A DNA stretch of 64,000 nucleotides. It comes from an uncultured Bacilli bacterium. Lineage in GTDB: Bacteria > Bacillota_I > Bacilli_A > RF39 > UBA660. A program made the translations under genes and the position numbers. The notes under the pieces were generated by a model. It did no database searches. It saw nothing but the letters and a program-made list of their open reading frames with translations, and was not told the DNA's origin. The stretch is taken from assembly GCA_910583745.1 (NCBI GenBank), contig CAJTZC010000008.1, positions 5,785-69,784 of the forward strand, read 5' to 3'. The first letter of the stretch is position 1. Each line of letters starts with the position of its first letter. Positions 1 to 64,000 of the stretch are shown in pieces.

Positions 1-8806: not shown

Positions 8807-9906
8807 TTAAAAAATTCCTTTACTTTATCCCAAAAGCTTTTAGGCTTCTCTAATTTTTCTGCATAGATGTTCACTCTCTTGTATTCCACTCCATTCAATG
8901 TGATGGCCATCGTTCCGACTATCCTCGTACCATACCACTCTTCGCTTGTATCTTGGTACAATTCCACTTCTCTTTTCACGTTCTTTTTCTCGTCTTTTTT
9001 TAAAAGCATCGAGAAGGATGACGTCGTATAGACCCTATAGCCATTTTTGTACTTTATTTTGAGGTTGTCCTTATCTATCAAAGTATATTTTTTATACATC
9101 TCAAAATACTTTTCGTAGAGATTTTTGTGCGTATCGAACCGGTCTCCGTCGACAAAGGTTGCAATGACTAAATTTTTCCCGTCCTTCGTCGCGGCTGAGA
9201 CGAAAGTGTGTTTTGCACGGGTCGTATACCCTATCTTCCCTCCAGTCGCATACTTATAGTCCGTGATGAGCCTATTCTTATTGAACCATTCGTACGTCCC
9301 AAAATTGGACTTCGCCACGTGCTTTGCTACCCCAGATATTTTGCGAAACTCTTCGTTATTCATCGCTTCCCGCATCAAAAGACACATGTCGTACACTGTG
9401 CTGCGGTTCTCGTTTTGCTCGTCGAGACCGTGTGGATTGGAAAACGTCGTATCGTGCATACCGATCATCAGAGCCGTATCGTTCATCAGTTTGACGAATC
9501 CCTCCACACTTCCTGCAGTATATTTTGCAAGCACCAAAGCTGCGTCGTTTCCACTTCGGAGCATGAGCCCATACAATAAATCTTCGACTGTAAATTTTTC
9601 CTGTGGTTTCAAGTATATAGAACTTCCATAGGCTTCTAAAATCTCTTCCCCGGCGACGACTTCCTCTTTTATATCGACATTGTTCAAAACGACCAAAGCT
9701 GTCATAATTTTCGTCGTCGACGCGATTAAATAACGGGAATCTTTGTCGTGGCTATAGAGCACTCTTCCACTGTCGGCATCCATGACTAAGGCGGCACTAT
9801 AACCTTTCACGTTTACTACTGATAAAATTACACAGACACAAAAAAATATCACTTTCTTCATATAAATCACTATTAGATTATATGAAACGGGTGATATTTT
9901 TATCAT
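8800..9906 (-). CDS. dacB: D-alanyl-D-alanine carboxypeptidase (DacB/PBP5*-like, S11 family)
   Basis: SxxK (STTKIMT), SGND and K(T/I)G (GKIGYT) motifs. A signal-peptide-like MKKVIFFCVCVIL suggests the true start may be ATG 9861. Overlaps the spmA start by 7 nt. Confidence 0.85.
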   Translation of the reverse strand: MIKISPVSYNLIVIYMKKVIFFCVCVILSVVNVKGYSAALVMDADSGRVLYSHDKDSRYLIASTTKIMTALVVLNNVDIKEEVVAGEEILEAYGSSIYLKPQEKFTVEDLLYGLMLRSGNDAALVLAKYTAGSVEGFVKLMNDTALMIGMHDTTFSNPHGLDEQNENRSTVYDMCLLMREAMNNEEFRKISGVAKHVAKSNFGTYEWFNKNRLITDYKYATGGKIGYTTRAKHTFVSAATKDGKNLVIATFVDGDRFDTHKNLYEKYFEMYKKYTLIDKDNLKIKYKNGYRVYTTSSFSMLLKKDEKKNVKREVELYQDTSEEWYGTRIVGTMAITLNGVEYKRVNIYAEKLEKPKSFWDKVKEFFKW

Positions 9907-9925
9907 CGTGTTTTTAAGAATCCGA

Positions 9926-12349
9926 TTAGTCGACGTCGTTTCTAGATAATATCTGTGCTGGAGTCTTTTTAATCGTCTGTCTTATAGGCATCAATCCTAC
10001 AAAGGCATTGAAAGCATAGACTAACACGATACTGATTAATACGACGCGAGCATCGACGACGAACATACTCTGGAAGAACGATATCTTTGTCACTTCGTTT
10101 AGTATTGAACTCATGAATAAGATACCTGTCACCCCTGTAATGGTCGTGATGACGAGAATTTCTCCTAAGAACATCTTATAGATGTCGGCTTTTTTAACTC
10201 CGATGGCTCTATATATACCGACTTCTTTAATTCTCGAAAGGAACGAAGCTCTTATCATCAAGAATATCTCGACAAAAGAGATGGTCAAAAGTACACCTGA
10301 GACGATTAAAGATTGTATGATGCTATCTTTTAGTTTTCTTATGTATTTGTCTTTTAAAACTTGATAATTGTCTTGTGCATTATAACCTAGACTTCGAAGT
10401 TCCTCGATGGTACTCATTTTATTTTTGGCATAAATCATCATGCCAGAAGATTCGACGATGGTGTCGTATTTAAATGTGTTTGCGCTGACGTAGTATTTGT
10501 TCGCCATTTTCGAGTCGGCACTGTAATATCCGACGACTTTTAACTTGTGATTGTTTACCATTTTATCGATTGTCTTATTGAGAGGGTACGCGTCTTTCAA
10601 ACTGTAGTCGATGACGACTTCATAATCGTTCAACGGCGCTCTACCTCTTTTTAACTTAAAGCTCTCGCCTCTAAAATCGTAATTCTGTAGGTTATTCTCA
10701 CTCGTGTATACATCGCCTTTTGAAGAAGCGATGAGTTCCATCAAATAACTCTCATCTAAGAAAATGCAAGGATTGTTCGTATCGACGAGGCCAACTATAG
10801 TGAGCGACAAATCGTCTGGATTGGCTTTATAGAGAGTTTTTCCAATTAAATCCTCCGGATTCTTTATGCCGAGCATTTGAAATTGTATCTCTTCCTTTAA
10901 AAAACTTTCTGCGATGGAGATGTCGATGACGACTTCTCTTGCGTTTTCTGGCAATCTGCCGAACTTTATTTCTTCTGGTTTTAGAATTTTTGTACTCGCT
11001 GCAGCGAGATTCAACTGTAGACCTTTGTCACTCAACTGATAAAGCACTTCATTTCTAAAGGTAAATGTTAAATTGGAATCTCCCGGTAAGACGTAATCGA
11101 TGGATGCAAGGTTTTCTATATTTAAATAATCTTCAAGTACATTCTTATTATTTTCTATTTTGATGTAATCTCTATGGGTAAATAAGAAATTGCTCTCTTT
11201 TATCGTCGTGACTCCAAATATAGATGATACGGCATAGACGATGAACATAGCAGAGACGAAGAACCCGAAGAGAAGTACCTTTTTCATTATCGTATAACTT
11301 GCTAGCTTTTTAAAGCCCGTATGCAACATTGAAAAGAAATTGAAAATCGAAGTGTAGCGAAGTTTGTTCTTCGAGTTGTCGAGCATGTTCGCATCGAATT
11401 TATTATTCTCATAATCTTCTTTCGAGATTTTTTTATAGTGGTCATCGACGAATTCGATGCCGGATTCTTCGTCGACGACTTCTATTTTATTATTCTGTAA
11501 ACTCTTGATATAGATATTTCCATTTTTTACGACGATGTCGAGTTTTAACTTTTCTTTTTTATCTGCATAGATGTTGATGTCCGCTTCATTTCCTTTTAAA
11601 GTGTTGCAATGCTCAAAATCTTTGAGATATATCTTGTTGTCTATTCTGTAGTCTAACTCGTTTTCGTGTTCGTTCACGTAGTCATCTGTTATCTTTCCAT
11701 CTTCGATTTCGATGATTCTTGAAGCGTAGAAGTGTGCCAAATCTTTCTCATGCGTGACCAAGATGACCAGTTTTTCTTGAGAGATGGCTTTGATGATGTT
11801 CATAATCTCGATGGTGTTCTTCGAATCGAGATTTCCTGTCGGCTCGTCAGCGATGATGACCTCAGGATTTTTGACGAGGGCTCTTGCGATGCCGACGCGC
11901 TGTCTTTGCCCACCAGACAGCATGCCTGCTGGCTTATTTCTATAGCGATACATTCCGACGGCTTCTAAGATAAAATCCACTCTCTTTTTGATAGCAAATC
12001 TGTTTTTGATTCCTATCATTTTCAAAGACAGGGCGACGTTTTCGTAAACAGTCAAATTGTCTAAAAGGTTATAATTCTGAAAGATGTAGCCTATATTTAG
12101 AACTCGCATCTTATCCTTTTTAGTCGAACCTATCCTAGGCATCTTCTTGCCGTTTATAAAAATTTGACCAGAGTTGACTTTGTCGAGACCTCCTATCGCG
12201 TTTAACAGAGTCGTCTTTCCGCATCCAGAAGGCCCTAGAAGTGCGACGAGTCCCGTATCTTCGAGTACGAGCGACGTATCATTTATGACATGGATTTCAT
12301 TTTTTTTATGACGATTGTAATATTTATTGACGTTTTTAAGCGTTATCAT
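9926..12349 (-). CDS. Fused ABC transporter ATPase plus FtsX/MacB-type permease
   Basis: Walker A GPSGCGKTT, signature LSGGQRQRVGIARAL, Walker B IIADEPT. Then a TM helix, a ~300-aa extracytoplasmic domain and three C-terminal TM helices. Confidence 0.9.
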   Translation of the reverse strand: MITLKNVNKYYNRHKKNEIHVINDTSLVLEDTGLVALLGPSGCGKTTLLNAIGGLDKVNSGQIFINGKKMPRIGSTKKDKMRVLNIGYIFQNYNLLDNLTVYENVALSLKMIGIKNRFAIKKRVDFILEAVGMYRYRNKPAGMLSGGQRQRVGIARALVKNPEVIIADEPTGNLDSKNTIEIMNIIKAISQEKLVILVTHEKDLAHFYASRIIEIEDGKITDDYVNEHENELDYRIDNKIYLKDFEHCNTLKGNEADINIYADKKEKLKLDIVVKNGNIYIKSLQNNKIEVVDEESGIEFVDDHYKKISKEDYENNKFDANMLDNSKNKLRYTSIFNFFSMLHTGFKKLASYTIMKKVLLFGFFVSAMFIVYAVSSIFGVTTIKESNFLFTHRDYIKIENNKNVLEDYLNIENLASIDYVLPGDSNLTFTFRNEVLYQLSDKGLQLNLAAASTKILKPEEIKFGRLPENAREVVIDISIAESFLKEEIQFQMLGIKNPEDLIGKTLYKANPDDLSLTIVGLVDTNNPCIFLDESYLMELIASSKGDVYTSENNLQNYDFRGESFKLKRGRAPLNDYEVVIDYSLKDAYPLNKTIDKMVNNHKLKVVGYYSADSKMANKYYVSANTFKYDTIVESSGMMIYAKNKMSTIEELRSLGYNAQDNYQVLKDKYIRKLKDSIIQSLIVSGVLLTISFVEIFLMIRASFLSRIKEVGIYRAIGVKKADIYKMFLGEILVITTITGVTGILFMSSILNEVTKISFFQSMFVVDARVVLISIVLVYAFNAFVGLMPIRQTIKKTPAQILSRNDVD

Positions 12350-12352
12350 CCA

Positions 12353-14560
12353 TTACACTTCCTCTCTATAAGTATTCATCGCTGAATCTTTGAACAATTT
12401 CTTTGCATATCGATTCGAAATCAACATACTCATCAATATCAAGATGACATAGACGGCGACATAATCTTTTAAGGTAAAATACGTGACCAAATCGTTTATG
12501 TATTCCATGTTGACAACTCCACTCGTCGCGAAGAGGACGAGGGCGAGGAAGACGAGATAAGCGATGTTGATGTCGACGAACAATTCGATGTTTAAAAGCT
12601 GTTTTGAAATCTTTTTCGTCGACCCGAGTATACGAATAGTAGAGAAATAGACATTTCTAGATTTTAATATAATTTTGATGATAAAATAACTGATAAAGAA
12701 CAGGGCGACGGTTGCGATGATAAACACGACGTTTCTGAAAATTCTCAAAATTCCCATCGCCTCTTTGGAAGGATTCGCGAGCGAGTCTTTTATGTAAAAT
12801 GTCTCAAAACCCATTGCTCGTATCTGTTCGACCGTCGAATCTCCAATTTTCAGGTCGTCTATAAAGACACTGACTTGATAATTTCCCTTTAAAAATAGAT
12901 TTTTATAATCGTTTTCGCTGATAAATATCGTATTCGAATCTTGTTCATAATTCGTCAGGCCTGTCACATTTTTAAAATTGTCTTTATTGAATACTTTTCT
13001 CACGGTCAAAGGAATCGAATCTTCATAATACAAATTTTGTACACCGACCTCTATTTTTTTATTTAGGCATTGGTAGTAGCTGCAGTACATGTTAAAATTG
13101 CTCGGTACAAATGCTTTCCCATCGGGAACATTTGCATTGCTCTTGAGGGTAAAGTACATATCGTATCCGTCGTTTTTATACGTTTTATTGTTCATCTTTA
13201 AAGACAACTTGTTGTAATTCACATTCAAAGAAATCTTTATCTTTTCCATGATTGCGTCGGATACATAGATGACAGTATCGTCGAAATTCGTATACTCTTC
13301 CTCTTTTAGTATCTTTATTCCCGAAATTTTTACTTTGCCAAGTGAGTCAATGTCATAGACCTTTTTGAATATTTCTTCACCATAAGTATCGACATAATAC
13401 GAGAATATACCTTCTGTCACGACGACTTCATCGTCATTTTCGGGTTTTCTACCCATGTCGACTCGATCGAGTTCTCTCCAACTTCTAAATTTACCTTGAA
13501 AAAAGATGCTGTCATTATAAACTGAGCCCCATGAATCGAGGAGCAAATCCTCTTTCTCTACCCTTTTGACATTCTCTACATTTTCGAGCGACTTCACTTC
13601 TTCTTCGGTAAAGACGCTCTTATCTTTCTTTGTCAAAATCACCCTCTCTGGGTCTTGTTCACGAAAGTAATCATTGTATCCTTCTAGAGCTTCTTCGTAG
13701 GTCATCTTAGATAAACCTGAATACTCAGAAAATACTAAAAACGTTAAAAAGAAGTAGACGAAGAATAGAAGGACAAATTTCGTCTTGATGTTGAACGAAT
13801 TCCTCATTCCTAGACGTATCTTGTTGAACCAAGTTAAATCTTCATACTTTACCAATTTCGGTTCGACTGGCTCATAGGAATCGATTTTTTTATCTTCGAT
13901 GATATGCCCATCGTTCATCGAAATCTTTCGCGTCGCATACTCCTCGACTTGCTCGTAGTTGTGTGTGACGATGACGACGAGTTTTTCTTTGGATATATCT
14001 TTCAAAAGTTTCATGATGCTTTTGGCACTTTTGACATCCAAATTTCCCGTCGGTTCATCGGCGACGATGACCGGTGTATCTTTTGCAAGAGCTCTCGCGA
14101 TGGCGACTCTCTGCTTTTGTCCTCCTGACAGCTTCGAAGCCTTCGTATTTTTATATTTTGTCAACCCCACTGTCTTGATGACTTCCAAAACTTTTTCTCT
14201 ACATTCTCGTCTCTTATACCCATTTAAAAGCAATACCAACTCTATATTTTGGTAGACAGTATAGCTGTTTACTAGGTTAAAGTTTTGAAATATATTTCCT
14301 ATATATTTGCGGCGATAGTTCTCATAATCGACCTCCGTGTAGTGACTCGTCTCTTCGCCATTGATATACATTTCGCCTTCTTCATAAGAATCCAGCCCCG
14401 AGATGACATTCAACAGTGTCGACTTTCCACTTCCAGATTCGCCTGTGAATACGACGAATTCCCCCATATCGATATCGAGAGAGATTCTCGAAAATCCCGT
14501 CGATATCGTCTTCTTATTATAATAGAATTTCGATACATTCTTTAATTTGATAAAACTCAT
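12353..14560 (-). CDS. Fused ABC transporter ATPase plus FtsX/MacB-type permease (paralogous partner)
   Basis: Walker A GESGSGKST, signature LSGGQKQRVAIARAL, Walker B IVADEPT, and the same topology as the downstream gene. Separated from it by 3 nt. Confidence 0.9.
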   Translation of the reverse strand: MSFIKLKNVSKFYYNKKTISTGFSRISLDIDMGEFVVFTGESGSGKSTLLNVISGLDSYEEGEMYINGEETSHYTEVDYENYRRKYIGNIFQNFNLVNSYTVYQNIELVLLLNGYKRRECREKVLEVIKTVGLTKYKNTKASKLSGGQKQRVAIARALAKDTPVIVADEPTGNLDVKSAKSIMKLLKDISKEKLVVIVTHNYEQVEEYATRKISMNDGHIIEDKKIDSYEPVEPKLVKYEDLTWFNKIRLGMRNSFNIKTKFVLLFFVYFFLTFLVFSEYSGLSKMTYEEALEGYNDYFREQDPERVILTKKDKSVFTEEEVKSLENVENVKRVEKEDLLLDSWGSVYNDSIFFQGKFRSWRELDRVDMGRKPENDDEVVVTEGIFSYYVDTYGEEIFKKVYDIDSLGKVKISGIKILKEEEYTNFDDTVIYVSDAIMEKIKISLNVNYNKLSLKMNNKTYKNDGYDMYFTLKSNANVPDGKAFVPSNFNMYCSYYQCLNKKIEVGVQNLYYEDSIPLTVRKVFNKDNFKNVTGLTNYEQDSNTIFISENDYKNLFLKGNYQVSVFIDDLKIGDSTVEQIRAMGFETFYIKDSLANPSKEAMGILRIFRNVVFIIATVALFFISYFIIKIILKSRNVYFSTIRILGSTKKISKQLLNIELFVDINIAYLVFLALVLFATSGVVNMEYINDLVTYFTLKDYVAVYVILILMSMLISNRYAKKLFKDSAMNTYREEV

Positions 14561-14665
14561 AAAAATTCTCCTTTCCTAAGTATATCTTACAAATTCGTTT
14601 GCATAATCCCATCAAGTCAATTTAACTATACCACGTCTAAAACGCGATTGCAACTCGCAAAAAAG

Positions 14666-14770
14666 TCGTTTTTGTATGACAAAAATTTATTTTTTGCACG
14701 GTTTTTGTGCAAAAATAGCAAATCTCTCGGACAAATGAACATTTTTGCACGGTTTTTGATACAAAAAAAG
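14666..14770. repeat. Palindrome-rich intergenic repeat, copy B
   Basis: TTTTTG-tatga-CAAAAA, TTTTTGCAC-ggttttt-GTGCAAAAA and TTTTTGCACGGTTTTTGATACAAAAA. Homologous to the reverse complement of 7532-7627. Confidence 0.75.
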
Positions 14771-14796
14771 AAATTTCGTACAGAAACTTCTTTTGC

Positions 14797-14898
14797 TCAT
14801 TTTGCCTTGATAATCGTCGTGATAACGATGAGAGCAAACAATCCTATCACTGCGAGTATTGCTAGCACTTCAGACAGCGTCATTCCCTTTTTGTTCAT
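14797..14898 (-). CDS. 33-codon prepilin-like mini-ORF (class III signal peptide plus a single hydrophobic helix)
   Basis: Not in the ORF track. RBS GGGAGAG lies 5 nt before ATG 14898. MNKKG/MTLSEVLAILAVIGLFALIVITTIIKAK has Gly at -1, Glu at +5 and a hydrophobic helix, as in type IV (pseudo)pilin N-termini. TGA stop at 14797-14799, directly abutting repeat copy B. Confidence 0.5.
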   Translation of the reverse strand: MNKKGMTLSEVLAILAVIGLFALIVITTIIKAK

Positions 14899-14916
14899 CT
14901 TGTCTCTCCCTTTTTA

Positions 14917-15636
14917 CTAACAGTGTCCGTCGCAGACCGCGTCTTCTGTCTTTTTAATCATCTCTTTAAAAAGCTTTTCTAAGTCTTCAATCTGTTTTTT
15001 CGATAACGCGTCGAATGCCGTTTGATTTTTTTCTAATTTTACAGGACTCGTCACGGCCTCTTTTACTACGCCATCTTTTACAACGGCGACGAGAGGGACA
15101 TACATTCTTTTTTCTCCCGTTTTGTATTCTTTCTCGCTTCCCTCTTCTTTGACAGTATATTCGTCGAGGTATTCGTCTAAGATGTCTAACAATTTATAGT
15201 ATTCTTCACTGGCATCCTTCGTCTTGACTGCTTTTTTATCTTCGACGACGAACGTGTCTCTCTTCTCTGTCATGTCTACATAAAGAATCTTATCCAATTT
15301 GGATTCTTGTACGACGTCCAAAAGTGTCGGAAGTATTCCCCTGCACCAAGGACAATTCGGAAATCCAAAGTAAATGATACCCGTTCCTTCTTCTAAGAAT
15401 TCGACAGCTTCATTTAAATCGGCATAGTTTACCTTATTGTTTTCGTCCAAGTCTAACGTTTGATAGACACTATCTCCATAGGCCGTCTCGCCGTTTAGGG
15501 CTTCATATTCTCTTTTAAACTTCATCGCATCGGTCTCGACAGAATCTTTTTTATCACTGCACAGATAGATTCCGAATCCAGCTGCGACGACCACGACGAC
15601 GAACAATATAACTATAAGTATTTTCTTTTTGTCCAA
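14917..15636 (-). CDS. Membrane-anchored thioredoxin-fold protein (CPWC active site)
   Basis: TTG start with RBS GGAGGTG inside the end of frr. N-terminal TM helix. GIIYFGFPNCPWCRGILP is a thioredoxin-like CxxC context. The C-terminus ends CDGHC. Confidence 0.7.
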   Translation of the reverse strand: MDKKKILIVILFVVVVVAAGFGIYLCSDKKDSVETDAMKFKREYEALNGETAYGDSVYQTLDLDENNKVNYADLNEAVEFLEEGTGIIYFGFPNCPWCRGILPTLLDVVQESKLDKILYVDMTEKRDTFVVEDKKAVKTKDASEEYYKLLDILDEYLDEYTVKEEGSEKEYKTGEKRMYVPLVAVVKDGVVKEAVTSPVKLEKNQTAFDALSKKQIEDLEKLFKEMIKKTEDAVCDGHC

Positions 15637-15639
15637 GAC

Positions 15640-16179
15640 TTACACCTCCATCAGTTCTTTTTCTTTTTCGCGAATCTTATCGTCGACTAATTTATTGTAT
15701 TTATTAATCAACTCTTGGATATCCTCTAAGAGGGCCTTCTCTTGGTCTTCTGGAAGTTCATCGGCTTTGACTTTATTGTTGCCATCTTGCCTTATATTTC
15801 TGAGTGCAACCTTCGCATCTTCGCCCATGCTCTTCGCCTGTTTGACATATTCTCTTCTTCGGTCTTCTGTAAGTTCTGGCAAAGTAAGAATAATCATCTC
15901 TCCATTGTTCGTCGGATTGATGCCTAAATTTGCCTCTTGAATCGCGTGCTCTATGTCTTTCAATGTGCCTCTGTCAAAAGGCTTTACAAAGAGCTGACGT
16001 GCTTCAGGAACTGTGATGTTCGCGACACTCTGTATCGGAGTTGGCGTCCCGTAATAGTCTACGACGACGTTCGCGAGCATGTTCGGGTTTGCTCTCCCTG
16101 TTCTTACAGTCGTCAATCTCTTATCTAGAGTCTCCATCGTCTCTTCCATTTTAAACTCTATTTCATTCAAATAGTCCAT
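15640..16179 (-). CDS. frr: Ribosome recycling factor
   Basis: 179 aa. LTTVRTGRANPNML...VPEARQL...LPELTEDRRREYVKQAK match Frr. Confidence 0.95.
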   Translation of the reverse strand: MDYLNEIEFKMEETMETLDKRLTTVRTGRANPNMLANVVVDYYGTPTPIQSVANITVPEARQLFVKPFDRGTLKDIEHAIQEANLGINPTNNGEMIILTLPELTEDRRREYVKQAKSMGEDAKVALRNIRQDGNNKVKADELPEDQEKALLEDIQELINKYNKLVDDKIREKEKELMEV

Positions 16180-16272
16180 ATTTCAAAATTCACCTTTTCC
16201 TTAATAACATTATAATAGAAAAGGGGTTTTCTAGTCAATACCAAAAGAAAAATACGAGTTGTTCTCGCATTT

Positions 16273-17472
16273 CTAACCGTTTGCTTGTCTATCGATTGGC
16301 TTCATGACATGAGGTTTTTCATTGTCTTGAACAGAAGCTCTCTCTGAGTCGATTGTAACGCCAGAAGTGGAAACGACTTGACTACGCAATTCTTTCAATT
16401 TCGCTTCTTTTAGGAGTCTTAACTCTTCTTCACTCTCTGCTTTCAAAACAACTGTTTTTTCTCCTATTTGCACTTTTGAACAATAGAGGATTGGAAGTTC
16501 AATCACTTTCTTGCCTTCGACATCGATATAAGAAGAGTAGCCTTTTCCGCAGACAAAAGCGAGCCCATCACTGAATGAATTCGTCCAATCGTATTGACAA
16601 GGAATGACTTGGTTTCCTTCTTTGTCGATGAAACCAAATTTGCCGTTTGCGTACACTCGGCTTCTTCCACAATGAAAGTCCCCAATGTCATGAAAAGGCT
16701 TTCCTCTTAAAAATGCGCGCATATTTCCAAGTTTGTCAATAAAACCTATTATGTTTCCTTTCGCGAGCTCTATGACAGCCATGTCCTCACTAAAATCGGA
16801 GCCTTTGTCAAAAACAGGTGGAATCTGCATGTGAAAGTCGTGGTTCATATAACCGATCTTTCCTTCAAAACTTTCTATTCTAAACATGCCATTGTTACTA
16901 CTGTAAAAATTTTTAAAATTACTCGTCAATGCTGAGTTAAAATTTGTATTTATAATTCTCCAAACATTATCGCTTATCTTTATAATACTGAATCCTTCAC
17001 TAAAAGGTTTTATCCATTGCGAATTGTACGAGATAAATGTTCCGTCTTTATAAAAGAACTTTTCGCCAGTTGCTTTCTCCAAAACTCCAATTCCATCTGC
17101 ATATTTTTCAGCGTTTTGCCATTGATGTGGCTCAACGACAAAATTTCCAGTTTTATTGATATAACCTACATCGGCATAATCCATATTTGCCGCGATGGCT
17201 AAACCGTCTGAAAATGCATCGGCGCGACGGAATTGAGGTTTGATAACTCTTTTTCCTCTTGTATTGATATATCCCCATTTTCCTTTTACTTTTATCGCAG
17301 CCATGCCTTCACTAAAGTCTGTCGCGCTTTCAAATTGACACCGAATAACTTCTTTTCCCGTTTTATCGATATAACCATGAACCCCATCTTGGTTACTTAC
17401 GACTGCCAATCCTTCATGAAAATCGCCAGTACTTTTATATTTACAAATTACAAAATCATTAAAATAAAACAT
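16273..17472 (-). CDS. WG-repeat (KWG-type) containing protein
   Basis: Repeated F.EGLA.V..NGKWGYI(D/N)K.GK.VI units across the whole protein. Confidence 0.8.
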   Translation of the reverse strand: MFYFNDFVICKYKSTGDFHEGLAVVSNQDGVHGYIDKTGKEVIRCQFESATDFSEGMAAIKVKGKWGYINTRGKRVIKPQFRRADAFSDGLAIAANMDYADVGYINKTGNFVVEPHQWQNAEKYADGIGVLEKATGEKFFYKDGTFISYNSQWIKPFSEGFSIIKISDNVWRIINTNFNSALTSNFKNFYSSNNGMFRIESFEGKIGYMNHDFHMQIPPVFDKGSDFSEDMAVIELAKGNIIGFIDKLGNMRAFLRGKPFHDIGDFHCGRSRVYANGKFGFIDKEGNQVIPCQYDWTNSFSDGLAFVCGKGYSSYIDVEGKKVIELPILYCSKVQIGEKTVVLKAESEEELRLLKEAKLKELRSQVVSTSGVTIDSERASVQDNEKPHVMKPIDRQANG

Positions 17473-17582
17473 ATAAACCCTCTCTTTCGGTAATTACTAT
17501 TATACAAAACGTACTCTAAAAATCAAGAAAAACTCCCGTTTTCTCGAGAGTTTCGTGTTTATCTTCTTCTATTCTTCCTATT

Positions 17583-18011
17583 CTAAAGACACTCTACGCA
17601 AGTATCGTTCAAGCATCTTATCGAACAAACACAATCTAGGTTGATCGTAAAGAAACTGTTCGTACTCACATAAGGATATAATCCAGTATCTTCTGTATTA
17701 GGTGCTAATACCCTGAAAGTAGCAGCATTTCCATCCACTTTTTCTATTCTGAATACGCTTGAACACTCTGATGGATTTGAACAATTGACGATATCCTTGC
17801 TAATAGGCATAGAAATTGGAGTTTGGTTGCCCGCACAACAAGTGTATATAGTTATAGGTCTAGTGTTACATACACAACAAGTCGTTCCGCAACCGAGCAC
17901 TGGTCTGTCACATGAATCTAAGCAGCTTTCAGGACTTCCAGCGTTTTGCTGTAAAATCAAGATGACTTCTAATATTTCTCTGATGCCATTACATTCATTA
18001 TTGTTAGACAT
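17583..18011 (-). CDS. CotY/CotZ-family spore coat/exosporium-like cysteine-rich protein
   Basis: ATG 18011 has RBS GGGTGA. CNGIREILEVILILQQN..., NTRPITIY, SSVFRIEKVDGNAATFRVL and TINLDCVCSIRCLND follow the CotY/CotZ pattern as I recall it. Confidence 0.65.
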   Translation of the reverse strand: MSNNNECNGIREILEVILILQQNAGSPESCLDSCDRPVLGCGTTCCVCNTRPITIYTCCAGNQTPISMPISKDIVNCSNPSECSSVFRIEKVDGNAATFRVLAPNTEDTGLYPYVSTNSFFTINLDCVCSIRCLNDTCVECL

Positions 18012-18037
18012 AATATTCACCCTTTCATTATTCATTA

Positions 18038-18065
18038 TAATCTATGAGAAAGTCGCGACTTTCGT
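18038..18065 (-). promoter_or_regulatory. SigmaK-like promoter (AC-17 nt-CATAGATTA) upstream of the cotY/Z-like gene; the spacer holds a perfect 16-bp palindrome
   Basis: Minus strand reads cgcAC-gaaagtcgcgactttct-CATAGATTA, matching AC-N16-17-CATAnnnTA. GAAAGTCGCGACTTTC (18048-18063) is a perfect palindrome. Confidence 0.3.
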
Positions 18066-18151
18066 GCGTATATGAGATTAAAATTTTAACTTTATCCAAC
18101 ATTTAGTATATTTTTTAATCATTTTATTGTATAATGAACTAGGTGATATAG

Positions 18152-18463
18152 ATGACTTGGGAATACCTGATTATTGCAGTCGTACTTTTAATCGTCGCTT
18201 TGGTGGCTATGAAAGTTACGGGAAAAAACTTCGATGAAGACATGAATAAACTCATAAAGTATTTGGGTGGAAAAGACAACATCGTAGACTGCGAAATGAG
18301 TATGTCGAGATTTAAGGTGACTTTAAAAGATGTCAGTCTCGCCGACAAAGAAGGCATACAAAAACTCGGAGCAAAGGGCATCGTCGAAATCGACAACCAG
18401 CTGAAAATCGTCTTCGACAAAAATGCTCGGACATTAAAAAAATATATCAAAGATATGCGTTGA
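18152..18463 (+). CDS. Membrane-anchored PTS EIIB(Glc)-like domain protein lacking the phospho-accepting Cys
   Basis: RBS AGGTGA. One N-terminal TM helix. YLGGKDNIVDCEMSMSRFKVTLKD aligns with LGGKENI.....C.TRLR..V.D, with Ser at the catalytic Cys position. Confidence 0.6.
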   Translation: MTWEYLIIAVVLLIVALVAMKVTGKNFDEDMNKLIKYLGGKDNIVDCEMSMSRFKVTLKDVSLADKEGIQKLGAKGIVEIDNQLKIVFDKNARTLKKYIKDMR

Positions 18464-18480
18464 TATATTTTTTTTGGTCT

Positions 18481-19779
18481 TTATACAGGTCTTATTACAT
18501 ATGGCTTCGTCGAATCGAGTAAACGGAACAATTCTTCCAAAGCTTTCATGCTTTCTTCTGTGACTTCACCAGAATGGGAAATTGCTTGCAAATAAGCTCT
18601 CGCTAACTTCGTCTTGCCTTCTCGTATAGCGGTCTTCATATTCTCTACGTAAGACGGCATGTCTAAAGAGAAACGTCCATGCTCCAAATCGGCACAAACT
18701 TGGATAAACGCATAGAAAGAAAGGTCTCCTTCGAACATGCAGATATCGATGAGGTCTCTTATGAAACTTTCCCGTTCGAGTGCACCGATTCCCTCTAAAA
18801 ATAGGTGCAACTTCGCCAAAGCATTTTCCCTATGCCCACTCTTCAACATGTTATATACAGAGGCAAGAGTATCCGATACAGCTAAAACTATCTTTTGTCC
18901 GTATACCTCGCCCACTTTGGCCTTCCACTCGATTACCAGACCTCTACTTTTGATGGTATGGACGATTCTCTCGAGAAGGCGGTGTTGTAATTCAATACAA
19001 GTAGACTTCCTCCGTTTTTCGTTGCTTAAAAATATTTCGATTTCATAAAGAGCATCTTCAAAAGCATGTAATCTCACTAAGTCTCTGTAAAACTTTAACC
19101 CAGGAACTTGGTTAATGGGCAGAGCTTTTCCTCTCTCAAGACGGAAGCAATTTTCGACCAAATATAATGTTAAGTGTTCTGCTTCCCCAATTATATATTG
19201 ACGATCCAAGACATGAAAGAAATTGATGATTCCTAACAAATCTCCTCTCTCCAAAAGTCCTAGCATTATCTGTTCGTTTTGCGATGAACACTTATACGCC
19301 TCGACACAAAGCTGTTTTAAAAGTCTTATTTCGATAGTGGTTCTTGTCGCTAATTTTAAAGCTGCATATCCGAGCATGAACTCATTATTGCCTAAAACAA
19401 AAGGAACAGTTAAACCATCTTTCTCTGGTACTCCAGGAAAACTAGAGTTGAGGCAGTTTACGGTCAAAGACTTTGCCATTATCGATAAATCTTCGGGTAA
19501 GTCAATGATATGACTGAGAAGAAAGAGATAGCCATTGTATTCTTTTCTTCTCGTGGTCGTCACCGCATACATCTTTCTAAAATAGATAAGAGAGTTCTCA
19601 AACTGCTCTGATACTATACATACTAAGAACCGACCGAAGTTACCCAGCTCACCATCGGGGTCGAGGGCAAGACAATCTAAAAAGCAGCGATTGGCCAGAT
19701 AAAGCTCTTTGTTTTCGTAATAAGCGATACCTTCTAGGTATTTTTTTTCACATTCATTTTTTATTGTATTTACTGTCAT
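18481..19779 (-). CDS. Hypothetical all-helical protein made of one copy of the ~280-aa module repeated in the upstream gene
   Basis: 432 aa. Carries the TPR-like hairpin, YNGYLFLLSHIIDLPEDL, LERGKALPI and related motifs shared with the four modules of 19783..23604. Starts 3 nt after the upstream stop. Confidence 0.85.
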   Translation of the reverse strand: MTVNTIKNECEKKYLEGIAYYENKELYLANRCFLDCLALDPDGELGNFGRFLVCIVSEQFENSLIYFRKMYAVTTTRRKEYNGYLFLLSHIIDLPEDLSIMAKSLTVNCLNSSFPGVPEKDGLTVPFVLGNNEFMLGYAALKLATRTTIEIRLLKQLCVEAYKCSSQNEQIMLGLLERGDLLGIINFFHVLDRQYIIGEAEHLTLYLVENCFRLERGKALPINQVPGLKFYRDLVRLHAFEDALYEIEIFLSNEKRRKSTCIELQHRLLERIVHTIKSRGLVIEWKAKVGEVYGQKIVLAVSDTLASVYNMLKSGHRENALAKLHLFLEGIGALERESFIRDLIDICMFEGDLSFYAFIQVCADLEHGRFSLDMPSYVENMKTAIREGKTKLARAYLQAISHSGEVTEESMKALEELFRLLDSTKPYVIRPV

Positions 19780-19782
19780 ATG

Positions 19783-22700
19783 TTATTCCCCATCCTTTAT
19801 CGGTTTCATCAGATTTTGATACTCTTTTTTTGAAGAAGAGACGACGTGTCTATAATATTTTCCGATGAGACTTGTGCTTGTACTTATCTCTTCTACTTCT
19901 AACAGGCACTCTTTTGCAGCCTCTTCCTCTCCCTTGGCATAGTATCTTTCTGCAAGAGTGATATAGATTAAATACCTCTCCGTGACGGAGGCACCATATA
20001 TCTTTAAAGCTCCTTCCACGTTTACTCCACTTTGAATAGTAGATAAAATGTCAGGAACAAAACCGGAACCGACCATATCCTCTAAAGTAATCTTTTCTTC
20101 CTGTGTCAGCGACTCATTAGAAATTCCCTTCTTTTTTTCGGTGATGTATGCGATGATATCGTCCAACAAAAGGGACAACAGTTCTGAACCCGAATTGTTC
20201 GTAAGCTGATAATTTCTGTTAAACTTTCTGGCTTTTCTATAATCTTTATTCATGATGGCATAAAAAGTATTTAATGCGTTGCCGCCAGTTTTTCTAGGGA
20301 TTTCTCCGGTTTCATGGATAGAGAGAATATCTTCAACTAGTGATAAAAAAGACTTTTCTAATACGTTTAATGGCCATATTTTAGCAAAACTTTTTAATGT
20401 AGAAGCAGCTGTTTGGTACTCTTTCTTCTGTATTGCAACTTTCAATTCTGTAGAAAATCTGTCGTATACTGTTTGACAAGTTGCACATAACGTATTGATG
20501 AGGTTGAGCTTAGAACTGCTTCCCTCTTTCTCTTTTAAATCCTTCAATATTCCTATACTGTGTATAAAATTTTTCTTTAACGCGGCTGTGTATACTTTTC
20601 CATAGTAGAGACTACTCATGCTGGTTGGATCGAGAGGGATTTTATCGAACCACAAATCGTCTATTTTCTTTTTCATATCTTCCGGCACTTCTGTGATGAA
20701 ATTTAGAAGATAAATATACATCAAGTTGTCAAAATGCTCTTCTTGCGTTTCCTGTTGCATCAACACTCTCAAATATTCGAAAGCTCTACTGTAATTCTTT
20801 AAATCACAATTCTGGGCGAACAGTTCAAAATTGGCTCCTTTGTGTAGAGGGTTCCATTCTAGACATTGGCGAAACATCTCGAACGCCTTGTAGAACTCTC
20901 CAATTTTATATAACTGTTTTCCCTTGGTGTATAATTCGTCCGCATCACTAGTTTTAAAGGCGACTTCTTCGGACGTCGTTTCTCGAACGGATGGTCCAAA
21001 ATTTATCCTCTTGATAGTATCCAAAGCCACATTTATCAGTGTAGTCAATAGATTGTCTGTTCTCAAGTAATTTTTTTGAAAGTCGTTGTTTATTTTTTCC
21101 ACTGCAGAATAATCGCGAAGTTTGACGGCTTCAAAAATCGTCTTAGGAGAACCATCTGTCGCTTCGACGACTTGTCCTGTCTCTTGCATCGTGACAATAT
21201 CTCTTGCCACATAGAGACAAGCTTCCATTGGACGAGTGAGCCCTTGTCTATCTCTTAACGAAGAGACCAAAGTGATAAACTCGGTGAATTTTCCTTCGTC
21301 GACCAACTTTTTCATCTCTGCCTTGGTGGCAGCTTGTATTCGACCTGCTTCGCTCGCTAGGATTAAAATGGAGTTTTCTACTTCTAGAAGACGTCTCGTT
21401 TTCCTTGTGCTATCTAGAAGTTGGTTCCCATAAAAGAATTTCTTATTTACCAGTGCTGTAACGATGTCATACCAAAGACAGGCCACACTCTCCTTCCCAC
21501 GACTTAGAGGGCTCATGTCTTTGAACTCTAAAGTTTTTGCTTTTCTATTCAGTTCATCGGGCAGTATCGTGATGTGATGTAATAAGAACAGATATGTATT
21601 GTATTCATATTCTTCATGTTTATTGGCAAAATAGTTCCATCTGCTGAAGACTTTCGCCGCCGAATCGAAATCTCTATTCATGATATAGTAGGTAAACATT
21701 CTCTTCACGAGAGGCTGGAACGTCGGATTGATTTCTTCCGCTCTTACATAGTAGGAATACGCCTCTTGATATAATCCTTCTTTCCATAGAGCTTCTCCAC
21801 TTTCGAACAATTGTTTTGATTGCTGGCCTATCGTATACTCTCGTCGTGCAATGTCCACTTTTTTAAGAAGACTGATAATGATCGTCCATACATTGCTCTG
21901 TGCGTATACTTCGAGATTGTAACTTTGCAAAGCTCTTTCGTAATCTCTGTCTTTTAGTGCATTCTCGAAAGTAGGACCACTGTTTATAGAGATAGGAAGG
22001 GCCTTTCCTTCTTTGATGAGCAAGATATCGCTTGCAATTTGTAGCATATAGGCTTCGTACTTGTCTAATCTGCGTTTTTGGTCGAGTTCGCTTAAGAAAT
22101 CGACGATGGCCTCGTAGTCTTCTTCTTGAAGAAGGATATATACTTTTCTCTTATCTTTGCCCATTTTCCTGTACACAGCTTTAAATAATGCTAAACGAAC
22201 GATTCGTCTAATGCTTAAAACTTCTTCTGGCGTATCACTCAAGACATTTTTTGCATCTTGAAAGTTTTTGTTTTTACAGAGTCTCGAAATACTCTCTTCT
22301 TCTCCATATTCATAGTTCATCGCGATTTCTTGGTATTGGCTCGGCAAGACGATGAGGTAGTTTAAGAGATGTAAATATTCGGAATATTCTTCTTGCATCG
22401 CTGGAGTAGCATTTTCGTATGCCCTTCTAAAATAGAGAAAAGCTTCGTTAAAACGTTCGTTATTGATCCATTTGCTGAAAATCGCCAAATTGGCTTTGGA
22501 ATGGTTTGGATTGATTTTTAGGCAATTTTGGTAATGTTCATAGGCATCGTAAAGGCTTCTATTCGCAAGGTATTGTTCCCCTTGTAAGAATTCTTTTTCG
22601 TCAGGGGGAACAGTCTCTATATCGTTCAAAGCCATCTTTGTCGACAACTTCATAAAGAGGCTTTCCGATAAGGTGAGTTTCCTCTTCGGATTGGCGTATC

Positions 22701-23604
22701 TCTCCTCCAACATCCATTCGCGTGCTCTATCGTAATCTTTTTGTAGGACAGCCTCGAGAAAACTTTCGCTATTGGTGTCTTTATGCATCTCTATCTTGCC
22801 TGTTGCCGAGAATTGTACCATCTCTTTCGCGAGAGACTTCAGCGCTCTCTCTTCAGTTTCGCATGTCCTGCGATGGTCTATCTCTTCCATAACGACGACG
22901 AGCTTCTCGAACTGCTCGTCTCGAATAAGCTCGGAGATGAGCTCTTTTTCCTCGAAAGAAACTTTTACAACTTCTTTTAGCAACGTTAAAAGTAAAATAT
23001 CGTACTCGTTAAAAGCTCTTTCTTTAGAGATGTCGTAGAGACTTTTTTTCGCATTCGAAAAGTTTCGACTCAAAATATCCCGTCTCACTTGCAAATCGAC
23101 ATTTCCTTCCGCCTCGGCTTCGGAAATATCGCCTAAAAAATCGTCAGCAACCGTTTTCGCTATAGCTACGAACTCTTCCGGTAACTGGGTGAGATACAAT
23201 AAAAGAAACAGAAGAATGTGATAGTCTCTTCTTTTCTCTGTGTCGCCGATGGTTATCATTTTTTTGAGGTAATCGCTCGACTCTTCGTAGTTTCCGCTTG
23301 CCACACATTCTTTAAAAAGGCGAAAAGAGGCCTCGACAGAGCCCAATCTGTGTGCCCTCACGAGACACTTTTTGCCAAAGGCGGTTTCTCCCTTTACTAT
23401 AAGTTCGGATGCGAAATCATAAAACCCATTGACATCGGCTAGGATAAAATTTGGACTGATGAGATTTTCTTTTTTCAGATACCCCAATCTTGCCAAATTC
23501 GTTACTTCGATATAGTTCAACTTTCCTTTTATATTTTTCTTGGTGATGACTCCGTGCTCCCCGATAATGCGGTAAGCACGTTCTAAAATTTCACTCGTGT
23601 TCAT
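19783..23604 (-). CDS. Hypothetical 1273-aa helical repeat protein (four ~280-aa modules with TPR-like elements)
   Basis: Uninterrupted 1273-codon ORF. Internal four-fold repetition is seen in the translation (details in findings). No TM segment, signal peptide or catalytic motif seen. Confidence 0.85.
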   Translation of the reverse strand: MNTSEILERAYRIIGEHGVITKKNIKGKLNYIEVTNLARLGYLKKENLISPNFILADVNGFYDFASELIVKGETAFGKKCLVRAHRLGSVEASFRLFKECVASGNYEESSDYLKKMITIGDTEKRRDYHILLFLLLYLTQLPEEFVAIAKTVADDFLGDISEAEAEGNVDLQVRRDILSRNFSNAKKSLYDISKERAFNEYDILLLTLLKEVVKVSFEEKELISELIRDEQFEKLVVVMEEIDHRRTCETEERALKSLAKEMVQFSATGKIEMHKDTNSESFLEAVLQKDYDRAREWMLEERYANPKRKLTLSESLFMKLSTKMALNDIETVPPDEKEFLQGEQYLANRSLYDAYEHYQNCLKINPNHSKANLAIFSKWINNERFNEAFLYFRRAYENATPAMQEEYSEYLHLLNYLIVLPSQYQEIAMNYEYGEEESISRLCKNKNFQDAKNVLSDTPEEVLSIRRIVRLALFKAVYRKMGKDKRKVYILLQEEDYEAIVDFLSELDQKRRLDKYEAYMLQIASDILLIKEGKALPISINSGPTFENALKDRDYERALQSYNLEVYAQSNVWTIIISLLKKVDIARREYTIGQQSKQLFESGEALWKEGLYQEAYSYYVRAEEINPTFQPLVKRMFTYYIMNRDFDSAAKVFSRWNYFANKHEEYEYNTYLFLLHHITILPDELNRKAKTLEFKDMSPLSRGKESVACLWYDIVTALVNKKFFYGNQLLDSTRKTRRLLEVENSILILASEAGRIQAATKAEMKKLVDEGKFTEFITLVSSLRDRQGLTRPMEACLYVARDIVTMQETGQVVEATDGSPKTIFEAVKLRDYSAVEKINNDFQKNYLRTDNLLTTLINVALDTIKRINFGPSVRETTSEEVAFKTSDADELYTKGKQLYKIGEFYKAFEMFRQCLEWNPLHKGANFELFAQNCDLKNYSRAFEYLRVLMQQETQEEHFDNLMYIYLLNFITEVPEDMKKKIDDLWFDKIPLDPTSMSSLYYGKVYTAALKKNFIHSIGILKDLKEKEGSSSKLNLINTLCATCQTVYDRFSTELKVAIQKKEYQTAASTLKSFAKIWPLNVLEKSFLSLVEDILSIHETGEIPRKTGGNALNTFYAIMNKDYRKARKFNRNYQLTNNSGSELLSLLLDDIIAYITEKKKGISNESLTQEEKITLEDMVGSGFVPDILSTIQSGVNVEGALKIYGASVTERYLIYITLAERYYAKGEEEAAKECLLEVEEISTSTSLIGKYYRHVVSSSKKEYQNLMKPIKDGE

Positions 23605-23625
23605 AAAACCTCCTGTATATCATCT

Positions 23626-26145
23626 TTATTTAAGCTTTTCTAGCTCTTCTTCTTCCTCTTTGAGTTTTGCTCTCTCTGCCTCGACAATCGATTGAGGCGC
23701 TTTGCTCGTGTAGCCTTCGTTCGACAACAATTTGCGTCTTCTCTCGATAGAACTCTCCAACTCGGCGATGCGTTTTTTCAACGTCTCCGCTTCGTTCGAT
23801 TCATCCTTATCGTAGTAAACTTTTATGCTGTAGTTTTTGAAAATGACGTCGTACGAAGCATTATATTCGTGCGTATAGACTTCATTTCCACCTAGACGTA
23901 ACATGTTTTGTATGATGCGATAGTCTGCCTCTTTCATATATTCGACTCTGAAATCTTTTCCGACCTTATTTTCGAGTTTGTACGTCCTAAACAGTTTGAT
24001 AAACTCGATGATGTCGTCCACTTCTGCCGTCTCAAAATCATACTTCTCCTCGTATTCTGGATAACGGGAAATCATAATCGATTCGGCATCTTTAAACGGC
24101 AACATGCTGTAAATTTCTTCGCTGACATAAGGCATAAATGGACTGATGAGTTTCAAAATAGAACTCAAAACTTTATAGAGAGTCGACTTTGTAGAGGTTT
24201 CACTCGCACTGAACTTCGACATCTCGATGTAGTTGTCACAGAAAGCTTCCCAGATGAAACTGTATATCACTGCTCCTGCATTATTAAATTCGTACTTATC
24301 CAAGTAGCGTCTCGCGTCTTTGATGGTCTTGTTCAGTTTAGAAAGTACCCATTCGTCTTCCTGTTTTAAATTTTCTAGACTGTACGCGTCTTCTTTCAAG
24401 TCCTCGATGTTCATGAGGACGAAGCGAGAGGCGTTCCAAAGTTTATTGATGAAGTTCCAAGTGCTCGCGAGTTTATCCTCGTCGTACTTTAAGTCCATAC
24501 CTCCACTTACTTCTGTAACGAGATAGTAGCGCAAGGCATCGGCGCCATATTTTTCGATGACGTCCATCGGGTCGACTCCATTGCCGAGACTCTTGCTCAT
24601 CTTTCTTCCCTGTTTATCCCTTATCAATCCGTGTATAACACAGTCTTTAAACGGTCTTTGCCCTGTGAAGTGCAACCCTTGGAAAGTCATTCGGTTGACC
24701 CAAAAAGGAATGATATCGTAACCTGTGACGAGACAATCGTTCGGATAGTATCTCTTCAACAGTTCGTCGTCCATAGGCCAATTCAGCGTTGAGAATGGCC
24801 AAAGTGCACTCGAGAACCACGTATCCAAGACATCGGCGTCTTGTTCCCAACCTTCGCCTTCTGGGGCTTCCATACCGACGTAGACCTCTTCTCCTTTATA
24901 CCAAGCAGGAATCCTGTGTCCCCACCACAGCTGACGAGAAATGCACCAGTCATAAGTGATTTCCATCCAATGGTTCATGATTTTTTCGAATCGAGAAGGT
25001 ACGAAATTGACCTTCGTATCGCTGTTCTTCTGGTTTTCCAAAACGGCATCGGCGAGAGGTCTCATCTTTACAAACCACTGTTTAGATAAGTATGGCTCAA
25101 TCATGACGTCCGTTCTCTCTGAATGTCCTACGTTGTGTGTTATCTCATCGATGTTTAAAAGCAACTCTTCTTTTTTAAGTTGTTCTACCACTTTTTCGCG
25201 ACAAGAGAATCTGTCCATTCCGGCATATTCTCCACACAATTCGTTCATCGTCGCATCGGGGTTCATGACGACGACACGCTCTAAATCGTGGCGCATGCCG
25301 ACTTCGAAATCGTTCGGATCGTGTGCAGGGGTTATCTTGACGATTCCCGTTCCAAACTCCATATCGGCGTGTTCGTCTCCTATGATAGGAATTTTTTTGC
25401 CGACGATAGGCAGAATGACTTTTTTCCCTATCAGATGCTTATATCTCTCGTCTTCTGGATTGACTGCGACAGCCGTATCTCCGAATAACGTCTCCGGTCT
25501 CGTCGTTGCCACTTCTAAAAATTCCTCGCTGTCTTCGATATAATACTTGATGTGATAGAAAGCTCCCGTGACTTCTTTATAGATGACCTCTTCATTAGAA
25601 AGAGCTGTCTTTGCCTCAGGGTCCCAGTTTATAATTCTCTCTCCTCGATAGATGAGCCCTTCGTTATATAACTTTACAAACACTTCTCTAACGGCTTTGG
25701 AGAGTCCTTCGTCCAACGTAAAACGCTCTTTTGTATAATCTAGCGACAACCCGAGTGTTGCCCATTGATTGTGGATATTCTCTGCATACTCGTCCTTCCA
25801 AGCCCAAGCACATTCTAGCCACTCTTCACGACGCATTCCCCTCGGGTCGCGGCCTTCATCTTTCAATTTTCTATCGACTTTTGCCTGAGTCGCGATTCCT
25901 GCATGGTCCATCCCTGGCAACCAAAGCGCATCAAAGCCACACATCCTTTTATAGCGGATAATGACATCTTGAATCGAAGTATCCCAAGCATGCCCGAGAT
26001 GCAATTTTCCTGTGACGTTTGGAGGTGGAATGACGATAGTAAACGGTTTTTTACTCAAATCTCCCGCACAGAAGTATCCTTTCTCCTTCCAAGTTTTGTA
26101 TTTGTTTTCTTCTACCTTTTTGTGATCATATTTTGTCTCTAACAT
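23626..26145 (-). CDS. valS: Valine--tRNA ligase
   Basis: HIGH motif PPPNVTGKLHLGHA, KMSKS motif RKMSKSLGN, C-terminal coiled coil. 839 aa. Confidence 0.97.
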   Translation of the reverse strand: MLETKYDHKKVEENKYKTWKEKGYFCAGDLSKKPFTIVIPPPNVTGKLHLGHAWDTSIQDVIIRYKRMCGFDALWLPGMDHAGIATQAKVDRKLKDEGRDPRGMRREEWLECAWAWKDEYAENIHNQWATLGLSLDYTKERFTLDEGLSKAVREVFVKLYNEGLIYRGERIINWDPEAKTALSNEEVIYKEVTGAFYHIKYYIEDSEEFLEVATTRPETLFGDTAVAVNPEDERYKHLIGKKVILPIVGKKIPIIGDEHADMEFGTGIVKITPAHDPNDFEVGMRHDLERVVVMNPDATMNELCGEYAGMDRFSCREKVVEQLKKEELLLNIDEITHNVGHSERTDVMIEPYLSKQWFVKMRPLADAVLENQKNSDTKVNFVPSRFEKIMNHWMEITYDWCISRQLWWGHRIPAWYKGEEVYVGMEAPEGEGWEQDADVLDTWFSSALWPFSTLNWPMDDELLKRYYPNDCLVTGYDIIPFWVNRMTFQGLHFTGQRPFKDCVIHGLIRDKQGRKMSKSLGNGVDPMDVIEKYGADALRYYLVTEVSGGMDLKYDEDKLASTWNFINKLWNASRFVLMNIEDLKEDAYSLENLKQEDEWVLSKLNKTIKDARRYLDKYEFNNAGAVIYSFIWEAFCDNYIEMSKFSASETSTKSTLYKVLSSILKLISPFMPYVSEEIYSMLPFKDAESIMISRYPEYEEKYDFETAEVDDIIEFIKLFRTYKLENKVGKDFRVEYMKEADYRIIQNMLRLGGNEVYTHEYNASYDVIFKNYSIKVYYDKDESNEAETLKKRIAELESSIERRRKLLSNEGYTSKAPQSIVEAERAKLKEEEEELEKLK

Positions 26146-26864
26146 TGTTTCTCAATCCTTTCATTTAAGTATTTTATTGCATGTTCGTAAATATTTTTGA
26201 ATGTATCTTTGTATTCCACTCGTTCATAGAGCACTTTCAATCTCTCTTTTGCAACTTCGAGTGATATCGTGTAGTTCAAGTCGAAGACGAAGGCAAAGTC
26301 TGCCGCGATTTTTTCGTTATTCGTCGTCGCAAACTTTCTATCGACGCATCGACAATTCATGATATCTTCCATGACGCGTTCACAGATGTCACTGTCGTCC
26401 CCTTTTAGATTGAATCGACCCAAAGTTCCAAAATTATAGAGAATATCCAATTTATCTACGTCGCGTATGAGCTTTGCCATTTTCATAGACAATGCATCTT
26501 CGTTCTTTTCTATCTTTAACTTGTTGTGCTGCCGTATGGCGAATTCGATAGCAGGATAGTGTTCTCTTTTTATGCCAAACTTCTCGATGAGTTCCTCTTT
26601 AAACAGTAAATCCGCGCCGTGTTCAGCATGGTCGAAGCTCTTATAATCATTAAACGTCTTCGCCTGCTCTGCTTGGTCGAATCTTCCCGTATCGTGTAAC
26701 AATCCAATCTCTGTCGCCAACTGCACTTCGTCGTCACTGAAGCCGAGCTCGACTGCTGCGTCGTGCATATTGGTTTTCACTCGCATCGTATGAGCTATTT
26801 TAGAACGAACATTTTCGTTTGTTTTATCGTACTCATCTGTAAACCTTAAGAATTTTTCTTCCAT
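26139..26864 (-). CDS. HD-domain phosphohydrolase
   Basis: H...LLHDTGRF plus downstream His/Asp residues typical of the HD superfamily. Overlaps the valS start by 7 nt and lies directly behind the T-box leader. Confidence 0.7.
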   Translation of the reverse strand: MEEKFLRFTDEYDKTNENVRSKIAHTMRVKTNMHDAAVELGFSDDEVQLATEIGLLHDTGRFDQAEQAKTFNDYKSFDHAEHGADLLFKEELIEKFGIKREHYPAIEFAIRQHNKLKIEKNEDALSMKMAKLIRDVDKLDILYNFGTLGRFNLKGDDSDICERVMEDIMNCRCVDRKFATTNNEKIAADFAFVFDLNYTISLEVAKERLKVLYERVEYKDTFKNIYEHAIKYLNERIEKQC

Positions 26865-26885
26865 TTTGTATCCTCTTTCCTAAAC

Positions 26886-27091
26886 AAAAAAAGCTATAAC
26901 GCAGAGGGCGAATATCATTCGCTGTACCACCTCTACTTTATAACTTAGCAGTTAATCTCCTTGATGCTTAACGCGCATTCACGATTTTTCTCAACTCTCA
27001 ACCTTCAAAAACGTATCACACTGGCTTACACCAACCACCAGTTCTCTTTGCTGATGTCATTTTTTACTCCTAGAGTCTCACCGAAAACTTG
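26886..27091 (-). promoter_or_regulatory. T-box riboswitch leader (probably Val-specific) controlling the HD-valS operon
   Basis: Minus-strand RNA contains AGAGA, a distal-loop-like GGUGUAA, a specifier region GAAGGUUGA (GUU followed by a purine), the T-box AGAGGUGGUACAGCG (26920-26934) and a U7 run. UGGU would pair with an ACCA tRNA end, which fits a Val discriminator A73. Confidence 0.75.
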
Positions 27092-27097
27092 ATACTG

Positions 27098-27126
27098 ATT
27101 ATACTATATTTAATAAGATTTATCAA
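27098..27126 (-). promoter_or_regulatory. Sigma-A promoter for the T-box/HD/valS transcript
   Basis: Minus strand: TTGATA-17 nt-TATAAT. Confidence 0.6.
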
Positions 27127-27164
27127 GCCATTTTCGTCGAATGATTGATGGCAGTTTTTAATTC

Positions 27165-28748
27165 CTACAGATGATATGGATTATCAATTGTGCCGTTTCC
27201 TTGGAGTTTATCTAGGTATTCAGCTTTCAGATTGATTACTGGAGCGACCGCACCGCTGTCGTCAACATTGTAGTGGATCATCTGGCCAGAGCTATTGACA
27301 AGGAACACAGTAGCAAGGCCGCCAGAATGCACGCTATTAGGCGAGAACGACCAGTACCAGCTTTCTTTTTTTAAGTAATAACTACTATTTGTTGTTCCAT
27401 ACTTTCCGCTTCCTGCGGCTACGATTTCATCTGCTGTGATTAACCCTACTGGATACGTCGATTTCCCGTTTCCTCCATTTTCTGCTTCCACTGTGAATTT
27501 ATCGTTTTCCTGTGGACACGTGAAACGCGGTTGTGTTACTGTTGTCTGCCATGGCCCTCCTACTCTTGCCGTTGCTCCGTATGCTGTTACGTTATTTCCA
27601 TATCCTAACCCTGTATCACTACTCCATCCCGTAGCACTCTTTCCTGGGGTACTTCTATCATTGCAGAATATACTGTCTGCTACATAATTTCCATATCCTG
27701 TGTCTACTATATTTGTTTTATACCATTCATCTACTTTTGTCTTTATTGGTGAGTCTGTTTCATTTCTTTGCGCTTGCTCTTTGCTCGTACTTGCACTTCC
27801 ATTTGCTCCTCCGAACATCCACCCTACATATTTGGCATCATTCTTACTTGTATTCCATGTTTGAGCAGATAAAACAAATCCTCTTGTATAAGTATTATCT
27901 CTTGATATCCCCACTCCATCATACTGTATTCGCACTGTTCCATTACCGTTGAACCGGATGATTCTCCACCACATATCTTGCCCACTCGCGTTCTTTCCAA
28001 ATTTTATGTAGTTATTTGGTGCCGTTCCTCTATAGTAGTAGCTCGTTCCATAATCATCTTCCATGCTGTACAGTCCGTTTGCCGTTTCATCTGTCGTCGC
28101 TGGATTTGCGAAGTTCGTTGGGTTATTAGTATTCTTCTTTATATTTAAACTTGCAAGCGCATCTTCTGCAGTCCATTTTTTGGTACTTTCATCTAATGTA
28201 AATTTTGTTATAAAGTTTGCATTTAAATCTGCCGTTTGGTCTATATCCGGTAAATCTTCAAATGTGATTCTTACTCTATAGGTATACGTGTGTCCTGCTG
28301 GAACAAGTAAGTGGTCTGCCATAAGCTGTGTTGAAGCTGTCTCACTTCTCGGCACATTTGCACTTACTGTCTCTACTTGCTTCCATTCTGCTCCTATGTC
28401 ATCACTTTTCTCTTCTAAAGTATACGTTAGAGATTCTGCTAAGTATGTATTTATCAAATTATCCCAACTTATCTTTGCATACGCATCTCGCGTTCCCGTA
28501 TTTTCGATGACCAATTCTTTCTCGGTACTGTCTCCAAAGTTCCATGTACCTTCTATATTCTCTACCGTTTCATCATTATCTCTAAATGTTAGAGCTAAAT
28601 CGCCACTTCTTATCGTAATCTTCTCTTGCTCGTTTGTTCCCACTTGAGATACAAAGTAAGCATAAGTCAGCGATGTCGTCAAGGCAACTATCGATACACA
28701 TAGCACTATCAATGATATTACATTCTTTTTGTTTCTTTTTTCTTCCAT
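27165..28748 (-). CDS. Secreted protein with SipW/TasA-like N-terminal signal and beta-sandwich-like module (paralog 1)
   Basis: ATG 28748 has RBS AAAGGGA. MEEKRNKKNVISLIVLCVSIVALTTSLTYAYFVSQ resembles the SipW-cognate (T-x-AYF) signal class. About 65-80 percent identical in its N-terminal and C-terminal blocks to 49091..50650. The C-terminus ends GNGTIDNPYHL. Confidence 0.8.
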   Translation of the reverse strand: MEEKRNKKNVISLIVLCVSIVALTTSLTYAYFVSQVGTNEQEKITIRSGDLALTFRDNDETVENIEGTWNFGDSTEKELVIENTGTRDAYAKISWDNLINTYLAESLTYTLEEKSDDIGAEWKQVETVSANVPRSETASTQLMADHLLVPAGHTYTYRVRITFEDLPDIDQTADLNANFITKFTLDESTKKWTAEDALASLNIKKNTNNPTNFANPATTDETANGLYSMEDDYGTSYYYRGTAPNNYIKFGKNASGQDMWWRIIRFNGNGTVRIQYDGVGISRDNTYTRGFVLSAQTWNTSKNDAKYVGWMFGGANGSASTSKEQAQRNETDSPIKTKVDEWYKTNIVDTGYGNYVADSIFCNDRSTPGKSATGWSSDTGLGYGNNVTAYGATARVGGPWQTTVTQPRFTCPQENDKFTVEAENGGNGKSTYPVGLITADEIVAAGSGKYGTTNSSYYLKKESWYWSFSPNSVHSGGLATVFLVNSSGQMIHYNVDDSGAVAPVINLKAEYLDKLQGNGTIDNPYHL

Positions 28749-28924
28749 ACTCTTGTTCCCTTTCTTTCTACTCAGTCTACCATACATTTTTTGAAAATCG
28801 TGTCGATTTGTAATCATCTAATTTGAACTCCTGTACTTATTTTATGAGTATTATCTATGTTATAAGTATACAATTGAAATGGTTTAAAAGCGTACTTAGT
28901 CTACTTAAAAAGTAAAGTATTTAC

Positions 28925-28952
28925 AAAAGAAAACATGTCGCGCGAGGCGACA
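28925..28952 (-). terminator. Rho-independent terminator after the AI-2E transporter gene
   Basis: Minus strand: TGTCGC-ctcgc-GCGACA followed by a U-rich tract. Confidence 0.55.
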
Positions 28953-28954
28953 GT

Positions 28955-29950
28955 TTAGTTCGAGAGTTTTTTGTATTTTTGGACAGATTCGTAAGTAAGT
29001 TTAAAGATAATGATGACAGGAACGGCAAATATCATACCGAGCAAGCCGAGAAATTTTCCCATAATCGAAAGGGAAATGATGATTAAGATTGGATTTACTT
29101 TTATACATTTGCTCATAATCATAGGGTTTATAATGTTCGATTCTATTGTCTGTGCGAAGACGATGACTCCTAAAGTGATGAGACCCAAATTCATGCTGGT
29201 GCCGAGACCGACTAAAACGGCTGGAATGCCTCCGATATAAGGGCCGACAAATGGAATAATGTTTGTTATTGCAGAGAAGCCGGCGAGGATAAATGGATAT
29301 TCGAGGCCGATAATCATGTAAAGCACGACGGAGATTGCGAAAAGGATGGCCGTATCCAACAATGTCCCTTTGATGTAAATGCGCATGTTCGTCGACATCT
29401 TTCTCACGTATTCTAAGACAGTGCGCTTGTACTTTAGAGGGATGAGACTTCTTAAAAAGGAATTGACGGAGTCATACGCATACAGAATGTAGAAACCGAA
29501 TATGTGGACAAGAACGAACTCTGCGACCCAGGCGATGAGGTTGCCACAGGAGCTGATGATGGTATCGATATCGAGTGTTTTGATATTTTTAATTCCTTCT
29601 AGAAAAGGATACTTTGCTAATCTGGTCTGGTACTCCTCTATTACAGTCATCAAATTCGATGTGTTTTTTAAAAATATCGGTATCAATTTCCATATGATTA
29701 AAAGGTAAAAAGCTAAAAATATCGAGACGATGAGGACAATGGCGACTTTTTTGTTTAGCCGTTTTTCGAGACGGCGCATCACTGGATACAATATCCAAGC
29801 AAAGATGTATCCAAAAATGACTGGAAAGACGATTCCTAAAACAGTACAGAATATGTCATAAATCTTGATGAGGCGAAAAAGAACGATTCCTAAGAGAGCG
29901 ATGAGGAGCCAGGAGAGGTAATAGAGGTTATCGCTGAGTTTTTTAGGCAT
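28955..29950 (-). CDS. AI-2E family transporter (PerM/UPF0118)
   Basis: 331 aa, about 8 TM helices. The PFVGPYIGGIPAVLVGL motif is typical of the family. Confidence 0.8.
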   Translation of the reverse strand: MPKKLSDNLYYLSWLLIALLGIVLFRLIKIYDIFCTVLGIVFPVIFGYIFAWILYPVMRRLEKRLNKKVAIVLIVSIFLAFYLLIIWKLIPIFLKNTSNLMTVIEEYQTRLAKYPFLEGIKNIKTLDIDTIISSCGNLIAWVAEFVLVHIFGFYILYAYDSVNSFLRSLIPLKYKRTVLEYVRKMSTNMRIYIKGTLLDTAILFAISVVLYMIIGLEYPFILAGFSAITNIIPFVGPYIGGIPAVLVGLGTSMNLGLITLGVIVFAQTIESNIINPMIMSKCIKVNPILIIISLSIMGKFLGLLGMIFAVPVIIIFKLTYESVQKYKKLSN

Positions 29951-29958
29951 ATATTATC

Positions 29959-29988
29959 TCAAAAAAGGACTTTTTATTTTAAGTCCTT
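29959..29988 (-). terminator. Rho-independent terminator of the small membrane protein gene
   Basis: Minus strand: AAGGACUU-aaaauaaa-AAGUCCUU followed by UUUU. Overlaps the stop codon. Confidence 0.55.
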
Positions 29989-30120
29989 CATCATATTTTT
30001 TACTTCATTCTTGACCTTAGCAGTCTTCGCAGGGTGCATTTTCATATAGGAATACATCAATGAACCTACACCGACTGAAAAAGCTGCGATAGGAACGAGC
30101 ATGTTCATATTCTTTTTCAT
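29974..30120 (-). CDS. 48-aa small membrane protein (unannotated in the ORF track)
   Basis: Strong RBS AAGGAGAG lies 5 nt before ATG 30120. MKKNMNMLVPIAAFSVGVGSLMYSYMKMHPAKTAKVKNEVKNMMKDLK has one TM helix and a basic tail. Confidence 0.6.
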   Translation of the reverse strand: MKKNMNMLVPIAAFSVGVGSLMYSYMKMHPAKTAKVKNEVKNMMKDLK

Positions 30121-30156
30121 AAAAATCTCTCCTTACTTACTATTAGTATGGACCTT

Positions 30157-32346
30157 TTACTTCAATTTATTCATCAAAGTTTCAACTAAATTGGTCTTTC
30201 TATTTAGGCTGTAATCGTTGTTTGTACCCATGTAGAAAGCTTGAGGGCTCCCCAGTAAAGTGAGGCTTTTTTTGGCTCTAGAGATGCCCGTATAGAGCAA
30301 TTTGTTGTACAACATGCGGCCATAGTTCATCGTGATAGGCATGATGACATGGTCGAATTCGCTTCCTTGGCTCTTGTGAATCGTAATCGCATAGGCGTGT
30401 TTGAGATTGATGATGTCTTCTCTTTTATAGAATACGGCATTTCCATAGAAATTTACGACCAAAAGCTTGTCTTTGCTGCCGGCATTCGTCTCTTCTATGT
30501 AGCCGATATCTCCATTGTAGATGTTGTTATCGGGATCATTGACGAGCTGTAAGACCTTGTCTCCCACGCGATATAAGGTTTCCCCTATCCTTATCTCCGA
30601 TTTGTCTTTGCTCGGAGGATTGAATAATCCTTGTAGGATAGCATTTAAGTTATCGATGCCATTTTCTCCCTTGTACATCGGAGCCAATATTTGGATATTG
30701 TTCACATCGATTCCCTTTTTTATGGACAATTTACAGATTTCTTTGATGGTATCTTTTACCATGTGTACGTCGACATTGAGGAAAGAAAAATCCTCTTTTT
30801 TGGAAATCGATTCCTCTTCTAAATCGTGATTTTTGATATTGAGGCACAGATAAGGTATCGAAGAGCCCGAACTCTGTCTATAAATCTCTTTGAGAGGTAC
30901 GTGGTTAAAGAGTTCACTCGTGATGAGGTCTGTCAAAATGAGGCCTGGTCCGACACTTGGAAGCTGGTTGTCGTCTCCTACGATGACGAGTCTTGCACTG
31001 TCCATGATGCCTTTTAAAAGGGCGTCGAAGAGCTCGGTGTCTATCATACTCGTCTCGTCGATGATAATCAGTTTCTCCATTCTCTTATTGTATTCATTGT
31101 ATTCGAATTTTCCGGTATTTTTGTCCCATTTTAGGTATCTATGCACTGTCATCGAAGGTAGACCTGTCAAATCGCTCAGTCTCTTCGCAGCACGACCTGT
31201 GGGTGCGAGAAGAGCGAGTTCTTCGAGAGCAATTTTCTCGCTGAATTCGTGTGTATCGATATACAGACCGGCGATGGCTTTGACGATGGTGGTCTTTCCC
31301 GTTCCGGGTCCTCCCGTGATGATGGTCACGTTTTCACTGAGAGCCATCTTGATAGCTCGCTTTTGGTCCTCGTTGTATGTCACCGCATTCGCCTTGCTAA
31401 ACGCTTCGATTCTCTCGTCGAGTTTTTCGATTTTGTGCGGTTTTTTATTGTTAATCACGTGTAAAATGTCTGCGATGTTGTTCTCCATCTTGTAATAACC
31501 GTATAAAAAGTATCGGTCGTCTAACACTTTTATCTCTCTTCGCTTTTTCAATCTGTCGATGTATTCTTCGAATTCCTCCTCCGACAAGACGATGTCGAAG
31601 TTGGCCAAGCGCGTGCGTATCTCTTCCTTATAAGAGTACGTGTCGCCGGCTTCGAAACTTAGTTCTTTCATCGATTCGATGATGCACGCCTCGATTCTAT
31701 TCTCATCCGTCTCGTTCTTTAAACTGAAGTACACTTTGTCGAGTGTCTTGAACTCAATTTCGTCTATCAATGTGTAGACATTCTCTTCCAACACTGCTTT
31801 GATGCTCATTCCATAGGTATTGAGAAGTGTCATGGCATTCTTCATCGTAAACCCGAGTTTGGTGAGGTAGATGATGACTTCGTCGCTGTTTTGGTATTTC
31901 ATGATTGAATTGTAAATACTTTCGGTCTTTTTCTCTGTCATTTTAGGAATCATTAGAAGGCAATTCTTGTTCTCTTTTATCTTTTCTAAGGCGTCATCGC
32001 CGAGCATTTCGACAATCTGTTGAGCTGTCTTTTCCCCACAGCCTTTCACTAAACTAGAAGACAAAAAGTCGATGACGGCGTCTTTTCCCTCCGGTTTGAC
32101 GTGTTCGTACGAGGAGACCTGAAACTGGTAGCCGTATTTGCCATTTTCGATGTAATTTCCGTAGAAAATGTAGTTTTCATCGAGGGTAAGGTCGTAAAAA
32201 TAACCTGTAAAGGTGACCGTGTGGTTGGACAGTTCTTCTTGCAAGTTTTCACTGGCTTCCTTTACTCTACATAGTCCTATTTTATAGCCATTCCCGCCTG
32301 TTGATTCGTATATCGCCTTTTTAAATTTTCCTTTGATGTATTCCAT
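30157..32346 (-). CDS. recD2: ATP-dependent RecD2-type SF1B DNA helicase
   Basis: Walker A ITGGPGTGKTT, Walker B LIIIDETSM, the helicase motif IHKSQGSEF and an N-terminal OB/HhH region. 729 aa. Confidence 0.9.
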   Translation of the reverse strand: MEYIKGKFKKAIYESTGGNGYKIGLCRVKEASENLQEELSNHTVTFTGYFYDLTLDENYIFYGNYIENGKYGYQFQVSSYEHVKPEGKDAVIDFLSSSLVKGCGEKTAQQIVEMLGDDALEKIKENKNCLLMIPKMTEKKTESIYNSIMKYQNSDEVIIYLTKLGFTMKNAMTLLNTYGMSIKAVLEENVYTLIDEIEFKTLDKVYFSLKNETDENRIEACIIESMKELSFEAGDTYSYKEEIRTRLANFDIVLSEEEFEEYIDRLKKRREIKVLDDRYFLYGYYKMENNIADILHVINNKKPHKIEKLDERIEAFSKANAVTYNEDQKRAIKMALSENVTIITGGPGTGKTTIVKAIAGLYIDTHEFSEKIALEELALLAPTGRAAKRLSDLTGLPSMTVHRYLKWDKNTGKFEYNEYNKRMEKLIIIDETSMIDTELFDALLKGIMDSARLVIVGDDNQLPSVGPGLILTDLITSELFNHVPLKEIYRQSSGSSIPYLCLNIKNHDLEEESISKKEDFSFLNVDVHMVKDTIKEICKLSIKKGIDVNNIQILAPMYKGENGIDNLNAILQGLFNPPSKDKSEIRIGETLYRVGDKVLQLVNDPDNNIYNGDIGYIEETNAGSKDKLLVVNFYGNAVFYKREDIINLKHAYAITIHKSQGSEFDHVIMPITMNYGRMLYNKLLYTGISRAKKSLTLLGSPQAFYMGTNNDYSLNRKTNLVETLMNKLK

Positions 32347-32460
32347 TTCGATACTCCTCTCTTAAAACTGATTGTACCAAATCAGAAGTCAAATTACAAG
32401 TCGGAGGCTACCTTTTGAAAATTGCCCCTTTATTTTAGGCGAAAAGCAATAAAAAAAAAC

Positions 32461-33114
32461 TTAGATAAAGTTTTTGTCTAGCTCAATCGGTTGGGCCAAG
32501 CATCTCGTAAAGTCAGAATAGGTAACAATCGTATTTATCGTTCCGCCGAGATTTAAATCGGCGTCGACTTTCTTTTCTAATTCCGTAAGTTTTTCTATGT
32601 AAGCCGTCTGTTCCTCACGTGTATGGCTCTGTTTACTGTGGTAATCTAAGTAGGCTTCGACGTATTTGCCGTATATACTCTCTTTGTCCGTTTCTTTCTC
32701 GTTTTTTGGAGTACCGAACAGGACTGATTTGTAAAAATTGCTCTGGTCTTTATTTGCTTCTGTTGGAGACTTGGCAATACAAGCGACCGATGAATTCATG
32801 AGATAGTCGTGAAAGTAGCTCTCTAGCGAATCGATTTCGTTCTCTTTTGAGTCCATACTTTTGACTTTTGCCTCTTGTTTTAACTTTATATCTTCAATCA
32901 GTTGTAAATCTCTCGATAATTCCTGCCCTTTCGGTGCATTCGCCGTTTTCTTCGAGTTGTCTCCGGTCAAATGACAAGTCTCCTCTTTTCTGATGAGCGA
33001 AATGGACAAGCCGAATCTTCCTAATCGATGAAAAACGCGGACGCCGAGTTTGTGTTTCTTTTTGTCGCTCGAAGTATATGTTGCAGCGAAAGTTCTAGTT
33101 TGTCCATTTGCCAT
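32461..33114 (-). CDS. Hypothetical protein
   Basis: 217 aa counted from ATG 33114 (RBS AGGTGA; the track start is GTG 33123). No recognisable motif; charged and helical. Confidence 0.6.
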   Translation of the reverse strand: MANGQTRTFAATYTSSDKKKHKLGVRVFHRLGRFGLSISLIRKEETCHLTGDNSKKTANAPKGQELSRDLQLIEDIKLKQEAKVKSMDSKENEIDSLESYFHDYLMNSSVACIAKSPTEANKDQSNFYKSVLFGTPKNEKETDKESIYGKYVEAYLDYHSKQSHTREEQTAYIEKLTELEKKVDADLNLGGTINTIVTYSDFTRCLAQPIELDKNFI

Positions 33115-33152
33115 CAAAATCACCTATTATTAGTATAATTTTTTTGTGTAAA

Positions 33153-34442
33153 TTATTCAACTTTTTCTATTTCTCCATTTACAATTATTCCGTCAAGAGA
33201 AGTGATTTTTACGTCGACGGTCTGTCCACTTTTTGCCAAGCCTTTGAAGTTTACGAGGATGTAATTGGATGTATGTCCTCTCGACTCTAATCCTTCCGAA
33301 GTTTCGACGATGACATCGAGGGTTTGATTTAAGAATTTTTCGTAATAAGTTTTCTCCAACTCGTTCGACAGAGCGAGTATCTCTCGCACGCGTTTTTTCT
33401 TGACCAACTCGTCGACGAAGTATTCCTTCATCTTTTCTGCCTTCGTGCCGTTTCTAAGCGAGAAAGGGAACGTATGTATCTTGGTAAATCCTATTTTTTT
33501 GATGAATTGGACTGTCTCTTCGAAGTTCGCTTCTTTTTCGTGAGGGAATCCGACGATTAAATCCGTCGTGATGCTGATGTTCGGACGAATCTCTCTGATT
33601 TTTTCAATTTTCTGTGAAAAGTAAGCCGTGTCGTATTTTCGGTTCATAAATTGGAGTATTTCATCGCTTCCGGTTTGTAATGGAATGTGCAAATGGTCAC
33701 AGATTTTGGGATTGTTCTTCAATTCGTCTAGGAACTTGTCGTCGAGTTCGGTGACTTCAATCGAAGAAATTCTGACTCTCTTTAAACCCTCTAATTTACT
33801 GATTTCTCTTATTAAATCGACCAAATCGTAGTCTTTTCCTCGTCCATAGGAACCCGTATGGATGCCTGTCAGGACGATTTCACTGTGGCCGTTCTCCACC
33901 AATTCGGCAATCTCTCTCGTCGCGACGTCGATGTCTTTGCTGCGAAGAGCCCCTCTCATATAAGGAATGATGCAGTAGGCACAGAAGTTGTCACAGCCGT
34001 CCTGAATTTTGACGAAGGCGCGCGTCTTATTCGATTCACTTTTGAGCGTCATGTCCTCAAATGGGACTTTCGACATATCATAAAAACGTGCGATCTTCTC
34101 GCGTTTCTTCGCGTATTCTTCGACCAGTTCTACGATGTGCGATTTGTCTTTGTTTCCTATTAAAATGTCGATTCCTAGAGGCAAGAGAGCTTCTCTATGG
34201 TTTTCTGCACTGCACCCACAGACCGCGATGATGGCCTCTTTGCTCTCTTTTTTGGCGAGCCTTATCATATGGCGACTCTTCGCATCGCTTTGGTTGGTCA
34301 CCGAACAGGTATTTATGACGATGACATCGGGTTTCTCTTGCAAAGAAACGGCTTTGTGACCGACTTCCTCGAACTGTTCTCGCATGTATTCGCTTTCATA
34401 ACTGTTTACCTTGCAGCCCAAAGTAATGATAGAAAAAGTCAT
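33153..34442 (-). CDS. mtaB: tRNA t6A37 methylthiotransferase MtaB (radical SAM)
   Basis: An N-terminal UPF0004 domain (TLGCKVNSYESE) is followed by the radical-SAM motif CDNFCAYC and a C-terminal TRAM-like domain. Confidence 0.85.
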   Translation of the reverse strand: MTFSIITLGCKVNSYESEYMREQFEEVGHKAVSLQEKPDVIVINTCSVTNQSDAKSRHMIRLAKKESKEAIIAVCGCSAENHREALLPLGIDILIGNKDKSHIVELVEEYAKKREKIARFYDMSKVPFEDMTLKSESNKTRAFVKIQDGCDNFCAYCIIPYMRGALRSKDIDVATREIAELVENGHSEIVLTGIHTGSYGRGKDYDLVDLIREISKLEGLKRVRISSIEVTELDDKFLDELKNNPKICDHLHIPLQTGSDEILQFMNRKYDTAYFSQKIEKIREIRPNISITTDLIVGFPHEKEANFEETVQFIKKIGFTKIHTFPFSLRNGTKAEKMKEYFVDELVKKKRVREILALSNELEKTYYEKFLNQTLDVIVETSEGLESRGHTSNYILVNFKGLAKSGQTVDVKITSLDGIIVNGEIEKVE

Positions 34443-34473
34443 AGTAAAACCTCCTAGTAAAAAAAGTTAGAAT

Positions 34474-35004
34474 CTATCTAACTAAGTTGTTTTGTAACAC
34501 TTTGAGAGCGGATAAGAATGCCTCTTCGTTTTCGTAGCTCATCATGATGGCCTTTGGCAAGTTGACCATTTCTTGTGTATTGCTCTCTTTGTTGTTCACT
34601 TTTTGCACGACGATGTCGTCAAAACCACTTTCGTAGTTGTCGTCATAGTAGATGTTCGTCGCCATCGATGCGCGTTTGACCAGTTCGTCATAGCTGATAA
34701 TCGCCGTATCTTCCATCTCTTTTTCGTAATCGCTCAAATCGATAGGTTTGGGACTGTAATCGGTCTCCAATTCGTCGATAATCTTGCTGAGCGGTTTTTC
34801 TTTTGCCACGGGTTGTGCCGTCGGTGTCTCGATGAATTCTTCGAGTAAGTTTTCTCTCTCGTCGAGGGCCTCTTCATCTATCTTGATGAGATAGACAATG
34901 TAAACCAAAAGCAACAATAGCAGCAATGTGACGACGAAGAAGAATAAATCGCTCCAACTAAAAGAACTCAACAATCCCCCTAGAGTTAAAACAATTCGTT
35001 CCAT
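34474..35004 (-). CDS. Hypothetical single-pass membrane protein with an acidic cytoplasmic region
   Basis: 176 aa. TM helix FFFVVTLLLLLLLVYIVYLI, then Glu/Asp-rich sequence. Confidence 0.6.
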   Translation of the reverse strand: MERIVLTLGGLLSSFSWSDLFFFVVTLLLLLLLVYIVYLIKIDEEALDERENLLEEFIETPTAQPVAKEKPLSKIIDELETDYSPKPIDLSDYEKEMEDTAIISYDELVKRASMATNIYYDDNYESGFDDIVVQKVNNKESNTQEMVNLPKAIMMSYENEEAFLSALKVLQNNLVR

Positions 35005-35089
35005 ATAGTACCTCTTTCTCCTACTTCTTCGGGATGTGCTCCCTTATGGAAAGTATTATAGCATACTCGACACATACTTTGCAATCATA

Positions 35090-35371
35090 TTACATCATAG
35101 TTGACACTGTAGCTTCGATGATGTTCGATGTATCGACGAAAATATTCCCTTTTTCAGTGAGAGCGACGACTCCGAAGTTCTTGCTTATCAGATGGTCTAT
35201 CGGTACCCCAAAAAACTTCGATAACTCGATTAAAGTGCTGACTTGCATGTCGTGTCCCTCAAACATATAGATGAGTGTAGAATAAGGAATTTTAGACATT
35301 TTAGACAATTGTCTCTTGCTCCTGATATTTTTTTCTTTCATCAATTCTTTTAATTTTTGATTGTTTAACAT
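35090..35371 (-). CDS. XRE-family helix-turn-helix transcriptional regulator
   Basis: ATG 35371 has RBS GGGAGG. IRSKRQLSKMSKIPYSTLIYMFEGHDMQVSTLIELSKFFGVPIDHL is a Cro/CI-type HTH. Confidence 0.75.
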   Translation of the reverse strand: MLNNQKLKELMKEKNIRSKRQLSKMSKIPYSTLIYMFEGHDMQVSTLIELSKFFGVPIDHLISKNFGVVALTEKGNIFVDTSNIIEATVSTMM

Positions 35372-35491
35372 GATTAAAACCTCCCTGTATAATGATATTA
35401 TACAATATATCGACCACATATTGTATAGATAAAATTAACAAAACTTTATAACATTTTTGGCAAAAAATAAAAATGACAAAATTTAAAATTG

Positions 35492-35674
35492 TCATTTTAA
35501 TAATTCTGTATTCCATTTATTGTGCAATTTCTGAAATGTTGCAGAATTTTGTTTTTTTTGCACTTTTCCAAAATTGTAGCAGTACGGATTTGTAAGGTTA
35601 TCTGTCAAGACTCTATAATCGTCACTTGCGTTTATCGTGGCGCATTTTGTCTTCTGATTTGGATTTTTAATCAT
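35492..35674 (-). CDS. Possible 60-aa small protein
   Basis: ATG 35674 is preceded by GGTGA. MIKNPNQKTKCATINASDDYRVLTDNLTNPYCYNFGK.... No homolog recognised; it could be non-coding. Confidence 0.25.
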   Translation of the reverse strand: MIKNPNQKTKCATINASDDYRVLTDNLTNPYCYNFGKVQKKQNSATFQKLHNKWNTELLK

Positions 35675-35724
35675 TCTATCACCATTTTTATTGTGGGACA
35701 AAATGTTAAAATTTATACCACGGA

Positions 35725-36636
35725 TTATTTTTTATAGTATGACCTTATATCGTCCATGAGGTTCGCATTGAACATTTTTTTCTTTATCATCTCTATCTCG
35801 AATTTGTACGGAGGGTAAAGTCTCTCTTTCGCCTCGTCAGTCTCTCCTATATAGGGAGTTTCCAGTATCTTAGGTATGTGTTCTAGTCGCTCGTTGTAGA
35901 TGACTTTGATGAGGGTATCGAAGCCGATGGTTCCATAGCCTATGCATTCGTGTCTGTCTTTATGCGAGGCACGCGGATTTTTGGAGTCATTGATGTGTAG
36001 CACTTTTACTCTATCTATCCCTATTTTTTGGTCGAACTCGTCTAGGTATTCGTCAAAGGCATCTAAATCGACTCCCGCGTCGTTCAAATGACAGGTATCC
36101 AAGCAGATTCCTATTCTTTCTTTTTTCACAATGCCTTCTATTATCGTTTTCAATTCTTCAGTATTTTGTCCTAGCTCGGTCCCTTTCCCTGCCATCGTTT
36201 CGAGGCAAATCGTCACAGAGTCTGTCGTGTCTAAGACGATATTCAGAGCGTAGATGATGTTCTTTATCGCCTCTTGCGGTTCTAACCCTACAGCACTTCC
36301 GGGGTGTAATACGATGTATTGTATCCCCATCAGATTGCATCTCTCTATCTCTTTTATCAAGAAATTTATGCTAAATTGGTATTTTTCTAAATCTTTATTG
36401 TTTGCAAGATTCACAATGTATGGTGCGTGGCAGACGATATGTTCAAGTCCAATGCCATTTTCTTTCATTTGGGTTAAGGCTTCAATCGATAGAAAATCGT
36501 CGATAGAACTTCTCCGCGTATTTTGAGGCGCGCCTGTATAGAACATGAAGGTGTTTGCACCATAGCTCAACGCCTGTTCGACGCATCCTTTCAATTGATT
36601 TTGACCAAAGTTGACATGACATCCGATTGTAAGCAT
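35725..36636 (-). CDS. nfo: Deoxyribonuclease IV (endonuclease IV, AP endonuclease family 2)
   Basis: MLTIGCHVNF...GANTFMFYTGAPQNTRR...HAPYIVNLA...VLHPGS...CLDTCH...LHINDSK match Nfo metal-ligand blocks. Confidence 0.9.
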   Translation of the reverse strand: MLTIGCHVNFGQNQLKGCVEQALSYGANTFMFYTGAPQNTRRSSIDDFLSIEALTQMKENGIGLEHIVCHAPYIVNLANNKDLEKYQFSINFLIKEIERCNLMGIQYIVLHPGSAVGLEPQEAIKNIIYALNIVLDTTDSVTICLETMAGKGTELGQNTEELKTIIEGIVKKERIGICLDTCHLNDAGVDLDAFDEYLDEFDQKIGIDRVKVLHINDSKNPRASHKDRHECIGYGTIGFDTLIKVIYNERLEHIPKILETPYIGETDEAKERLYPPYKFEIEMIKKKMFNANLMDDIRSYYKK

Positions 36637-36713
36637 AGTTTCTCTCTCTCCTTTCCATTATTTTAACTAGTTTTAAAGAAAAAAGCAAAGACTTTGCTTT
36701 GCTTGTTGCCAGT

Positions 36714-37253
36714 CTAAGCTGGTGGATTTGTTGCTGAAATGCAAGAATTCATCAGTGTCACTGCTTCATTCAAGTTTAAACATGCATTGTCTTTCGATTT
36801 ATCGCAGTTGACATTTAGAATCGAGTCGATGTTGTTTTGAACTTGATCAGACATCGTGCCGTTGTAGAGGTATGCATCGTCTGTCAAATATACTTGGTAT
36901 GTCGTATCTGATTTACCATTGGTAGCTGTTGTCGCATGATTGACGCGGACGAATCCTTTGTATGAACCTGGGCTAGTGATTCCTAGGTCTTCGAGAGTGT
37001 AACAATATTGTCCGTTGCCATCCATTCTGTGAGGGCTTATCGCTTCGCTTAGCATTTTTCTAGATTCATATTCGGTTAAGGCCGAATTTAACATCTTTTC
37101 TGCATACATCTGAAAAGATTTTTTCTTCGCTTTGTTCATAGAATCGATGATATTTGGTACCGCTAAAATCATGATTATTGCCAATACTACTATGACGGCC
37201 AATAACTCGATTAATGTAAAACCTTTCTTATTTGTCTTAATTCTATTCTCCAT
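36714..37253 (-). CDS. Type IV pilin / pseudopilin-like protein (prepilin-type N-terminal cleavage/methylation domain)
   Basis: MENRIKTNKKG/FTLIELLAVIVVLAIIMILAVP is a canonical class III signal with Glu at +5. 179 aa. Stands alone between nfo and PFOR. Confidence 0.85.
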   Translation of the reverse strand: MENRIKTNKKGFTLIELLAVIVVLAIIMILAVPNIIDSMNKAKKKSFQMYAEKMLNSALTEYESRKMLSEAISPHRMDGNGQYCYTLEDLGITSPGSYKGFVRVNHATTATNGKSDTTYQVYLTDDAYLYNGTMSDQVQNNIDSILNVNCDKSKDNACLNLNEAVTLMNSCISATNPPA

Positions 37254-37364
37254 GAATATCCTCCTTACTTTATGTTTCTAATTATACTCGTGCCATCTTT
37301 AAAAGTCAATAAGTTTTAAGTTTTAAATTTTTATAAAACATAGAGTCATCATTTACAAACGATT

Positions 37365-40300
37365 TTATGATGACTTGTTTTGAAGATTTTTATAATATTC
37401 GTATCTTTTTATGGCTGCTTTTTTATTTAGAGTCAATAATTCTTCTGCCACTTTCGGGTCTTTGATTTTTAACGAATTGTAGCGCACTTCTCCGTCGAGG
37501 AAGCGTTCATATTTGTCGAAGTCTGGCTCTTTCGAGTCGATTGTCAAGGTCTCCCCGTCGTATCGCATCAAGAGGCAGTATCCGCATTCGACGGCCAGTC
37601 GCTCTTCTTCGATGGAACAGCTCATGCCTTTTTTGATTCCCTGTTCGATGCAAGGCGAATAGGCAATAATTATCGAAGGCCCGTCGTGGCTCTCGGCTTC
37701 TTTGAACGCCTTGATGGTCTGAAACATGTTCGCGCCTAGGGAAATGCTCGCCACATAGACATCGGGGTAACTCATGGCCACTCGGAACAGGTCTTTTTTG
37801 TCGGTCTTTTTCCCATCATCTGTGAACTCTGCGACTTGACCGAAATGACTCGATTTGGAAGCTTGGCCTCCCGTATTCGAATATACTTCTGTGTCGAGGA
37901 CGAGTATGTTGATGTTTTCGTTCGACGATAAGACGTGGTCGATGCCACTGAAGCCTATATCGTAAGCCCAACCGTCTCCTCCTATTGCCCAGACGCTCGG
38001 CACTTCCAAGTAGTCTAACAATTCCTCGATTTCGTTCGGCAAGGTGCATTTTTGGAGCTCATTTTTCACTTTTTTCGTAATTGTGTAGTCGTTTTTATTC
38101 TCTATCCATTCGTCGAATAATTCGCGCGTGATGCCGTCGACACTGTCTTTTGTGAATTCCATCATCTCTTGGATGTTGTTTCGGATGGTCTCATACCCTT
38201 TGAGAATTCCAAAACCGAATTCGGCATTGTCCTCGAAAAGGGAATTAGCCCAAGGAATGCTATATGGTGTCGAAGGAACACTTCCTCCATATATGCTGGA
38301 GCAACCTGTGGCATTGGCGATGATAAGACGATTTTGGAATAGCTGGGTCAACAGTTTGATATAAGGCGTCTCGCCACACCCTGCACAGGCACCACTGAAC
38401 TCGAATTTCGGCTTGCGCAGTTGTGAACCTTTTATCGTGAATGCATCGAGCATTTCTGGGTTGTTGTGGAAGTTGAACAGCGTATTGGCGAGAATCTGCC
38501 TCTTGAGATTGGTCGGTCCAAATTCTAAGGCCTTTTCTCCTCGTTTTCCAGGACAGACGTTTAGGCATAGACCACATCCCGTGCAATCGGCTTCGCTTAC
38601 ACTTATGATGTATCTGTATTTGCCGTCGTCGTCTCCGATGAGTTCGATTCCGTCTTTCGCATAAGGGCTGTCCTTCTCGACGACGAATGGTCTTATGACG
38701 GCGTGTGGACAGACGAGAGAACACATGCCACATTGGATACAATTCTCGTTTTTCCAAACCGGCACGATGTCGGTCGAAGCTCTTTTTTCCAGTTTGCTCA
38801 ATCCCTCTGGAAATTCACCTGTTCTGTAGTCTAAGAGGTCCCCCACTTTCAATTCGTTGCCTCGTCTCGAATTTATCTTGTCTATTACGTCTGTGGAATC
38901 CAAAGTCAGTCCATCTAGACCGAGTTTACCTTTAAATGGCACCAATCCCGCGATGGCTTCTTTCACACATTGTATATTGGCATTTACTATCGATTCCCCC
39001 TTGGTGGCAAAACGCTCTTTTATACTTTTACTCAGCACCTCTTTGTAATCGTCAAAACCTAAAAGTTTTAGAAGTATCGTCTCGAATATGAGACTGATTT
39101 TTCCTTTGAGACCGTTTCTTTCTGCGATTTCTCCAGCGTCTATCGTAAAAATCGTTATATTTTTGGATAACAAATCTTTTTTACTGCTCGCAAGGGCAGG
39201 TATCTCTTCAAATCTCTTCTTCGAATTGACGATGAGCACTCCATTCTCGGCTAAGTTTTTTGTGAGTTCGAATTTGTTTAAATATCCTTCTTTGGTCACG
39301 ACGAGAATATTCGGGTGTTCTGGATAGTACGGCGCCTCGATAGGCTTCTTGTCGAACCGCAGATGGGATATGGTAACTCCTCCACTCTTCTTCGAGTCGT
39401 ATTCGAAGTACCCTTGAACGTATTCTTCTGTATGGTTTCCTATAATCTTCAAGATGTCCTTGCTCGCACTGACCATGCCGTCCGAACCATAGCCGAAGAC
39501 TACGAGTTCTTTCATTCGCTCTTTTAGGCAGTATTCGCTTTTAGGAAGGCTCAAATCGGTGATGTCGTCTACAATGCCCACCGTAAAGTTGTCTTTCGGT
39601 TTGTTTTCGAGCATGTCGTAAACCGAAGCGATGTCGGCAGGAGTCGTATTTTTAGAAGACAGGCCATACCTTCCTCCAAAGATTTCGATGTTTGCATCTT
39701 TTAGCGCTGCGACGACATCTAGGTAAAGTGGTTCTCCTATGCTTCCGTGCTCTCTCGTGCGGTCCAAGACAGCGATGCGCTTGGTCGATTTTGGCAAGAC
39801 GGAGAGGAGATATTCGCGGCTGAAAGGTCTATACAAGTGGACTGCGATTAAGCCTACGCTCATTCCAGAGTTCGCCAAATCGGCGACGACTTTCTTGCTG
39901 GTCTCTGTGACACTTCCCATCGCGACGATGACATATCGGGCATTCTCGCTTCCATAGTAGTTGAAAGGCTTGTAGTCCGTATTGTGCAGTTCATTTATCT
40001 TTTTCATGTAAGCTTCGACCGTGGCTGGGACGATGTCGTAGTCTCTATTGCGAGCTTCGACACTTTGGAAGTAGATGTCTTCGTTCTCGGCCATGCCTCT
40101 CGAATGGGGTCTGTTGATATTTAACGTTTTTCCTCTGAAGGTCTTGATGGCTTCTCTATCTAGGAGTTTTGCTAAGTCGACATCGTCTAACAGTTCAATT
40201 TTGTTTATTTCGTGACTCGTTCTAAAACCGTCCATGAAGTGGACAAAGGGAATCGACGTTTTGATGGCTGTCAGATGGGCGACCGCGGCTAAGTCGTGCG

Positions 40301-40736
40301 CCTCTTGTACACTCGAAGAAGCCAACATGCAAAAACCGGTCTGTCTGACCGCGTAGATGTCACTGTGGTCTCCAAAGATGGAAAGGGCATGTGTTGCCAC
40401 AGTTCTACTCGCGACGTGAATGACGGCAGGCAATTCTTCGCCCGCGATTTTGTACATGTTCGGTATCATCAAAAGAAGGCCTTGGCTCGCAGTGAAAGTA
40501 CTCGCGAGAGCTCCCGATAAGAGCGCTCCGTGGAGAGTACCCGCTGCGCCTGCTTCCGATTGCATCTCTACGACATTGACCCGCCCTCCTAAGAGGTTTT
40601 TCTCTCCTATAGAACGCATTCTATCGATGTTCGATGCCATCGGGCTCGAAGGCGTTATCGGATAAATGCTGGCTATTTCGCTAAATTTATATGCTATTGC
40701 CGATGCTGCCGTGCAGCCGTCCATCACTTTCTTCAT
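37365..40736 (-). CDS. nifJ: Pyruvate:ferredoxin (flavodoxin) oxidoreductase
   Basis: 1123 aa. Two 4Fe-4S motifs (CIQCGMCSLVCP and CTGCGLCLNVCP) and the TPP motif GGDGWAYDIG. Confidence 0.93.
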   Translation of the reverse strand: MKKVMDGCTAASAIAYKFSEIASIYPITPSSPMASNIDRMRSIGEKNLLGGRVNVVEMQSEAGAAGTLHGALLSGALASTFTASQGLLLMIPNMYKIAGEELPAVIHVASRTVATHALSIFGDHSDIYAVRQTGFCMLASSSVQEAHDLAAVAHLTAIKTSIPFVHFMDGFRTSHEINKIELLDDVDLAKLLDREAIKTFRGKTLNINRPHSRGMAENEDIYFQSVEARNRDYDIVPATVEAYMKKINELHNTDYKPFNYYGSENARYVIVAMGSVTETSKKVVADLANSGMSVGLIAVHLYRPFSREYLLSVLPKSTKRIAVLDRTREHGSIGEPLYLDVVAALKDANIEIFGGRYGLSSKNTTPADIASVYDMLENKPKDNFTVGIVDDITDLSLPKSEYCLKERMKELVVFGYGSDGMVSASKDILKIIGNHTEEYVQGYFEYDSKKSGGVTISHLRFDKKPIEAPYYPEHPNILVVTKEGYLNKFELTKNLAENGVLIVNSKKRFEEIPALASSKKDLLSKNITIFTIDAGEIAERNGLKGKISLIFETILLKLLGFDDYKEVLSKSIKERFATKGESIVNANIQCVKEAIAGLVPFKGKLGLDGLTLDSTDVIDKINSRRGNELKVGDLLDYRTGEFPEGLSKLEKRASTDIVPVWKNENCIQCGMCSLVCPHAVIRPFVVEKDSPYAKDGIELIGDDDGKYRYIISVSEADCTGCGLCLNVCPGKRGEKALEFGPTNLKRQILANTLFNFHNNPEMLDAFTIKGSQLRKPKFEFSGACAGCGETPYIKLLTQLFQNRLIIANATGCSSIYGGSVPSTPYSIPWANSLFEDNAEFGFGILKGYETIRNNIQEMMEFTKDSVDGITRELFDEWIENKNDYTITKKVKNELQKCTLPNEIEELLDYLEVPSVWAIGGDGWAYDIGFSGIDHVLSSNENINILVLDTEVYSNTGGQASKSSHFGQVAEFTDDGKKTDKKDLFRVAMSYPDVYVASISLGANMFQTIKAFKEAESHDGPSIIIAYSPCIEQGIKKGMSCSIEEERLAVECGYCLLMRYDGETLTIDSKEPDFDKYERFLDGEVRYNSLKIKDPKVAEELLTLNKKAAIKRYEYYKNLQNKSS

Positions 40737-40850
40737 ATGTTACTCACCTTTCTATGTTAATTAAATTATAAACGGTTGAAACTTTAATTGCAAGATAAAA
40801 TCGAGGCGCTTTTTAGACATTTTCTTTCCTTTTCTTCATACAATTTTAGT

Positions 40851-41201
40851 ATGACAGGTCCTTTGAGCGAACAACTTAGCGAAATCGGTCGCGAGGATAT
40901 CATTTGGGGCGTCTATATTTTTGTCGCCGTTTTTGCTATCCTATCGAATCAAATAGAGAAAGACTATCTCTTTTCTCATGATGTAAAAAAGTATAGAGAC
41001 TTTCACAACATCAACACCGTCTTGCTGACGATTGGTCTTCTCGTCTATATCTATTTTTTTATCAATGCATCGAATAAATTTGCCAAAGAAAAAGATAAAA
41101 GCAACTACTTGACTGTAGTTGCTACGACTCTCTTCTTAATCGGTGGAGCTATTTTACTCTATCTAGAATGGGAAGGCTTCGACGAGCCAGATATCTTATA
41201 A
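40851..41201 (+). CDS. Hypothetical membrane protein
   Basis: Three predicted TM helices. ATG 40851 chosen (the track begins at TTG 40788). No clear RBS, so the start is uncertain. Confidence 0.5.
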   Translation: MTGPLSEQLSEIGREDIIWGVYIFVAVFAILSNQIEKDYLFSHDVKKYRDFHNINTVLLTIGLLVYIYFFINASNKFAKEKDKSNYLTVVATTLFLIGGAILLYLEWEGFDEPDIL

Positions 41202-42077
41202 TCAGTTCGTCTCGTACACTTCTCTTTTGATTTCTTCGATGTTGTCTCGCATCATCGTCTTGTAGTTGGCACTGTTTTTTATGTCGTCTTCTGTGAGAAC
41301 GGTCATGCTCTTTAAACGCGTAATTTTCACGCCCTCTTGGACTAAAGACTTGATGAGTTCTGTCTCTTCTTGGTTGTCCAACATATATATGTATTTGATG
41401 TACCCATCTTTGATGGCTTTTTTTGCTTTATTTTTGGTCGTGCTCGTCACTTCGCCGAGAGATTCATCGACATTGATGACATCGAAACCGTATTTCGACA
41501 GGAAACTCAAGGCATCACTGGCGATGAGGATGTTCGTGTCTTTGGCGTTCTCTGGAACCATCTGCAGTTCGGCATCGTAAGAGCTGATGAGCACTTTTAG
41601 ATTTTCGTAGTTTTTGTTTATCTCTTCGATGATGTATTTGTTGTTGATGTATTCTTCGAAGCCGTTTTTGACATTGTGGGCTAGCATTAGAAAATCACTC
41701 GGATTGAGCCAAAGCTCTTCGACGGTGCTGTTGTAGTCTAATCCTTGGCTGACATCGATAATTTTCATGTTCTTGTTGGCATTGAGTAAATCGCGTGCGA
41801 TGCTTTTCTCGTCCGTCAGCCCGTTATAGACGAAGATGGCACCCTTCGAATATTCTTCTAGTTGCTTGCTCGTCAGTTTGTAGGAAGCGATGTCTGTCTC
41901 TGCAGGATAGATGGACTTTACATTGGAATTGTATCCGTATAGATAGTCTGTCACATATTGGACTGGGTAGACTGTCGTGTAGATATCGACTCCTTCTAAA
42001 TCGTCTCTCTTAAAGCAACTCGTCGTCATGAGAATCGCTAAACCTAAACAAAATAATCTCTTTATCGTCTTTTTCAA
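41202..42077 (-). CDS. ZnuA/TroA-type metal ABC transporter substrate-binding lipoprotein (orphan; no cognate permease or ATPase nearby)
   Basis: Lipobox LMTTSC. YTTVYPVQYVTDYL...IFVYNGL...IIDVS...LNPSDFL follows the cluster-9 SBP pattern. Confidence 0.7.
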   Translation of the reverse strand: MKKTIKRLFCLGLAILMTTSCFKRDDLEGVDIYTTVYPVQYVTDYLYGYNSNVKSIYPAETDIASYKLTSKQLEEYSKGAIFVYNGLTDEKSIARDLLNANKNMKIIDVSQGLDYNSTVEELWLNPSDFLMLAHNVKNGFEEYINNKYIIEEINKNYENLKVLISSYDAELQMVPENAKDTNILIASDALSFLSKYGFDVINVDESLGEVTSTTKNKAKKAIKDGYIKYIYMLDNQEETELIKSLVQEGVKITRLKSMTVLTEDDIKNSANYKTMMRDNIEEIKREVYETN

Positions 42078-42210
42078 TTTAAATCATCCTATCTTTTTTA
42101 CTGGTTTCATTTTACTATAAAACCGCAATTTTGTAAAATAAAACTAGTAAAAGGACGCGTGTTTGTTGTATAATGGTTGAGTAATATTTAGAAAATATAA
42201 GGAGGTAAGT

Positions 42211-42861
42211 ATGAAATTTTTAGAGAAGTATGGTATCAAGATTAAAGACGAGAAAATGCTCATCACAGCTCTCACGCATACGTCTTATTCGAACGAACAC
42301 AATTGTGAGTCTTACGAAAGGCTCGAGTATTTGGGGGACGCCGTCTTGGAGCTGATTACGAGTGAGTATTTCTATTTAAATACTGATTCGAAAGAAGGAG
42401 CGATGACAAAGTTGCGTGCCCGTTATGTATGTGAACGAGCCAACTACGAATATGCGAAGGTGGTCGGCTTTATTCCTTATATCCGATTGGGAAACGGTCA
42501 GATACATAATTTGAACGAAACCATCGTCGCGGATGTCTTCGAAGCGATTCTGGGTGTCATCTTTTTGGAGTGCGGTTATGAGGTATCAAAGAAATACGTC
42601 TTAGAAGTCATCACTCCGTTTATCGAGGAAGACCGCGTCTTCTATTCGGACTATAAGTCTCTCTTGCAAGAGATGATGCAGATGTCGAAGAAGACTTTGG
42701 AGTATCGACTCGTGAGAGAAGACGGTCCTGCGCACGACAGGTCTTATATCTTTGAGGTCGTCGTTGACGACATCGTCTATGGTCGCGGTTCTGGAAAGAG
42801 CAAGAAGGAAGCAGAGCAAAACGCTGCAAAAGATGCTTATACAAAAGCGGCTAAGAAGTAA
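42211..42861 (+). CDS. rnc: Ribonuclease III
   Basis: Signature ERLEYLGDAVLEL and a C-terminal dsRBD (GSGKSKKEAEQNAAKDAY). Confidence 0.95.
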   Translation: MKFLEKYGIKIKDEKMLITALTHTSYSNEHNCESYERLEYLGDAVLELITSEYFYLNTDSKEGAMTKLRARYVCERANYEYAKVVGFIPYIRLGNGQIHNLNETIVADVFEAILGVIFLECGYEVSKKYVLEVITPFIEEDRVFYSDYKSLLQEMMQMSKKTLEYRLVREDGPAHDRSYIFEVVVDDIVYGRGSGKSKKEAEQNAAKDAYTKAAKK

Positions 42862-42881
42862 CATAAGATGGAGGGATTTTC

Positions 42882-45830
42882 ATGCAACTTAAAAGTATCA
42901 AAGCGAGCGGTTTTAAATCGTTCGCGGATAAAATAGAAATCGACATCAAGGACGGCATCACTGGGATTGTAGGCCCCAATGGAAGTGGAAAATCGAATAT
43001 CGTCGATGCGGTCAAGTGGGTACTCGGAGAGCAGTCTGTCAAGGCTCTTCGCGGTTCTAAGGAGATGACCGACGTCATTTTTCAGGGAAGTATTTCGAGA
43101 AAGCCTCTCACTCGCGCGAGTGTCACGTTGACTTTCGATAATTCTGACCACTACTTGAACAGCGATTTTAAAGAAATCGAAATCAAGAGAATCGTCTACA
43201 ATTCCGGCGAGAACGAATATCTTTTGAACAATTCGAAGGTGCGTCTCAAAGACATCACCGATTTATTTCTGGATTCGGGTGCCGGCAAGGAAGCGTTCAG
43301 CATCATCTCTCAGGGACGCATCGGTGAGATTTTGAACAGCAAACCGGAAGAGAGACGGGTCATCATCGAAGAGGCCGCGGGCGTACTCAAATATAAGAAA
43401 CGCAAGATTGAGAGTCTTCGAAGATTGGATAAGACAAACGACAATCTCTCGAAAGTCGATTTAATTATCGGAGAACTGGCCGTCAATTTGGACCCGTTGA
43501 GGGAGCAAAGCGAGAAAGCAAAAAAATATGAATCTTTTAAGGGTGAACTCGAGAGCATCGAGATTGCTCTATTGATAAACGACATTACGAATATCAATGC
43601 CGAATATGAAGGGTTGAAGACGGGCGCAGAGACGCTTAGAAACGAAATATCTTCTATCGAGTCTTCCAATTCGAAGGACGATGCGAGCCAAGAGAGATTG
43701 AAGTTGGAACTCTTAAAGTTGGAAGCAGATATCAGCAGGGAAAGTCAAAGTCTTCTCAAACTGACCGAGGAACTCTCTTTATTGGAAGCCAACAAGCAGC
43801 TCGTCATCGAAAGAAAGAAATACGAGGTCGACGACGTCAAGTTGGAGAGCAATATTTTGAACTTGAAAGAGGAAATTAAGTCTTTGGAGTCCAATTTGGC
43901 TTCTTTGGAAACCGATATCAAAGACCTCGACGAGAAAGTACAAAGTGTTCGCGCCAAGAGAGATTCTTTAGAAGTCGATTTGAAAAAGACGAATGCGACA
44001 AAGGGAAGTCTCATGAGCGAGATTGCCCTCAAGACAAAGATTTTAGGAGAGACGAAGAACAAGATAGACATCTTAAATGCCAATTTGGAGAATGACACTC
44101 TACTCCCCTATTCTGTCAAAGCGGTTCTCACGAATCCACGTCTCACAGGACTACACGGTACTTTGGGTAGCCTTTTGGAAATCGATGAACGCTATCTTAC
44201 AGCGATAGATACCGTCTTAGGAACGATGCAGAATGTCGTCGTCTGTGAGGATGAACAGGCAGCCAAGATAGCTATCCAATACCTTAAAGAAAATAAACAA
44301 GGCCGCGCGACTTTCTTCCCATTGCCTGTCATCAAAGCGAGATATTTGGACGAGAATACTTTGAGCAGAGTGCAAAGCGACGCTGGATTCGTCGGTATAG
44401 CTGGAAATCTCGTGTCTTACGATACGAAGTACAAATCGGTCGTCTTAAACCAATTGGGAAATGTCATCGTCGCAGAGAATATCGATTCGTTGAATCGCAT
44501 CGGAAAGATGATCAATTATTCTTATCGTGTCGTCTCTTTGGACGGTGAGATATTGCATACGGGCGGTTCTTTAACGGGTGGTTCTATCAAGTCGAATAAG
44601 AACCCTTTGGTCGAGAAAAATGCCATCAAGGGATTATCTGCCGACGTAGAAAGAATATCTGGCGATTTGGAGAATGCGAACCATCGCTTGGACGAAAATT
44701 TAAAGGAAGAACAGTTCATTCTCTCTAGGATAAACGAAGTCGAGAAAGAGATTATCTCCTTAGAGGAGTCTAGAAGAAATAAATCTACCTATAGAGATTC
44801 TATTCACGCGAGCATGTCCAACAAAATGAGCGAGTTAAAAGGAACAGAGGGCATCAAGTCGAGTTCTCTCGATAAAGAGTTGGATGAGACGATTGAACAA
44901 TATTATGAAAAGGAAAAAATCAAAAATCAGGTCGTCTCGACTTTGGACAAACTTAAGAGCCGCAAGTCGGACTTGGGTACGGAGTTATCGGAGATAGAAC
45001 TCGCGAATAAGAAGCAGAACTCTGAGTACAACAAAAAAGTCAACGAATTAAAAGATATCGAAGTAAAACTTGGTAAACTCGATATCAAGCTCGACAACTT
45101 GTTGCTCCGCTTGACCGAAGAATACAATGTCACGTATGAACGTGCGAAGGCCACGGTCGAAATACCGGAGGATATCGAAGTAACGAGAAGCAGAGTTCAG
45201 GTTCTACGCAAGAGCATAAAGGACTTGGGAGAAGTCAATCTGGGTGCGATAAGCGAGTTCGAAAGAATCAATACGAGATATGAATTCTTAGACAACCAGA
45301 GAAAGGATTTGAAGGACTCTATCGACAACATTTTGGGCGTCATTAGTGAGATGGACGCGACGATGGAACAGGAATTTAAGGATACGTTCGACAAGGTCAA
45401 CACGGAATTCCAAGTCGTATACAGTCGTCTGTTCAAAGGCGGACACGGAGAATTGGTACTCACTGACCCTCTCAATCTGTTAGAAACGGGTGTCGACATC
45501 ATCGCCGAACCGCCTGGAAAGAAGCTTAAAAACATCACTTTGTTGAGTGGTGGAGAGAAAACTTTGACGGCCATTGCCCTACTCTTTGCGATTTTGAATG
45601 TAAAGGTCGTACCGTTCTGTATCTTAGATGAGGTCGAGGCTGCTTTGGACGAAGCAAACGTCGACACATTCGGCACTTATTTGAAGGAATATGAGCACAA
45701 GACTCAGTTTATCGTCATCACTCACAAGAAAAAAACGATGGAATACGCGAATACTTTATACGGTATTACGATGCAGGAGTCCGGTGTCTCTAAGTTGGTA
45801 AGTGTCAAGTTAGAAGGAATCGAAAAGTGA
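42882..45830 (+). CDS. smc: Chromosome segregation protein SMC (short 982-aa form)
   Basis: Walker A GPNGSGKSN, long coiled coils, a hinge, signature LSGGEKTLTAIALLFA and Walker B FCILDEVEAALD. The rnc-smc order is conserved in Firmicutes. Confidence 0.93.
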   Translation: MQLKSIKASGFKSFADKIEIDIKDGITGIVGPNGSGKSNIVDAVKWVLGEQSVKALRGSKEMTDVIFQGSISRKPLTRASVTLTFDNSDHYLNSDFKEIEIKRIVYNSGENEYLLNNSKVRLKDITDLFLDSGAGKEAFSIISQGRIGEILNSKPEERRVIIEEAAGVLKYKKRKIESLRRLDKTNDNLSKVDLIIGELAVNLDPLREQSEKAKKYESFKGELESIEIALLINDITNINAEYEGLKTGAETLRNEISSIESSNSKDDASQERLKLELLKLEADISRESQSLLKLTEELSLLEANKQLVIERKKYEVDDVKLESNILNLKEEIKSLESNLASLETDIKDLDEKVQSVRAKRDSLEVDLKKTNATKGSLMSEIALKTKILGETKNKIDILNANLENDTLLPYSVKAVLTNPRLTGLHGTLGSLLEIDERYLTAIDTVLGTMQNVVVCEDEQAAKIAIQYLKENKQGRATFFPLPVIKARYLDENTLSRVQSDAGFVGIAGNLVSYDTKYKSVVLNQLGNVIVAENIDSLNRIGKMINYSYRVVSLDGEILHTGGSLTGGSIKSNKNPLVEKNAIKGLSADVERISGDLENANHRLDENLKEEQFILSRINEVEKEIISLEESRRNKSTYRDSIHASMSNKMSELKGTEGIKSSSLDKELDETIEQYYEKEKIKNQVVSTLDKLKSRKSDLGTELSEIELANKKQNSEYNKKVNELKDIEVKLGKLDIKLDNLLLRLTEEYNVTYERAKATVEIPEDIEVTRSRVQVLRKSIKDLGEVNLGAISEFERINTRYEFLDNQRKDLKDSIDNILGVISEMDATMEQEFKDTFDKVNTEFQVVYSRLFKGGHGELVLTDPLNLLETGVDIIAEPPGKKLKNITLLSGGEKTLTAIALLFAILNVKVVPFCILDEVEAALDEANVDTFGTYLKEYEHKTQFIVITHKKKTMEYANTLYGITMQESGVSKLVSVKLEGIEK

Positions 45831-45939
45831 GAGAAATCTCGCTTTTTTTGTACTTGTTATTGGGAGAGAGCTTAGAAACAAACTAAAAATAGGCTCTGAA
45901 TCCTGTTCTTCTTTTATGATTGAACTGTTTTAAGAAAAT

Positions 45940-46903
45940 CTAGTTTAGATGAAATGGATTACTGATAGTACCGTTACCTCTCAATTGATTTAAATATTCA
46001 GCTTTCAAGTTAATGGTCGGTGCCACATTGTCAGCACTATTGACAGAATCGTGGTTAAAACCATTCATTATTGTAAAATTATATTTTTTTAGCTAAATAG
46101 TAAGAATTATTAGAAGAATCGTAGGTCCCGCTTCCTGCCGCGAGAATTTCGTCTGCGGTGATTAAACCTACTGGATAGGTCAAGGCGCCATTCCCTCCAC
46201 TCATCTCTTCGACTGTAAATTTGTCGTTCTCCAGTGGACATGTAAATTGTGGTAAGACATTTTCTAAATCATTTTTCCAAGCTTTTATTCTTGCCGAAGC
46301 CCCAAATGCAGTTGCCTTTTTTCCATAGCCTAGACCTGTATCACTGCTATATCCTGTAACACTTTTATCAGGTGTGCTTCTATCGTTACAGAAAATCACA
46401 TCGGCCACGAAGTCTCCATATCCTGTATCGACGATGTTCTTTTTGTACCATTCTTCTACTTTGGTCTTTATTTCGGAATCTGTCTCATTTCTCTGCGCTT
46501 GTTCTGGTTGTGGCTGGTCTTTCAAAATCTGGTAACCCATCTTGAATAGCGAGCGTTATATCTCCTAATTCGATTTTCGGTATTTCTTTATCGAAATATA
46601 GTGTACATTGGTCTGTATGGTTTACTTTTACATTTATTTTCTCGTTATGGTATCCTGTGAAAGAGTTCCTCCATTTTTACGCGTACTCTTTTCTAGGTTT
46701 AATAATTACCCTTCTTTGGGAAACTCTTTAGAAGTGTTAGGGCTATATTCTCCATTTTCATCTTGAACGAACATCGCGAGGAGTTCGCGAGTGTTTTCTT
46801 GAAGGCTCTCTTCTTTTATCTTTAGGTTAAAACTGGCGATGCTTACTAAGACTAAGGATATACCACTTAATATCGACAGTCTTTTCTTCTTAAATTTTTC
46901 CAT
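45940..46903 (-). pseudogene. Decayed paralog of the SipW/TasA-like secreted protein family (signal-peptide fragment, frameshifted middle, deleted C-terminal region)
   Basis: Fragments: 46706..46903 MEKFKKKRLSILSGISLVLVSIA (signal). 46079..46540 EQAQRNETDSEIKTKVEEWYKKNIVDTGYG...PVGLITADEILAAGSG aligns with 27165..28748. 45940..46068 NVAPTINLKAEYLNQLRGNGTISNPFHLN aligns with the family C-terminus. The fragments are in different frames and separated by stops. Confidence 0.75.
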
Positions 46904-47009
46904 GCAAAAAGGTCCCTCTTTCTATATATCCGGACCTCTTTTACTCTTAAATTTTATACCATTGGGCTTTCTTTAGTCAAGTGATTTCTATTCGATTTAC
47001 GCATTTTAT

Positions 47010-48899
47010 TTAGATAGTTGTGAAGTTTGCATCGGCTAATTTTGGCCAACCGGATGCATCTATAATCCATGGTTTTAATTCTTGACTTTTTATAATTATA
47101 TTTATTGTCGATGACATGTAAAAGAACATTGATTTATTGTCGGTAACATTACTAATATCAAAATTACTTAAATTCAACGTCGTCAGGCCACTACATCCAT
47201 AAAACATACAACTCATATTCGTAACCTTACTTGTGTCAAAGTTGCTTATATCCAATGTTGTCAAGTTACTACAATCACCAAACATTCTATACATAGTAAT
47301 TACGTTACTGGTATTAAAGTTGCTTACATTTAAAGTTGTCAAACTACTACAATTATAAAACATATCGTACATATTTGTGCAGTTGCTTGTATCAAAATTA
47401 CTCACATCTAGTGTTTTCAAACTACTACAATTCGCGAATGTCCCTCTCATATCAGTAACCTTGCTCGTATCAAAATGACTTACATCTAATTCAGTTAAAC
47501 TACTACAACCATAAAACATATAGTACATGTTTGTACAGTTACTCGTGTCAAAGTTACTTACATCTAAAACTTTTAATTTGTTACATCGGTTAAATATTCC
47601 ACTCAGGGATGTCACTTTGCTCGTATCAAAGTTGCTGACATTTACAATTTCTAGGTTTATGCATCCTGAAAACATAGAAGACATCGTTACAACATTGTGT
47701 GTATTAAAATTTTCTAATTTTATAATCTTTAAATTAATGCAGCTTCCAAACATATAACCCATATTAGTAACATTACTTGTATCAAAGTTACTTAGATCTA
47801 AAGTTGTCAAACTACTACAACCAGAAAACATACTGTACATAGTAGTAACATTTCCTGTATTAAACGTACTTACATCTAATGTTGTTAAATTATTGCACGC
47901 TCTAAACATCCAATTCATATCCGTAACTTTGCTCGTATTAAAATTGCTTAAGTCTAATTCAGTTAAATTACTACAACCAGAAAACATATAGCTCATAGAA
48001 GTTACTTTACTCGTGTTCAATATATTTAAATTACTGATAGTTTCTAATGAGGTGAAATTGTAGAATAGAAGTGAACTATCTCTATTTGCTACAGTTTCTC
48101 CCTCTGATTGTATATAGGCTATGTACTTGGTTTCATCTTCTGCATCTGGTACTAGATAACTCATCACACTTTCGTTTTGAGCACTAGATATGTCATAGAT
48201 ATAACTCGCGTTCTCTTTTGGATTTAATGTATCTTCAAAAACTATCTTTTTTATATCTGCTCTATGTTGCCATATTTTTTCATTGTAACTGCTTGTAACT
48301 CTCATTAATTCATTAGATATCGATTCAGTTAATTTTTGGTCTGAAGGTACAATCGATAGCTTTATCGAATACTTAGCATTTAGATTCTCGTTTTGGTTAT
48401 AATCTTTATTTAAGAAGGTCACTGTCATTCTGTAGTTTTGTGTAGTTTTACCTTCTATTTCTATACTCTCTTTGATGGCTATATTCGCAGTCTTTACTTC
48501 TCTAAATGGAACAGGTGTCGTATCTATAAGCGCTTTTCCCGTATCGATGTTTTCTATTTTATATATTAGTTCATCATTCTTAAAAGTATTTTGTAAATGT
48601 TTGAAATATAAAGTATAAGTTATTTTGCTCTTAGATTCATTCTTTATTTGGAAGGTTTTTACTATGCTTTCTCCCAGGCTTAAATCTTTATTGATGTTTT
48701 CACAATGAAATTGATTCTCGGCTGCACAGTCTGTATAAGTGAGAATCAATTTATCAGTTGTAACTCCCATCCTTTGAGGGTCATTTATACTCGGCAGAAT
48801 GTTCATTAAAAGATAAGCTGTCGAAGTGGCTATAGTAACGACGATTATTGACACCAAAAGTACGAGAAGTATTTTTTTATTTTTCTTAAATTTTTGCAC
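47010..48899 (-). CDS. BspA-type leucine-rich repeat surface protein (DUF285-like repeats) with an N-terminal SipW/TasA-like module
   Basis: GTG start with RBS AGAGGGA. About 12 repeats of F.GCSSLT.LD(V/L)SNFDTSNVT.M..MF. N-terminal MQKFKKNKKILLVLLVSIIVVTIATSTAYLL followed by a beta-rich module. Confidence 0.85.
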   Translation of the reverse strand: MQKFKKNKKILLVLLVSIIVVTIATSTAYLLMNILPSINDPQRMGVTTDKLILTYTDCAAENQFHCENINKDLSLGESIVKTFQIKNESKSKITYTLYFKHLQNTFKNDELIYKIENIDTGKALIDTTPVPFREVKTANIAIKESIEIEGKTTQNYRMTVTFLNKDYNQNENLNAKYSIKLSIVPSDQKLTESISNELMRVTSSYNEKIWQHRADIKKIVFEDTLNPKENASYIYDISSAQNESVMSYLVPDAEDETKYIAYIQSEGETVANRDSSLLFYNFTSLETISNLNILNTSKVTSMSYMFSGCSNLTELDLSNFNTSKVTDMNWMFRACNNLTTLDVSTFNTGNVTTMYSMFSGCSSLTTLDLSNFDTSNVTNMGYMFGSCINLKIIKLENFNTHNVVTMSSMFSGCINLEIVNVSNFDTSKVTSLSGIFNRCNKLKVLDVSNFDTSNCTNMYYMFYGCSSLTELDVSHFDTSKVTDMRGTFANCSSLKTLDVSNFDTSNCTNMYDMFYNCSSLTTLNVSNFNTSNVITMYRMFGDCSNLTTLDISNFDTSKVTNMSCMFYGCSGLTTLNLSNFDISNVTDNKSMFFYMSSTINIIIKSQELKPWIIDASGWPKLADANFTTI

Positions 48900-48922
48900 G
48901 TTAAAAGGTCCCTCTTTCTATA

Positions 48923-48988
48923 TATCCGGACCTTGTGTTCTATCCGGACCTTGTGTTCTATCCGGACCTTGTGTTCTATCCGGACCTT
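48923..48988. repeat. 18-bp tandem repeat (tatccggaccttgtgttc), 3.7 copies, in the 5-prime leader of the LRR gene
   Basis: Copies at 48923-48940, 48941-48958 and 48959-48976 are identical; a partial copy spans 48977-48988. The paralogous leader at 46907-46945 has a single copy. Confidence 0.9.
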
Positions 48989-49090
48989 TCCTACTCTTAG
49001 AGTTTATACCATCAGGTTCTTTACTGTCAAGCATTTTGTTCAAGATTTACATTGCTTTAGCGAATTATTTTTTTTGCCATTTTTAACTGT

Positions 49091-50650
49091 TTATCCTTGC
49101 AAAACATACGGATTGTCTATAGTGCCGTTTCCTTGGAGTTGATGAACGAGTTCGCTTTTTATATTGATGACGGGTAAAACTCCAACAGTTGAAACACTGA
49201 TTAATCGACTGTAAAGATAATTTTGGATTATAAATGCGAAACCTCCACTTTCTGAAAAATGACTAGGCGTAAAAGTCCATGAAAATTTATTTCGCTTCAA
49301 ATAAAAATTTATTGCTGTATCATAATTATCATAGTTATCATATTTGCCACTTCCTGCTACCATGATTTCATCTGCTGTGATGAGTCCTACTGGGTAAGTC
49401 AAGGCTCCGTTTCCTCCACTTATCTCTTCCACTGTGAATTTATCATTTTCTTGTGGACAAGTTAATTGAGGATTAATATCAGATACTAATCGTGTTCTTC
49501 CTTTAAAGTATGTATTACTATTCCCGTACCCTGTCCCTTTTTTTTCATCGAAACTGCGGTCGTTACAAAAAATCTCATCGGAGACATAATCATGGTACCC
49601 TGTATCCACTATATTGCTTTTGTACCATGCATCCACTGCCACTTTGACGTTTGTACTTGTCTCATTTCTCTGGGCTTCTTCCTTCGAGGTGCTCGGTTCC
49701 CCTTGTTTGCCTCCGAACATCCAACCTGTATATTTTGCATCATCATCATTTGCATTCCACGGTTGATTCGAAAGAGCAAAATCTTTAGTATAAGACTCTG
49801 AATCTGATGTGGAAGCTCCATCGTAAATTATTCTCATGCTACCGTTTCCATTAAATCGGATGATTCTCCACCACATGTCTTGTCCTTCTGCATTTTTACC
49901 AAATTTAACGTAGTTGTTTGAAGCCGCTCCACGATAGTAATAACTCGTCCCATAGTCATCGGGCATACTAAACAGTCCATCTGCAGTTTCATCTGTAGTC
50001 GTCGCGACAGAAAAATCTACTGGATTGTGAGGGTTGATTTTTATATTTAAGCTTTCCAATATGTTTTCAGCAGTCATTTTTTGGCTCTGTTCGAGGGCGA
50101 ACTTTGTTATAAAAATGGCATTTAAATCTGGTGTTTGGTCCACTTCAGCCAAATCTTCTAAAGTCATACTTAATTTATATGTATTTGTACGTCCTGCAGG
50201 AATGAATAAGTAGTTTGCTAGAACTTTCGTTGAAGCGATTTCACTTCTCGGGATATTTTTATTTGCTGTTTTTATTTTTTTAAATGTCGCATTTCCTTCA
50301 TCACTCTTTTCTTCTAAAGTGTAAGTTAATGATTCTGCTAGGTAAGTATTTATTAGATTATCCCAGCTTATCTTCGCATAGGCATCGACTGTTCCCGTGT
50401 TTTCGATGACTAATAGTTTTTCTATTGTATCTCCAAAATTCCAAGTGCCTTCTATGTTTTCGACTGTGTCGTCGTTATCTTTAAATGTTAGAGCTAAATC
50501 GCCAGATGTTAAAACAATTTTTTCTTCTTCTTTTTCTACTGGCACGTTAAAGAAGGCATAACTCACACCAATGATTACTATTACTACTGGAATAATTAAT
50601 CCTAGAAATATTACTTTCTTTTTTAGTTCTTCTTTTTTATTTTCTGTCAT
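49091..50650 (-). CDS. Secreted protein with SipW/TasA-like N-terminal signal and module (paralog 2)
   Basis: ATG 50650 has RBS AGAGGAG. MTENKKEELKKKVIFLGLIIPVVIVIIGVSYAFFNVP. Long blocks are near-identical to paralog 1 (GDLALTF(R/K)DNDxTVENIEGTWNFGD, AYAKISWDNLINTYLAESLTYTLEEKSD, GQDMWWRIIRFNGNG, YPVGLITADEI). The C-terminus ends GNGTIDNPYVLQG. Confidence 0.8.
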   Translation of the reverse strand: MTENKKEELKKKVIFLGLIIPVVIVIIGVSYAFFNVPVEKEEEKIVLTSGDLALTFKDNDDTVENIEGTWNFGDTIEKLLVIENTGTVDAYAKISWDNLINTYLAESLTYTLEEKSDEGNATFKKIKTANKNIPRSEIASTKVLANYLFIPAGRTNTYKLSMTLEDLAEVDQTPDLNAIFITKFALEQSQKMTAENILESLNIKINPHNPVDFSVATTTDETADGLFSMPDDYGTSYYYRGAASNNYVKFGKNAEGQDMWWRIIRFNGNGSMRIIYDGASTSDSESYTKDFALSNQPWNANDDDAKYTGWMFGGKQGEPSTSKEEAQRNETSTNVKVAVDAWYKSNIVDTGYHDYVSDEIFCNDRSFDEKKGTGYGNSNTYFKGRTRLVSDINPQLTCPQENDKFTVEEISGGNGALTYPVGLITADEIMVAGSGKYDNYDNYDTAINFYLKRNKFSWTFTPSHFSESGGFAFIIQNYLYSRLISVSTVGVLPVINIKSELVHQLQGNGTIDNPYVLQG

Positions 50651-50680
50651 GAAAAAAGCTCCTCTTTCCATCTTTTCTGG

Positions 50681-51373
50681 TCATTTCTCATTATTTGTGT
50701 TTTGTTGTATAATATCATTGATGACAAAGCTCGCTATTAAAAGTCCTCCACTCGATGGGACAAAAGCTGAGCTTCCCAAAATAGCCTCGCCAGTGTCAAT
50801 AGGCTGTTCTTCACTTGCAAGGACGACGATTTTATTCGTCTTCTCTCCTTTTAAAAGGCTTCTCATCTTTCTCGCTAATGGGTCGTGGGAAGTCTTATCC
50901 AAAGTCGTCATCTTTAACAGCTCAGGATGTAACTTTCTAGCGGTACCCGTCGATACGACGAGTTTTAAATCTTCATGGAGAGCTCTTTTGGCCAAGGCTA
51001 CTTTTACTTTCACGTCGTCAATCGCATCGATGATGTAGTCGTATTTTTCTAAATTCAAATCTTGTATGGTCTCTTCGGTCAGCTCCTCTTTGATGGCCTC
51101 CACGTGGATATCCTTATTTATATCTTCTAACCTCGCTTTTAGCACATCGACCTTATATAGGCCTATCGTAGAATGTAAGGCGATGATTTGACGGTTTAAA
51201 TTGGTAATGTCGACGACATCTTTATCTACGATAGTCAAACTCTGTATGCCACTTCTCACGAGAGCTTCGATGGCATGACCACCGACTCCACCACAGCCCA
51301 ATACGAGGATTTTTTTCGATTTTATGCATTTCAGTTTATCTTTACCTATCAATTTTTCCAATCTATCGAACAA
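50681..51373 (-). CDS. tcdA: tRNA threonylcarbamoyladenosine dehydratase (ThiF/MoeB-fold, TcdA-like)
   Basis: ILVLGCGGVGGHAIEALVRSGI...TIVDKDVVDITNLNRQ is a Rossmann E1-like motif, and the ~230-aa size is typical of TcdA/CsdL. Confidence 0.75.
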   Translation of the reverse strand: MFDRLEKLIGKDKLKCIKSKKILVLGCGGVGGHAIEALVRSGIQSLTIVDKDVVDITNLNRQIIALHSTIGLYKVDVLKARLEDINKDIHVEAIKEELTEETIQDLNLEKYDYIIDAIDDVKVKVALAKRALHEDLKLVVSTGTARKLHPELLKMTTLDKTSHDPLARKMRSLLKGEKTNKIVVLASEEQPIDTGEAILGSSAFVPSSGGLLIASFVINDIIQQNTNNEK

Positions 51374-51392
51374 AATTGGTCACTTCCTTTAT

Positions 51393-51556
51393 AAAAAAAA
51401 TATCCAAAGGGGTGTGATAAAAGCCCGCGCTCGCGCCAGGTGGGTCATCACATGATTTGCTTTAGGAGCCAAGAGTCAATGACTCAAGTATTCGACACCA
51501 CAAATCAATTAGATCCCCAATCATCACTTAGTCGGTTTTATGTAACCCTTCGGATA
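51393..51556 (-). ncRNA. Structured ~165-nt RNA, candidate 6S RNA (ssrS-like)
   Basis: Minus strand has an extended -10 TGATATACT (51562-51570) about 7 nt upstream of a 10-bp closing stem, AUCCGAAGGG/CCCUUUGGAU, which is immediately followed by U8. The interior forms a long imperfect hairpin (AUAAAA/UUUUAU, UGAUUUG/CAAAUCA, apical GAGUC-auu-GACUC) with a large central asymmetric bubble whose 3-prime side contains GCGCGAGCGC. No long ORF. Confidence 0.45.
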
Positions 51557-51638
51557 ATTAAAGTATATCATAGAAAACGACAAAAGTATATCATATTTTA
51601 GAAAGTTTTACTCTATAATTTACTGTGGTGAGTTATTG

Positions 51639-51998
51639 ATGGATAAATTGAAGAAATATTTAAAACCTGTCGTGCTATTTTTGGGGACTTTTGTCTTTTA
51701 CCTTCTTTTATTGCTTTTGCTCAATTATACCGGTGTCATAAAGCTAGGTTCTATCGTAAAAATTAACTTTGTCGTGATTTCGGTGATTACTCTTTTATTA
51801 GGAGTTATAGAGGGAAAAAAGACTTCCAAGAAAGGTTACTTGGAAGGTCTAAAACTCGGCGGCGTCGTCGTAGCGATTCTATTTTTACTGAATCTTCTAT
51901 TCTATAGAACTTTCAACGTCTATATCTTGCTTTACTATCTCGTCATCGTCGTGAGCAGTACCATCGGCAGTATGATAGGTATAAATCTCAAACGTTAG
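51639..51998 (+). CDS. Small integral membrane protein (TIGR04086/YrzE-like)
   Basis: RBS GGTGAG before ATG 51639. Four TM helices with a Gly-rich last helix (SSTIGSMIGINL). Confidence 0.55.
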   Translation: MDKLKKYLKPVVLFLGTFVFYLLLLLLLNYTGVIKLGSIVKINFVVISVITLLLGVIEGKKTSKKGYLEGLKLGGVVVAILFLLNLLFYRTFNVYILLYYLVIVVSSTIGSMIGINLKR

Positions 51999-52612
51999 TT
52001 TTGACAGATATCTTCAGAATAGACATAATCGTAAGTCGTGAAAATGGCTTCTTTTTTGTTTTCGCAGACGACTAAGGAATACTGTGAATTATCGAAATCT
52101 TTTTGTCCTCCGTCATAGTATATTTTGTAACCGACTGTCCCCTCGTTTGGTATCATCAAAGACTGGATTTTCTCCAAAGTCACGAGCCCATTTTGGAAAG
52201 CTTCGTTCAATGTATGCGTGGTTTTATCTTTGGACATCGTCACTTTCACTTCGCTCAAATTGAGTGAATAAAAATCGTATCCATCAAAGCTCAATAACTT
52301 CTGTTTCGGACTCTCATTCGGCGTGGCGACGATTTGGAATTCGTATTTTGGAACCTCTTCTTTTACCAGATTGTAGATGTTTATACCGAAGAGTGCCACT
52401 CCTATGACCATAAACACAATCATCAATATCTCTATCAGCATAAGACCGTTTTTGTGTGCTGTGCCAGCTAAAATCAAAGTAAATATGATGACGAGGAAGA
52501 GCGATATGCACATTCCTATCTGTTCATCTATCACTCCTGTCACAGATACGAGCATCAAGATGACAATGGCCATTGCAAATAGTATCATCGGTATATTTTT
52601 ATTCTTTTTCAT
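51995..52612 (-). CDS. Hypothetical membrane protein (three TM helices plus an extracytoplasmic C-terminal domain)
   Basis: 205-aa ORF immediately downstream of the prepilin peptidase gene. No motif recognised. Confidence 0.6.
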   Translation of the reverse strand: MKKNKNIPMILFAMAIVILMLVSVTGVIDEQIGMCISLFLVIIFTLILAGTAHKNGLMLIEILMIVFMVIGVALFGINIYNLVKEEVPKYEFQIVATPNESPKQKLLSFDGYDFYSLNLSEVKVTMSKDKTTHTLNEAFQNGLVTLEKIQSLMIPNEGTVGYKIYYDGGQKDFDNSQYSLVVCENKKEAIFTTYDYVYSEDICQN

Positions 52613-52626
52613 AAGTTAAACCCTTT

Positions 52627-53385
52627 CTAATTGACAAGTAAATTTAAAAATTCTAACATGGGATTTTGTAATAGGAATGTTATGTAGAGTCCCAAGACGA
52701 GGAATGGTCCAAAGGCGAGTTCGTTCGTCTTTTTTGCTAGGGAGATATACAACGCGTATGGTAAAGCACAAGAGGAGCCTATCACTATCGATATTAAGAA
52801 CAGATTGTATGGCAATATCGAACCCATCAGGAAAGCCAATTTGATGTCTCCCCCTCCGAGAGAATCTCGTTTGAAGGCGGCATCTCCTAAGACCTTAACG
52901 ACGACCATTAGCACGAAGGCGAAGACGCCGTATAAGAAGCTTTTGTATATCCCTTTCCACAAACCTAAGTCTAGAAAAATCAAGAGGTAGATGAGTAGCA
53001 TTCCAACGATAATCGTGCTGTCTAGGATGATCATCTCTTTGAAATCGGATAAGAAGACCGATACCATAATCAAGACGATGACAAATCCTAGCAACGTTTT
53101 GTAACTGAAACCGTATACACTGAATGTGAGGACGAACAGGAGTCCTGTAAATATCTCGATGAGCAAGGAATCTATCCCTATTTTGCTCTTGCATTCCCTG
53201 CAGCATCCCTTTTGAATCAGGTACGATACGATGGGAATTAGTTCGTACCATCGAAGGAAATGTCCACACTTCGTACAGTGGCTTCGCGGTTTGACTATCG
53301 ACTCTTCGTTCAACAATCTCGTGACGTATACGTGCATGAAGGATGCGAGGACGGCTCCGAGAATAAATGTAAATATATAGTACAT
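52627..53385 (-). CDS. Prepilin peptidase (A24 family, PilD/ComC-like)
   Basis: N-terminal Zn-binding-type CTKCGH...CRECK pairs, catalytic Asp context FLSDFKEMIILD, and the GGGDIKL motif. Confidence 0.9.
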   Translation of the reverse strand: MYYIFTFILGAVLASFMHVYVTRLLNEESIVKPRSHCTKCGHFLRWYELIPIVSYLIQKGCCRECKSKIGIDSLLIEIFTGLLFVLTFSVYGFSYKTLLGFVIVLIMVSVFLSDFKEMIILDSTIIVGMLLIYLLIFLDLGLWKGIYKSFLYGVFAFVLMVVVKVLGDAAFKRDSLGGGDIKLAFLMGSILPYNLFLISIVIGSSCALPYALYISLAKKTNELAFGPFLVLGLYITFLLQNPMLEFLNLLVN

Positions 53386-53393
53386 AGCTCGAC

Positions 53394-54863
53394 CTATAGG
53401 ATGTTTCCGTAGAGCTCGAACATCGGATAGACGACGGCGATTAAGACGCCTCCGACGACAACGGCTAGGAATATGATGAGAATCGGTTCTATCAGTGCTT
53501 TCAAGGAGTTGACAATTGTCCTATGTTGTTCTTGGTAATAGGCACTGACTTTCGACATCATGGCTGGAAGTTGACCCGTGTTTTCACCAGTAACTAACAT
53601 GTAGTATGCGATGTCTGGGACAGCCCAGTGGTCTTTGAAGGATTCGCTAATTTTTTCTCCTCGCGTAATGTTGTTCATCGTGTCGTACATCAATTCTTTG
53701 TATATCTCATTGCCCGTAATTCTCGATAGGATTTCGATACTTTCTGTGATAAAGACGTCATTTTTCAATAGGGAAGCAAACGTCTTTGTGAATATTGTAA
53801 GCTCGTTGTATATGATAATCTGTCCTAGAATCGGGATGTGCATCATCAAAATCTGTGTCTGTTTTTTAAAGGCTTTGGAGCCTTTATAAGCGAGTACAAT
53901 TAATCCTATCGTTCCTATGATGCCTCCGACGAGGAACCAGATATACTCTCTCAAGAAAGTACTCGTGTTAATGACGAATACTGTGAGAGGGTTTAACTCT
54001 GCTCCGGCTGATGCGTAGATGTTTACGAACTGTGGAACGATATAAATCATGATGAATGCAATGATGACGAGGGAGAAGAGTGCGACGACGGTTGGATAAG
54101 TCATCGCGCTTATCATCTGCTTCTGGGTCGCATTTATCTCTTCGTAATAATGTCCTAAATCTTCGAGAGTCTCATCTAAATTTCCTGCGGCTTCCGCGGC
54201 CTTAATCATATTGATGACGAGAGGTGGAAAAGCGCCGACTTGTTTTTCGAGGGCACTACTGAAAGCCTCACCCATCGTCAAATAGTAGACTATCGATTGG
54301 GTTATCGCGTGTTGCTTTTTGTTTTTCTTGAGCTGTTTACTCAAAATACGCATCGCCTCTGTCAAAGTAATACCTGATTTGATGTATGTCTCTAGCTGTG
54401 AGATGAAGAAGATTAAGTCTTTTACACTCATTCTGCTGTACTTTCCACCGGCTTGTCCATAGACGAAATTGATCACTTTCGATGTCGAGAGAGAGTATAC
54501 GGTAAACCCTTCCCCTGTCAAAAAGGTGTAGATATCCAGTTTGGAAACGCCGATAAAAGTACCGTTTTCGAGTTTGCCTTCTGGACTCATTGCTTTGTAG
54601 AGAAATGTCTGTGGAGTATCGAACCGTTGGTCTTTACCGCTATTTATGCTCTCTAAAAGCTCTTTTCGTAACGCTTCTAGTTTCTTTAGCTGACTTGCAG
54701 GAATCTTTTTGACTTTCTTTTTTCTTTTGTTGTCTTGGGTACCCTTACTCGCTTGAAGCTGAGCAAGCGCGTCTTCAGGACTCGCATTTTTTGTCTCTGT
54801 TTGGCCTGTGAGTGCTGCCTCGATATTCATCGGCTCTTCGTTTTTATTATTCGATGGATTCAT
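53394..54863 (-). CDS. Type II secretion system F family platform protein (PilC/ComGB-like) with an ~80-aa Lys-rich N-terminal extension
   Basis: Two T2SSF repeats (FFISQLETYIKSGITLTEAMRIL... and FTKTFASLLKNDVFITESIEIL...) and three TM segments. Confidence 0.85.
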   Translation of the reverse strand: MNPSNNKNEEPMNIEAALTGQTETKNASPEDALAQLQASKGTQDNKRKKKVKKIPASQLKKLEALRKELLESINSGKDQRFDTPQTFLYKAMSPEGKLENGTFIGVSKLDIYTFLTGEGFTVYSLSTSKVINFVYGQAGGKYSRMSVKDLIFFISQLETYIKSGITLTEAMRILSKQLKKNKKQHAITQSIVYYLTMGEAFSSALEKQVGAFPPLVINMIKAAEAAGNLDETLEDLGHYYEEINATQKQMISAMTYPTVVALFSLVIIAFIMIYIVPQFVNIYASAGAELNPLTVFVINTSTFLREYIWFLVGGIIGTIGLIVLAYKGSKAFKKQTQILMMHIPILGQIIIYNELTIFTKTFASLLKNDVFITESIEILSRITGNEIYKELMYDTMNNITRGEKISESFKDHWAVPDIAYYMLVTGENTGQLPAMMSKVSAYYQEQHRTIVNSLKALIEPILIIFLAVVVGGVLIAVVYPMFELYGNIL

Positions 54864-54970
54864 ATTCGTTCACACACCTTTTCTATTCTATGTAATTATA
54901 ACATAATTATCGAGTAAGAAAAACCCTTTTTTAATTTTTAAAGAAAAAAGAACTGGTCGTTCTCATTCAT

Positions 54971-55588
54971 TTAAGTTAAAGATATAATTTTTTCTAGTAC
55001 TGTTCCATATTTTGTGATGGCGGTTTCTCCCGGATTGACGAGAAATCTGTCGAAATCTATTGTCTGCACCTCTCTCGAGATTACTCCATCTTTTAAAGAT
55101 ATAACTGTGCCTTCGATGGAACCGCTTTCTTTTTTTAGCAAATCGAGCGTATCTTTTGCATCGAGTTTTACTAGGCCTAAAAGCTCTGTCTCGTCGAATT
55201 TGAACTCTTGCTCATCATCGGCGATTTCAAAGCAGTAGACATTCGCGAAAGCTCTATCTCTAAAGACTGACCCATCCTTCTCTGGACGGTCCATTACAAA
55301 ATGGACTATGTCTATCAAAGTCGCTTTGTCGTAGTCGACTTTGATACCTATCTCCTCTTCGATTTCCCTACCAAATCCCTCTTTGACTGTTTCGCCTGCT
55401 AGGATATGTCCCGACGCCGTCGTATAGAGTTTGCCTTCTTTTTTTCTAATCTGGAAGAAGATAGACCCCTTCGCATCGTATAGGTAACAATGTACTGTCT
55501 TGTGCCAAAGGGCATCTCAATGGACTATCGCTCTATCTTCCGTTCCCAAGTGTTGTCCGTTTTCGTCATAAATGTCTAATTTTTCCAT
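54971..55588 (-). pseudogene. NUDIX hydrolase gene interrupted by a single in-frame TGA (codon 24)
   Basis: From ATG 55588: MEKLDIYDENGQHLGTEDRAIVH-TGA(55517-55519)-DALWHKTVHCYLYDAKGSIFFQIRKKEGKLYTTASGHILAGETVKEGFGREIEEEIG (Nudix box GX5EX7REUXEEXGU-like), continuing into ORF 54971..55318. Confidence 0.7.
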
Positions 55589-55673
55589 AAAATCAACTCT
55601 TTTCTATGTTTAATCTCTCTCATTATAACACGTTTCGCGCCGTGAGAGTAAAGTTTTTCAAAAAATATTGATT

Positions 55674-55898
55674 CTAAAAGTGAAAAATAGACCTTTTCGG
55701 TCTAAAATAGTAGTTTTCTATCTTTTTTTTGTTGACAAATTGTCTACCTACTAATTCATCATTGGTCCAGTGTAGACAACTATTCCCATTATAGCCAGAT
55801 GTTTCGGACTGCCAAATTTTACATTCTCTTGACTTTGAACAATTTAGACATTTTTTGATTAATGCATCTTCTAGTATTCTGCGTTCTCCCTCTTTCAT
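55674..55898 (-). CDS. Small Cys-rich protein, stand-alone paralog of the C-terminal domain of 56275..57027
   Basis: ERRILEDALIKKCLNCSKSRECKIWQSETSGYNGNSCLHWTNDELVGRQF aligns with EKERGLIEDMIIKSCDNCTESETCQKRQEQQLESAVCPNWKNEELIGRQF. The C-terminus reads through a terminator-like hairpin. Confidence 0.5.
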   Translation of the reverse strand: MKEGERRILEDALIKKCLNCSKSRECKIWQSETSGYNGNSCLHWTNDELVGRQFVNKKKIENYYFRPKRSIFHF

Positions 55899-56108
55899 TT
55901 ATGGGGATTATTTTATATACTCAAACTGAACTTGTCAATCTTTTTTTGTTTCCACCGCAAACTTGGCATTATAGCCGACTTTGTGCCTGCCACTTTATTG
56001 ACTTAATGGTTTCGGCCTTTTTTTGTTCAAAGAAATTCTGGAATGTCTGTGTGATGAGTCAAAAAAAGTCTTGAAGCTATTGAAGATTCAAGACTTTATT
56101 GACAAAAA

Positions 56109-56185
56109 TGGTGTCCCCGGGGCGATTTGAACGCCCGACACCCGCCTTAGGAGGGCGGTGCTCTATCCAGCTGAGCTACGAGAAC
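56109..56185 (-). tRNA. tRNA-Arg (anticodon CCU), CCA encoded
   Basis: Hand-folded cloverleaf: acceptor GUUCUCG/CGGGGAC (two G-U pairs), D arm GCUC-AGCUGGAUA-GAGC, anticodon arm CCGCC-CUCCUAA-GGCGG, variable loop GUGUC, T arm GGGCG-UUCAAAU-CGCCC, discriminator A, CCA. Confidence 0.9.
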
Positions 56186-56274
56186 CTCTATGTCTTACAT
56201 TATAGCATAAAGAACGATAAAAAAATAGACCTTTTCGGTCTAAAGAAACTTTACTTTTGTTCCAAAAAAATCTT

Positions 56275-57027
56275 TTAAATTCTTCTTTGGTAGATGAACT
56301 GTCTGCCGATTAATTCTTCGTTTTTCCAATTCGGACAGACTGCACTTTCCAGTTGCTGTTCCTGTCTTTTTTGACAAGTTTCGCTCTCTGTACAATTGTC
56401 ACAACTTTTTATTATCATGTCTTCTATTAGTCCGCGTTCCTTTTCAGGTAAAGACGAGGCAAGACGAGTATAAAACTCAGTCGGATTTGTAAGAATTTTA
56501 TCTATCAATTCTCTCAATGTTACTTCGTGCGATGCAGTAATTTCTATATCATCTGCCGTGATGCTCGCTTCTATTTGAGTATATTTTTCTATTGTTTCGC
56601 CGTGTTTGGTCTTGATTTCTTCCATTTGCTTTTCTACGTCTTTTTGAAAAGATATCGTTAAAAAAGATTTCCTTTTTATTTGCTCATTTCTCCTTGTTGC
56701 TTCGCTTTTGGCTGCATCAAAATCGTCGAATACGGCATCGACCAAAATAGAATTGGTGCATTTTCCATATAAACTGAATTCTGGAACAGCAGGTTCAAAG
56801 CTACCGTATACCGTTCTCCTATTGTATAAGAACACGATTTCACTTTCGATTTTAGAAGTGCCATCCGAAGCGTATTTTCTTCTTTCTGCTATCACGTAAC
56901 ATTTACAAACTATGTAGGCAACTACATCGATATCTTTTACCAAGCCGTGAACTCCTGAAGCCCAGCCTACCTGTTCTTCTACTGGCATTATCGCATATTT
57001 TATTGGATAATTTACTTGTTTTCCCAT
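56275..57027 (-). CDS. Hypothetical protein with a C-terminal 4-Cys domain
   Basis: 250 aa. The N-terminal ~120 aa and a central helical region are unrecognised. C-terminal CDNCTESETC...CPNWKNEELIGRQF. Confidence 0.7.
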   Translation of the reverse strand: MGKQVNYPIKYAIMPVEEQVGWASGVHGLVKDIDVVAYIVCKCYVIAERRKYASDGTSKIESEIVFLYNRRTVYGSFEPAVPEFSLYGKCTNSILVDAVFDDFDAAKSEATRRNEQIKRKSFLTISFQKDVEKQMEEIKTKHGETIEKYTQIEASITADDIEITASHEVTLRELIDKILTNPTEFYTRLASSLPEKERGLIEDMIIKSCDNCTESETCQKRQEQQLESAVCPNWKNEELIGRQFIYQRRI

Positions 57028-57093
57028 CTCTATTTCCTCCCTGTATAGGTAAATTATATCATAAAGGAGACATGAAAAAAAGGCCTTTATGAC

Positions 57094-57615
57094 CTAATTG
57101 AAAATCGAATACATGACGAATAGGAAGAATACACCTGTCGTGAATGTGAGATTGTAATTCCACTTCATTCCGACTTCAAAAAAGCTGTAATACTTGTCTG
57201 CCAAGCTCACCATGAAAGACTCTTTTCTCTTCGGCATGTGTTTAGAAGCAGGCCACATGTGGGAGACAATGATGTCTTTTTCTAAATTGGACAAGTAAAA
57301 TATCTCTTCCGCATTTTTCACGGCGTCTTCTGGATGTTCGTTTGTGAAGAGAAAGAGTTTGTCTTTTACCGTCGAGCACTCCTCTATTCTATTGAAATAA
57401 AGGTCGTGCAAAAGCCCTGCTTTCGCAGCACTCTCATAGTTTAAGTTCATCTTTTTGCACCATTTGTATGAACTGTAAGAAACTTTGATGCAATGTTCTA
57501 ATCGATTGGAATTGTGATGTGGAATGTTTTTGAGAGATTGTATCTTCTCTTCGGCTAAATATGGCTTTACAATATCCATATATTCTCTATCTTTAAAGAT
57601 TTCCTTTAGAGTCAT
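57094..57615 (-). CDS. HD-domain phosphohydrolase with a C-terminal membrane anchor
   Basis: HHNSNRLEHCIKV...GLLHDLY (H...HD motif), with a hydrophobic C-terminus. Confidence 0.7.
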   Translation of the reverse strand: MTLKEIFKDREYMDIVKPYLAEEKIQSLKNIPHHNSNRLEHCIKVSYSSYKWCKKMNLNYESAAKAGLLHDLYFNRIEECSTVKDKLFLFTNEHPEDAVKNAEEIFYLSNLEKDIIVSHMWPASKHMPKRKESFMVSLADKYYSFFEVGMKWNYNLTFTTGVFFLFVMYSIFN

Positions 57616-57778
57616 CTTTTTTCACCTCGTGATTATCTAGATTATATCACACATCGATAAAATTTGCAAAATTTTTGTTTTTGAATGTCAATCGAGTGTA
57701 AAACTTCATATAACATTATATTCAATTTGTAGTAAATTAGTCTCCACGTTCGACATATAATTTATTAGGTGAAAGTAT

Positions 57779-58057
57779 ATGAATTTTGGGTTAGGTGCCG
57801 GCACCTCAGGGCTCTCGTTGATGAGGATACTCGGCAGTTTATCGAAAACCGTCGGCATCGTACGTCAATTTGCTCCTATATATAAGGAAGTGAAACCATT
57901 ATTGTCCAAAGCGCCCGCGTTTTTTCAAAAGCTCAATTCGATAAGGAATACGACTTCAACGATGAGGGATACAGGCAGAGAGCTGGCTATGTCTTTTGGA
58001 AATCCCGTTCCTACGGAGAATACGACTTCTAGCAATGGGCCCGTTTTCTTTCAATAA
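57779..58057 (+). CDS. Small protein, possibly YqfQ/VrrA-like
   Basis: 92 aa. TVGIVRQFAPIYKEVKPLLSKAPAFFQKL resembles the conserved core of B. subtilis YqfQ from memory. Weak assignment. Confidence 0.4.
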   Translation: MNFGLGAGTSGLSLMRILGSLSKTVGIVRQFAPIYKEVKPLLSKAPAFFQKLNSIRNTTSTMRDTGRELAMSFGNPVPTENTTSSNGPVFFQ

Positions 58058-58200
58058 GTCCTAAAATCCTATGAAAAGTGCATTTGGAAGAATTCTGGTA
58101 TACTTCCCTATCTTTTTCTGCTATATTTTAATTGTTTAAACAAAATAGTAGTCTGTGAATTCACAAAAAAGTAAGAAAAGGAAGGAAGATTTAAAGATTT

Positions 58201-58413
58201 ATGGAAAGTACAATTAAGTGGTTTAACAATGAGAAAGGTTACGGTTTTATAGATAACGGGGATGCCGAAGATATCTTCGTTCACTATACAGAAATAAACA
58301 TGGACGGTTATAAGACATTGAAGGAAGGAGAACGTGTCAGATTCGATTTGGTTCACACTCCTAAGGGGCTCCAAGCTCACAATGTCACGGAAGTCTCATC
58401 TGTCAATTGTTAA
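58201..58413 (+). CDS. csp: Cold-shock protein (CspA family)
   Basis: IKWFNNEKGYGFI (RNP1) and DIFVHYT (RNP2). 70 aa. Confidence 0.93.
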   Translation: MESTIKWFNNEKGYGFIDNGDAEDIFVHYTEINMDGYKTLKEGERVRFDLVHTPKGLQAHNVTEVSSVNC

Positions 58414-58418
58414 ATAGG

Positions 58419-58449
58419 AAAAGCACCGAACGAGAAGTTCGGTGCTTTT
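58419..58449. terminator. Bidirectional rho-independent terminator
   Basis: AAAA-GCACCGAAC-gagaa-GTTCGGTGC-TTTT between the convergent csp and ABC exporter genes. Confidence 0.85.
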
Positions 58450-58452
58450 GGT

Positions 58453-60204
58453 TTATTCTTCGCTTTCTGAATTGTAAAGTGTCTTATAAACTTTGTCTGT
58501 TTTTAGCAATTCTTTATGTGTGCCTTTGCCCGAGAGCCTTCCTTTATCTATGATGTTTATCACATCAGCATCGATAATCGTCGAGAGCCTATGTGCTACG
58601 ATGACAATCGTATGTGTTGCAACCAAATCATCGATGGTCTTTTTTATGTACATCTGCGATTCGTTGTCGAGAGCACTCGTCGCTTCATCGAACAGGATGA
58701 TTTTTGTATCGAGGAGCAGTGTCCTTGCGATGGCTAATCTCTGTTTTTGACCACCTGACAAGTTCACGCCTCCTTCGCCTATAATCGTATCGTATTTGTT
58801 CGGCAAACTCATGATGTATTCGTCGATGTAAGCTTTTTTACAAACGTCTCGGATTTCTTCTAAAATGATGTCTTCTTTTACCATCTTAAAGTTATCGAAT
58901 ATCGACATGTTGAATAGAAAAGGTGTCTGTCGTATAATCGAAATCGTATTGCGAAGAGACGTTTCTGTCAATTCTCGTATATCGACTCCGTCTATGAGCA
59001 CTTTCCCGTCTGTCGCATCGAAATATCGCAATAGGAGATTGAAAATCGTCGATTTCCCGTTTCCACTTCGGCCTACGATAGCTATTTTTTTATGTGGTTC
59101 GATTTTGAGCGAAAGTTCGTTCAACGTATTTTCTTCGTCGTCAGTATATTTGAAAGATACGCGATCGAACTCAATTGTCCCCTTAACCTCTTTCAATGTC
59201 ACATTTCCATACTGTTCGCTTTGGTATAGCCTGTTATTGAGTATTTCATCTATCCTCTTTAGGGAGACCGATACTTTATTAAAGCTGACTCCGAAGTCGC
59301 TTATCGATTCGACGACATCATCGATTCTCCAGATATACGACTCTATCATGATGAACATGGCATACGATAACTGTCCTTTTAGGAGGAGAATCCCTCCCGT
59401 CCCGAGAATGATGAACTGCAATATGAAATAGGTGAGATTGTTGAGACTATAATAGGTTATCTCATCATTTCTAATTTTCATCGAATTTTTATATAATTCG
59501 TCTAAATTGTTCGATATATTTTTTTCTATCTGCTTCTTGATACCCAAGGATTTTATTTCGCGAATTCCCGAGATGTTCTCTGTCGCCTGTTTTACGTATT
59601 TGTCCGATTCTTCTTTTACTTTTTCTTGGCTCTTTTTTATTTTAGGAAAAAATTTCATAGAGATACAGCCCATGATTAGACCGAATATGAGGATTTCTAA
59701 GCCCAATATCCAAGAGATTTTTAAGCAAGCGATGAATACAAATACGATGACACATGCTTTTATTGTCATTCTAATCAGTTTGGACAAGAGTTCTATTATT
59801 CTGTCTGGGTCACTGGAGAGCCGATTGATGAATTCCCCTACACCGATTTCTTCGAACGCTCTTGCAGGCAAGTCGTCTATTTTTTTGTACATATCTTTGC
59901 TGACTTTTTTAATGAACTTGACCTCGAGTATGTTGTGTAGTTTGTCGTGTGGAACCATGCAAACGGTATAAAATAAGATATAGACACCTGTATAAATAAT
60001 GAGCATCGTAAAGAAAGTCTTGGCATCCGCCGCGATGAGACTCTCGAGGGCCTTTCCCCACAGCCATGGTCCTAATACGTTCGGCATAATCATTGCAATG
60101 GTTAGAAAAACGTATATAAAGAGTTTTATCTTATCCTCTTTTAAGTATTGCCATATCAGCTGAAAGCTCTTCCACTTCGATTCTTTTTTCTCCATTTTTT
60201 TCAT
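58453..60204 (-). CDS. ABC exporter, fused permease-ATPase (MsbA/multidrug type)
   Basis: Six N-terminal TM helices, Walker A GRSGNGKST, signature LSGGQKQRLAIARTL, Walker B ILFDEATSALD. ATG 60204 has RBS GAGAGGAA (the track start is GTG 60228). Confidence 0.9.
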   Translation of the reverse strand: MKKMEKKESKWKSFQLIWQYLKEDKIKLFIYVFLTIAMIMPNVLGPWLWGKALESLIAADAKTFFTMLIIYTGVYILFYTVCMVPHDKLHNILEVKFIKKVSKDMYKKIDDLPARAFEEIGVGEFINRLSSDPDRIIELLSKLIRMTIKACVIVFVFIACLKISWILGLEILIFGLIMGCISMKFFPKIKKSQEKVKEESDKYVKQATENISGIREIKSLGIKKQIEKNISNNLDELYKNSMKIRNDEITYYSLNNLTYFILQFIILGTGGILLLKGQLSYAMFIMIESYIWRIDDVVESISDFGVSFNKVSVSLKRIDEILNNRLYQSEQYGNVTLKEVKGTIEFDRVSFKYTDDEENTLNELSLKIEPHKKIAIVGRSGNGKSTIFNLLLRYFDATDGKVLIDGVDIRELTETSLRNTISIIRQTPFLFNMSIFDNFKMVKEDIILEEIRDVCKKAYIDEYIMSLPNKYDTIIGEGGVNLSGGQKQRLAIARTLLLDTKIILFDEATSALDNESQMYIKKTIDDLVATHTIVIVAHRLSTIIDADVINIIDKGRLSGKGTHKELLKTDKVYKTLYNSESEE

Positions 60205-60340
60205 CGTATCATTCCTCTCTTTCACCAAAAAACTGTTTTTTTCAGCAGATGTGTTTCGAATACTTAAGAGTTTAACATTCCGTCAAATTTTTGTCAAACA
60301 AAAATAAAAAGAGCAACTTTTTTCGCGCTCTTCTTTATCT

Positions 60341-61693
60341 CTATAAGTTGTCGTAGATTCTTTTTCTCATGTATTTCAATCCAAGGCCAGATACTAGAGC
60401 AATTCCACCTAAAGGTAAAATGTAATCTTCGATTCCCGTTTGAGGGTTATCTGGCACTGGAGGTAACACTGGATCAGGATTTTTCTTCCAAATCGCATAG
60501 AGAGTTAAGTCTTTTCTGTCTTCATAGAGGTCGTTTGCTTTGTAGTCTGGAGTCGTCGCATCTTGTGTCAATCCCCAACCTACAAATGAGTAACCATTTC
60601 TTACTGGAACATTTTTCGCAATGTAAGCATCTCTGTCGTTTGGAATATCGAGTGAGTCTGCTGGCATTCCGACTACTGTATCTGTAGTGTTTTCCTTATA
60701 GTAAATGTTGTAGTACTCGATGGAAGGTTCAACAGGCGTTTCCTTCTTCTTCCAAATCGCATACAAATCGAGGTCTCCCTTTGTACCGCAATATCTGTCG
60801 TTCTTATACCAATCTGGTCTCGTCGCCTTTGAAGACTCTGACCAGCCTAAGAATTCGTAACCTTCTCTTTTAGGTTCTCTACTAGAAACGTAAAGACATT
60901 CTCCTTCAAGAGCACGTTCGTCTCTAGGCATGTTCGTAACATTTGAACCATTCTCATAGTAATTGATTCTGTATTCTCTTTTCTCTGGTTCTTCATCAGC
61001 TTGTTTTGTTTTACAGTATTGTACGTAGTAAACGGCTGGATGAACATACCAATTGTGGTTTCCTGCTCTAAATGGCGTTCCTGTCAAATATCCGTAGTAG
61101 CTTCTTTCAATTTTAACTACAAATGGATTCAATACATCCGGATGAATTTGTGTTTCTCTCGTGAAAGTAGAATTTGCATCAACTGTCGCATTCTTCAATT
61201 GATTTACACTTAGATTTGCAATGCTCAATATTCCTGACTCAGGTTTTGCTGTTCCATCAGCATTAATGCTATACCAATCGTGTGCAACGATGTAGTTTTT
61301 AGAACCTTCTGAATAAGAACCTCCGCTTATTTTTGAAGCTTTCAATGCGACATTGTAAAAGTCTGTCAATGACATAGAAGTAATTCCATCTTTTGAAGTA
61401 GAAGTCGTTCTATTTACTTGAACTTGACCATATCCAACATTGTAATAATCGAAGTCGTTTATTTGATATGAATTGTTCATATATCTTGCTACTGTGTCGT
61501 GTGTAATCTTAGATAACTCGCTCTTATTGAAAAAGCTCTCTGTATTTGCATCTAAGAAGAAATAGTAGTTCGTATATACAGTCTCACATGCGTTTGCATT
61601 AATTTTTTGTGAAGCTGTTGCAGCCTCCACTGTTCCCAATCCAATAGTTAAAGCCAAAGCTCCAACTGCTAGTGTCTTTAAATAATTTTTCAT
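60341..61693 (-). CDS. Cell-surface protein with two Listeria-Bacteroides-type (Flg_new-like) repeats and an NPQTG sorting signal
   Basis: Signal peptide. Repeats ...REGYEFLGWSES...DLDLYAIWKK and ...RNGYSFVGWGLT...DLTLYAIWKK. C-terminal NPQTG, then a hydrophobic helix, then KYMRKR. Confidence 0.8.
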   Translation of the reverse strand: MKNYLKTLAVGALALTIGLGTVEAATASQKINANACETVYTNYYFFLDANTESFFNKSELSKITHDTVARYMNNSYQINDFDYYNVGYGQVQVNRTTSTSKDGITSMSLTDFYNVALKASKISGGSYSEGSKNYIVAHDWYSINADGTAKPESGILSIANLSVNQLKNATVDANSTFTRETQIHPDVLNPFVVKIERSYYGYLTGTPFRAGNHNWYVHPAVYYVQYCKTKQADEEPEKREYRINYYENGSNVTNMPRDERALEGECLYVSSREPKREGYEFLGWSESSKATRPDWYKNDRYCGTKGDLDLYAIWKKKETPVEPSIEYYNIYYKENTTDTVVGMPADSLDIPNDRDAYIAKNVPVRNGYSFVGWGLTQDATTPDYKANDLYEDRKDLTLYAIWKKNPDPVLPPVPDNPQTGIEDYILPLGGIALVSGLGLKYMRKRIYDNL

Positions 61694-61770
61694 TTAACCA
61701 CCCTAATAAAAATTCCTTTCCCTTTTTCAAGTTGATATTCTATACCAAAAACAAAAAAAAAGCAATACCT

Positions 61771-61812
61771 AAATATCACTTTTTTCTAAAAATATCACTT
61801 TTTTCTAAAAAT
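61771..61812. repeat. 19-bp tandem repeat (aaatatcacttttttctaa) x2.2 between the two surface protein genes
   Basis: Copies at 61771-61789 and 61790-61808 are identical, followed by a partial copy. Confidence 0.85.
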
Positions 61813-61814
61813 TG

Positions 61815-63194
61815 CTATATTTGCTTAAATAAGTCTTTTCTTTGTGCTACAACTAGGGCAGCTCCTGCAGCAATGGCTACGATACTGAATGCGATGAAAT
61901 GTGCACTTATTCCAGTTTGTACTTGCCATACGGCATACAAAGTAATATTTCCGTCTGCTCCGCAATACTCAGCTCCTGCTGCGTAGGCTGGGTCTGGTTC
62001 TTTTGCATCTTTGAAGCGACTCCATCCTAAGAAGTTGTTCTTCGTCAATGTAGGCTTTCCAGAAGAAATATTTAGACATGAACCGTTTTGTGCTGTCTGA
62101 GGAGATGGAGCATCTTTTCCGCCGTTTGCATCGTATGTAACAGTGTACGTTCCATCGTTGTTGGTCTCTACACGTTTCCATATAGCATATAACGTGATGT
62201 TATCGTTCTTTTCACAATATTCGGTTCCAGGATTATATTTAGGGTCTCCTTCGCTATCCGTTTTGTTTTTACTCCAACCCATGAATTGCCATCCAGCTCT
62301 TTTAGGAGTACTTGTACTTATATTCGTACACTCTGCTTTAAATGGCCAAGGGTTAGGAGTTGGCATATCCGTGACTTCATCTGAAGTGTTCTTGTCGTAT
62401 GTAATTTTTTTGTCTTGCTCTGGTGCTTCTCCACTCGACTTACAATATTTAACGTAGTATGCTGCTGGTGACCAAACTTTTTTAGAAGTTCCCGTACCGA
62501 TTGCAATTCCCTCTAATAAATCCTCTGATTTTATCTTTCTCGTTACATTCCATCTCAACGTACTGCTCGTCGTCGTTCCTCCGATGTCGTTTGGAACAGT
62601 GATAAATGTCTCAGGAAGACTCGTCGCTCTCGTCGCTAAAGGCGAAGAACCGATACTCGAAATGTTTGCTTTTAAGTATTCAATCAACGCCTTTGTAGAT
62701 TCTGCTGTTATATGGTCTCTCGCCGTACAATCTGTAAAGTTTCCATCGGCACATTTCCACCATTCTTTATGAAAATAGAACGATTGTTTCTCTTCTGGGA
62801 ATTCTCCAACATATCCTTCTTTCATGTTGTCGTATCCCTTATAGAAGTTTTGCCAGAATTCTGCTACTGACCAAACAATTGGTGACTCGGATTTCGTATT
62901 GCTCTTAGATCCATCCGTAATTTTTACGTAGTTTTTATCGAGAACAGTTACATTTGCTATATCGTTTGTCTTATCGGCACCATTGTATAGAGTGAAAATG
63001 GTTCCCTGTGGAGATTGGTTGACTCCATTCGATAAGAAATCTGCTGTATCTTCGTTTAAGAACATATAATAGTTCGTATACTCTACTTCACCTGGCTCGC
63101 ATGTCTTTTGAGCAGCAGCATTTACTGTCAATACATTCAGTCCAATCGCCGATGCGAGGGCAATTGCACTCAATCCTTTAAATATTTTTTTCAT
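61815..63194 (-). CDS. Cell-surface protein, paralog of 60341..61693, with a VQTG sorting signal
   Basis: The N-terminal region is homologous to its neighbour (EVEYTNYYMFLNEDTADF versus ETVYTNYYFFLDANTESF). Two Flg_new-like repeats (...AGWQFMGWSKN...ITLYAIWKR and ...NNFLGWSRF...ITLYAVW). QVQTG, then a TM helix, then QRKD. Confidence 0.8.
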   Translation of the reverse strand: MKKIFKGLSAIALASAIGLNVLTVNAAAQKTCEPGEVEYTNYYMFLNEDTADFLSNGVNQSPQGTIFTLYNGADKTNDIANVTVLDKNYVKITDGSKSNTKSESPIVWSVAEFWQNFYKGYDNMKEGYVGEFPEEKQSFYFHKEWWKCADGNFTDCTARDHITAESTKALIEYLKANISSIGSSPLATRATSLPETFITVPNDIGGTTTSSTLRWNVTRKIKSEDLLEGIAIGTGTSKKVWSPAAYYVKYCKSSGEAPEQDKKITYDKNTSDEVTDMPTPNPWPFKAECTNISTSTPKRAGWQFMGWSKNKTDSEGDPKYNPGTEYCEKNDNITLYAIWKRVETNNDGTYTVTYDANGGKDAPSPQTAQNGSCLNISSGKPTLTKNNFLGWSRFKDAKEPDPAYAAGAEYCGADGNITLYAVWQVQTGISAHFIAFSIVAIAAGAALVVAQRKDLFKQI

Positions 63195-63377
63195 AATACT
63201 TTCCTCTTTCTTTTTTATTATTAGACTCTTTAAGCAAAATATACGCAGTTTTCATATATCACTCCCTATGATTAACATAAATATAACACTATTCGACAAA
63301 AAAATATAGTATTTTTTTCAATATTTACACAAAAACTTGTTATTTTATGATAATATAATACTGGACGTGATGACGAC

Positions 63378-64000
63378 ATGAAAAAAATTCAATTTTTAAT
63401 CAATGACAATACTCTAAGCATCGGGTATAAAATCGAGAATAATGTCTTTAGAAATTTGAACAATACGAACATTATCTCAAAAGATGACTTGGTATTCGAT
63501 ATCAAATATTTTAAAAATAATCTAAAGTTGGTCGCAGGTTTTTTGAATGTCATGGTCAAAAATGACAATATCACTCGTGCGGTCATCGAACAAGAAGAAT
63601 TGATCGTTATTTCTCTCGATTTACTGAATTATCTTCCTAGCATTACGGATTTGGTCATCAAACCAGATGTCGGTATCGACTATGAAATGCATTTGGCTAT
63701 ATTGAAAAATGACACGCTTCGCTCTATCAATCTCTACTCGATTCCTACCTATCTTTTAGAGCGCATCGATACGACGAAAAATATCAAAATTGAGACGCGC
63801 GTCGAAGTCTTCTACATCAGCAATTTTTTACGCGTGAATAAATTGACGAGTTATTCCGATGTGTTTTATAAAAGAAAAATCGTCATCGATTATGAATTTA
63901 AAGATATCGATTATAAAGATTTTGACCAATTTTTATCAATCAATAATTATCTTAAGACGATTTATTTCGAGTACATCGATATGGATTTCATCAAAAGTGT
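63378..64000 (+). CDS. Hypothetical protein (N-terminal 207 codons; continues beyond the window end)
   Basis: Hand translation from ATG 63378: MKKIQFLINDNTLSIGYKIENNVFRNLNNTNIISKDDLVFDIKYFKNNLKL...LVIKPDVGIDYEMHLAILKNDTLRSINLYSIP.... The frame stays open to the window end. Absent from the ORF track because there is no stop. Confidence 0.6.
   Translation, partial: MKKIQFLINDNTLSIGYKIENNVFRNLNNTNIISKDDLVFDIKYFKNNLKLVAGFLNVMVKNDNITRAVIEQEELIVISLDLLNYLPSITDLVIKPDVGIDYEMHLAILKNDTLRSINLYSIPTYLLERIDTTKNIKIETRVEVFYISNFLRVNKLTSYSDVFYKRKIVIDYEFKDIDYKDFDQFLSINNYLKTIYFEYIDMDFIKS

Follow-up and report, generated by a model that had tools for sequence, protein, structure and literature searches.

A four-module TPR-like solenoid protein and its single-module partner behind valS as apparent rearranged members of an undescribed protein family

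Two adjacent genes of the window (the whole 64-kb stretch of DNA that was analysed), here called A and B, encode proteins that are built from five copies of one large helical module, and sequence comparison gives good support to placing both, in rearranged form, in a so far undescribed protein family. Similarly well supported is their derivation: in the lineage of the window the module was apparently quadruplicated and the X-R3H-TPR part dropped, giving A, and B kept one module and the X domain and is headless. As to their mode of action, our proposal, of low confidence, is a multivalent scaffold with transcription as its target. The two parts taken together, rearranged family members that serve as such a scaffold, form the explanation that we tentatively prefer. 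An orphan-looking gene pair thus becomes a defined, searchable family of more than 130 clusters that lies outside all curated libraries.

Gene pair and module copies

Both open reading frames were found at the sizes and positions given in the first-pass annotation (Table 1), and the junction is as described there, with 3 nt between the TAA of A and the ATG of B (TAA-CAT-ATG). The ATG of A is preceded, at 7 nt, by an AGGAGG ribosome-binding site. Comparison with a 97%-identical strain yielded a dN/dS of 0.28 for A, which indicates purifying selection and argues that the genes are real. Domain searches detected no transmembrane segment and no catalytic domain in either protein, in agreement with the annotation.

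Table 1 Features of the gene pair and its operon (positions in the window; residues are those of the protein named)
Feature	Position	Strand	Description
Promoter-like site, sigma-70-type	27098..27126	-	TTGATA-17-TATAAT, upstream of the operon; 11/12 matches
T-box leader	26901..27090	-	Precedes HD-valS-A-B; RF00230, full-length match including the AGAGGUGGUACAGCG T-box sequence
HD-domain gene	26139..26864	-	First gene of the apparent operon; PF01966, E 6e-7; 7-nt overlap with valS start
valS (valine-tRNA ligase)	23626..26145	-	NF004349, 1100 bits, above cut-off
Gene A	19783..23604	-	1273 aa, 147.7 kDa; degenerate winged-helix head, four modules and family C-terminal domain
A head	23431..23604	-	A 1-58; predicted basic winged helix, pI 9.45; diverged AbiEi_4-like domain
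Module 1	22609..23427	-	A 60-332; most diverged copy, without canonical TPR signature; dN/dS 0.55
Module 2	21823..22608	-	A 333-594; nearest copy to the module of B (E 1e-21)
Module 3	20953..21822	-	A 595-884; best canonical TPR pair (TPR_19, residues 606-666, 44 bits)
Module 4	20155..20952	-	A 885-1150; copy nearest the single-module family
A C-terminal domain	19813..20052	-	A 1185-1264; family C-terminal HMM E 2.6e-9
Gene B	18481..19779	-	432 aa; headless paralogue with one module and X domain; apparently translationally coupled to A
Module 5	18994..19779	-	B 1-262; modelled as helical hairpins, pLDDT mostly above 90
X domain	18508..18876	-	B 302-424; helical; family X HMM E 6e-22

The annotation had proposed a module of ~280 aa that occurs four times in A and once in B. 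All five copies were confirmed and every quoted motif was found again, with motif A at residues 128, 407, 668 and 960 of A (spacings of 279, 261 and 292) and at residue 81 of B. With the module boundaries of Table 1, all ten pairwise BLASTP comparisons were significant (E 3e-6 to 1e-21, 20-33% identity, mostly over 200-250 aa), and the N-terminal 59 aa and the two C-terminal tails showed no similarity (E >= 0.09). An independent module HMM, built from 64 unrelated single-module proteins with the window sequences left out, aligned at full length with four stretches of A (E 4e-34 to 3e-54) and with one of B (E 4e-26), so that the internal periodicity was recovered by the HMM as well as by BLASTP. 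Module 4 gave the best of these HMM matches and has a mean identity of 26% to the family modules. The proposed unit does repeat; its length had to be corrected to about 260-290 aa and its build to one of two parts. These parts repeat separately elsewhere, as in two other proteins, P0005 and P0006, where the second half alone is present in four additional copies.

Fold class and terminal domains

Predicted models and profile matches place A and B among the TPR-repeat or alpha-solenoid proteins (Pfam clan CL0020). The suggestion that TPR-like hairpins open the modules was borne out: A matched PF14559 TPR_19 at 44.3 bits (cut-off 25) and PF07719 TPR_2 at 34.5 bits (cut-off 27), and the first ~66 residues of the module are two canonical TPRs, matching consensus-TPR structures in the PDB at profile positions 3-66 with E down to 3e-70. 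The module from motif A onward, about two thirds of its length, had no Pfam model and no significant natural sequence match in the PDB, its single match there being a designed helical repeat (E 2e-4). The AlphaFold models of B (pLDDT 84) and of A(1-600) (pLDDT 89) consist of helical hairpins throughout, with an N-terminal winged helix in A. When both models were submitted to Foldseek, a check that the annotation had recommended, the top matches were all long TPR scaffolds (probability up to 1.0, TM-scores ~0.2). A new fold was considered for the module and rejected in favour of a TPR-like solenoid super-repeat, given that these matches are TPR scaffolds. One module is modelled as a solenoid of about 14 helices, and A would therefore be a scaffold whose modules together comprise roughly 56 helices, or about 28 hairpins.

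Long TPR scaffolds such as Ctr9 of Paf1C, Naa15 of NatA, Tom70/71, Cdc16/23/27 of the APC/C and P58IPK share with A and B the fold class of stacked antiparallel hairpins, and A is in the size class of the eukaryotic Ctr9, Naa15 and APC/C subunits. They are multivalent protein-binding platforms, a role that we carry over to A by analogy. However, the global TM-scores are as low as given above, the unit of A is a ~270-aa super-repeat, and the eukaryotic scaffolds have no winged-helix head, whereas A has one. A is a clear natural case of a bacterial TPR scaffold enlarged by duplication of a whole super-repeat.

The idea that the first ~60 aa of A form a winged-helix-like domain agrees with the AlphaFold model of this part (pLDDT about 80-92), which has three helices and a two-stranded wing (H3-17, H22-25, H31-39, E43-46 and E52-55), and the homologous head of relatives matches Pfam AbiEi_4 (PF13338) in 29/64. 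In alignment the heads of A and of two other proteins, P0003 and P0004, are colinear with the family head. With the family head HMM, P0004 gave a match in its orthologous head (E 6e-6) and A itself gave E 0.18; furthermore, the family signature LTTKxL...RGxY is lost in A, where the RGxY of the wing has become SPNF. As A has neither RGxY nor a match to the family head HMM, DNA binding may be gone. B has no winged-helix head.

In standard family members the module is followed by the X domain that B carries, and one relative (L033) has this domain joined to a SigE/K-like sigma factor in a fusion protein. The family C-terminal HMM that matched A matched P0003 and P0004 too. According to the family HMMs, the X domain is absent from A, the C-terminal domain from B, and the C-terminal TPR block of the family from both. 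Neither PF01424 nor the R3H HMM of the family itself matched A or B. The pair thus lacks R3H, the sole recognisable nucleic-acid-binding module of the family besides the head, and this counts against the explanation that we prefer.

The annotation had likened the assembly to RNPP regulators (Rap, NprR, PlcR), and this analogy gained no specific support. Under it, the TPR modules behind the DNA-binding head would be receptors for signalling peptides, and B would be a co-receptor. The layout is indeed alike, since RNPP regulators (Rap, NprR, PlcR and PrgX) are Firmicute proteins with a small N-terminal DNA-binding domain and a TPR-type ligand domain, and PlcR is about as large as the ~330-aa single-module N-terminal part of the family. 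Yet instead of an XRE-type HTH the head has the predicted form of an AbiEi-type winged helix, the top 50 Foldseek matches of either model included no structure of Rap, NprR, PlcR or PrgX, and no RNPP protein was among the 24 PDB matches of the family profile or the best 60 for the module profile of the window. Further, A is far larger, its neighbours are valS and B with no pro-peptide gene evident in the ORF list, and standard family members have a further 450-500 aa (X, R3H, TPR and C-terminal domain) that are absent from RNPP proteins. We regard a peptide sensor of this style as most improbable.

Membership of the AbiE type IV toxin-antitoxin system was also considered and rejected. The likeness to the AbiEi antitoxin is confined to the ~55-aa AbiEi_4 head, with its predicted three-helix and wing topology in A, and the match is found in relatives only: PADLOC AbiEi models match the heads of P0021 and P0030 (best E 8e-8), and no PADLOC model matches A or B. 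The pair has neither the AbiEi C-terminal domain nor an AbiEii (DUF1814) nucleotidyltransferase neighbour; its neighbours are valS, the HD gene and an EIIB-like gene.

An undescribed family of gut bacteria

No recognisable family had been seen for the pair, which holds for curated libraries, as Pfam, NCBIfam, PHROGs and PADLOC have no model for the module or the X domain. An exhaustive profile search nevertheless revealed a large uncharacterised family that includes A and B. It recovered 87 clusters (drawn at 50% identity) at E<1e-30, and among the best 150, more than 130 contain a single full module that spans residues ~58-325. The standard member is ~800-860 aa long and comprises an AbiEi-like winged helix, one module, X, R3H, TPRs and the C-terminal domain; among the 64 relatives searched with Pfam, R3H (PF01424) was detected in 20. 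The sole name found in any source was 'R3H domain-containing nucleic acid-binding protein', from one MAG. The sequences come from metagenomes and MAGs only, which makes the family an experimental blind spot, and no cultured representative of the host group appeared in any source searched. Where labels are given they read uncultured gut Bacilli, and together with neighbouring spore genes they point to uncultured spore-forming gut Bacilli as the hosts.

Standard members and the pair have in common the head (via P0004), the module, X (in B) and the C-terminal domain (in A). In contrast to the one module of standard members, A has four, and it is without X, R3H and the C-terminal TPRs. The host group is apparently identical, and tandem paralogue pairs and headless variants are found there too: a headed and a headless gene adjoin in L051, L053 and L054, and two headed genes in L027 and L042. 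Reduced architectures of the A or B kind recur in L027, L030 and L033, with B-type module and X proteins in the latter two. Four-module proteins are restricted to three clusters, each encoded directly after valS and two of them with a T-box leader. A check on whether the large and small genes occur together, advised by the annotation, had a mixed outcome: a B-like gene directly follows P0003 with a 3-nt junction identical to that of A and B, and the lineage of P0004 (L007), which is among the three with four modules, has no B gene, so a B gene is not required.

Genomic context

A and B stand behind an HD-domain gene and valS, an order of HD and valS that is also found in L001, L003 and L007. 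Only 21 nt separate the valS stop codon from the ATG of A, this gap contains no terminator-like site, and the spacing suggests that A and B are co-transcribed with valS. The leader upstream of HD scored 88.5 bits as a T-box (E 1e-19), below the gathering cut-off of 93, and an RF00230-type T-box also precedes HD-valS-P0004 in L007. The promoter-like site was the best in a 10-kb scan and is a consensus match only, of a kind no commoner than in shuffled sequence. With apparent co-transcription under T-box control, the level of A and B would rise with uncharged tRNA-Val, and such a rise would favour a role in vegetative growth or starvation over one tied strictly to sporulation. The pair is a clear example of non-translation genes that lie past valS, with a T-box leader ahead of them.

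On the other side, B is followed by a convergent EIIB-like gene and, about 450 nt downstream, by a CotZ-like gene that is kept at the equivalent position in L007. Spore genes were also encountered in the contexts examined (the GerA operon, SpoIIP, YqfD and YlbD), P0021 lies between the sporulation genes yqfC (YabP family) and yqfD, and the sigma factors associated with the family resemble the mother-cell factors SigE and SigK. Given these neighbours, A and B could be morphogenetic or assembly scaffolds of the coat or forespore-engulfment stage that recruit several spore proteins through their modules. We think this unlikely, because apparent co-transcription with the housekeeping valS behind a T-box is not sporulation-type control, and the CotZ-like gene, cut off from B by the convergent gene, is a separate transcription unit. 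Moreover, the contexts of the family are otherwise variable and mostly housekeeping, and a search for coat-protein or membrane-anchoring features in A and B found none.

Links to sigma factors come from relatives, and the loci concerned, gathered with pattern scans, overlap in part with one another. In about 9 of 47 such loci a sigma-70-family gene is found at a distance of no more than about 3 kb, and a UP partner gene (~334 aa, TPR) is present in 13 of 28, in most of which it overlaps the start of the family gene by 4 nt, so both associations concern a minority; UP also occurs in L040, L041 and L050. All four of the sigma genes that were scanned against NCBIfam are SigE/SigK-like, and the sigma factors beside a family gene carry C-terminal extensions of 250-650 aa. 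One such extension contains the X domain of B (sigma protein of L033; X HMM E 1.4e-39, BLASTP of the B domain E 2e-11), a hint that a sigma factor is the target or the partner of X. Regulatory C-terminal extensions are a feature of ECF41- and ECF42-type sigma factors, those of the ECF42 type being TPR. A and B themselves differ in having no sigma-factor regions. Within the 64-kb window no sigma-factor gene was found, the best match of the family UP HMM had E 0.31, and valS takes the place directly upstream of A; the association is therefore borrowed from relatives as far as A and B are concerned.

Proposed mode of action

In the explanation that we prefer, A would be a multivalent protein-binding platform whose basic winged-helix head possibly still tethers it to nucleic acid. 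B, produced in fixed proportion to A via translational coupling, would join the platform or compete for the ligands of A, and would supply the X domain. A transcription component would be the likeliest target, as suggested by the operons of relatives with UP and SigE/SigK-like sigma factors and by the fusion of X to a sigma factor. Should the sigma-factor link hold, A and B would tie the sensing of amino-acid starvation to an alternative transcription programme; should it fail, A would be an ordinary fast-evolving TPR protein.

A bolder proposal would make the whole family a new class of regulators for SigE/SigK-like sigma factors, in which X interacts with the sigma factor, the modules bind signals or partners, and the version of the window, expanded to four modules, has come under the T-box of valS. 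We consider it quite improbable; if true, an alternative transcription programme would be coupled directly to the charging of tRNA-Val. The sigma-factor neighbourhood and the fusion provide a concrete hypothesis for hypothetical proteins of gut metagenomes and MAGs.

Rate and age of divergence

The annotation had read the strong divergence of the copies as an old duplication held under constraint. Its first part stands in so far as the quadruplication is older than the separation of the three four-module lineages, across which all four modules and the C-terminal domain are orthologous position by position. Those lineages are close, however, with ValS identities of 81-87%, and A evolves about 5 times faster than ValS, which has a dN/dS of 0.057; the deep divergence of the copies thus reflects speed as much as age. 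The highest dN/dS among the modules is that of module 1, and the head is also high. The dN/dS of A, with 0.55 in module 1, amounts to weak constraint and counts against the explanation that we prefer.

A shares 32% identity with its positional orthologue P0004, compared with 87% for the flanking ValS and 93% for the CotZ-like protein. Such a disparity would be expected of a defence sensor, with modules that recognise fast-changing foreign proteins in the manner of STAND/Avs TPR sensors and an AbiEi-like head that links to abortive-infection-type regulation; the presence or absence of B among close lineages and the AbiEi matches of relatives' heads would fit as well. However, a rate 5 times that of ValS alone predicts about 34% identity, so positive selection is not needed, and the dN/dS of A corresponds to relaxed purifying selection. 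Nor was any effector, NTPase or toxin domain found, PADLOC detecting nothing beyond the head, and an AbiEii partner is not present. Homologues were absent from 50,697 phage and 72,556 plasmid records, and the pair occupies a fixed housekeeping position on the chromosome, not an island. A defence role is accordingly judged very unlikely.

Loss of RGxY from a head that fails the family HMM, the high dN/dS chiefly in module 1 and the head, the dispensability of B in the P0004 lineage and the limitation of the four-module architecture to three clusters would all suit a degenerating or merely structural paralogue. A would then be weakly constrained filler, such as a generic TPR platform of a chaperone-like kind, that neither connects to DNA nor partners B specifically. 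This is a possibility to be kept in mind, if a rather unlikely one. Against it, the 3.8-kb ORF is intact in three lineages that are 60-68% different at the protein level, the modules and C-terminal domain keep their orthologous positions there, dN/dS is still well below 1, and the strong ribosome-binding site and the coupled downstream gene are conserved.

The speed of A relative to its flanking genes far exceeds that of standard family members, which are only slightly ahead of their own UP partner in divergence (pairwise identity averages 50% vs 59%).

A five-copy TPR-like module in two adjacent genes

The adjacent genes A and B lie exactly where the first-pass annotation had placed them, and all the motifs it quoted were found in their translations, as was the 3-nt spacing between the A stop and the B start (TAA CAT ATG at the junction). 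An AGGAGG ribosome-binding site precedes A, which starts 21 nt past the valS stop codon. Compared with a 97%-identical strain, A has a dN/dS of 0.28 and is under purifying selection, indicating that it is a real coding gene.

The five-fold recurrence of a helical module, also read at first pass, proved real. With module boundaries set at residues 60-332, 333-594, 595-884 and 885-1150 of A (M1-M4) and 1-262 of B (M5), all ten module pairs were significantly similar in pairwise comparison (E 3e-6 to 1e-21; 20-33% identity), and the same five copies were recovered by an HMM made solely from unrelated single-module proteins. The head of A (residues 1-58) and both tails had no match in the pairwise comparisons (E ≥ 0.09). 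Motif A of the module is located at residues 128, 407, 668 and 960 of A and residue 81 of B. Pfam matches of B to HamA (E 0.005; 17 bits vs a cut-off of 25) and of A to RIC1 were dismissed as noise.

Two ordinary TPRs make up module positions 1 to ~66: the Pfam models TPR_19 and TPR_2 exceeded their cut-offs, and consensus-TPR structures matched the five-module profile through positions 3-66 only in a PDB search. The other two thirds of the module, starting at motif A, lack a model in Pfam, NCBIfam, PHROGs and PADLOC, and a PDB profile search with this part found no natural protein of significantly similar sequence; apart from noise, it matched only a helical repeat designed de novo (E 2e-4). 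AlphaFold models of B (pLDDT 84) and of A residues 1-600 (pLDDT 89) predicted helical hairpins throughout the modules, with ~14 helices per module, a 29-residue helix mid-module and a loop at the motif-B 'G-K-x-L-P' segment. The MAFFT alignment behind the A model paired module 2 with module 4 of homologues; the within-module fold is still usable, and the inter-module packing (pTM 0.59) is not reliable. Foldseek against PDB returned long TPR scaffolds only (high probability, TM-scores ~0.2), including P58IPK, Tom71, OGT, Ctr9, Naa15 and APC/C subunits. Because solely TPR scaffolds were returned, the module is, judging from the models, a TPR-like solenoid super-repeat and the fold itself is not new, in agreement with the giant modular helical scaffold proposed at first pass. 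The accompanying suggestion, an RNPP-type peptide sensor, fared worse: RNPP regulators were missing from the top 50 Foldseek matches of both models, and we regard such a sensor as scarcely probable.

An undescribed family in uncultured Bacilli

Word-indexed homology searches with A and B returned only 97%-identical strain variants, and a GTDB genome scan with A alone gave no match. Relatives surfaced only when the five-module profile was run exhaustively with HMMER, which retrieved 87 clusters at E<1e-30. The initial statement that no family was recognisable thus holds for the curated libraries, which have no model of the non-TPR part of the module, but not for exhaustive profile search, where the family is large. 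More than 130 of the best 150 clusters have the whole module at residues ~58-325, in proteins of 350-860 aa. Alignment of 64 members, colinear over their full length, revealed a standard architecture of a ~57-aa head, the module, a helical domain (X), R3H, TPRs and a C-terminal domain; the head matched Pfam AbiEi_4 in 29 members and R3H (PF01424) was present in 20. The sources were without exception gut metagenomes or MAGs (human, rabbit and other hosts) with labels such as uncultured Bacilli, 'Tenericutes' or Erysipelotrichaceae, and the sole name on any entry was 'R3H domain-containing nucleic acid-binding protein'. The module is itself two-part: family members P0005 and P0006 have one full module, four copies of its second half only (profile positions ~160-270) and then X. 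These half-module copies are a second, independent internal-duplication route of family expansion.

PADLOC reported AbiEi in two relatives (P0021, a standard member, and P0030), and neither PHROGs nor PADLOC matched A or B. Given that tblastn of P0021 against phage and plasmid collections found no homologue and megablast of the A/B locus against phages no match, the family is not evidently mobile. We consider it very unlikely that A and B form a defence-type sensor.

Since GerA, SpoIIP, YqfC/YqfD and coat genes were present in the neighbourhoods examined, the hosts were taken as spore formers, as this gene content points to. That A and B act as a sporulation scaffold appears unlikely to us. 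A literature search joining AbiEi, TPR, R3H and sporulation found nothing relevant. P0021 separates two sporulation genes, yqfC (YabP family) and yqfD (locus L004, 7698-11681), as an insertion within the conserved rpsU-yqeY-yqfC-yqfD-ybeY-dgkA-cdd-era-recO block.

A four-module lineage behind valS

According to the family domain HMMs, A comprises four modules and the C-terminal domain (residues 1185-1264, E 2.6e-9), lacking X, R3H and the C-terminal TPR block, while B has one module and X (residues 302-424, E 6e-22) and no further domain. The head of A is colinear with the family head in the alignment and was predicted to form three helices and a two-stranded wing, in line with the winged-helix-like N-terminus first suspected. 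The conserved RGxY motif is gone from it; the family head HMM fails on A (E 0.18) and passes on the orthologous head of P0004 (E 6e-6). When the head was the query of a PDB profile search, the matches were spurious ones to DotG repeats and only weak ones to winged helices (CooA 0.03, AbiGI 2.7, AbiEi 4.2). A is a four-module TPR-like scaffold with a predicted winged-helix head and B its headless module-X paralogue, both derived members of an undescribed family whose hosts are uncultured and apparently Bacilli.

Reduced layouts and pairs occurred elsewhere. Head-module-C-terminal-domain proteins form a tandem pair in L027, headless module-X proteins are present in L030 and L033, tandem paralogues are also paired in L042, and a headed 578-aa protein is paired with a headless 524-aa one in L051, L053 and L054. 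A headed gene beside a headless one is therefore no special property of A and B; what is unique is the quadruplication.

Four modules were found in three clusters only, namely that of A (P0001), P0003 and P0004. A JGI metagenome scan using an alignment of the three proteins gave no match, so the independent A-type lineages number three, and A and B co-occur in two of them: downstream of P0003, again 3 nt away, is a B-like gene (30% identical to B over the 125 aa available), and no B gene was found at the P0004 locus. All three four-module genes have valS directly upstream. In a neighbour-joining tree each module grouped with its positional counterparts in the other proteins (m1 with m1, etc.), which places the quadruplication before the split of the three lineages; the B module was placed next to the m2 clade, though weakly.

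A shares just 32% identity with P0004 and 40% with P0003, whereas ValS of the window is 87% and 81% identical to that of the respective loci (L007 and L038), and the CotZ-like neighbours of the window and L007 share 93% identity. Between strains, valS had a dN/dS of 0.057 and module 1 of A one of 0.55. The five-fold rate gap between A and valS would turn the 13% ValS divergence into roughly 65%, and neither positive selection nor horizontal replacement is needed to account for the contrast of 32% with 87%. A and B are fast-evolving under weak purifying selection; that they amount to no more than a generic TPR protein, or one in decay, under little constraint is, in our estimation, unlikely.

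A and B are located in a valS T-box locus. The T-box leader scored below the Rfam gathering cut-off and was therefore missed by the default scan. Ahead of it is a good promoter match. Behind it come an HD-domain gene, valS, A and B, which overlap or are at most 21 nt apart, and no terminator-like sites were found between them; the synthetase is thus second behind the T-box. L007 has the same T-box-HD-valS-gene order. From this spacing we infer co-transcription of the four genes. The specifier region (GAAG-GUU-GA), judged by eye, appears compatible with a valine codon.

Features in the window and, where an L number is given, in loci from relatives
Feature	Position	Strand	Description
A	19783-23604	(-)	ORF, 1273 aa
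B	18481-19779	(-)	ORF, 432 aa
T-box leader	26901-27090	(-)	88.5 bits vs Rfam cut-off 93; E 1e-19; full-length including T-box sequence
-35/-10 match	27126-27098		Good consensus match, preceding T-box
550-aa ORF	27165-28817	(-)	Directly upstream of T-box promoter; weak DUF1616, E 0.002
PTS EIIB-domain ORF	18152-18463	(+)	Stand-alone, 103 aa; PF00367, E 6e-9
CotZ-like spore-coat protein	17583-18035	(-)	150 aa; PF10612
Terminator-like hairpin	17554-17529		Past CotZ-like gene
WG-repeat protein	16273-17472	(-)	399 aa, five WG_beta_rep repeats; next after CotZ-like gene
ABC cluster	9926-15636	(-)	Two large ABC proteins and a 239-aa PedC/BrcD-like thiol-disulfide protein
P0005 / P0006	L009 8001-10952		One full module, four half-modules, X
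UP examples	L013 5000-6004; L016 5000-6004; L035 5036-6004		About 13 further loci
SigE/SigK-like sigma factors	L014 3758-5155; L016 3212-4741; L033 2379-4934; L040 2208-3740		

A TPR partner and sigma factors beside the relatives

When neighbour genes were clustered across 28 loci, 13 proved to have a gene of ~334 aa (UP) directly before the family gene, with the UP stop overlapping the family gene start by 4 nt (ATGA) in most loci; UP was found again in L040, L041 and L050. The N-terminal half of UP is TPR-like. Its C-terminal half is alpha/beta and strongly conserved, contains the invariant residues H223, H227, C238, H263 and C290 (L013 numbering), and may bind metal or be catalytic. Pfam gave only TPR-type matches and the PDB profile search only TPR proteins. 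UP and the family protein diverge similarly (mean pairwise identity 59% and 50%, respectively).

Furthermore, a sigma-70-family gene lies within ~3 kb in ~9 of 47 loci, often adjacent, in the order sigma-UP-family (L016, L033, L040/41) or family-sigma (L011, L014). The four of these proteins that were scanned against NCBIfam matched its SigE and SigK models best (~200 bits, under the cut-offs), and three of the four have C-terminal extensions of 250-650 aa, an unusual architecture among sporulation-type sigma factors. The L033 extension holds the family domain X (HMM E 1.4e-39; BLASTP to X of B, E 2e-11), and this fusion is the strongest hint that X may work with a sigma factor. By eye, the extensions in L014, L016 and L033 include stretches that resemble extra region-4-type HTH repeats. 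Neither UP nor sigma-factor genes were found within the 64-kb window.

For the window organism itself, we infer a function that we hold tentatively. By analogy with TPR scaffolds, the modules would serve as protein-binding surfaces; translational coupling and the recurring headed/headless pairs suggest that A and B would act jointly. Their target would be a transcription component, given the sigma-factor neighbourhood, the X-sigma fusion, and the nucleic-acid-binding head and R3H of relatives, and their expression would follow tRNA-Val charging. The fold class and the logic of a small DNA-binding head on a TPR platform are already known; no description of the ~270-aa super-repeat, of X, of the family as such or of its quadruplication behind valS was found in the libraries and literature searched. 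Defining the family and linking it to sigma factors provides useful leads; none of the findings overturns expectations.

Other genes of the window

The EIIB ORF is convergent with B, 18 nt from the B stop, a position kept in L007 and L008, and no further PTS genes were found among its annotated neighbours. The 550-aa ORF had no family match beyond its weak DUF1616 hit. In the ABC cluster, one protein (735 aa) has an N-terminal ABC ATPase domain, and the other (807 aa) combines an ATPase with an FtsX-type permease in a single chain and has a bacteriocin-export-like best match; the cluster resembles bacteriocin export or immunity systems.
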